Below are positions 1 to 32,000 of a stretch of 32,000 nucleotides of DNA, piece after piece. The position numbers were made by a program, and so were the translations under genes. Numbering within the stretch: the stretch's first letter is position 1; the number at the start of each line of letters is the position of its first letter. Below the pieces are notes generated by a model. It had not been told where the DNA came from, did not search any database, and saw nothing but the letters and a program-made list of their open reading frames with translations. Location: the NCBI GenBank assembly GCA_003568775.1, contig MWMI01000001.1, positions 1-32,000 of the forward strand, written 5' to 3'. This DNA is from Candidatus Nanoclepta minutus. Lineage in GTDB: Archaea; Nanobdellota; Nanobdellia; Nanobdellales; Nanobdellaceae.

Positions 1-725
1 ATTGTAAATAATATTGATAGAAAGATCTTTGGAGTTAAATTCAGTCCAAACCTCCTTATATATGTTTTAATAATGTAATAAAAATTAGGAAATTTTTCAA
101 GAATAATATCTGATATATCACCAAAAATTCTATTAGATAAAGCTATGAAAATCCTAGGTATATCTATCTCCAATTTCTTCTCTTCTTTTCTCATCCTTTT
201 TAGAATTTTCTTATTCAGCAAAATAACATCTTCTTTCTTTTTTTCTTTTTTTGATTTTTCAATAAAAGGCAATATCCTTTTATCTAACTCTATCTCTTCT
301 GCTTTTTCCAATTCCTTCTCTATTTCTAATATCTTTCTCTCGTATTTTGGAGAATATAAATAGGATCCTACTTCACTTATTACCTTTCTTATTGTCCTTA
401 TTGGACTCTCCTCCTTCTTCTTAGAAACCTTTCCCTCACTTTTATATAAATCTTCAACTATTAGCCCTATAGCCTCCTTCATCCTTCCTAAGGTAACTAA
501 AATATCCGATTCTAGATCTAATATTCTTTTATTAATTTTATTGATCTCTTCAATATAGATATTCCTATCTATCCTGTTTTTTATGTAAGAAAGCTCCAAA
601 GTTCTTCTTAAATTTTTATAATCGTAAAGCTCCTTATTCAATCTTTTTAGATTATTAAGCATTTCGAATAAATCCTTGAACTTCTTATTTATATACTCCT
701 TCTTTTCCTGAGAAGTTTTCACCAT
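1..725 (-). CDS. Hypothetical coiled-coil protein, N-terminal part only (gene runs off the window start); possibly a FlaJ/TadC-like platform partner of the divergent ATPase
   Basis: Absent from the ORF track because it has no in-window stop. Hand translation of the minus strand from the ATG (complement of 723-725) is open down to position 3: MVKTSQEKKEYINKKFKDLFEMLNNLKRLNKELYDYKNLRRTLELSYIKNRIDRNIYIEEINKINKRILDLESD...EKKLEIDIPRIFIALSNRIFGDISDIILEKFPNFYYIIKTYIRRFGLNLTPKIFLSILFT. The N-terminus is K/E-rich and coiled-coil-like. The last ~40 aa weakly resemble the start of a T2SS-F/FlaJ repeat. The track ORF 145..363(+) is its antisense shadow. Confidence 0.6.
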   Translation of the reverse strand, partial: MVKTSQEKKEYINKKFKDLFEMLNNLKRLNKELYDYKNLRRTLELSYIKNRIDRNIYIEEINKINKRILDLESDILVTLGRMKEAIGLIVEDLYKSEGKVSKKKEESPIRTIRKVISEVGSYLYSPKYERKILEIEKELEKAEEIELDKRILPFIEKSKKEKKKEDVILLNKKILKRMRKEEKKLEIDIPRIFIALSNRIFGDISDIILEKFPNFYYIIKTYIRRFGLNLTPKIFLSILFT

Positions 726-769
726 ATATTTTTATTTTAAATATCTTAGAATTATATAAAACTAATAAT

Positions 770-2269
770 ATGATGATTAAACTAAACGTTAAACCAGATA
801 TATCATCTATTGATATTCCGGAAAGAATAGAAGAAACAAACATAATATACCCCCTAATAGAGCCTTTTGCGTATGCAAAAATATACTATGAACCAAAAAA
901 ATCTTCAATATACTATAAAGTTCTAGAACCCTCACTTTCGGATTCAGAAAAAAAGCTCTTGAGGGTACTTGAAGAAGGTATAAAGGAACTCTTATTCGTA
1001 AAACTTTCTGAAATTGAAGATTATAGAAAAGTTATAGGTTACTTGGAAAGACTTTATAATACTCTACTAAAAGAGCTATCTATAAAACTATCGAGAAAAT
1101 CGTATGAAAAGATCTTCTACTATATATTTAGGGATATTTATGGATATGGAAAGATAGAGCCATTGATGAGGGATCCCTTCATCGAAGATATCAGCTGTAC
1201 TGGAGTAGGAGCTCCAATATATGTTATTCACAGATATTTTGGAAATCTAGAAACGAATATTACATATGAAAGTGAGGATGAAATACTGAACACAATAGAA
1301 AAATTTGCATTAAGATCAAAGAAATATATTTCATATTCAGAACCTCTATTGGACGCTACCTTACCGGATGGATCAAGAGTTAACGCAACCTATTCAAGGG
1401 AAATTACTACTAGAGGTCCAACTTTTACAATAAGAAAATTTAAAGAAAATCCCTGGACGCCTATAGATCTCATAAGATTAGGAACATCTTCCCCAGAGAT
1501 CCTAGCATTTTTATGGATGGCAATTGAATATAAAAGAAATATAATAATAATTGGAGGTACTTCATCCGGAAAAACTACCTTTCTAAATGCTATTTCTATG
1601 TTTATACCACCAAACTCTAAGATAGTTTCTATAGAAGATACTAGGGAGATAAAACTATACCATAAGAACTGGATACCTGCAACTGTAAAATATTCTAGCG
1701 ATAAAAGTAAGGAAATTGATATGTTCATCTTATTAAAGGAAGCTATGAGACAGAACCCGGATTATTTAATAGTTGGGGAAGTTAGAGGTATAGAAGCTTA
1801 CGTTATGTTCCAAGCTATGGCATCCGGACATGCTGCCCTATCTACCATGCATGCAGAATCACCAGAATCTCTAATATATAGGCTAACTACTCCCCCAATC
1901 AATCTATCAAAGAGTTTGGTAAAACTACTGGATGTTTCAGTTACAATGGCACATTATGTAAGTATTGGAAAAAATAAGAGGATAGTTAAAAGAGTTGATG
2001 AAATAATAGACGAATCTAAGTATAATCCCATCTTCTTTTGGGATCCATCAGAGAATATTTTTAAGACTTCTAATGTATCCTATGTCTTCTCTAAGATACA
2101 AAATGAATATGGGGTTCCTTACGATAGATTAATTAAAGAATTTGATGTAAGGAGAAAATTATTAACGATATTATCTTATTACAAAATATCACCTGAAACT
2201 TTCTCTAAAATTATCAGCTTGTACTACTTAAGAAAAGACTATATACTTTCCTATTTTGGAATTTCTTAA
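770..2269 (+). CDS. Type II/IV secretion-family assembly ATPase (archaeal FlaI/PilB/VirB11-like)
   Basis: 499 aa. Walker A GGTSSGKTTFLNAI, Asp box IVSIEDTREIKL, Walker B region PDYLIVGEVRGIEAYVMFQAMASGH, His box LSTMHAESPESLIYRL. The N-terminal domain is typical of archaeal FlaI-like ATPases. Confidence 0.85.
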   Translation: MMIKLNVKPDISSIDIPERIEETNIIYPLIEPFAYAKIYYEPKKSSIYYKVLEPSLSDSEKKLLRVLEEGIKELLFVKLSEIEDYRKVIGYLERLYNTLLKELSIKLSRKSYEKIFYYIFRDIYGYGKIEPLMRDPFIEDISCTGVGAPIYVIHRYFGNLETNITYESEDEILNTIEKFALRSKKYISYSEPLLDATLPDGSRVNATYSREITTRGPTFTIRKFKENPWTPIDLIRLGTSSPEILAFLWMAIEYKRNIIIIGGTSSGKTTFLNAISMFIPPNSKIVSIEDTREIKLYHKNWIPATVKYSSDKSKEIDMFILLKEAMRQNPDYLIVGEVRGIEAYVMFQAMASGHAALSTMHAESPESLIYRLTTPPINLSKSLVKLLDVSVTMAHYVSIGKNKRIVKRVDEIIDESKYNPIFFWDPSENIFKTSNVSYVFSKIQNEYGVPYDRLIKEFDVRRKLLTILSYYKISPETFSKIISLYYLRKDYILSYFGIS

Positions 2270-2290
2270 AAATAAATTAATCTGGGGTTA

Positions 2291-2306
2291 GGGGTTATAT
2301 AACCCA
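2291..2306. repeat. 3'-flank arm of the 23S processing helix (GGGGTTATATAACCCA on the plus strand)
   Basis: Exact reverse complement of 5244-5259. In the minus-strand precursor the two arms pair over 16 bp and bracket the 23S. Confidence 0.8.
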
Positions 2307-5243
2307 CGGGCTATTGGGAATGGTCGGCTGAACTCCTCGGAATCCCTCGGAGCTTACACCGCCATCCCATCAACGGGGTCTTCTACCCCTGCCCTTAAAG
2401 GCCGCCTCTTTTTGGGGTGGGGTTCGCCCTTAGATGCTTTCAGGGCTTACCCCTTACGGCGTAGCTACCGGGCACCCCCTCGTCGGAGGACCCGTCCACC
2501 AGTGGCCGCGACCCGCCGTTCCTTTCGTACTAGGCGGGCCTTCCCCTCAGGCGGCCAGCACTCCCGACAGTTAGAGACCGAACTGCCTCGCGGCGTTCTG
2601 AACCCATCTCACGACCCCTTTTAATGGGTGAGCACCCCCACCCTTGGTGGCAGCTGCACCACCAGGATAGGGGGAGACGACGTCGAGGTCGCGAACCGCG
2701 GGGTCGATGGGGGCTCTCGCCCGCGACTGCGCTGTTACCCCCGGAGTAGCTTTTCCACCAGCCCGTACCCCCACCAATGGGAGTACGGGGTTCTCTAGGC
2801 CCGGGTTTCCCCTCTGCGCCCCTTGATGTTCAGGGCGCAGTCAGGCCGGCTTTTGGCCTTGTCCTCTACGGCGGAGTTCTGACCCGCCTGAGCCGACCTT
2901 TTGGATCCCGCCGATATCCTTTCGGCGGGGTGCCGCCCCAGCCAAACCGCCCACCTACCGCTGTCCCCTTTCGGGTTAGCCTCTAGAGATCTGGAGGCAG
3001 GTGTTTCAGGATCGCATCTTCCTGACCTAGCGGCCAGGATTCATCGCTCCCTGCTACTCTACACACCAGATCTCTAAAGGCAACAGCAGGCTGCGGTTAA
3101 GCTTCACGGGGTCTTTTCTACCCATCGGGAGTCCCTGGCCTTCTCACCAGGATGGCGTGTTCAGGGGGTCCCGGCCGGGGACAGTGGCGGGCTCGTTACG
3201 CCGTTCGCAAAGCCGGCATTTAACCGGCAAGGCATTACGCTACCTTAAGAGGGTCAGAGTTACCCCCGCCGTTTACCGGCCCTTAGCCCCCTTGAACGGG
3301 GGGTTCAGGTACCGGCACTGGGCAGGCGTCGCCCCCTGTAAAAACCCTTTCGGGCTTTCAGGGAGCTATGTTTTTGATAAACAGTCGGCCCGCCCTTGTA
3401 ACTGCGACCTGCGGTAGCAGGATTGACCCACTACCGCAGGCACCCCTTCTTCCAAAGTTACGAGGCCAATTTGCCGAGTTCCCTCGGCCAGGTTACCCCC
3501 ACGGCCTTAGGCTTTTCACCCAGGGGACCTGTAACGGAGTGCGGTACGGTCGCCCAGGATCGCTCTCCTTTCCCTTTTCAAAGCCGCTGGACCTCGGCGG
3601 AAGATCAGGGTTTAAGCCGGTTCTCGCCATTACGGCACTTCCCGGCCCTATCCCCCTTCGCGCAGGTAACTGGAACTTACTCCAGCCCTGCGTCCGCCTA
3701 GTCCAACGGGTCGGGAAAGGAGCTTGCGTTGCCGCATCTACCTGGGCGGTGGGGGAATATTAACCCCCTTCCCTTTCCCTATCTCCCTCTCGGGAGATAG
3801 GTTAGGACCGACTAACCCCTGGCTGATCTTCATTGCCAGGGAAACCTTTCCCCCTTCGGCCAACGGGATTCTCACCCGTCTGATTCCTACTACCGCGGGG
3901 ATCCTCATTCCGAGCGGCTCCAGAGCCCCTTTCGGAGCTCCTTCTAGGCCACCCGGACGCCCGCCTACCTCATACGGACCAACGGTCCGTAGACCTGAGT
4001 CTCGGCGGCCGGTTTAGACCCGTCCGTCTGCGGGACCTGCCTCCTCGCCGGGTGAGCTGTTACGCACTCCTTAGATGATGGCTGCTTCTAAGCCTACATC
4101 CCCGGTGTCTTAGGAGGCAGATACCCTTCGACATCACTTAACCGGCACTTTGGGGCCTTAACTCAGGTCTCGGTTGTTCCCGTCTCGGATATGCGGCTTT
4201 CCCGCATACCCCGTCTCTCGGGATCTACGGATCCATCGGCTTCGGAGTTGGACCCTGTGAGGTAACCCCCACAGGATCCGTAGCTCTACACCGATGGAAT
4301 CCTAACCCGAGGCTTGACTGGGGCCAATTTCGGCGGGGACCGGCTATTACCGGGCCCGATTGGCTTTTCACCCCTACCCCGAGATCATGGGAGGGATATA
4401 TCCCATCCCTTCGGGCTTCCACGGGTATAAAACCCGCTTCGCCCTATCCCGGGGTAGATCGCCCGGTTTCCGGTCGTACCCGAGTGACTAACCGCTCTTT
4501 CAAACGGGCCCCCTCGGAGACCCTGCGGGGACTCGGTTTCCCTGCGGCTTCGGAGTTAGACTCCTTAGCCTCGCCACTCGGGTACACTCCCCCGCACGTT
4601 CTTCCAAACGTACGGTAGGACGGGATAATCCTGGAGTTGTACTCACCCGTTGCCGGGGCTTTCCAACTCCAGGACCTAACCCGCCCTACCAGACTATCCC
4701 CGTCCGGTTTCAGGATCTTTTCACTCCCTATCATAGGTTCTTTTCACCTTCCGGTCGCCCTACTAGTACGCTATCGGACTTGGGGAGTATTTAGCCTTGG
4801 AGGTTGGTTACCCCCAACTTCCCGACGGAAATCCAACCGCCGGTACTCCGGGAATTAGGAGATCCCAGGTCAAAGCTTCCTACGGGGCTGTCACCCTCTA
4901 TGGCCCCGGACTTCCACCGGAGTTCGGAAGCTTTAACCTGGGATAGCCCTAACCCCTTAACCCCACATCTCCCTTAGGTTTCCCCAAGGGATTCAGTTTA
5001 GGCTATCCCCCTTTCGGTCGCCCCTACTGAGGGGATCTCAATTTGATTTCTTTTCCTGCGGGTACTGGGATGCTTCGCTTCCCCGCGTTCCCCTCCCTTA
5101 CGGGATGCCTGGGTTTTAGCCCAGGCGGGAGTTCCCATTCGGGGATCCGTAGATCAACGGTTGCTTGCACCTCCCTACGGCATATGGCCGCTTGCCGCCC
5201 CCTTCTTCGGCTCCCAAGCCCAGGCATCCACCGGACGGGTTAC
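2307..5243 (-). rRNA. rrl: 23S (large subunit) ribosomal RNA; ends approximate (about +/-20 nt)
   Basis: Continuous GC-rich block in an AT-rich genome. On the minus strand the 5' end reads ...CCGTCCGGTGGATGCCTGGGCTTGGGAGCCGAAG. A sarcin-ricin-loop-like TAGTACGAAAGGAAC is the complement of ~2518-2532. The block is flanked by a perfect 16-bp inverted repeat (processing stem). All track ORFs inside it are P/R/G-rich artefacts. Confidence 0.95.
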
Positions 5244-5259
5244 TGGGTTATATAACCCC
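5244..5259. repeat. 5'-flank arm of the 23S processing helix (TGGGTTATATAACCCC on the plus strand)
   Basis: Exact reverse complement of 2291-2306. Confidence 0.8.
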
Positions 5260-5288
5260 TTCATCCCCCTCATCTTTTATCAGGAATC

Positions 5289-5313
5289 TCTCCCTTACCA
5301 GCTGTAAGGGAGA
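5289..5313 (-). other. Perfect 10-bp stem / 5-nt loop hairpin in the spacer between the RNase P RNA-like gene and the 23S
   Basis: TCTCCCTTAC-cagct-GTAAGGGAGA read directly from the sequence. Function unknown; it could be a leader structure or a 3'-end/processing element. Confidence 0.4.
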
Positions 5314-5400
5314 TCATGACCTAATATAGATATAAATTATAGAGGTCTTATAAATTTTTTATAACTTATTAATGTTCTTTCCTCCCGATAAATAAAGTAA

Positions 5401-5636
5401 GAGCGGTGGCCGTAAGCCGTTTTTAGTATATATTCTTCTGATCGGCAAACCTTTTACCCTTGAGACCCCATTCTCATGATACCAGGATCTCTCCAGGGTT
5501 GCCCCAAGTTACCTCGGGACATAGCCCCTTCATCCTCATCGATTCCTGGTTCTCTATTTCTTGTGGGGTTGCTAGGGATTTCTCCCTCCGACTTTCGTCG
5601 GCCCCTACGGTAAACGGTCTTTCCAACGGCCACCTA
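5401..5636 (-). ncRNA. rnpB: RNase P RNA-like structured RNA (compact, ~230 nt)
   Basis: GC-rich island. On the minus strand the 5' GGTGGCCG pairs with the 3' CGGCCACC (P1-like closing helix). An internal GACGAAAGTCGGAGG resembles the P4 5' strand (GAGGAAAGUCCGG). AAAAACGGCTTA directly before the 3' P1 strand resembles CR-V (ACAGAACCCGGCUUA). CCGAGGTAACTTGGGG resembles the CCAGGUAACGCCUGG hairpin of bacterial M1 RNA. AGGGTAAAAGG resembles the AGGGUGAAAGG module. Confidence 0.55.
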
Positions 5637-5668
5637 TATTTATTAAATTTCAATTAAATATTTAAATT

Positions 5669-5839
5669 ATGGCTGCCAGAAAAGAGGAAGTAGCACCTGT
5701 AAGAAGCTTTGCTGGAATATTTAGGTTTGGTAGAGAACAGTCTAAAATATCAATAGATAAAAATACATTAATAATCATTTCCGTAGGTTTTTCAATTGCT
5801 ATACTGGCCCTTCATCTTATATTTAAATATCTGATTTGA
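5669..5839 (+). CDS. secG: Preprotein translocase subunit Sec61beta (archaeal SecG), 56 aa
   Basis: Below the ORF-track size cutoff; hand translated: MAARKEEVAPVRSFAGIFRFGREQSKISIDKNTLIIISVGFSIAILALHLIFKYLI*. This shows the Sec61beta pattern: a basic N-terminus, S-x-AG-[IL]-x-R-[FY], a ...KI-x-[IP]... segment, and a single C-terminal TM helix. A TATA-like ATTTATTAAA lies ~25-30 nt upstream of the ATG. Confidence 0.75.
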   Translation: MAARKEEVAPVRSFAGIFRFGREQSKISIDKNTLIIISVGFSIAILALHLIFKYLI

Positions 5840-6282
5840 AAATGAAAGGAGAAGATTATGAAGATCTACTTAGAAATGTATTACATATTTATAACGTATC
5901 CCTAAAGAATAATAAAGGATTAGAAACAGTAAAGCATCTGATAAAATCTATTTGTGATCTTTACGATTCGATCATATTAGGTTACCTAAATCAATTAAAA
6001 GAAAAAAACATGATAAAAGATATACCATCGGTCCCACTAAAGAGGTTAGAGGAGTTTGAAAAGAATATTCCAGATGATACTATAAGAAAGTTTATAGATG
6101 AATATAAGATACTAAGAAAATGTCTAAACTCTGAAATATATATAAAAGATGAATATAGGAAATCTATGAAAGTAGTTTGCAAGATATTAAACGAAGAAAT
6201 AGTATTAACCCAAAAAAGGTTAAAAGAAATAGTAGAATCGGCCAAAGAATTTACAAATATAATGTTAAAACACATTGGCTGA
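5836..6282 (+). CDS. Hypothetical all-helical protein (148 aa); the start may be the ATG at 5842
   Basis: Track ORF with normal composition. It is tightly packed between secG (4-nt overlap) and the MinD-like gene (8-nt overlap). No family recognised. Confidence 0.5.
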   Translation: MKMKGEDYEDLLRNVLHIYNVSLKNNKGLETVKHLIKSICDLYDSIILGYLNQLKEKNMIKDIPSVPLKRLEEFEKNIPDDTIRKFIDEYKILRKCLNSEIYIKDEYRKSMKVVCKILNEEIVLTQKRLKEIVESAKEFTNIMLKHIG

Positions 6283-7036
6283 AGTATATTCAATAATATC
6301 TGGAAAAGGCGGTGTTGGAAAAACTTTTTTCTCTATAAATCTAGCAACATCTCTTTCAGAGCTAAAAAGGAAGGTTTTACTTGTTGATGCAAATATAACA
6401 TCCCCAAATATTAGTATCATTCTAAAAATAAAGAACTTCGAAAAAACCTTACATGATTTCCTAAAATTCAAAGCAAATATAGATGAAATAATAGTTAAAA
6501 CACCTTTTGGGTTTGATCTAATTCCAGGAAGCATAAAAATAGAAGATCTAATAGATATAAACCTTGATAGGTTAGATTTAATATCGAAATTAAGAAAAAA
6601 CTATGATTATATTATTTTAGATTCCTCTGCAGGATTGGGGAGAGAGACCTATTCTACGATAAAGATATCTGATGAAACAATAGTAATTACTAATCCTGAA
6701 AAGCCTTCCCTAATGGATGCAATTAGAGCAATTAGGACATCCGAAATATTAGGAATTCCAGTTAAAGGAGTTGTAATAAATAGATATAAGGAAGATATAA
6801 ACCTATCGAAAGTTGAAATAATTTTAGGAAAAAGCATATTAGGTACCATAAGGGAAGATGAAAACGTTAGGGAAAGCTTTAACCTAGGGATCCCACTAAT
6901 AAGCTATCTACCAGAATCTCCAGCATCAGTTGATATTTTAAATATAGCAAGGAAGATTGCAAAAGTTGAAGAAGTTGAGGAAGAAAAACGTCCTGGTATT
7001 TTAGAAAGAATATTAAAGGTTCTTGGATGGAGATAG
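6275..7036 (+). CDS. MinD/ParA-family P-loop ATPase
   Basis: Deviant Walker A SGKGGVGKTFFSINLA, Walker B-like YIILDSSAGLG. The length and layout are typical of archaeal MinD-like proteins. TTG start in the track. Confidence 0.85.
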   Translation: MAEVYSIISGKGGVGKTFFSINLATSLSELKRKVLLVDANITSPNISIILKIKNFEKTLHDFLKFKANIDEIIVKTPFGFDLIPGSIKIEDLIDINLDRLDLISKLRKNYDYIILDSSAGLGRETYSTIKISDETIVITNPEKPSLMDAIRAIRTSEILGIPVKGVVINRYKEDINLSKVEIILGKSILGTIREDENVRESFNLGIPLISYLPESPASVDILNIARKIAKVEEVEEEKRPGILERILKVLGWR

Positions 7037-7293
7037 ACTTAGAAATTGATAAAGTAATAGAAGAAATTAGGAGAAAAAATCCAAAAAAGATATTGTTACA
7101 ATTTCCGGATGGCTTAAAGCCCTATTCTAAAATTATATACGATAGATTGAAGAAAGAATTTCCAGATATAGAAATATTCATATGGTTGGGAGAAACCTTT
7201 GGAGGATGCGATATACCGATTTGGTTGGATAGATACGGATTCGATATGATAATACATTTTGGCCACTTTAAATTTGTAAAAAATGAAGGTTAA
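7027..7293 (+). CDS. dph2: Diphthamide synthase Dph2, N-terminal fragment only (88 aa; split gene or decaying pseudogene)
   Basis: KKILLQFPDGLKPYSKIIYDRLKKEFPDIEIFIWLGETFGGCDIPIWLDRYGFDMIIHFGH aligns by eye with the first ~85 aa of archaeal Dph2 (…RVLIQSPEGL…GEINYGACD…GCDALIHLGH…). It stops where ~250 further residues, including two of the three cluster-binding Cys, are expected. Confidence 0.6.
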   Translation: MEIDLEIDKVIEEIRRKNPKKILLQFPDGLKPYSKIIYDRLKKEFPDIEIFIWLGETFGGCDIPIWLDRYGFDMIIHFGHFKFVKNEG

Positions 7294-7507
7294 CTTATTT
7301 ATAATAGGAATAGCTCTTATTTTCCTTGGAATTTTCTTAATAATATATTCGAGCCTCTTATATAATAAAGATACAGAGTTCGGTTTTATCGGATTAATAG
7401 GGCCATTTCCAATAGTTATAACATCTTCAAAAGAAATTCTTCCTATATTGATAGCTTTTTTATTATTAACTATATTAATTTTGTTTTTATTGATCTTTAA
7501 CCTCTAA
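7283..7507 (+). CDS. Small membrane protein, DUF131/TIGR00304-like (74 aa)
   Basis: Two hydrophobic helices flank GFIGLIGPFPIVITSS, which resembles the (G)PIPIVFGS core of the archaeal DUF131 family. Confidence 0.6.
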   Translation: MKVNLFIIGIALIFLGIFLIIYSSLLYNKDTEFGFIGLIGPFPIVITSSKEILPILIAFLLLTILILFLLIFNL

Positions 7508-8167
7508 ATTATCCTTAAAAAACTTTAATAGATCCTTCAAGTTTTTCATGATTTTATAAACTCCTAAATTTTTTATCTCCTTCTTAGTATTAGCACCTGT
7601 AAGAACTGCAATAACGTTTATACCTGCATTTTTAGCAGAAATTATTCCATATATAGAATCCTCTATAGCTAGACATTCATCAGGCAACAACTTAAGTCTG
7701 TTTAGCGCAAGAATATATGGTTCTGGATCCGGTTTTAGGTTCTTAACATCATCGGAGGTTATAACTACATCAAAGAAACCCTTCAACCCCAAGTTATCCA
7801 AAACTTTTTCAGTAAAAGATCTTGAAGAAGACGTTACTATACCTATTTTAAAACCCTTATCCTTTAAATAAATCAAGAATTCTTTAGCCCCAGGAGTAAA
7901 TTTTATCTCAGATATCAAGCTATCCAATATGCTTTCCCTAACCTTTAAAAATTCTTCAAAAGAGATGTTTAACTTATCTTTGTAAGCGCTATAAATCTTA
8001 TTTGCAAGTTCTACAGGCCCTTCTCCAAAGTTCTTATAGAACCTATCATCGGGTACTATACCAAACTTCTTGAATAGCTCTTCATATGCCTTTCTGTAAA
8101 CCTGTAGAGAATCTATTAGGGTCCCATCAAGATCTATAAATACACCTTTAAGTCTATTAAGTAACAT
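7487..8167 (-). CDS. HAD-superfamily phosphatase (beta-phosphoglucomutase/phosphoglycolate phosphatase-like)
   Basis: Motif I FIDLDGTLIDS, motif II IVTSS, motif III K...AIEDSIYGIISAKNAG. Confidence 0.8.
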   Translation of the reverse strand: MLLNRLKGVFIDLDGTLIDSLQVYRKAYEELFKKFGIVPDDRFYKNFGEGPVELANKIYSAYKDKLNISFEEFLKVRESILDSLISEIKFTPGAKEFLIYLKDKGFKIGIVTSSSRSFTEKVLDNLGLKGFFDVVITSDDVKNLKPDPEPYILALNRLKLLPDECLAIEDSIYGIISAKNAGINVIAVLTGANTKKEIKNLGVYKIMKNLKDLLKFFKDNLEVKDQ

Positions 8168-8173
8168 AACTAG

Positions 8174-8740
8174 TTAACTTATCTTCTTTACTATTTCATT
8201 CTCATCTATATTTTCTCCTACGTATTCAAAATAATTTCCGGATAACTTGTTTCTAGCTATCCTCAAAAGATTTTTTACTATACTAATGAAGTTTTCATTA
8301 TCAAAGTATATCGATAGTATAATATCCCCTCTGTATATCTGGGCAGCCCTATACTTCGGTTTTCCAAAGGAGAGCCTCATACCTTGTGAGATTCTGTCAG
8401 CAGCTACGCCCATACCACCGTATACTATTGGATGTTCCCTTACAACATGGTGAGGATATTTTCTAATTATGAAGAGGAAATTCTTTACTTCATTCTCAAG
8501 GTATTTCAACAGATTTATCCTAACAGCCTCAAGTGAATAATCGGAGATTTGTATATTCAACAAACTAATTAAATGACCTGCATATTTCCAATCCCTCAAT
8601 GGTCTATTAACTTCCCCCATTACCTGTACCCTTAACTTTGTAACTGGAGCACCTGGTATTCTGTTAAGTTTCTTTGAATATGAGAATCGCGTATAGGCCC
8701 TTTCTATTTGCCTAAATATTCTCCAAGGTCTCTTGGCCAT
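8174..8740 (-). CDS. rpl10e: 50S ribosomal protein L10e (uL16)
   Basis: MAKRPWRIFRQIERAYTR..., LEAVRINLLKYL, IRKYPHHVVREHP, GVAADRISQGMRLSFGKP. Confidence 0.9.
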   Translation of the reverse strand: MAKRPWRIFRQIERAYTRFSYSKKLNRIPGAPVTKLRVQVMGEVNRPLRDWKYAGHLISLLNIQISDYSLEAVRINLLKYLENEVKNFLFIIRKYPHHVVREHPIVYGGMGVAADRISQGMRLSFGKPKYRAAQIYRGDIILSIYFDNENFISIVKNLLRIARNKLSGNYFEYVGENIDENEIVKKIS

Positions 8741-9210
8741 TATATCATAGAAATCAATAAATTATTTATATCTTCCCCCCAATATCCATAAGCCCCTCCT
8801 TCTTTGTAACTATACTTTATCCCCTTTCTAGGATAACCCCCAGACGGTGGCTTTAATCTAAAGAATGGCTTTAGTCCAGGTATATCCTCTATCTCCATTT
8901 CAAGATTGAAGAATTTATTTACAAATTCATCTAGAGTTATTTTTAGGGTATTCTTCAAGTATTCTTCAGTAAACCTTCTATTTCTTGCCAATCTACCTCT
9001 CTTTAACAGTAGCTGCTTGAATACTTCCTTATTTATTTCTCCCCATGCCACCCAAGGCTCTACCTTCTTTATCATTCTTATAATCGAGGGATCCTTCCTA
9101 TATATGGCTGCTACATTAGTTTTCCTCAATTTAAGCAAATATAGAGTATCTCTTACTTCTTTAGAAGCTCCGACAATACCTCTTATTCTTATAACAACAA
9201 TCCTATTCAT
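8740..9210 (-). CDS. rpl30: 50S ribosomal protein L30 (uL30)
   Basis: VVIRIRGIVGASKEVRDTLYLLKLRKTNVAAIY, VAWGEINKEVFKQLLLKRGRL, FRLKPPSGGY. Confidence 0.9.
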   Translation of the reverse strand: MNRIVVIRIRGIVGASKEVRDTLYLLKLRKTNVAAIYRKDPSIIRMIKKVEPWVAWGEINKEVFKQLLLKRGRLARNRRFTEEYLKNTLKITLDEFVNKFFNLEMEIEDIPGLKPFFRLKPPSGGYPRKGIKYSYKEGGAYGYWGEDINNLLISMI

Positions 9211-9977
9211 TGTATAAATCCGAACCTTAATCCTGAAAGCCTAACATAGTCCTGTTTTATTCCATACTCCATAGTTTGCTTTAATGCCAAAAATGCTGCT
9301 CTAATAAAGTTTATCCTCCTTCTGGTTTGTCCAAAAGACTGCATCCAAACATCCTTTATTCCTGCCAATACTAAAAGCTTCTTTATTTCATCTGGAGCTA
9401 CTAATCCTGTTCCAAGTGGAGCTGGAATAAAGACTACCTCAACGGAACCAACCTTTCCCCTAACCTTGAAGGGAACTGAATGTGGATTTCCACATGCACA
9501 TTCCCATGCACCACATCCCCTACCTACAGGTATTATGTTCAACTTTGCCTTCCTAACCGCCTTCTGCATTGCTAACGGTATATCGTAAGATTTTCCTAAT
9601 CCAACACCAACGTATCCGTTTCCATTTCCAACTACAGCTAAAGCAACCCAAGAAGGTTTATCCCCTTCTGCTGTCTTCCTCCTAACCATCTTTACTATCT
9701 TTGGTCTTCTATATTTTCCGATTGACAATCCCAATCTTATGAAATCTATCTTTAAATCCGGTATGAAAAAGTCCACAATTTCTGGCTCTAATATTTTATA
9801 TCCATTTAGGAATATTTGTTCAATAGATCCTATCTTACCTTCTTTAACCATTTTTCCTAATCTAGTCTTAGGAATCCATTCACCTATCTTTTCTTTTGCT
9901 TCTTCTTGTTCTTCCTGAATCTTATTTAATGCTTCGTTTTCTTTCTCAATTATCTTGTTTTCTTCGTTTTCTACCAT
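9207..9977 (-). CDS. rps5: 30S ribosomal protein S5 (uS5)
   Basis: [45 protein letters not shown], and a C-terminal S5 domain. It overlaps L30 by 4 nt. Confidence 0.9.
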
Positions 9978-10135
9978 TTTCTCTTAGCTTTGTAGGACCA
10001 ACTATAAGCCCTTATTTTAGAAGTCCTACCGAATCCACAGTGTGAACAGTATCCCTTATCTGGATTAAACGTTCTTCTACCACACCTTCTGCATATAGTA
10101 TGATTCCTTTTTGATCTTCCTCCAAGTACGGTCAT
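9971..10135 (-). CDS. rpl37e: 50S ribosomal protein L37e (eL37), 54 aa
   Basis: Below the ORF-track cutoff; hand translated: [54 protein letters not shown]. It carries the C-x2-C...C-x2-C zinc ribbon and basic tail of eL37. Its stop overlaps the S5 start (AAATGGTAG). Confidence 0.85.
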
Positions 10136-10167
10136 GAATAGATGTAATATTAAACAATTTTAAAAAT

Positions 10168-11232
10168 ATGTATATTATGCTCACAATAATCCTCCCAACC
10201 TATAATGAGAGGGATAACCTCGAAGAGTTGATAAGGAGGATATTTCGGACATTAAAGGGAAAGGGCTTTGAGATAATTATCGTTGATGATAATTCACCAG
10301 ATGGGACTGCAGAATTTGCAGAAGAATTAGGAAAAAAATATGGCAAAATAATTGTAGTTAAAAGAAATAAAAAATTAGGAATAAGTTCTGCATTTTTAAC
10401 TGGTTTCTTGAAATCAAGGGGAAAATACATAATACTTATGGATGCTGACTTACAGCATCCACCAGAAAAGATTCCAGAAATTATAGATTATTTGGATAAA
10501 GGGTATGACCTAGTTATAGCTTCTAGATTTTTGAAAAAGAGCAGAATTTATGGATTAACTTTTTATAGAAAGTTAACTTCGATATTAATATCTTATTTTA
10601 TAAGGATATTTATACCAAAAATAAAGGTTAGGGATCCTTTATCTGGCTTCTTTGGGGTTAAAAGAGAAGTAATAGAACACGTTCATAAAAGGATAAAGTT
10701 TAAGAGAGGATTTAAGATTTTAATAGAGATATTAGCAAACTCAAATAACTTAAAAATCAAGGAAATTCCATTCGATTTTCAAAAGAGAAAATATGGAAAA
10801 AGTAAAGTAAATAATATAGTGGTTATAGAGTTAATTAAGCAGATAATTTACTATTCAGAAATATCAAGAATAATCAAGTTTTCATTAGTAGGATTCATAG
10901 GAACACTAGTTAATTTATTCTTCCTTCTTCTTTTAAGATCTTATGGTCTTGAACATTTTATAGCGAGTGCCATTGCAATAGAGATAAGTATAATGAACAA
11001 TTTCCTATTAAATAACTATTGGACCTTTTCCGATAGAGTTAACGGAAAGTTCCTTGATAAATTAATAAAGTATCATATACTATCCTCTCTTTCTTCGATA
11101 ATTCAGTACGTTACATCAAATATTATATTCTATTTTATTTATTCTAACAGCATAATTGCTCAAATAATTGGTATATTGTTGGGATACCTCATAAATCTAT
11201 TGGGCAGCTTTAAGATCGTTTGGAAAAAGTAA
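10168..11232 (+). CDS. GT2 polyprenol/dolichol-phosphate glycosyl(mannosyl)transferase fused to a GtrA-like membrane domain
   Basis: ILPTYNERDNLEELI, IIVDDNSPDGT, DADLQHPP (DXD region). The C-terminal ~125 aa have four hydrophobic helices in a GtrA-like pattern (KFSLVGFIGTLVNLFF...NNYWTF). An alternative start is at 10177. Confidence 0.85.
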   Translation: MYIMLTIILPTYNERDNLEELIRRIFRTLKGKGFEIIIVDDNSPDGTAEFAEELGKKYGKIIVVKRNKKLGISSAFLTGFLKSRGKYIILMDADLQHPPEKIPEIIDYLDKGYDLVIASRFLKKSRIYGLTFYRKLTSILISYFIRIFIPKIKVRDPLSGFFGVKREVIEHVHKRIKFKRGFKILIEILANSNNLKIKEIPFDFQKRKYGKSKVNNIVVIELIKQIIYYSEISRIIKFSLVGFIGTLVNLFFLLLLRSYGLEHFIASAIAIEISIMNNFLLNNYWTFSDRVNGKFLDKLIKYHILSSLSSIIQYVTSNIIFYFIYSNSIIAQIIGILLGYLINLLGSFKIVWKK

Positions 11233-11233
11233 G

Positions 11234-11306
11234 GGCCCGGGCCGGGATTCGAACCCGGGACCTTCGGGTCCACAGCCCGACGCCCTGCCGCTGGGCTACC
11301 CGGGCC
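11234..11306 (-). tRNA. tRNA-His (GUG) with genomically encoded G-1
   Basis: Minus strand: G-GCCCGGG-TA-GCCC-AGCGGCA-GGGC-G-TCGGG-CTGTGGA-CCCGA-AGGTC-CCGGG-TTCGAAT-CCCGG-CCCGGGC-C. The fold is a cloverleaf, G-1 lies opposite C73, and no CCA is encoded. Confidence 0.9.
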
Positions 11307-11466
11307 ATAATCATATAATATTCCCTAAGTTTATTTCTTTTTCACTAATAATTCTTCTAAAACATTTTAGCATACCTCAACTTTATAAAAATATATCACC
11401 CCGACAGTAAGAAATTCTTAATAAAATGATTGATAGCAGAATATCCAACTGCAAAGACCTTATATT

Positions 11467-11901
11467 TTATTTTGAGTTATTTGCATTCTCATATTTTTTT
11501 GGGTAATGTAGCAATATATTTAATACATCCCCATAATCCACTGGCACCACAATGGTTTTTTTGTTTACGATCGTTATAGGATCTGTTATATAAGAAAACT
11601 CTCTCCCATAAACCCAGCAATACAATCTATATCTTTCTACCTCCCTACGTACTTCATAATTTTTTCCATTAATCTCAATTAGTCTTTTTGTATTCTCTGA
11701 CTTATTAGGATCAATCACTGTGCATCCCATAATAATATCTTCTTTTGTATTTATGGATAATACAAGAACTCCTTCTCTATCTGACACTACTGTCTTTATC
11801 ACACTACCGTCATCAAACTCTTCTATCCTTACTATTTCAGCATCGGAATCCTTTTCCTTTTCTTTACGAGCTATGTCCTTTATAATCTCATCCAAGCTCA
11901 T
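11467..11901 (-). CDS. Hypothetical protein (144 aa)
   Basis: Track ORF with normal composition, lying between tRNA-His and hisS. No family recognised. Confidence 0.5.
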   Translation of the reverse strand: MSLDEIIKDIARKEKEKDSDAEIVRIEEFDDGSVIKTVVSDREGVLVLSINTKEDIIMGCTVIDPNKSENTKRLIEINGKNYEVRREVERYRLYCWVYGREFSYITDPITIVNKKTIVVPVDYGDVLNILLHYPKKYENANNSK

Positions 11902-11958
11902 AATATATTCCCCCGATTAATGTTTAAAAGTTTTACTACTATTCAATAATTATAATTG

Positions 11959-13233
11959 TTATCCACTTCTATTAGATATTTTTTTGTTTAATAGATTTAT
12001 TAGATCTTTTAAATCTACTTTTTCCCTTTTTTTAAGATATCTGTCCTGAAAAGTAACCATATTTTCCTTCAAATCCTCTTCTCCCACTATTATTAAATAC
12101 CTTATATCTTTACTTATTGCATATTCTATTTGTTTTTTAAATTTACTTCTCATTAAATCAATATATACCTTAAATCCTTCTTTTCTTAAATCATTGGCGA
12201 TATTCCATGCTTTTCTAAATGTATCTCCTATATAAATTACTGCTATCTCTGTATAAGTTTTCTTATCAACCTTAAATATTCCCAGATCTATCCCCAGATC
12301 CATAACCCTATTTATACCAACGGACCCCCCTACTGCAGGAACCTTTGAGCCAGCAAAGACTTCAATTAAATCATCGTACCTTCCCCCACCTCCCAGGCTT
12401 CCGGGATACCCATTATATACAACTTCAAATACCATACCCGTATAATAATCTAAACCCCTAACTAGAGATGGTTTATATATTATCTTATTCGAACCTGAGA
12501 GATCTATAATAGTTTTAATATCTTCAACGTATTCCTCAACCCCCTTAAATCTAGAAATGTATTCTAAAGCTTCCTTATCTTCTAAACTTATTAAATTTAT
12601 TATCCTTTCAACTTTATCTTTATCCAAAAATTCGAGTAATTCCCTTTTAACGTTTTCAAGACCTACTTTGTCCAACTTATCAATTATCCTATAAACCTTT
12701 GATCTGTATTCAATACCAAAACCCGAAAAGATTGTATCCATTATCCTCCTATCGTTTATCAATATCCTAAAGTCCCTAAATCCCAACCTTTCAAATACCT
12801 CATTGAATACCTTCAATATCTCTGCATCTGCTTCAGGATAAGGTGATCCCAGTATATCTACATCTGCCTGCCAGAATTCCCTATATCTTCCCTTCTGTGG
12901 TTCATCATATCTAAAGACCCTATCTATAGTATACCTCTTAAAAGGTAATAATGGCCTGTATTTTGCGTAATATCTAGCTAGAGGAACTGTATTATCGTAT
13001 TTAAGGGCATACTCTCTTTCGGAAAATGGTAACTTAAACCTCCATATTAATTTATTCTCCGCTTCCTCTCCATATTTTCCTTTTAAAGTATCCCAATATT
13101 CAACTATTGGTGTGGTTATTGGTTCATATCCGTATTTTTGAAATATGTCTTCAATCTCCGAAACTATTTTCTTTCTAATTATTTCAAGTTCTACAGTAAA
13201 ATCCTTTGTACCCTTAGGTGTACTTAAATCCAT
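11959..13233 (-). CDS. hisS: Histidyl-tRNA synthetase
   Basis: GTKDF near the N-terminus, class II motif 2 RYREFWQADVDILG, GGGGRYDDL (motif 3 region), and a C-terminal anticodon-binding domain. Confidence 0.92.
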   Translation of the reverse strand: MDLSTPKGTKDFTVELEIIRKKIVSEIEDIFQKYGYEPITTPIVEYWDTLKGKYGEEAENKLIWRFKLPFSEREYALKYDNTVPLARYYAKYRPLLPFKRYTIDRVFRYDEPQKGRYREFWQADVDILGSPYPEADAEILKVFNEVFERLGFRDFRILINDRRIMDTIFSGFGIEYRSKVYRIIDKLDKVGLENVKRELLEFLDKDKVERIINLISLEDKEALEYISRFKGVEEYVEDIKTIIDLSGSNKIIYKPSLVRGLDYYTGMVFEVVYNGYPGSLGGGGRYDDLIEVFAGSKVPAVGGSVGINRVMDLGIDLGIFKVDKKTYTEIAVIYIGDTFRKAWNIANDLRKEGFKVYIDLMRSKFKKQIEYAISKDIRYLIIVGEEDLKENMVTFQDRYLKKREKVDLKDLINLLNKKISNRSG

Positions 13234-13296
13234 AGAATGATTAATGTTTCATCCTTCAAATATTTTTTAAACATATCACTCTATAAGGGATTTATA

Positions 13297-13749
13297 ATGA
13301 CTGCGAGAAGAAGAAAGAAGTATAGAAAATATTTGGGAAAAAGGTATGCTAGAAGGGGATATAACGATAGGAATAGGGGAGCTGGAAATAGAGGTGGAAG
13401 GGGAATGTCTGGATGGAGATTTAAGAAACAAAAAAGGATAGCATTCGAGAAATATTACAAACAAATTATAGAAGATAAAAAAGGATTTACTACTCCAAAT
13501 CTGAAAAGGGATATTACAGCAATAAATATTGGGGACTTAGAAGAATATTTCGAATATCTATTGGATAATGGAATAGTATCAATGGAAGATGAATATTATG
13601 TAATAAATTTAATGGATTTAGGTATTGAAAAATTATTAGGAAAAGGAGATATCAGTAGGAAAGTAAAAATATTGGTAAAGAAAGCATCAAAGAATGCTAT
13701 AGAAAAGATAAAGGCTAAAGGAGGAGAAGTTATAATATTAGAGCAATAA
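13297..13749 (+). CDS. rpl15: 50S ribosomal protein L15 (uL15)
   Basis: MTARRRKKYRKYLGKRYARRGYNDRNRGAGNRGGRGMSG..., KLLGKGDISRKVKILVKKASKNAIEKIKAKGGEV. The track starts at 13237, but that extension (MINVSSFKYFLNISLYKGFI) covers the divergent hisS promoter. A TATA-like TTTTTTAAAC lies ~29 nt upstream of the ATG at 13297. Confidence 0.88.
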   Translation: MTARRRKKYRKYLGKRYARRGYNDRNRGAGNRGGRGMSGWRFKKQKRIAFEKYYKQIIEDKKGFTTPNLKRDITAINIGDLEEYFEYLLDNGIVSMEDEYYVINLMDLGIEKLLGKGDISRKVKILVKKASKNAIEKIKAKGGEVIILEQ

Positions 13750-14195
13750 TGGACCTATCCTTACAAAAGAGGCTTGCTGCAGAAGTATTAGGTGTTGGTG
13801 AAGATAGAATATGGATAGATCCTAAGAAAGCTGATGAAGTTTCAAAGGCTTTAACTAGAGAAGATATTAGAAAGCTTATAAATGAGAAAGTAATCAAGGT
13901 AAAGGTTATCAGTGGCCAATCAAGGTATTGGAGCAATGTTTTACATCAACAAAGAAAAAAGGGAAGAAGGAGAGGATATGGATCCAGAAAAGGTAAGAAA
14001 TCTGCTAGGATGGGGGAAAAAGAAGAATATGTTACAAAAGTTAGATCAATGAGGAATCTAATAAGGACATTGAAGTCGAAAGGTATTATAGATAAGCATA
14101 TATATAGGAACCTTTATAACCTAATTAAAGGAGGTGCATTCAAAAGTAAAAGACATATCCTCCTATGGCTGAAAGAAAAAAGAATCATAAAATAG
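13749..14195 (+). CDS. rpl19e: 50S ribosomal protein L19e (eL19)
   Basis: LSLQKRLAAEVLGVGEDRIWIDP, and a KKGRRRGYGSRKGKK basic stretch. TAATG overlap with L15. Confidence 0.9.
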   Translation: MDLSLQKRLAAEVLGVGEDRIWIDPKKADEVSKALTREDIRKLINEKVIKVKVISGQSRYWSNVLHQQRKKGRRRGYGSRKGKKSARMGEKEEYVTKVRSMRNLIRTLKSKGIIDKHIYRNLYNLIKGGAFKSKRHILLWLKEKRIIK

Positions 14196-14302
14196 TTGCT
14201 TTTTTTCTTAATAAATCAATATTATTTTATTTTTGAAAAAACAAGTAGAAAATTCCTTTATAAAGCCTGAAACTTTATAACCTTTTATTACATTCCCTAT
14301 AT

Positions 14303-14506
14303 ATGGTAGCTAGACCATCTCCAGTTAAAGATGCCCTTAAAAATAAATTAGCAAAAGGCGTAGCTGAAAACGAACTAAACAACGTTATAGAGTCTGTAGC
14401 TAAAGAAGTTGGAAAACAACCAAGAGTAATTAAAGCATTGTTTAGCAGATATCTGAAAGCCGGATTAATAAAGAAGGAAGGTAATAGATATATCTGGTCT
14501 CAATAA
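14303..14506 (+). CDS. Small hypothetical protein (67 aa), possibly winged-helix-like
   Basis: Track ORF with TATA-like CTTTATAA ~26 nt upstream. The C-terminus ...RYLKAGLIKKEGNRYIWSQ is reminiscent of a wHTH wing. The family assignment is weak. Confidence 0.4.
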   Translation: MVARPSPVKDALKNKLAKGVAENELNNVIESVAKEVGKQPRVIKALFSRYLKAGLIKKEGNRYIWSQ

Positions 14507-14595
14507 GGCCTTAGTTATTAAATTTTTTGTTATAAATTTATTCATAAATTTTTTACAAAAAATATTAAATTAATTCTAAAAGAAAACATATATAT

Positions 14596-14670
14596 GCCCC
14601 CGTCGTCTAGTCAGGTCTAGGATACGGGGTTCTCGTCCCCGAGACCCGGGTTCAAATCCCGGCGGGGGCA
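14596..14670 (+). tRNA. tRNA-Glu (CUC)
   Basis: GCCCCCG...CGGGG-TTCTCGT-CCCCG-AGAC-CCGGG-TTCAAAT-CCCGG-CGGGGGC-A. The fold is a cloverleaf with anticodon CTC, and no CCA is encoded. Confidence 0.9.
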
Positions 14671-14677
14671 TATTTAA

Positions 14678-17600
14678 CTAATTCTCCTCAATAGATCTGT
14701 TTATGGCCTTTAATTCATTATAAACTGCATCATATAAACTTTCCAATAAATCTATGATCTCATCATCATTAAATCCAAGGATTTTGAGTATTGTATAGTC
14801 TATCCTCATTCTCGCATACATACCAGGATCTACTTTCCTTAAATAATTGAATATTTCCTCCCAATTTTTATCTCTATATTTTCTTATATAATCTAAACCT
14901 TCCTTCATTTGTTTTATTATACTTGGAAAATCTACATATTTTATTTCTTCGAATAAATCTAAAAGAACCTGCTTTTCATGATCTGAAAGCTTATCTATAT
15001 TCAGAATATAAGTTTGTAATAGATCCTTCTCCATAAATTCTGTGTAAGTTCCTGTAGTCTCTTTTATCAATTTCGTTATTTCATATAAGAAGATAATAGA
15101 GTTCAAAAAAATTGTAAGAATGGCTGCATCATATTTATTCCTAATTTCATTGAATATTATGAAAGCGTCTGTTGCAACAAACCTATTATCAGAGCATATT
15201 GCTATTATATGGGTATTTTCACTGGCTAAGCCTATCCTTCTTTGTAAAGCCACATAAGTTAAGCTATTATTTGCACTTTCTTTTATTCTAGACCAGTCGA
15301 ATTTATTCTTACTTTTCCAAAACATCTTAATTAAAGTTTCACTACCCCTATATGGCCCTATAATTATGTAATCGTATTTTTCTTCACTTAAAAATATGTT
15401 CTTTATATCGGTAAGCGTCCTTAGCGCGGGTAATACTTGATCACAGCTTAACCTAAAATTCATTGAACCATCCTTCGATCTAACGAAGATGGATATTGGA
15501 TCCTTTTTATCTAATAGAAGGTAAGCTCTCTTTATTCTATTTTTATCAAAAGGATTAGTCACAAAAACGATCTTTGATTTTCCACCGGGAGTTGTTGGAA
15601 ATCCGAACTTTGTCCAGTTTTCTCTTATTTTTACCAATTTATCCGTTGCTTTCTCTAGTATTTCTTCCATCAAATCTTCCTCTAATCCCTTTTCCTTTAA
15701 TAAAGGCATTAAGTTATTTCTATACTTTCTTAAAACTTCATATTTTATGAAATAAACATCATAAAAACCATTTGGATCAGAATACTGATATAATACCCCT
15801 TCCCTAGCTTTTTCATACAGTGATCTTAAATCCTTAACGATCCTCCTAGCTTCCTCAATTGTAAACTCAGAACTTCTAATAGATTTTTTTATAAAAACTA
15901 TTCCAGTTATATCTTCATCCCTAGGATTCCTCTTACTAGCTATAAGCAATATATCCCTAAATGCTGCCGCTTCTGAAAAAGCTAGATCTGTAAAAGGCTT
16001 TATAATCCACTTTATATGATACCTGTCTAAGAAAAAATCCCTTATTTTTTCTGTGGCTGCACCCCTAGCAAAATTTATTGGTATTACTGCCCCAATCTTC
16101 CCATTATCCTTCAATAGAAAATGAGCCAATGCCAAAAAGTATACCCATAGATTTGCCCTTCCCCCAACATTTTCTCTAATGAAAGCAAATTGATTATTAA
16201 GATGCCTCAGCTTCTCTTTGTATTCCTCAGGAAGCTTTTCATAATCAGAGAATGGGGGATTCATGATAACAACATCGAAAGGCCTAATTGAAAAAGTATC
16301 TATATTTTTTACCGGAAATCCCTCAAATATTTCCTTCAACCTATCTAAAACATAATTTGAAATCCTCCCTTTTCTAATAACTATCGCTAAATTAAATCTT
16401 CCCTTTTCCTTTAATTTCCTAAAAACGTTCTCCAACTTATTAACATTCTCATTTTCTATCCCTAAAATTGCTATAAGACTATTAGAAAGGTCTATACTTT
16501 CATCATTAATACTAAAAATCTTATACCCTTCCTCTCTTAATTTATTTGATATTTGAAGTTCCGCATCTGCTGTATCTACAGTATAAATAATTATATTCAC
16601 TTCTTTTTCTTCTTTATTATTTAAATAACTCAATAAACTCTTTTGTTTACTTTTCAAACCTTTAATCACTTTTATTAGTTCTGAAGAAACAGTCTCTAAA
16701 ACCAAAGTCCAATCCCTTTCATTTACAGACATAAACTTACTTAAAACATTCAAAGAATCCTCAACACCGATCCTCAGACTGTTAGTTTCCACATCTATGT
16801 TTTGAAGGGATAGGTTCATGGCAGCGATATGGGCAGCAAACGGCATTATATCTATACCTGTAATATCGCTCTCAACAAACTTCTTATGTAATCTAACTTC
16901 ATCTTCAACTGAATTTATCCGATATAGTTCCTTTTTAGCATTATAGGCAGCAACTAATAATGTTCCAGAACCACAAGCAGGATCTATAACGGTTTCATTA
17001 TAATTATCTATAGTTAAACCTGCCAATATTTCTGCAGCAATTGGGTGGGTATAAAAAGTTGCAAAAACTTTCCTAGTTCTAAAGGGCAATATTTCATGAT
17101 AAACCCTTCCCAACAAATCTTGTGGTATCTTCCAGACTGGATTAGCATTAAGGACGTTAATAATATTATTAACAACGTTAAGAAGCTCTTTATCATTGGG
17201 GAGTTTCTCAAAAATGTTAATACTATAGATCGCCTTAAAATCTATTTTTAAAATCTCATCAAAATATTTTTTCAACTCAAAGAAAGAAGAAATTTGCTTT
17301 AGTTCTGGCAATTTTCCTCTAGACCTTTTAGAATAGAGATAATAGAATAGAATTTGATTAACTAAAATAAAAGCCAACAAGTCTACTATCGCAGCCCTAT
17401 AGTCCTCTTCTTCCAAAAGATCTATATTATCTCCTTCCTTAGCACCCAATAAAGATTTAAACAATGAAATATCCCCAACTAAATTAACTAGAGCCTTGGA
17501 AGATTGAGATAAATAGTATGTTCTAAGTATAAAAGCCAGTTCATTTATGTATTCCTTTAAAAGCCTAACTATAGATTCTGGATTTACAAATATTTCTTTC

Positions 17601-18079
17601 TTTTCTATAAACTCTCTCAATTTTTCTATTATTTGTCTTTTTGCTTCAGAAAAAGTTATTTCACCGTCTATTATATGGAAAAATGGACTTCCATCCTTGA
17701 ATGCCGATATAATAACAAATACCTTCTTATTTTCAATAGCTTCCCTTAAAATTTGTTCCTCCTTTCCAGCAATCAATGGCAAATTTTTTATACCTTCCTC
17801 AAACTTTATCCCTATAAAACCTATAACATCCTTAATTTGAGAATAATCCTTTTTATGAGCTATTAATTTTGATATATCATTTAATATATCCGTTAGTTTG
17901 TCCAATTTACCGATTTTTACCTGAACATAGAAGGGATTACCTTTATAAGAGATTTTAATGTCTGGATACCTCCTTCCATGAATCTTAACTTCTTCAACTC
18001 CAGTAATCTCTTCCCCCAATTCCTTAAAAGTTTCTATTAATATATGATATAAGGACCTTTCCGTTGGATAATCGGCCAT
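14678..18079 (-). CDS. Large single-chain restriction-modification-like enzyme: N-terminal PD-(D/E)xK-like module + gamma-class N6-adenine DNA methyltransferase + C-terminal specificity/helical region (type IIG/IIL-like)
   Basis: 1133 aa. N-terminus E..(RRY)PD-x12-QVK (aa ~16-55). Motif X-like LGRVYHEILPFRTRKVFATFYTHPIAAEIL, motif I VIDPACGSGTLL (aa ~364-375), ITGIDIMPFAAHIAAMNL, motif IV FDVVIMNPPF (aa ~601-610). ~520 aa follow NPPF. TATA-like TTTATAAT lies ~25-30 nt upstream of the ATG. Confidence 0.8.
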   Translation of the reverse strand: MADYPTERSLYHILIETFKELGEEITGVEEVKIHGRRYPDIKISYKGNPFYVQVKIGKLDKLTDILNDISKLIAHKKDYSQIKDVIGFIGIKFEEGIKNLPLIAGKEEQILREAIENKKVFVIISAFKDGSPFFHIIDGEITFSEAKRQIIEKLREFIEKKEIFVNPESIVRLLKEYINELAFILRTYYLSQSSKALVNLVGDISLFKSLLGAKEGDNIDLLEEEDYRAAIVDLLAFILVNQILFYYLYSKRSRGKLPELKQISSFFELKKYFDEILKIDFKAIYSINIFEKLPNDKELLNVVNNIINVLNANPVWKIPQDLLGRVYHEILPFRTRKVFATFYTHPIAAEILAGLTIDNYNETVIDPACGSGTLLVAAYNAKKELYRINSVEDEVRLHKKFVESDITGIDIMPFAAHIAAMNLSLQNIDVETNSLRIGVEDSLNVLSKFMSVNERDWTLVLETVSSELIKVIKGLKSKQKSLLSYLNNKEEKEVNIIIYTVDTADAELQISNKLREEGYKIFSINDESIDLSNSLIAILGIENENVNKLENVFRKLKEKGRFNLAIVIRKGRISNYVLDRLKEIFEGFPVKNIDTFSIRPFDVVIMNPPFSDYEKLPEEYKEKLRHLNNQFAFIRENVGGRANLWVYFLALAHFLLKDNGKIGAVIPINFARGAATEKIRDFFLDRYHIKWIIKPFTDLAFSEAAAFRDILLIASKRNPRDEDITGIVFIKKSIRSSEFTIEEARRIVKDLRSLYEKAREGVLYQYSDPNGFYDVYFIKYEVLRKYRNNLMPLLKEKGLEEDLMEEILEKATDKLVKIRENWTKFGFPTTPGGKSKIVFVTNPFDKNRIKRAYLLLDKKDPISIFVRSKDGSMNFRLSCDQVLPALRTLTDIKNIFLSEEKYDYIIIGPYRGSETLIKMFWKSKNKFDWSRIKESANNSLTYVALQRRIGLASENTHIIAICSDNRFVATDAFIIFNEIRNKYDAAILTIFLNSIIFLYEITKLIKETTGTYTEFMEKDLLQTYILNIDKLSDHEKQVLLDLFEEIKYVDFPSIIKQMKEGLDYIRKYRDKNWEEIFNYLRKVDPGMYARMRIDYTILKILGFNDDEIIDLLESLYDAVYNELKAINRSIEEN

Positions 18080-18177
18080 AAATAAGATTATTAAGTAATA
18101 TTATAAAGGCTTAATTCCACAATAACCTCTAAAAACTTTCTGGAAGGAATAAAAATAAGATAAAGGCTTGCTTTAGG

Positions 18178-18450
18178 TTAATCAACTTCCAAAAATATAT
18201 TTCTAAATTTATCAGAATATATTATATGTGTACCATTATAATAGCATAGAACCCCATTTTCCATACATAAAGTATAATAAGTTTGATTTACTAGTTCTGG
18301 ATCGTACAACATAAGCTTTACCCTGAAATCTTCTATAATATATTTACTCGTATCATAGGGATAAAAAGGAATTTCTCCGATATTAAAAAAGAAATAAATT
18401 AATCCCAAAGAGATCAATAGAATAAATATAACTATAAACTGAGATCTCAT
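18178..18450 (-). CDS. Pilin-like small secreted/membrane protein, paralog 1 (90 aa)
   Basis: N-terminus MRS-QFIVIFILLISLGLIYFF (class III/type IV prepilin-like: short basic leader, small residue, hydrophobic helix). Sequons NQT and NGT, two Cys, C-terminal motif LCYYNGTHIIYS. Confidence 0.6.
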   Translation of the reverse strand: MRSQFIVIFILLISLGLIYFFFNIGEIPFYPYDTSKYIIEDFRVKLMLYDPELVNQTYYTLCMENGVLCYYNGTHIIYSDKFRNIFLEVD

Positions 18451-18785
18451 TTTAAGAATATTTCAACGAATATAGGTGTGCCGTTTATTATATAAAAGGT
18501 CCTTATGCTGTTCCTTAAATCTTCATCCGTATTATTACATGCCAAACTTCCATTAACAAAAACCTTATAGTAATCTAATATATTTGAAGCGATTTGGCAG
18601 GAATAATCTTCTAAATAAGTAACATTGGATGGATATAGGTAATTTATCGATATCAGACTCGATAGGAGGTCTTCCTCTCTAAAACCCCTTATATCATAAT
18701 AAAAGTTCGGTTTATAAGATAACAGTAAATATATGAAGAGTATAGCTATTGTAACTTCCAATATTAATAGGAAATTTGATCTCAT
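18447..18785 (-). CDS. Pilin-like small secreted/membrane protein, paralog 2 (112 aa)
   Basis: N-terminus MRS-NFLLILEVTIAILFIYLLL. Sequons NVT, NGS, NNT and NGT, two Cys, C-terminal FYIINGTPIFVE. ATGA overlaps with both neighbours. Confidence 0.6.
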   Translation of the reverse strand: MRSNFLLILEVTIAILFIYLLLSYKPNFYYDIRGFREEDLLSSLISINYLYPSNVTYLEDYSCQIASNILDYYKVFVNGSLACNNTDEDLRNSIRTFYIINGTPIFVEIFLK

Positions 18786-19192
18786 ACTTTTATTGAAAAT
18801 AGATACAAAGAGCCATTATAATAGCATACCCTTCTAAACTCTAAGAAATTATCTCTCTTCTCTCCTATTTTAAACAACAATTTTCCATCCGATATATCAA
18901 TAACCTCCAAACTAACATTATCCCTTATACCTAAACTCTTCATGTATTCATAGAAACTTGAAGGATCAGATAAATAATATATCAAGTTATCCGTTATATT
19001 ACATGTCTTATTTGAGAAGGTTTGGGACTCTGTAAGACTTTTAATTAATACCCTCCCTTCATAAAACTTCCTTAACAAGTATAATTCTTCCCTAAATGAA
19101 TTATAAGAATTCCCCACAAAGCTGATCGATAGTATGAATATCAGAGTACATATCGTTAGTACTAATATCAACTCAACCGACTTTATAAGCAT
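18782..19192 (-). CDS. Pilin-like small secreted/membrane protein, paralog 3 (136 aa)
   Basis: N-terminus MLIKS-VELILVLTICTLIFILSISF (compare the S-x-E-[FL] start of archaeal DUF361-type pilins). Sequons NKT, NIT and NGS; two Cys outside the N-terminal helix plus one within it; C-terminal VCYYNGSLYLFS. Confidence 0.6.
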   Translation of the reverse strand: MLIKSVELILVLTICTLIFILSISFVGNSYNSFREELYLLRKFYEGRVLIKSLTESQTFSNKTCNITDNLIYYLSDPSSFYEYMKSLGIRDNVSLEVIDISDGKLLFKIGEKRDNFLEFRRVCYYNGSLYLFSIKV

Positions 19193-19234
19193 ATCCTCTT
19201 TATTTTTTAAATGTTTTTATCTTTATCTTATCAC

Positions 19235-19774
19235 ATGAATACAAAACTCATATCCATGCTGAAAGAGCAAAAGAAAATAGTTACAGTCAAATCGTATAAC
19301 CTACCAATATCCAGAAAGAAAACCGTAAACTTGGCCAAATATATAAAATATCTACCATTGAAAATAGCTAAGAGGTATTTAGAGGAGATTATAGAAAAGA
19401 AAAGAGCTGTTCCATATTATAGATATAATAGAGATATCCCACACAGAAGGAACATTGATGCTAAAATAAAACAAGGAAGATATCCAGTAAAATCTGCAAA
19501 GTATATGCTAAAATTATTGAATTCTTTGGAAAAAAATGCAATAAACTTAGGTTTGGACCCTTCAAAGATACTAATTTTGTATATATTAGTTAATAAAGGC
19601 AATAGAACTCCTCTAAAAATAAACTATGAAGGTAGAAGGGTTAGGAGGAAATCCACCCATATTGAAGTTTATGGAATATTTATAGATCAATTCGATCCTT
19701 CGAAGAAATATAAAAGGAAAGAATTAAAAGCTTTAGTAGAATCAATAATTAAAGAATGGCTACAGAAAACTTAA
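19235..19774 (+). CDS. rpl22: 50S ribosomal protein L22 (uL22); start ambiguous (19211, 19235 or 19256)
   Basis: NLPISRKKTVNLAKYIKYLPLKIAKRYLEEII, QGRYPVKSAKYMLKLLNSLEKNA, THIEV. TATA-like TTTTTTAAA at ~19201-19210 favours the ATG at 19235. Confidence 0.88.
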   Translation: MNTKLISMLKEQKKIVTVKSYNLPISRKKTVNLAKYIKYLPLKIAKRYLEEIIEKKRAVPYYRYNRDIPHRRNIDAKIKQGRYPVKSAKYMLKLLNSLEKNAINLGLDPSKILILYILVNKGNRTPLKINYEGRRVRRKSTHIEVYGIFIDQFDPSKKYKRKELKALVESIIKEWLQKT

Positions 19775-20445
19775 GAAAGATAATAGAACATAAAAAGAGG
19801 GAAACCTTATTAAACTTCATTTTAAAGAGAGAATTCAAGGGAAAACTAATAAGCAGAATAATTTACTTTGATACACCTTTAGGAGAGAAGATATTAATAT
19901 TCTGTGCAAGACCAAGACTAGTATTAGGGAAAGCTAATGAGAATTTAGAAAAAATATTGAACATATGTAAAAGGATCGGGTTCAAAAATCCGCAGATTGA
20001 AGCTGTACCTGTTGAAAATCCCCTACTAGATGCTAACATTGTTGCAGATCTTATAGCTTCAAAAATAGAGAGACAGGGGGCAAGGGCAGCAAGAAAGATT
20101 GCAATGAATATTTCTGAAAGTGTAATGAAGGCTGGAGCTATTGGTATCGAAATTAGAATAACTGGAAAGGTCATAGGAGAAAGGTCTTCAACCATTAGGA
20201 TCCAGAAGGGAAAGATGAAAAAATCTGGGGAAATAAACAAGATATTTGGTACTGCCATCTCTCATGCTTTCCTTCCACAGGGTAGCGTTGGTGTAAAGGT
20301 AAAGATCCTACCACCTAATGCAACATTAATGGATAATATAAGGATTAAGAAATATAATGAATTAGATTTAGAGAAATTGGAAAAGATAGATCCTAGAATA
20401 ATAGATATATTAAACAAAAAGTATAATATTACTGGCCAACCATAA
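19756..20445 (+). CDS. rps3: 30S ribosomal protein S3 (uS3)
   Basis: A KH-domain region, then MKAGAIGIEIRITGKVIGERSSTIRIQKGKM. It overlaps the L22 end by 19 nt. Confidence 0.9.
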   Translation: MATENLRKIIEHKKRETLLNFILKREFKGKLISRIIYFDTPLGEKILIFCARPRLVLGKANENLEKILNICKRIGFKNPQIEAVPVENPLLDANIVADLIASKIERQGARAARKIAMNISESVMKAGAIGIEIRITGKVIGERSSTIRIQKGKMKKSGEINKIFGTAISHAFLPQGSVGVKVKILPPNATLMDNIRIKKYNELDLEKLEKIDPRIIDILNKKYNITGQP

Positions 20446-21685
20446 CTTCCTTTCCCATTTTATCTAAAACTATTTTTATTATATCCCTTCCATTTAGAAA
20501 TCCAAGACTTCCCTTCCTACATTGTCTTTCTCCAAACTTCTTAATTAATCCCCATCTGCTAAATGGAGAATAGATGAATATTGGAACTGGATCCGATATA
20601 TGCCTACCAAGTATACTTGAAGTCGAGTGATCTCCAGTTAATACTATTATATCGAATTCTTCCTTAATCCTCCCTATAAACTCCTCATCAATCCTCTCTA
20701 TGAATTTCTTCTTTTCCTTCGGGTTTCTATCATGTGAAAGGCTATCGGTAGCCTTTATATGGACGAATATAATATCATATTTGTCCCTATTAGATATCGC
20801 AGCCTCAGCCTTAGAAAAAAGGGAAGTCCTAACAGTTGCAGTAGCCCCAACAGGTCTATATGCATCCATACCGAGGTATCTTGCAACACCTAAGTATAAA
20901 GCTCCACCAGCAATAAACAAAGATCTTATTCCATACCTTTTCTGAAATCTTTCCTCATCAGGAAGTTCCTTATATTTAGAAGCTCCCCTAATTAAGATAT
21001 AATTTATTGGAAGTAAATTCTTTTTCCTTCTATCATCGTTTATCGGATGCTTATTTGAAAATATATAGAACCTCTCTATTAATTTATTTAAAATTTCAGC
21101 TGTAATCTTTGCTTTTTCTTCTAAAGGTTCTATCCTTATAATTTTCTCGTTTTCTACATGTAAATCATTTGGAGATACTTTCTCGCTTTCTAAACCCCTC
21201 ATTATTAAAACTCCTCTATGCTCAACTGTATGAATAAGGTCTATCTCAACTCCATATTCTTTCTCTATTTTTTCTATTTCTTCCTCAAAATCCCTTAAAA
21301 TTATATCTAAACCGTAATCATTCCTCCCTATCCTTCTATCTATTATTATATCGTTCATAACGGTGGAAAAATTAACCCTATACGCTATATCACCCTCCTT
21401 CAAGCCTATCTTCATACCTAACTTTATTTCACTTCCAATAGCCTCCAATATCCCCCTACCGGGATATACGTTTAGCTCATATCCAAAAAGCGATATATGT
21501 CCCGTATCGCTTCCAGGAACAATACCCCTTTCTATTATATTAACTAAACCACAATCAGAATATCTAGCAAGCTTATCGATATTGTTTTTCTTAGCAGCCT
21601 CTAAAGGAGTTTTATTCCCCAGATCCTTTATTACATGATCTCCTAATCCATCCAAAATTACAAAAAGTGTTTTAAATGAGCTCAT
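20429..21685 (-). CDS. apgM: Cofactor-independent phosphoglycerate mutase, archaeal type (ApgM)
   Basis: LFVILDGLGD, GSDTGHISLFGY, IFVHIKATDSLSHD, VLTGDHSTS. These are metalloenzyme-superfamily motifs of archaeal iPGM. Confidence 0.88.
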   Translation of the reverse strand: MSSFKTLFVILDGLGDHVIKDLGNKTPLEAAKKNNIDKLARYSDCGLVNIIERGIVPGSDTGHISLFGYELNVYPGRGILEAIGSEIKLGMKIGLKEGDIAYRVNFSTVMNDIIIDRRIGRNDYGLDIILRDFEEEIEKIEKEYGVEIDLIHTVEHRGVLIMRGLESEKVSPNDLHVENEKIIRIEPLEEKAKITAEILNKLIERFYIFSNKHPINDDRRKKNLLPINYILIRGASKYKELPDEERFQKRYGIRSLFIAGGALYLGVARYLGMDAYRPVGATATVRTSLFSKAEAAISNRDKYDIIFVHIKATDSLSHDRNPKEKKKFIERIDEEFIGRIKEEFDIIVLTGDHSTSSILGRHISDPVPIFIYSPFSRWGLIKKFGERQCRKGSLGFLNGRDIIKIVLDKMGKEVMVGQ

Positions 21686-21722
21686 GCATTTTTATAGTTT
21701 TACGTTAAATTTATGTTTTATA

Positions 21723-21807
21723 GCGGGGGTGCCCGAGAGGTCAAAGGGGTCGGGCTCAAGACCCGATGGGCTCAGGCCCACCAGGGGTTCGAATCCCCTC
21801 CCCCGCA
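21723..21807 (+). tRNA. tRNA-Leu (CAA), class II with long variable arm
   Basis: GCGGGGG-TG-CCCGAGAGGTCAAAGGGG-TCGGG-CTCAAGA-CCCGA-TGGGCTCAGGCCCAC-CAGGGG-TTCGAAT-CCCCT-CCCCCGC-A. Confidence 0.9.
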
Positions 21808-21810
21808 TAA

Positions 21811-22038
21811 CTAGAACTTTATGTTCCCCGATATATACCTTTTAGCCATTTTCTTGGCCTTTCTAAAGCATTTTAAATGAACATAATACTTTTGATTTTG
21901 AAAAGATATCGTTTTATATTCTTCATCCTTATATATTGGTTTATTACAAACAATGCAATTTCCTATAACTTTTTCTTCCTCTTTCTTTACCTCTTTCTCC
22001 TTTTTTTCTTTCTTAAAGATTCTCTCAAATAATCCCAT
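21811..22038 (-). CDS. Small hypothetical zinc-ribbon-like protein (75 aa)
   Basis: A K/E-rich N-terminus followed by CIVC...(x22)...HLKC. No family recognised. Confidence 0.4.
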   Translation of the reverse strand: MGLFERIFKKEKKEKEVKKEEEKVIGNCIVCNKPIYKDEEYKTISFQNQKYYVHLKCFRKAKKMAKRYISGNIKF

Positions 22039-22076
22039 AAATATGTAGATTTAAAAATAATATTTAATGTTTTATA

Positions 22077-23120
22077 ATGGGACTTGCCGAGATAAGGCAA
22101 CTTATAAAGGAGTGTATAAAAGAGGTTGAAATCGAAAAGCTTTCCGGTAATACAGTTGCTATTGATGCCTTCAATGCTCTATATCAATTCCTAACTGCAA
22201 TAAGACAACCAGATGGTACACCACTCATGGATAGCAAGGGGAGGATAACTTCACATCTCTCCGGCCTATTCTATAGAACAAAGAGGTTGATAGAATATGG
22301 GATAAGACCCATATACATCTTTGATGGAAAACATCCTGAGTTTAAAAAGAAGGAGATAGAAATAAGGGAGGAATTAAAGAAAAAAATGGAAGAAAAATAT
22401 AAGAAAGCTATAGAACTTGGAATAAAGTCTGATATGAAGAAATATGCAGTTGGTACAGCTAGACTTACTCCAGATATGATAGAGGAATCCAAAGATTTGT
22501 TGGAAGCTATGGGAATACCTTATATACAAGCCCCTTCCGAAGGAGAAGCACAAGTTGCTAGGCTGGTTATTGATAGGGTGGCGGACTATGCCGCAACACA
22601 GGATTATGATGCCTTACTATTTGGGTCTAGTAGAATCGTAAGGAACCTTGTAATAACTGGAAAGAAAAAAGTAAGAGGGGTTGAAGTAGAGATTTCACCA
22701 GAAATAATTGAACTAGAGGAAATCTTAAACAAATGCTTAAAAATTGATAGGGAAAGGCTTATATGGTTTGCCCTAATAGTTGGAACCGATTATAATCCAG
22801 ACGGTATACCAGGTATAGGAATAAAAACGGCCTATGAGTTAGTAAAATCTACGAGTGATCCTGAAAAGTTGTTTAAGTATGTTAACTGGGAAAAATACTA
22901 CAAAGATATAGATTGGAGAGAATTGGTAGAATTCTTTCTAGATCCACCGACAATAAAAGTTGAAAAAGTAGAATGGAGAGAACCTAACGAAGAAAAAATA
23001 ATTGAAATACTAGTGAAGAGGCATGACTTCAATGAAGAAAGGGTTAAAAAAGCCATTGAGGAGTTAAAAAAAGGATTCAAAAAGGGTTCACAGAAATCTA
23101 TTTTAGGTTTCTTTAAGTAA
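22077..23120 (+). CDS. fen: Flap endonuclease 1 (FEN-1)
   Basis: AIDAFNALYQFLTAIRQPDGTPLMDSKGRITSHLSGLFYRT, IFDGKHPEFK, APSEGEAQVA, TQDYDALLFG, GTDYNPDGIPGIGIKTA. Confidence 0.93.
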   Translation: MGLAEIRQLIKECIKEVEIEKLSGNTVAIDAFNALYQFLTAIRQPDGTPLMDSKGRITSHLSGLFYRTKRLIEYGIRPIYIFDGKHPEFKKKEIEIREELKKKMEEKYKKAIELGIKSDMKKYAVGTARLTPDMIEESKDLLEAMGIPYIQAPSEGEAQVARLVIDRVADYAATQDYDALLFGSSRIVRNLVITGKKKVRGVEVEISPEIIELEEILNKCLKIDRERLIWFALIVGTDYNPDGIPGIGIKTAYELVKSTSDPEKLFKYVNWEKYYKDIDWRELVEFFLDPPTIKVEKVEWREPNEEKIIEILVKRHDFNEERVKKAIEELKKGFKKGSQKSILGFFK

Positions 23121-23149
23121 TATTACTAAAATTAAAAACTATAACTACT

Positions 23150-23860
23150 TTAATTCTTATAATGGATATGCCGCGGTGCCCGAGCGGCCCAAGGGGAGGG
23201 ATTGCTAATCCCTTCCCCGTAAGGGGACGCGGGTTCAAATCCCGCCCGCGGCGTTAAACTTTTTTCAAGATATGGAAGAATGAACTTCTCAGTTATATAT
23301 CCTATATACCACTCCAAAATATCTTTATTTACCATAACAACCCTATTAGAATATGAATTAACTTTAATATTATTCCCCAGAATATCGTATCTTGCAACTA
23401 TCAAATAAGCTTTATCCTCATCTAATATATAACCATAAATACTTGACTGCATCTCTCCCATGCTCTTTATAATGTCTAAATATTTTTCTGGGGCATTCTT
23501 CCTTATAGTCTTTATCTCTGTTGGAAGTCCACTACAGAATGCATCGGGTCTAGCGATAAGTATTATATCCAAACCTCCATATTCTAGTTTCTTCTTATAA
23601 TATTCCCTATTATACTCACATTCTGTAATTCTACATACTTCCTCTTGAAGCTTACTAAAAAAAGTTCTATTTCTATTATTAAAGAAATTAAAATTCTCTA
23701 AATATCTCCCTTTATTTAAAATCAAATATATTTTTACAATAACATAGGCTGCAGTTACTACATTATCTTCATTTATAGATATATGACCCCTCCTGAAAGC
23801 ATCCTCTATTATAGAATTTATTTGATCAATATTACTACGACTGAGTTTATATTCAAGCAT
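23150..23860 (-). CDS. Hypothetical protein with a PD-(D/E)xK (RecB/Cas4-like) nuclease-type motif; the 3' end reads antisense through tRNA-Ser
   Basis: 236-aa track ORF. The candidate catalytic core is GGLDIILIARPD-x11-PTEIKT. The last ~35 codons (…TPRAGFEPASPYGEGISNPSPWAARAPRHIHYKN) are the complement of tRNA-Ser. The functional C-terminus is therefore uncertain. Confidence 0.5.
   Translation of the reverse strand: MLEYKLSRSNIDQINSIIEDAFRRGHISINEDNVVTAAYVIVKIYLILNKGRYLENFNFFNNRNRTFFSKLQEEVCRITECEYNREYYKKKLEYGGLDIILIARPDAFCSGLPTEIKTIRKNAPEKYLDIIKSMGEMQSSIYGYILDEDKAYLIVARYDILGNNIKVNSYSNRVVMVNKDILEWYIGYITEKFILPYLEKSLTPRAGFEPASPYGEGISNPSPWAARAPRHIHYKN
23170..23253 (+). tRNA. tRNA-Ser (GCU), class II
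   Basis: GCCGCGG-TG-CCCGAGCGGCCCAAGGGG-AGGGA-TTGCTAA-TCCCT-TCCCCGTAAGGGGAC-GCGGG-TTCAAAT-CCCGC-CCGCGGC-G. Confidence 0.9.
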
Positions 23861-23897
23861 ATTAAAATATTAAAAAGTATTTATTAATAACTCTTAA

Positions 23898-24497
23898 ATG
23901 GCTCATGGTCCAAGGTATAATGTAAAATATAGGAGAAGAAGAGAGGAAAAAACAGATTATAGAAAGAGATTGAAACTATTAAAATCTGGCCTACCAAGGT
24001 TAGTTGTTAGAAGAGGAATCTGGAATTTTACAGTCCAATTGATTGAATATAGAGAGGATGGAGATAGAACAGTTTTAACAGTTCATTCAAAGATGTTATA
24101 TAAAAAGTTTGGATGGTTGGGTCATAGAGGAAATACACCGACGGCTTACCTAACCGGATTGCTATTCGGATTTGAGGCAATAAAGAGGGGATATAAGAAG
24201 GCAATATTAGACATAGGTAGACATAGTATTACGAAGGGATCTTCAATACTTGCAGTATTAAAGGGAGCTTTAGACGCAGGATTGGAGGTTCCGCACTCTC
24301 CAGACAAAATACCATCAGAGGAAAGGATAATGGGAAAGCATATAGAGGAATATGCGAAGTACTTAATAAAAAACAACAAAGATAAGTATAAAAAACAATT
24401 CAGCTACTATTTAAAAGTAGGATTAAAGCCTGAAGAATTTACTAAACATTTTATGGAGGTTAAAGAAAAAATAATTAGTTATTATAAAGAAAAATGA
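23898..24497 (+). CDS. rpl18: 50S ribosomal protein L18 (uL18)
   Basis: MAHGPRYNVKYRRRREEKTDYRKRLKLLKSGLPRLVVRR, NTPTAYLTGLLFG, ILDIGRH..KGSSILAVLKGALDAGLEVPH. Confidence 0.9.
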   Translation: MAHGPRYNVKYRRRREEKTDYRKRLKLLKSGLPRLVVRRGIWNFTVQLIEYREDGDRTVLTVHSKMLYKKFGWLGHRGNTPTAYLTGLLFGFEAIKRGYKKAILDIGRHSITKGSSILAVLKGALDAGLEVPHSPDKIPSEERIMGKHIEEYAKYLIKNNKDKYKKQFSYYLKVGLKPEEFTKHFMEVKEKIISYYKEK

Positions 24498-24739
24498 GCT
24501 GGAGAGATAACCTAGATCCCGTACTAAAGGATTTCTTAAACAGCCTACTAAAGGAAGTTCAAAAGCAAAAGAAAGCTTATAGTGAGGCTGATGATCCAGC
24601 AATAGCCCAGATATGGACAGCTTTATCAATAATTTACAGAAAAATATTATTATTAGAAAGAGAAATTGAAGATATTAAGGGGAAGATCTCAGAAAATGAT
24701 CTTAAAAATAAGCTAGAAGAAAGTTTAAAGAAAATTTAG
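24494..24739 (+). CDS. Small hypothetical coiled-coil protein (81 aa)
   Basis: Track ORF. ATGA overlap with the L18 stop suggests translational coupling. No family recognised. Confidence 0.45.
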   Translation: MSWRDNLDPVLKDFLNSLLKEVQKQKKAYSEADDPAIAQIWTALSIIYRKILLLEREIEDIKGKISENDLKNKLEESLKKI

Positions 24740-25122
24740 AAAACATAAGCTATCAAAACCCCTCCTATTTTTTCCTTCTTACATTCCTCATTAGTTTTTA
24801 TTCCTTTATTGGTAGAGACTAAGAGTATACCAAAACCTCTAGCCGGCAGATACCTTTTCTCATATTTCTCGAATTCCTCATATCCTACTGGGAACCTCGG
24901 CTTTATCGCATTACCTTTATTGAAATATTCAGAAAAGAAAACCTTAACCTTACCTCCCCTCTCTAATGAAACTATCTCATAATTATATACATACCCATAC
25001 TCCTTTAACTTATCCAAAACTGCTATGAGAAGCTTGTTTATTGGAGAAAACTCTACTTCAAATTTACCTTTAGAAACACAATTAGTTGCATGAGAAAAGA
25101 AATCGTTGATTATATCCACCAT
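24736..25122 (-). CDS. rps8: 30S ribosomal protein S8 (uS8)
   Basis: DIINDFFSHATNCVSKGKFEVEFSPINKLLIAVLDKLKEYGYV, GILLVSTNKGIKTNEECKKEKIGGVLIAYVF. Confidence 0.9.
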   Translation of the reverse strand: MVDIINDFFSHATNCVSKGKFEVEFSPINKLLIAVLDKLKEYGYVYNYEIVSLERGGKVKVFFSEYFNKGNAIKPRFPVGYEEFEKYEKRYLPARGFGILLVSTNKGIKTNEECKKEKIGGVLIAYVF

Positions 25123-25481
25123 TATTCTCCCATAACCTCGAATCCTAATAACTTAGCCAGTTCCCTAAAGCACCTTCCACAGATGAATATTCCATATCTC
25201 CTTATAACCCTATCGTGTGATCCGCAAATTATACACCTTATAGAACCTTTTCCATACCTCCTCTCTTTATTTTCAATACCCAATTCTTCGAAAACATTAT
25301 TTATATCTGGACTTCTTGATATTAAAAATGCCAATTCTTGTATATTCTTTATTTTACCTTCCTTAATTAATTTCTGAATCTGTTCTCTAACGTATCTAGG
25401 TGAATTATGCTTCAATATTTTTGCAAGTGTACCTGGTTTATGTTTCTGGAGTTCCCCTAAATATATCCAGCTATTAGGCAT
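25122..25481 (-). CDS. rps14: 30S ribosomal protein S14 (uS14, zinc type) with a ~65-aa N-terminal extension
   Basis: The C-terminal ~50 aa, RRYGKGSIRCIICGSHDRVIRRYGIFICGRCFRELAKLLGFE, is a complete zinc-type uS14. The preceding MPNSWIYLGELQKHKPGTLAKILKHNSPRYVREQIQKLIKEGKIKNIQELAFLISRSPDINNVFEELGI has no uS14 counterpart. TATA-like TTTAAATG lies ~26 nt upstream of the ATG at 25481. An internal in-frame TTG (ELG) would give a normal-length S14. Confidence 0.8.
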   Translation of the reverse strand: MPNSWIYLGELQKHKPGTLAKILKHNSPRYVREQIQKLIKEGKIKNIQELAFLISRSPDINNVFEELGIENKERRYGKGSIRCIICGSHDRVIRRYGIFICGRCFRELAKLLGFEVMGE

Positions 25482-25502
25482 TTTATCTTAGTTATCATAA
25501 AA

Positions 25503-25519
25503 CATTTAAGGCTTTAAAG
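25503..25519. promoter_or_regulatory. Back-to-back TATA-like boxes (CATTTAAGGCTTTAAAG) of a bidirectional promoter
   Basis: TTTAA elements are centred ~26 nt upstream of the minus-strand ATG at 25481 and ~28 nt upstream of the first sense codons of the plus-strand DUF460 gene (25544). This spacing fits archaeal TATA-to-TSS distance with leaderless mRNAs. Confidence 0.45.
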
Positions 25520-25543
25520 ATAGGATAATATATTAAGGCAAAA

Positions 25544-26521
25544 ATTATAGGAATAGATCCCGGAACTACTATAGGAATTGTAGTTTTAGATGAGGATGGA
25601 TTAGTTGAATATCATACGAGCGGGAAGAACCTATCAACAAGTGAAATAATAAAGATACTGAAGAGGATTGAGGGTATAGTCTTAATTTCTACTGATAGAT
25701 CTAAAATACCTAAAAAAATTGTTGAAATATCCTCCAAACTAAACGTTGGTATATACCACCCAGATAAGGATATACCGATAAAGAAAAAGAAGAAATTCTA
25801 TGAAGACGAGACATTAAAGACTAAATTAGATAACATACACGAGATAGATGCTTATATTGCTGCATATTTTGCTCTAATGGATATCAAGGATATAATAAGA
25901 AAGGCTAGAAAAGTTTCGAAGGATGATAAAGAATATATAGAACTTCTAAAAGTTAGCTTAAGGAATAGGAAGATAGAACCTGTTTCTGCAAAAATTTTAA
26001 TGGAGGAGAAAGAGGAAAGGAAAGATAAAATTATAAAGAAGAAAATAAAGAAGGGTAAAATGCGTATGGATAGAGAAATAATAGATATAAAGGTAGAAAA
26101 TAGAGAAAACCATGATATAAAATATTATAAGGAAATCTTAGAAAGATATTCTAAAAAGTATCTTAAACTCTTGAACAATTATGATAAACTATCAGAGATA
26201 CTAATTGGAAAGATAAAGGATGACCAAAAGATAGTACCTAAAGTTTCATTCTTAGTCAAAAAGAAGATTGAATTCGATAGGGTATTTATAGATTCCTTTT
26301 CAGAGGATGTATGGAATTATCTAATAAAACAGAAACCTAAGGTATATATAAAGGAGGAGGACATAGACAAAATACCGAGGATGTTTAAGGAGAAATATAT
26401 CGTATTGGAATATATAGACCTCCGTAATTTTATTATATTAGAAAAATACAACGTTTTAAAGGAAGATTCGAGGGTAGATATAGAGAAGATTAAGAAGATT
26501 ATAGACAGTCTTAGGTACTGA
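25544..26521 (+). CDS. DUF460/COG2433-like protein (RNase H-fold, RuvC/YqgF-like N-terminal domain + coiled coil); no canonical start codon
   Basis: The track calls only 25877..26521, but the same frame is open from 25529. It encodes (K)IIGIDPGTTIGIVVLDEDGLVEYHTSGKNLSTSEIIKILKRIEGIVLISTDRSKIPKKIVEISSKL...NIHEIDAYIAAYFAL, the hallmark N-terminus of archaeal DUF460 proteins. There is no ATG/GTG/TTG between the stop at 25526-25528 and 25877. ATT (25544) or ATA (25547) are the only AUN candidates at the expected position. Confidence 0.65.
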   Translation: MIGIDPGTTIGIVVLDEDGLVEYHTSGKNLSTSEIIKILKRIEGIVLISTDRSKIPKKIVEISSKLNVGIYHPDKDIPIKKKKKFYEDETLKTKLDNIHEIDAYIAAYFALMDIKDIIRKARKVSKDDKEYIELLKVSLRNRKIEPVSAKILMEEKEERKDKIIKKKIKKGKMRMDREIIDIKVENRENHDIKYYKEILERYSKKYLKLLNNYDKLSEILIGKIKDDQKIVPKVSFLVKKKIEFDRVFIDSFSEDVWNYLIKQKPKVYIKEEDIDKIPRMFKEKYIVLEYIDLRNFIILEKYNVLKEDSRVDIEKIKKIIDSLRY

Positions 26522-26890
26522 AAAGTGTAATGTTAAAACAAGGCTATAGGGGTATTCTTGTAAGATAATCTTTTAATATATTATTATATTATTTATTACT
26601 TATTAGTAGTATTATAGTTTCAGGAAATATAAAATAAGAGTTATAGTTTTCATGAGGTGTATGAAAAAGCTTAAAAATCAGCTTTTAAACATATTGTATA
26701 TCAATATTTATAAACATTCCCAAAATAAAGAAAGAATAAAGGGTAATAGAGGCAGATAACATATTTAAGCAGAAATTAAATAAAAATAGGAAAAACGATG
26801 CAATAAATTATTAAAAAGATGTAAGAATATCTTTTCTTTAAAAATTTATAAACACATTAGGTTTTTAATGATTTTTTACAATAATATGGT
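26522..26890. other. Candidate replication origin region (AT-rich, repeat-bearing intergenic region upstream of cdc6/orc1)
   Basis: This is the longest non-coding stretch in the window (369 bp), directly upstream of cdc6. It contains imperfect direct repeats TGTAAGATAATCTTTT (26559-26574) / TGTAAGAATATCTTTT (26820-26835), TTATAGTTTCAGGA (26612-26625) / TTATAGTTTTCATGA (26641-26655), and ATTTATAAACA (26706-26716 / 26844-26854), plus a small palindrome AAAGCTTAAAAATCAGCTTT (~26666-26685). Confidence 0.45.
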
Positions 26891-28135
26891 ATGGCGAGAT
26901 CTAATATTATAGACTTCTTAGTTGGAGATATTGATTTTTTAAAACAGAAAAAGTCTATTATAAAAAACAGAGAGGTTTTATCTGAGGATTTCGTTCCAGA
27001 AAGAATATTGTTTAGAGAAGAGCAATTAAACATAACTTTAACATCGATTAGAAGATTCCTAATTTTTGGGGAAGGTTTAAACATCTTGTTCTTTGGAAAT
27101 ACAGGAACTGGTAAGACCTTATTAGCAAGATATATATCTAAATCTATAAAGAAGCTAAATCTGAAGGAGAAGATGAATATAAAGACTTCATATGTTAATT
27201 GTAAGGGGTTCTTCATAAAAGAAGCAGATTATTATATAATAGGAAAAATGTACAGCGATATTACAGGCGATAGGTTTAGAAAAGGAAAGAAGAAATATGA
27301 GATGTTTGAAAGTATAATTAACTATATGAATAGCAAGGATTATAAGGCTATTATTTTCTTAGACGAGTTTGATTCTCTGTTTAATAAGAAAAATACAGAA
27401 GATCTATTGTATGCTCTTATAAGAGATTTAGATATAGAGTACTCTAATAGGTTTTCCTTAGTTATGATAACGAATAGTGTTTCATTTTTCGATGAGTTGG
27501 ATTCTAGGATAAAATCTTCGTTTTCTTCTTTTGTAAAAGTTAACTTTCCATCCTATAAAGCTACAGATCTAAGCGAGATATTAAAGGAGAGGGCTTATTT
27601 AGCATTGGAAGAGGGATCCATCAGCGAATCTCTTATAAATTATATATCAGCTAGAGTTGCAAAACATCATTCAGGGGATGCAAGAGTTGCTATAAACGTT
27701 TTAAAGCTCTCAGCCTTAATTGCTGATTCAAAGGGAAAGAACAAAATAGAGAAGGAAGATATAGATGAAGCATTTGAAAATCTCGATTATGATTTATTGA
27801 AGTTCATTGTATCTTCCTTAAACACTACTCAAAAGATTCTATCTTTGGCTCTAGTTGAGGGATCCTTGAGAAAGAAGGACGAATATATATCTTTTGAAGA
27901 ACTTTATAATATGTATGTTGAGATTTCTTCTAGGCTTTCTATAGCTCCTCTAAAGAGAATAACTGTCTTTAGGAATATGTGCAATTTAGAAATGATATTT
28001 GGAAGCTTTCTGGAAGTAAGAACAGTATCTGAAGGTAGGAGAGGAGGTTATAAAAAGATATATAAGCTTTTAATTGATGAGGAATCGATGAAAAAATTAT
28101 ATGATCTTCTGAGGGATAAGATATTTAATGCATAA
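26891..28135 (+). CDS. cdc6: Orc1/Cdc6 replication initiator
   Basis: LSEDFVPERILFREEQL, Walker A FGNTGTGKTLLA, Walker B IIFLDEFD, sensor regions (MITNS; GDARVAINVLK), and a C-terminal winged helix. Confidence 0.9.
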   Translation: MARSNIIDFLVGDIDFLKQKKSIIKNREVLSEDFVPERILFREEQLNITLTSIRRFLIFGEGLNILFFGNTGTGKTLLARYISKSIKKLNLKEKMNIKTSYVNCKGFFIKEADYYIIGKMYSDITGDRFRKGKKKYEMFESIINYMNSKDYKAIIFLDEFDSLFNKKNTEDLLYALIRDLDIEYSNRFSLVMITNSVSFFDELDSRIKSSFSSFVKVNFPSYKATDLSEILKERAYLALEEGSISESLINYISARVAKHHSGDARVAINVLKLSALIADSKGKNKIEKEDIDEAFENLDYDLLKFIVSSLNTTQKILSLALVEGSLRKKDEYISFEELYNMYVEISSRLSIAPLKRITVFRNMCNLEMIFGSFLEVRTVSEGRRGGYKKIYKLLIDEESMKKLYDLLRDKIFNA

Positions 28136-29627
28136 TAAAAAGGTTTTAGAGGAGCTATATGAGAAGGGTTTTTTAATTTCAGTTGATGTAGAACCTATCT
28201 TATCATCATTAAATGAAGATGAAATAAGGAATTTGATAAAAAAGTTAGAAGAAGAAAAGGTATTGGTAGTTGATAAAAATGTTTTAGAGAAATTTTTAGA
28301 GAAAAAAGAAGAAAAGCCTGAAGAAGTAATTATAATCGATAAAAAAGAAAGGTATGTTGGGGAGGAAGAAGAGTTGCCAATAAAAATTATAAAAAATATA
28401 GACATTCAAAAGTATGAGATAAATGTTAATACTTGGATATCTTACTTTAGGCATAGGATTAACAAAATAAAGAAAATATTGAGGGAGCACCTTGATATGA
28501 AGGATATGCACAGTCTATCTGATGTTCCATCAGGAAGACAGGTCTCCATCGCGGGATTGATTTATGATAAGAGGATAACCGAGAAGGGAGTTATATTCAA
28601 TTTGGAAGACATTACAGGTTCTATTAAGGTTTTGGTAAGAAAGGATGTAAAGAATTTTGATATAATTAAGGATATACCATTAGACTCTGTTATAGGTTTT
28701 AGGGGCAAAATGGGTAACGGAATTTTTTATGCGGATGATGTTATTTTTCCGGATGTTCCGATCAGAAATGAAACTAAAAAGGGAAATATAGACTCTTATA
28801 TTGTATTTACTGGAGATTTTCAATTCGGTAATAAGGCTTTTATAAGGGAAGCTTTTGAAAGGTTTTTGGATTTCCTGAATGGAAGATACGGAAACGATAA
28901 AATGAAGGAGATATCTAAGAAGATAGGATACGTATTAATTGTTGGGGATAATGTGGATGGAGTAGGTATATATGGTGAACAAGAAAACGAATTATATGCC
29001 TTTTCATATGAGGATCAATATAAAGAATTTGAAAAATATCTATTAAGTTTTCCAGAACATATAAAGGTTGTTATATGCCCGGGTAACCATGATAACGTTA
29101 GATTAGCTGATCCTCAACCACCTTTATCGAAGGATCTAGTACCTGAATTAAAAAACCTTGATAACTTCTATTTTATTTCTAGTCCAGGCTATGTAAAAAT
29201 TGATGAACTAACCGTTCTAATGTACCATGGTTATACCTTTGATTGGTTCGTTTCGGATATATTTTACATAAGGAAAAAGGGAGGATACGAGAATGTTCAA
29301 GAAATAATGAAGTTCATGCTGATGATAAGGCATTTGAACCCAACACACGGAAGCAACCCATATATACCATATTATAACGATGATCCTTTGGTTATAGACC
29401 TATTACCAGATATATTCCATACAGGACATATACATAGAGCAGATTATGGTGTTTATAGAGGTATAGAGCTATTTAACTCCTCTACTTTTCAAGGTTTAAC
29501 TAAATACCAAATAGAAATGGGCCATAAGCCAGAACCAGGAATTGTATACCTCAGAAACATTAAAACTGGTGAGGTATTATCGATAGACTTTATTAATGAG
29601 AAGATAAGTCGTTGTCATAATAAATAA
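28128..29627 (+). CDS. DNA polymerase II (PolD) small subunit DP1
   Basis: N-terminal helical domain, an OB-like middle region (ISIAGLIYDKR...FNLEDITGSIKVLV), and a calcineurin-like phosphoesterase core (FTGDFQFG, VGDNVDG, PGNHD, GHIH). 8-nt overlap with cdc6. Confidence 0.88.
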   Translation: MHNKKVLEELYEKGFLISVDVEPILSSLNEDEIRNLIKKLEEEKVLVVDKNVLEKFLEKKEEKPEEVIIIDKKERYVGEEEELPIKIIKNIDIQKYEINVNTWISYFRHRINKIKKILREHLDMKDMHSLSDVPSGRQVSIAGLIYDKRITEKGVIFNLEDITGSIKVLVRKDVKNFDIIKDIPLDSVIGFRGKMGNGIFYADDVIFPDVPIRNETKKGNIDSYIVFTGDFQFGNKAFIREAFERFLDFLNGRYGNDKMKEISKKIGYVLIVGDNVDGVGIYGEQENELYAFSYEDQYKEFEKYLLSFPEHIKVVICPGNHDNVRLADPQPPLSKDLVPELKNLDNFYFISSPGYVKIDELTVLMYHGYTFDWFVSDIFYIRKKGGYENVQEIMKFMLMIRHLNPTHGSNPYIPYYNDDPLVIDLLPDIFHTGHIHRADYGVYRGIELFNSSTFQGLTKYQIEMGHKPEPGIVYLRNIKTGEVLSIDFINEKISRCHNK

Positions 29628-29651
29628 AAAACTTTTTTATAAGTATTTCTT

Positions 29652-29942
29652 ATGAACCTAAAGATAATAAAGGAAAACGATAAAGAACTGGAAATATTGG
29701 CGGAGAAAGAAAAAGCAACTATTTTCATGCTATTAAAAGAGGAATTAGATAAGGATCCGGATGTTATCATGTGTGCATGGAAGGAAGACCATCCACTATC
29801 GAAGAATATTCATTTTTATATAAAGACTAATGGAAAAAAGAGTCCAAAGGAAACGTTAATGGAGTACGTTAATAAGTTGATCAAGAAACTGGAAGACTTC
29901 GAGAAGGTCTATAATAAAGCTTTACATGGAAAAAATAAGTAA
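29652..29942 (+). CDS. rpoL: DNA-directed RNA polymerase subunit L (Rpo11), divergent
   Basis: Length and pattern match: LKIIKENDKELEILAEKE..., ...DHPLSKNIHFYIKTNGKKSPKETLMEYVNKLIKKLEDF. Compare archaeal RpoL: ...LELEIEGEDHTLGN...PHPL...I.I.TDG...P..AL..A...L. The usual EDHTLGN motif is degenerate (EKEKATIFM). Confidence 0.65.
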   Translation: MNLKIIKENDKELEILAEKEKATIFMLLKEELDKDPDVIMCAWKEDHPLSKNIHFYIKTNGKKSPKETLMEYVNKLIKKLEDFEKVYNKALHGKNK

Positions 29943-31719
29943 AATAGTATTAGATACATCTGTATTAATATCCCAATATATTTCTAAAATCTTGGAAGAA
30001 AGGAAAATAGAAGTAGATGAAATTATAATTCCATTACCGGTATTAGCAGAGCTCCAGCATCAAGCTAATAAGGGATTAGATAAAGGATTCGTTGGTTTAA
30101 GGGAAGTACAAAAATTGAGGGAACTTTCGGGGAGATATGGATATAAGATCTTGATATTAGGGGAATATCCAAGGGAGGAAGATATAAAGTTTGCAAAAAT
30201 AGGCAAAATAGACTTTTCAATATTAGAAATTGCCAAGAGGATTGGGGGAACCTTGTTTACATCAGATAGGGTTCTCTATGAGCTATCCTTATCTTACGGT
30301 GTAGATGCGAGATACGTAAGTTTGGTTACATCTGAAAGACCATCCTATGAAAGGTACTTTACCGAAGATACGATGTCCATACATATAATAGAGGGCTGTA
30401 AAATAAAAAGGAAGAGGGGTAGCCCAGGGAATTGGTATATAGAAGAAATAGATGTTTCTATGGATAGAAAATCTATAGAAGATCTAATAGAGGAAATAAT
30501 AAGCTTAGCTAGATCCAGGAAGGATAGTTTTATAGAGATAGAGAAGCCCTATAGCATCATCGTTCAACAAGGTATCTATAGGATAGTTATCGTAAAACCT
30601 CCTTTATCGAGTAACTATGAAATAACGATTGTGAGACCAATAACAAAGAAGAAGCTAGAAGATTATAGGTTAAGTGAACGTTTGTTGGATAGGCTAGAGA
30701 AGAGTGCAGAAGGGATAATTATAGCTGGAAGACCAGGATCTGGAAAGTCTACTTTTGCTCAGGCTTTAGCTGAATGGTATAAGGAAAAGGGGAAGATTGT
30801 AAAGACTGTGGAATCTCCTAGAGATCTAATAGTTTCTCCAGATATTGTCCAATATTCAAAAAATTTTGCTAAGTTTGGTGAAATACATGATATCCTTCTA
30901 CTATCTAGACCGGATTATGTAATATTTGATGAAATGAGAACAACAGAAGACTTTAGGTTATACATAGATTTAAGGTTTGCGGGAGTTGGTATGATAGGTG
31001 TTGTGCATGTGGAGAGACCTATAGATGCCATCCATAGATTGATTTCGAGAACGGAATTGGGTATAATCCCACATATAGTAGATACGATAATATTCTTAGA
31101 GAAGGGGAACATAGAGGAGGTTTATACGTTATCCTTAAAAGTTAAGGTTCCTACAGGAATGGTTGAAGAGGATTTGGCTAGACCGGTTGTTGAAGTTAGG
31201 AACTTTATTACGGATGAGTTAGAGTATGAGATATATACTTTTGGGGAGGAGATTGTTGTAGTACCAATAAAGAGAGTTGAAAAGGATAAGCTATCCTTAT
31301 TATTGTCGGAAATACTCAAGGAGAAATTCAGTTCTAAGTATGAGGAGGTTACAATAGAGGTTAGGGGAAATACCATTGTCTTTATCTTGCCTAAAAACCT
31401 TAAAAAGAGGTTTTTAAAGAATGAAAAGAGTTTTTTAAGGAAGCTAAAGTATTCTTATGGATTTAACATTGAAGTAGTTTCTAAGAAGGATCTATCGTTT
31501 TTTCAATTGAAAAGGTATGAGATAAGAGACGGCTATATTATTTTAGATTTTGGAAAAGAACTTGCCAGAGAAAAAGTTCTAATAGTATCGGATGATAATG
31601 TAATTGCAAAATTGAACTTGGATAAAAGAGGATTAGTAAAGATAGATATCAATTCCCCAATAGGCAATAAAATAAGAGAAATTCTATCATCAAAAGGAAA
31701 AATTTATGCGAAAATTTAG
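29926..31719 (+). CDS. PIN-domain / PilT-like ATPase / KH-domain protein (COG1855 family)
   Basis: N-terminal PIN-like region (IVLDTSVLIS...FTSD), central P-loop IIAGRPGSGKSTFAQALA with Walker B YVIFDEMRT, and a C-terminal KH-like region. 17-nt overlap with rpoL. Confidence 0.8.
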   Translation: MEKISKIVLDTSVLISQYISKILEERKIEVDEIIIPLPVLAELQHQANKGLDKGFVGLREVQKLRELSGRYGYKILILGEYPREEDIKFAKIGKIDFSILEIAKRIGGTLFTSDRVLYELSLSYGVDARYVSLVTSERPSYERYFTEDTMSIHIIEGCKIKRKRGSPGNWYIEEIDVSMDRKSIEDLIEEIISLARSRKDSFIEIEKPYSIIVQQGIYRIVIVKPPLSSNYEITIVRPITKKKLEDYRLSERLLDRLEKSAEGIIIAGRPGSGKSTFAQALAEWYKEKGKIVKTVESPRDLIVSPDIVQYSKNFAKFGEIHDILLLSRPDYVIFDEMRTTEDFRLYIDLRFAGVGMIGVVHVERPIDAIHRLISRTELGIIPHIVDTIIFLEKGNIEEVYTLSLKVKVPTGMVEEDLARPVVEVRNFITDELEYEIYTFGEEIVVVPIKRVEKDKLSLLLSEILKEKFSSKYEEVTIEVRGNTIVFILPKNLKKRFLKNEKSFLRKLKYSYGFNIEVVSKKDLSFFQLKRYEIRDGYIILDFGKELAREKVLIVSDDNVIAKLNLDKRGLVKIDINSPIGNKIREILSSKGKIYAKI

Positions 31720-31729
31720 TTATTAAATA

Positions 31730-32000
31730 TGAAAAGAATAGCAATTATAGATAGAGAAAAGTGTAGAGCTCCAGAAAAGTGTAACTATATATGTATTTCA
31801 GTTTGTCCTGTTCAGAAGAATAATAAAGAGATTTTTAAGATAGGAGAAGATAAGAAACCTTTAATTGAGGAAGAACTATGTATAGGTTGCGGTATTTGTG
31901 TAAAGAAATGTCCTTTTAATGCTATAATGATCATTAACTTAGTTAAGGAGCCAGAATCAGATCTGGTCTTTCAGTATGGTCAGAATACATTTAGGCTTTA
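31730..32000 (+). CDS. ABCE1 / RNase L inhibitor (ribosome recycling ATPase), N-terminal part (runs off the window end)
   Basis: Hand translated: MKRIAIIDREKCRAPEKCNYICISVCPVQKNNKEIFKIGEDKKPLIEEELCIGCGICVKKCPFNAIMIINLVKEPESDLVFQYGQNTFRL. This is the diagnostic double 4Fe-4S ferredoxin-like N-terminus of ABCE1. Confidence 0.88.

What the first reader, a model, noticed from the sequence alone, without database searches (positions are those of the whole stretch)
14596..18079. Stand-alone 1133-aa nuclease-like + N6-adenine methyltransferase fusion ending 8 nt from tRNA-Glu
This is the only defence-type gene in the window and a very large investment for a compact genome. Its architecture is an N-terminal PD-(D/E)xK-like core in which the usual ExK is QVK (PD-x12-QVK), then a helical linker, a gamma-class MTase (FYTHP...DPACGSGTLL...NPPF) and ~520 aa of presumed target-recognition and helical region. 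That matches type IIG/IIL (MmeI-like) single-chain enzymes. No separate S, R, PglZ/BrxC-type or helicase partners are adjacent. The Q-for-E substitution and the FYTHP variant of the usual FYTP motif raise a question. The protein may still cleave DNA, may be a methylase-only derivative, or may work with other factors. Its position directly beside a tRNA 3' end fits a horizontally acquired cargo, although its composition looks fully ameliorated.
Basis: partly seen in the sequence, partly recalled or inferred. Interest (0 to 1): 0.7.

Follow-up and report, generated by a model that had tools for sequence, protein, structure and literature searches.

The report
Inserted single-gene restriction-methylase in a nanoarchaeon
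This 1133-residue gene of the tiny symbiotic archaeon Candidatus Nanoclepta minutus is a self-contained restriction-modification-type enzyme (nuclease-like domain fused to a DNA adenine methylase) that was inserted as a 3.5-kb single-gene piece next to a tRNA gene. It is an unusual variant of a known kind of enzyme, not a new kind of system.

Summary
The ORF is 14678..18079 (-), 1133 aa, convergent with tRNA-Glu(CTC), with 6-7 nt between them. The motifs PD-x12-QVK, FYTHP, DPACGSGTLL and NPPF are all present.

It belongs to a large, patchily distributed, uncharacterised family (379 clusters at E<=1e-30), typically about 960 aa. The family has no conserved neighbour gene. Its predicted fold best matches the type IIG enzyme BpuSI: N-terminal PD-(D/E)xK domain, helical connector, gamma-class N6-adenine methylase, then a variable C-terminal region.

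Horizontal acquisition is shown directly. Two syntenic relatives have the same gene order with an empty site, and two others carry a different gene there, one of them another DNA methylase. The closest homologues lie on an 11.4-kb circular element of Methanocaldococcus villosus and on ORFan-rich contigs.

FYTHP is the family norm. Q53 is derived (E in 104/111). In every QxK sequence it comes with a Gln-to-Asp change in the next helix (D68 here). QxK is catalytic in MspJI/Mrr. The nuclease site therefore looks remodelled rather than decayed; cleavage remains untested.

Verdict: a new variant of a known kind, of moderate interest.

The parts
14678..18079 (-). Complete ORF, 1133 aa (stop codon TAG at 14678-14680): single-chain fusion of a nuclease-like domain and an N6-adenine DNA methylase
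17600..18079 (-). N-terminal PD-(D/E)xK-like (Hjc-like) domain, aa 1-160. Candidate catalytic residues: E7, D40, Q53, K55, plus D68 in the following helix
   Evidence: The a-b-b-b-a-b topology appears in both AlphaFold models. Family counts: E7 110/110, D40 111/111, K55 109/111, E53 104/111. Family N-domains hit Pfam Hjc in 8/28 (best 5.4e-6), DpnII-MboI in 5/28 and PDDEXK_9 in 4/28. The query itself hits none of these. Foldseek of the isolated domain is not significant.
17915..17962 (-). D40-x12-Q53-V-K55 motif (DIKISYKGNPFYVQVK)
17876..17878 (-). D68 codon. The helix residue is Asp in all QxK sequences and Gln (QxxxY motif) in ExK family members
17120..17599 (-). Helical connector, aa 161-320
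   Evidence: All-helical in the model. It corresponds to the BpuSI connector, residues 175-289.
16745..17119 (-). Methylase domain, N-terminal half, aa 321-445: motif X FYTHP, motif I DPACGSGTLL, motif II ITGIDI, motif III EDSL
   Evidence: Pfam N6_Mtase stretch 320-444; invariant columns
16286..16744 (-). Clade-specific insertion between methylase motifs III and IV, aa 446-598. It contains a long low-confidence helix followed by an alpha/beta subdomain at about aa 488-588
   Evidence: Alignment gap in all roughly 960-aa homologues. Only one 50%-identity cluster out of 1.84 billion representatives is collinear across it. Secondary structure. No homologue was found for the segment alone.
15875..16285 (-). 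Methylase domain, C-terminal half, aa 599-735, including motif IV NPPF (16250-16261)
15080..15874 (-). Variable C-terminal region, aa 736-1000: presumed target-recognition domain
   Evidence: It is the least conserved long segment within the clade (41-43% identity against 57-86% for the others). The whole model aligns over methylase plus DNA-recognition domain with CamA (TM 0.70) and BpuSI.
14681..15079 (-). C-terminal helical region, aa 1001-1133, with a roughly 25-aa clade-specific insertion (aa ~1062-1088)
18080..18177 (-). 98-bp upstream region carried on the inserted segment. A TATA-like CTTTATAA lies about 27 nt before the ATG, which would give a leaderless transcript (inferred)
   Evidence: the promoter role is inferred
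14672..18177 (.). The 3506-bp segment absent from the syntenic loci of relatives: the ORF plus its upstream region, and nothing else
14595..14671 (+). tRNA-Glu(CTC): the left border of the insertion, not part of the gene

Best explanation
The gene is a horizontally acquired, self-sufficient single-chain restriction-modification enzyme of type IIG architecture. It belongs to a large uncharacterised family whose nearest solved relative is BpuSI.

Shown:
- The protein has an N-terminal PD-(D/E)xK-type domain, a helical connector, a gamma-class N6-adenine DNA methylase with intact SAM-binding and NPPF motifs, and a variable C-terminal region.
- The family has no conserved partner gene.
- The 3.5-kb unit (ORF plus 98 bp upstream) is present in N. 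minutus and absent from the same syntenic site in related nanoarchaea.

Inferred mechanism:
- The C-terminal region reads a short asymmetric DNA sequence, and the methylase flips out and methylates an adenine in it, marking the nanoarchaeal genome as self.
- On unmethylated incoming DNA, the N-terminal domain, held at a fixed distance by the connector, cuts outside the site, as in BpuSI- or MmeI-type enzymes.
- In this clade the nuclease centre has been rebuilt. Its acidic residue has moved from strand beta-3 (E53 to Q) to the next helix (Q to D68).
- I judge nuclease activity to be retained with a probability of about 0.55. Methylation activity is very likely.
- The clade-specific alpha/beta insertion between methylase motifs III and IV probably modulates DNA access, oligomerisation or the coupling of restriction to modification. 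Its role is unknown.
For: Methylase domain:
- Pfam N6_Mtase scores 74.6 bits against a cut-off of 20.4; Eco57I and MmeI_Mtase also hit.
- PADLOC's best hits are type IIG REase-MTase, type II MTase and type I MTase models.
- Motifs F342-Y-T, D366, G370-S-G-T and N607-P-P are invariant in 112 sequences.

Architecture:
- The AlphaFold model has pLDDT 85.9 and pTM 0.83.
- Foldseek's top hit is BpuSI 3s1s, E=9.6e-23 over the whole length. PglX/BrxX, CamA (TM 0.70), M.BseCI, BsaXI and DrdV follow.
- The BpuSI domain order and its E21/D60/E76/K78 residues parallel E7/D40/Q53/K55 here.

Nuclease domain:
- Canonical a-b-b-b-a-b core.
- Family N-domains hit Pfam Hjc in 8/28 (best 5.4e-6), PDDEXK_9 and DpnII-MboI.
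- A PDB profile search gives only Hjc and other PD-(D/E)xK proteins, at E about 1.

Active-site retention:
- D40 and K55 are among only 7 invariant columns across the QxK and ExK sequences compared, and E7 is kept in every sequence that covers it.
- The N-domain is 57-70% identical within the clade, no lower than the protein as a whole.
- E53Q is always accompanied by helix Q-to-D: 8 of 8 QxK sequences against 0 of 104 ExK sequences. The clade member L096 also carries QVK with Asp at K55+13.
- MspJI uses D...QxK, and its Q355A mutant is inactive (PMC2938202).

Solitary status: no conserved neighbour in 79 loci.

Horizontal acquisition:
- Empty syntenic sites in L091 and L092. The spot holds a different methylase in L093 and a prenyltransferase in L094.
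- The family is patchily spread over archaea and bacteria.
- The closest relatives sit on an 11.4-kb circular M. villosus element and on an ORFan-only contig.
Against: - No biochemical or methylome data exist for any family member that I could find.
- The query's own N-domain hits no nuclease model. Foldseek of the isolated domain finds nothing at E<1e-3; the best hit is MGME1 at 3e-3 with TM 0.26.
- The E53 position is E in 104/111 relatives, and the QxxxY helix motif (Q in 100/112, Y in 105/112) is lost.
- The N-domain and connector diverged much faster than the methylase on the branch to this clade: 24% and 30% identity to the family, against 44% and 52% within the family. The methylase halves show 58-60% against 62-68%. 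This also fits loss of the original nuclease role.
- The E-to-Q / Q-to-D correlation rests on only one to three independent lineages.
Confidence: 0.8

Rival explanations
1. Methylase-only derivative. The nuclease centre is dead (E53Q, loss of QxxxY). The protein acts as an orphan or solitary DNA adenine methylase. The N-domain and connector are kept for folding, DNA binding or regulation. The benefit would be epigenetic marking, or protection of nanoarchaeal DNA against restriction enzymes of the host or community.
For: - E53 is E in 104/111 relatives, and the helix Q/Y motif is lost in the query clade.
- The N-domain and connector show accelerated divergence relative to the methylase.
- The query N-domain matches no nuclease profile, and Foldseek is not significant.
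- CamA, an orphan methylase, matches the methylase-plus-C-terminal part well (TM 0.70).
- E-to-Q mutants of classical PD-(D/E)xK enzymes are generally inactive (established knowledge).
Against: - D40 and K55 are among only 7 invariant columns across all QxK and ExK sequences compared, and E7 is kept in every sequence that covers it.
- The E53Q change is always paired with a new helix Asp.
- QxK is catalytic in MspJI/Mrr.
- About 320 residues of useless N-terminus would be an odd thing to keep intact in a genome reputed to be strongly reduced (my knowledge, not measured here), and across five clade members that are 53-65% identical.
Confidence: 0.35
2. The gene is ancestral at this locus and was deleted in the relatives, rather than inserted in N. 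minutus.
For: Composition and codon usage are indistinguishable from neighbouring genes. No integrase, att repeat or transposase is present. The relatives with empty sites are only 70-76% identical in L19e, so much time has passed.
Against: - None of four syntenic relatives has it: two empty sites and two with unrelated genes.
- No other nanoarchaeon appears among the 80 listed (of 150 confirmed) genome hits.
- The nearest homologues are in Methanocaldococcus-type mobile elements and a Woesearchaeote, not in nanoarchaea.
- The empty sites are precise: the stop codon of the 90-aa gene abuts the tRNA.
Confidence: 0.08
3. Component of a multi-gene system (BREX PglX-like, type I HsdM-like or type ISP-like) whose partners lie elsewhere in the genome.
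For: There are weak NCBIfam hits to BREX PglX models and structural similarity to PglX/BrxX. The HsdM-like connector plus methylase fold is also present.
Against: - PglX model scores are far below their cut-offs (55.9 against 500).
- No PglZ, BrxC, HsdS, HsdR or helicase gene is in the window.
- No neighbour is conserved in 79 family loci.
- The protein has its own C-terminal recognition-type region and its own nuclease-type domain.
Confidence: 0.05
4. Housekeeping RNA (rRNA or tRNA) or protein methyltransferase, as some automatic annotations of homologues suggest ('predicted RNA methylase', 'TrmN6').
For: Weak hits to UPF0020/RlmKL-like and PrmC models. The NPPF/NPPY motif is shared with some RNA and protein N-methylases.
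Against: - Those hits are below their cut-offs (19.7 against 22.3; 17.1 against 466).
- The distribution is patchy, not universal.
- The gene is absent from close relatives at the same locus.
- It occurs on a small circular element.
- Its best structural relatives are all DNA methylases or RM enzymes.
Confidence: 0.02

Closest known systems
RM.BpuSI (type IIG/IIS/IIC restriction-modification enzyme of Bacillus pumilus; PDB 3S1S; PMC3185434)
   Same: It is the best whole-chain structural match (Foldseek E=9.6e-23). The domain order is the same: N-terminal PD-(D/E)xK nuclease (BpuSI 6-174; E21, D60, E76, K78), helical connector (175-289), gamma-class N6-adenine methylase, then a C-terminal recognition region. 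The E...D...xK spacing here (E7, D40, Q53, K55) is comparable.
   Different: - Only 13% identity. By sequence only the methylase part is detectable (profile E=0.006).
- The motif is QxK instead of ExK, and motif IV is NPPF rather than NPPY.
- A roughly 110-aa insertion sits inside the methylase domain.
- This family is solitary at its loci. From my own recollection, not checked here, BpuSI is accompanied by separate methylases.
- The nuclease domain here is Hjc-like by profile. BpuSI's is FokI-like.
MmeI family (type IIL; PDB 5HR4; PMC4833311)
   Same: A solitary single-chain enzyme that combines nuclease, gamma-class methylase and recognition domain, with no partner gene. There is a partial Pfam MmeI_Mtase hit (35.4 bits, positions 21-92 of 259).
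   Different: No match to the MmeI N-terminal, helical, TRD or C-terminal Pfam models. MmeI is not among the top 50 structural matches, whereas BpuSI, PglX, CamA and DrdV are. One-strand methylation and 20/18 cleavage were not testable.
BREX PglX/BrxX methylase (PDB 8C45, 9EWZ)
   Same: Second-best structural match (E about 5e-17, TM about 0.4). It shares an Eco57I-type gamma methylase with a C-terminal recognition region.
   Different: NCBIfam PglX models score 23-56 bits against cut-offs of 400-900. There are no BREX partner genes. From my own knowledge, not checked here, PglX lacks a PD-(D/E)xK nuclease motif.
Archaeal Holliday-junction resolvase Hjc / AHJR-like PD-(D/E)xK nucleases (Pfam PF01870)
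   Same: The family's N-domain hits Hjc in 8/28 members (best E=5.4e-6). The PD...EVK segment aligns with the Hjc catalytic segment. The E-D-E-K constellation and core topology are the same.
   Different: Here it is a domain fused to a methylase. The query copy is too diverged to hit the model, and it has QxK.
Mrr/MspJI-type nucleases (D...(Q/E)xK catalytic motif; PMC2938202)
   Same: The D...QxK variant of the PD-(D/E)xK motif is present. In MspJI both D334 and Q355 are essential. This shows that Gln at this position is compatible with catalysis.
   Different: No detectable homology beyond the superfamily. Mrr and MspJI are modification-dependent enzymes without a methylase domain. The resemblance concerns the motif only.

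Membership tests
Gamma-class N6-adenine DNA methyltransferase (HsdM/Eco57I-like) | Motif order X (FxTP-type), then I (DPxCGSG), then IV (NPPF/Y), with the recognition region C-terminal | tested here: met
   FYTHP at 342-346, DPACGSGTLL at 366-375, NPPF at 607-610. These positions are invariant across 112 homologues.
Gamma-class N6-adenine DNA methyltransferase (HsdM/Eco57I-like) | Curated profile score above threshold | tested here: met
   Pfam N6_Mtase 74.6 bits (cut-off 20.4); Eco57I 57.4 bits (cut-off 25.3)
Gamma-class N6-adenine DNA methyltransferase (HsdM/Eco57I-like) | Sequence-specific m6A formation in DNA | not testable with these tools
   Needs methylome sequencing or an in vitro assay
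Type IIG restriction-modification enzymes | Nuclease, methylase and target recognition in one polypeptide | tested here: met
   Domain layout from the AlphaFold model and a full-length match to BpuSI
Type IIG restriction-modification enzymes | Canonical nuclease catalytic motif (E...PD...ExK) | tested here: not met
   E7, D40 and K55 are present, but position 53 is Q where 104/111 relatives have E. A compensating D68 is proposed. QxK is catalytic in MspJI.
Type IIG restriction-modification enzymes | SAM-stimulated endonuclease activity at or near the recognition site | not testable with these tools
   Biochemistry required
MmeI family / type IIL | MmeI-type N-terminal nuclease, helical spacer, TRD and C-terminal domains (Pfam MmeI_* models) | tested here: not met
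   Only MmeI_Mtase hits, covering positions 21-92 of 259. No other MmeI model hits at E<=1.
MmeI family / type IIL | Solitary gene with no second methylase or partner | tested here: met
   No conserved neighbour in 79 loci. The window neighbours are ribosomal and tRNA genes.
BREX PglX | Equivalog-level profile score, and PglZ/BrxC/BrxL neighbours | tested here: not met
   55.9 bits against cut-off 500 (BREX-1) and 23 bits against 400 (BREX-2). No such neighbours.
Type I HsdM | Separate HsdS and HsdR genes | tested here: not met
   None in the window or in the family loci
PD-(D/E)xK nuclease superfamily (N-terminal domain) | Core alpha-beta-beta-beta-alpha-beta fold, with Asp at the start of strand 2 and (D/E)xK in strand 3 | tested here: met
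   H7-20, E25-31, E40-45, E48-57, H63-74, E87-94. D40 sits at the start of strand 2 and Q53/K55 lie in strand 3.
PD-(D/E)xK nuclease superfamily (N-terminal domain) | Significant profile or fold match to known members | tested here: inconclusive

The most novel reading that the evidence does not exclude
The small hyperthermophile-associated clade may not be a conventional restriction enzyme at all. This clade comprises Nanoclepta, the M. villosus 11.4-kb circle and two metagenomic contigs. It has a rebuilt nuclease centre (E53Q plus a new helix Asp, with the QxxxY motif lost) and a unique alpha/beta module inserted next to the SAM/adenine pocket. Together these could make a methylase whose nuclease-derived domain and inserted module form a new regulatory or sensing device. 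Examples would be cleavage or binding that depends on modification, like the D-QxK Mrr/MspJI enzymes, or an addiction-type module that stabilises small mobile elements.

In addition, the site after tRNA-Glu may be an integrase-free hotspot where nanoarchaea swap methylase or defence cassettes.
Probability: 0.12. Interest if true: 0.6.

Novelty: new variant of a known kind. Interest (0 to 1): 0.4.

Why it matters
Nanoarchaea are obligate ectosymbionts with strongly reduced genomes. A 3.4-kb single-gene restriction-modification unit, inserted cleanly between a tRNA and housekeeping genes, shows that such genomes still take up and keep mobile defence-type genes. A different methylase at the same spot in a relative points to a recurrent insertion site.

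The family is large (379 clusters at E<=1e-30) and is found widely in DPANN, Asgard, Bathyarchaeia and Patescibacteria, among others. I could not identify a characterised member. It would be a source of new thermostable type IIG specificities.

The paired E-to-Q and Q-to-D change is a neat natural case of an active-site carboxylate moving within a PD-(D/E)xK nuclease. It can be tested with four point mutants.

None of this changes the basic picture: this is an RM-type enzyme.

Tried and rejected
1. Integrated element using the tRNA as att site. No repeat of the tRNA 3' part was found in 13800-22000, and no integrase is present. Only a 6-bp TTAACT/TCAACT pair flanks the insert, which is weak and could be chance.

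2. Origin of the insertion domain. A search with aa 491-599 found nothing. This is uninformative, because even the parent proteins were not scored. Pfam hits in that stretch (GFRP, PTH2) have E about 0.1-0.3 and I rejected them.

4. Viral origin. Only one distant full-length relative (30% identity) was found in 2.9 million viral contigs. The other seven hits cover only part of the methylase region.

5. dN/dS between clade members was not attempted, because synonymous sites are saturated at 53-65% protein identity. Per-domain identities were used instead.

6. The M. villosus element's other proteins (1073 aa, 194 aa) have no credible Pfam hit (only sub-threshold hits for the 1073-aa protein) and no PHROG hit. 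The L096 neighbours likewise have none.

7. ORB-like origin repeats next to orc1/cdc6: none convincing.

8. Literature searches on Nanoclepta with 'methyltransferase' or 'restriction' returned 3 and 5 papers, none of which names the gene in its title or abstract. I did not open their full texts.

Full report
**1. The observation**

The window comes from Candidatus Nanoclepta minutus. The protein is 100% identical to an NCBI entry from that organism, on a 193,791-bp contig. The window also holds a full archaeal 23S rRNA gene at 2295-5255.

The ORF at 14678..18079 (-) is intact: 1133 aa with an ATG start. tRNA-Glu(CTC) lies at 14595-14671 (+) and is convergent with it. Six to seven nucleotides separate the tRNA 3' end from the TAG stop codon. 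The neighbours are ribosomal protein genes, HisRS, FEN1, a phosphoglycerate mutase, orc1/cdc6 and a PolD small subunit. None is a partner for a multi-gene defence system.

**2. What the protein is**

Sequence profiles identify a gamma-class N6-adenine DNA methylase. Pfam N6_Mtase scores 74.6 bits against a cut-off of 20.4, Eco57I gives 2.5e-15, and there is a partial MmeI_Mtase hit. PADLOC's best models are type IIG REase-MTase and type II/I methylases. BREX PglX models score an order of magnitude below their cut-offs.

The methylase domain is matched in two pieces, aa 320-444 and about 596-730. The reason is a segment of roughly 150 aa between motif III (EDSL) and motif IV (NPPF).

An AlphaFold2 model built on 112 homologues is confident (pLDDT 85.9, pTM 0.83). 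Its best PDB match is the type IIG enzyme BpuSI over the whole chain (E=9.6e-23). PglX/BrxX, CamA (TM 0.70 on the target), M.BseCI, BsaXI and DrdV follow.

The published BpuSI layout is nuclease 6-174 (with E21, D60, E76, K78), helical connector 175-289, methylase 293-579, then TRD (PMC3185434). This protein parallels it:
- Nuclease-like domain, aa 1-160, with E7, D40, Q53 and K55.
- Helical connector, aa 161-320.
- Methylase, aa 321-735.
- Variable region, aa 736-1000.
- Helical C-terminus.

The 736-1000 region is the least conserved long segment within the clade (41-43% identity), as expected for a target-recognition domain. That assignment is inferred.

**3. The family**

There are 629 homologues in the word-indexed search. 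In the exhaustive search of 1.84 billion representatives, 379 clusters score E<=1e-30, 1254 score E<=1e-10 and 3533 score E<=1e-3. Typical length is about 960 aa.

Among species-representative genomes the family is patchy:
- Archaea: Bathyarchaeia, Aenigmatarchaeota, Woesearchaeota, Micrarchaeota, Diapherotrites, Thermoplasmata, Methanobrevibacter, Methanosphaera and Asgard archaea.
- Bacteria: Patescibacteria, Ignavibacteria, Bacteroidota (including the cultured Thermoflexibacter ruber DSM 9560), Chloroflexota and Armatimonadota.

No other nanoarchaeon appears among the 80 listed loci of 150 confirmed relatives. An all-against-all comparison of flanking ORFs from 79 loci found no conserved neighbour. 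The largest recurring group covered 6 loci and simply reflects synteny among related Bathyarchaeia. The family is therefore a solitary single-gene system. It is essentially absent from viral contigs.

**4. The N-terminal domain**

In both models the core is helix, three strands, helix, strand. D40 sits at the start of strand 2, and Q53 and K55 lie in strand 3.

Across the family the constellation is almost invariant: E7 110/110, D40 111/111, E53 104/111, K55 109/111. It is followed by a helix motif AQAxxY (Q in 100/112, Y in 105/112).

Family N-domains scanned one by one hit Pfam Hjc in 8 of 28 (best 5.4e-6), DpnII-MboI in 5 and PDDEXK_9 in 4. There are single weak hits to other PD-(D/E)xK families. 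A PDB profile search returns only Hjc and other PD-(D/E)xK proteins, at E about 1.

The query's own N-domain hits none of these. Foldseek of the isolated domain model (pLDDT 90.2) is not significant; the best hit is MGME1 at 3e-3 with TM 0.26. The fold assignment therefore rests on topology, motif and family-level profile hits. It does not rest on a direct structural match of the query.

**5. Is the nuclease dead?**

Q53 is derived. It is not a private defect, however. All members of the query's clade have QVK:
- the query;
- P0002, from a Logan assembly;
- P0003, from M. villosus;
- L096, from a JGI metagenome;
- the sister sequence L003/P0004 from a Woesearchaeote, whose start is hidden by a run of N.

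Four further sequences in the same 22-leaf subclade also have QVK.

D40 and K55 are among only 7 invariant columns when QxK and ExK sequences are aligned together, and E7 is kept in every sequence that covers it. Within the clade the N-domain is 57-70% identical, the same as the protein overall.

In every QxK sequence the helix Gln of the AQAxxY motif is replaced by Asp. That Asp lies at K55+13 in seven sequences (D68 in the query) and at +11 in L003, which has a 2-residue shorter loop. No ExK sequence has Asp there. I read this as relocation of the carboxylate. This is an inference: the distance in the model could not be measured, and the correlation rests on one to three lineages.

A D...QxK site is catalytic in MspJI, where Q355A abolishes activity, and the Mrr motif is written (D/E)...(D/E/Q)xK (PMC2938202).

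Against activity:
- The Tyr of QxxxY is not conserved in the clade.
- The N-domain and connector diverged about twice as much from the family as the methylase did.

I put retained cleavage at about 0.55 and methylase-only at about 0.35.

**6. The insertion in the methylase domain**

Relative to the roughly 960-aa homologues, the query, P0002, P0003 and L096 carry about 110 extra residues between motifs III and IV. These are modelled as a long low-confidence helix followed by a compact alpha/beta unit at about aa 488-588 (strands 495-501, 520-523, 535-539 and 563-569; helices 504-516, 543-559 and 575-584), with pLDDT 82-91.

In the exhaustive search only one 50%-identity cluster is collinear with the query across this region. 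All other hits break at about 445/595. The sister L003/P0004 lacks the alpha/beta unit, so E53Q predates the insertion. No homologue of the segment was found (uninformative). Its function is unknown.

**7. Horizontal acquisition**

Orthologues of the neighbouring L19e gene led to syntenic contigs.
- L091 (70% L19e identity) and L092 (73%) have the same order: HisRS, L15, L19e, a 67-aa gene, tRNA-Glu, three small hydrophobic-protein genes, L22, S3, phosphoglycerate mutase, FEN1. They have no large gene after the tRNA.
- In L092 the stop codon of the 90-aa gene abuts the tRNA.
- The window differs by a 3506-bp segment, 14672-18177. It consists of the ORF plus 98 bp upstream, which include a TATA-like CTTTATAA about 27 nt before the ATG.
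- A third relative (L093, Nanopusillaceae) carries a different gene at the same place: a beta-class PF01555 DNA methylase of at least 676 aa.
- A fourth relative (L094) carries a prenyltransferase there.

There is no att-like tRNA repeat or integrase. Only a 6-bp TTAACT/TCAACT pair flanks the insert, which is weak.

Composition is native-like. The nearest homologues come from similarly AT-rich DNA (27-29% GC), so composition cannot date the event.

The M. villosus copy lies on an 11.4-kb contig that two assemblies report as exact rotations of each other, so it is a circle. L096 shares 81% nucleotide identity with that copy over the gene, but has otherwise unrelated neighbours, all ORFans. The gene therefore travels as a cassette among hyperthermophile-associated mobile DNA.

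**8. Comparison and verdict**

The protein works like, and is built like, a type IIG single-chain RM enzyme. BpuSI is the nearest solved structure, and the solitary life style resembles that of MmeI. Membership of the MmeI family, BREX PglX and type I HsdM was tested and not met. The strict nuclease-motif criterion for type IIG is not met (QxK), and enzyme activities are untestable here.

This is a new variant of a known kind: an uncharacterised family, with a clade-specific remodelled nuclease centre and a unique insertion in the methylase domain. Interest is moderate (0.4).

Noticed in passing
L093:11195-13222 (Nanopusillaceae GCA_038735675.1), the site equivalent to window 14672-18177: A different DNA methylase gene occupies the same position after tRNA-Glu as the 1133-aa gene in the window. 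It matches Pfam N6_N4_Mtase, with the domain starting at residue 416, and is at least 676 aa, cut by the contig end. In L094 a prenyltransferase sits there. This suggests a recurrent insertion hotspot.
   Followed up: partly
L001 / L002 (Methanocaldococcus villosus KIN24-T80, 11,376 and 11,375 bp): Two assemblies give the same contig as exact rotations (100% identity in two blocks). It is therefore a small circular element. It carries the closest named homologue plus ORFs of 1073, 194, 73, 72 and 41 aa. The two largest (1073 and 194 aa) were scanned and have no credible Pfam hit and no PHROG hit; the three small ones have no precomputed Pfam hit. It looks like an undescribed plasmid or virus-like replicon.
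   Followed up: partly
L029, L032, L038, L041 (one MAG labelled Rikenella microfusus, SulCav_GS10_10): Four separate copies of the family occur in a single metagenome-assembled genome. This suggests paralogue expansion, perhaps with different specificities, or else a binning artefact.
   Followed up: no
window 18178-19192 (-): Three consecutive small ORFs (90, 112 and 136 aa), each with an N-terminal hydrophobic segment (MRSQFIVIFILL..., MRSNFLLILEV..., MLIKSVELILVL...). They have no Pfam hit but are conserved in synteny in four related nanoarchaeal contigs. They may be pilin-like or class III signal-peptide proteins. A T2SSE-type ATPase gene lies at 770-2269.
   Followed up: partly
window 25500-27000: This is the most AT-rich stretch of the window (GC 0.255-0.29). 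It lies directly upstream of orc1/cdc6 (26891-28135) and the PolD small subunit (28128-29627), so it is a candidate replication origin. No convincing ORB-type repeats were found.
   Followed up: partly
L096:7235-7360 and L001:3445-3570: A 126-bp segment, 83% identical, is shared between the two Methanocaldococcus-type loci outside the methylase gene, but in a different position relative to it: just downstream in L096 and about 1.1 kb upstream in L001. It may be a remnant of the cassette border or a small conserved element.
   Followed up: no
window 14303-14506 (+): A 67-aa ORF with no Pfam hit is conserved in length (66-67 aa) and position, between L19e and tRNA-Glu, in all four syntenic relatives. 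It is likely a real small nanoarchaeal gene.
   Followed up: no
A2 alignment, sequences P0028 and P0041: Two family members have EVE instead of EVK at the nuclease motif (Lys55 replaced by Glu, as in BamHI-type sites). They lie in the same subclade that contains the QVK variants, so the active site is unusually plastic there.
   Followed up: no
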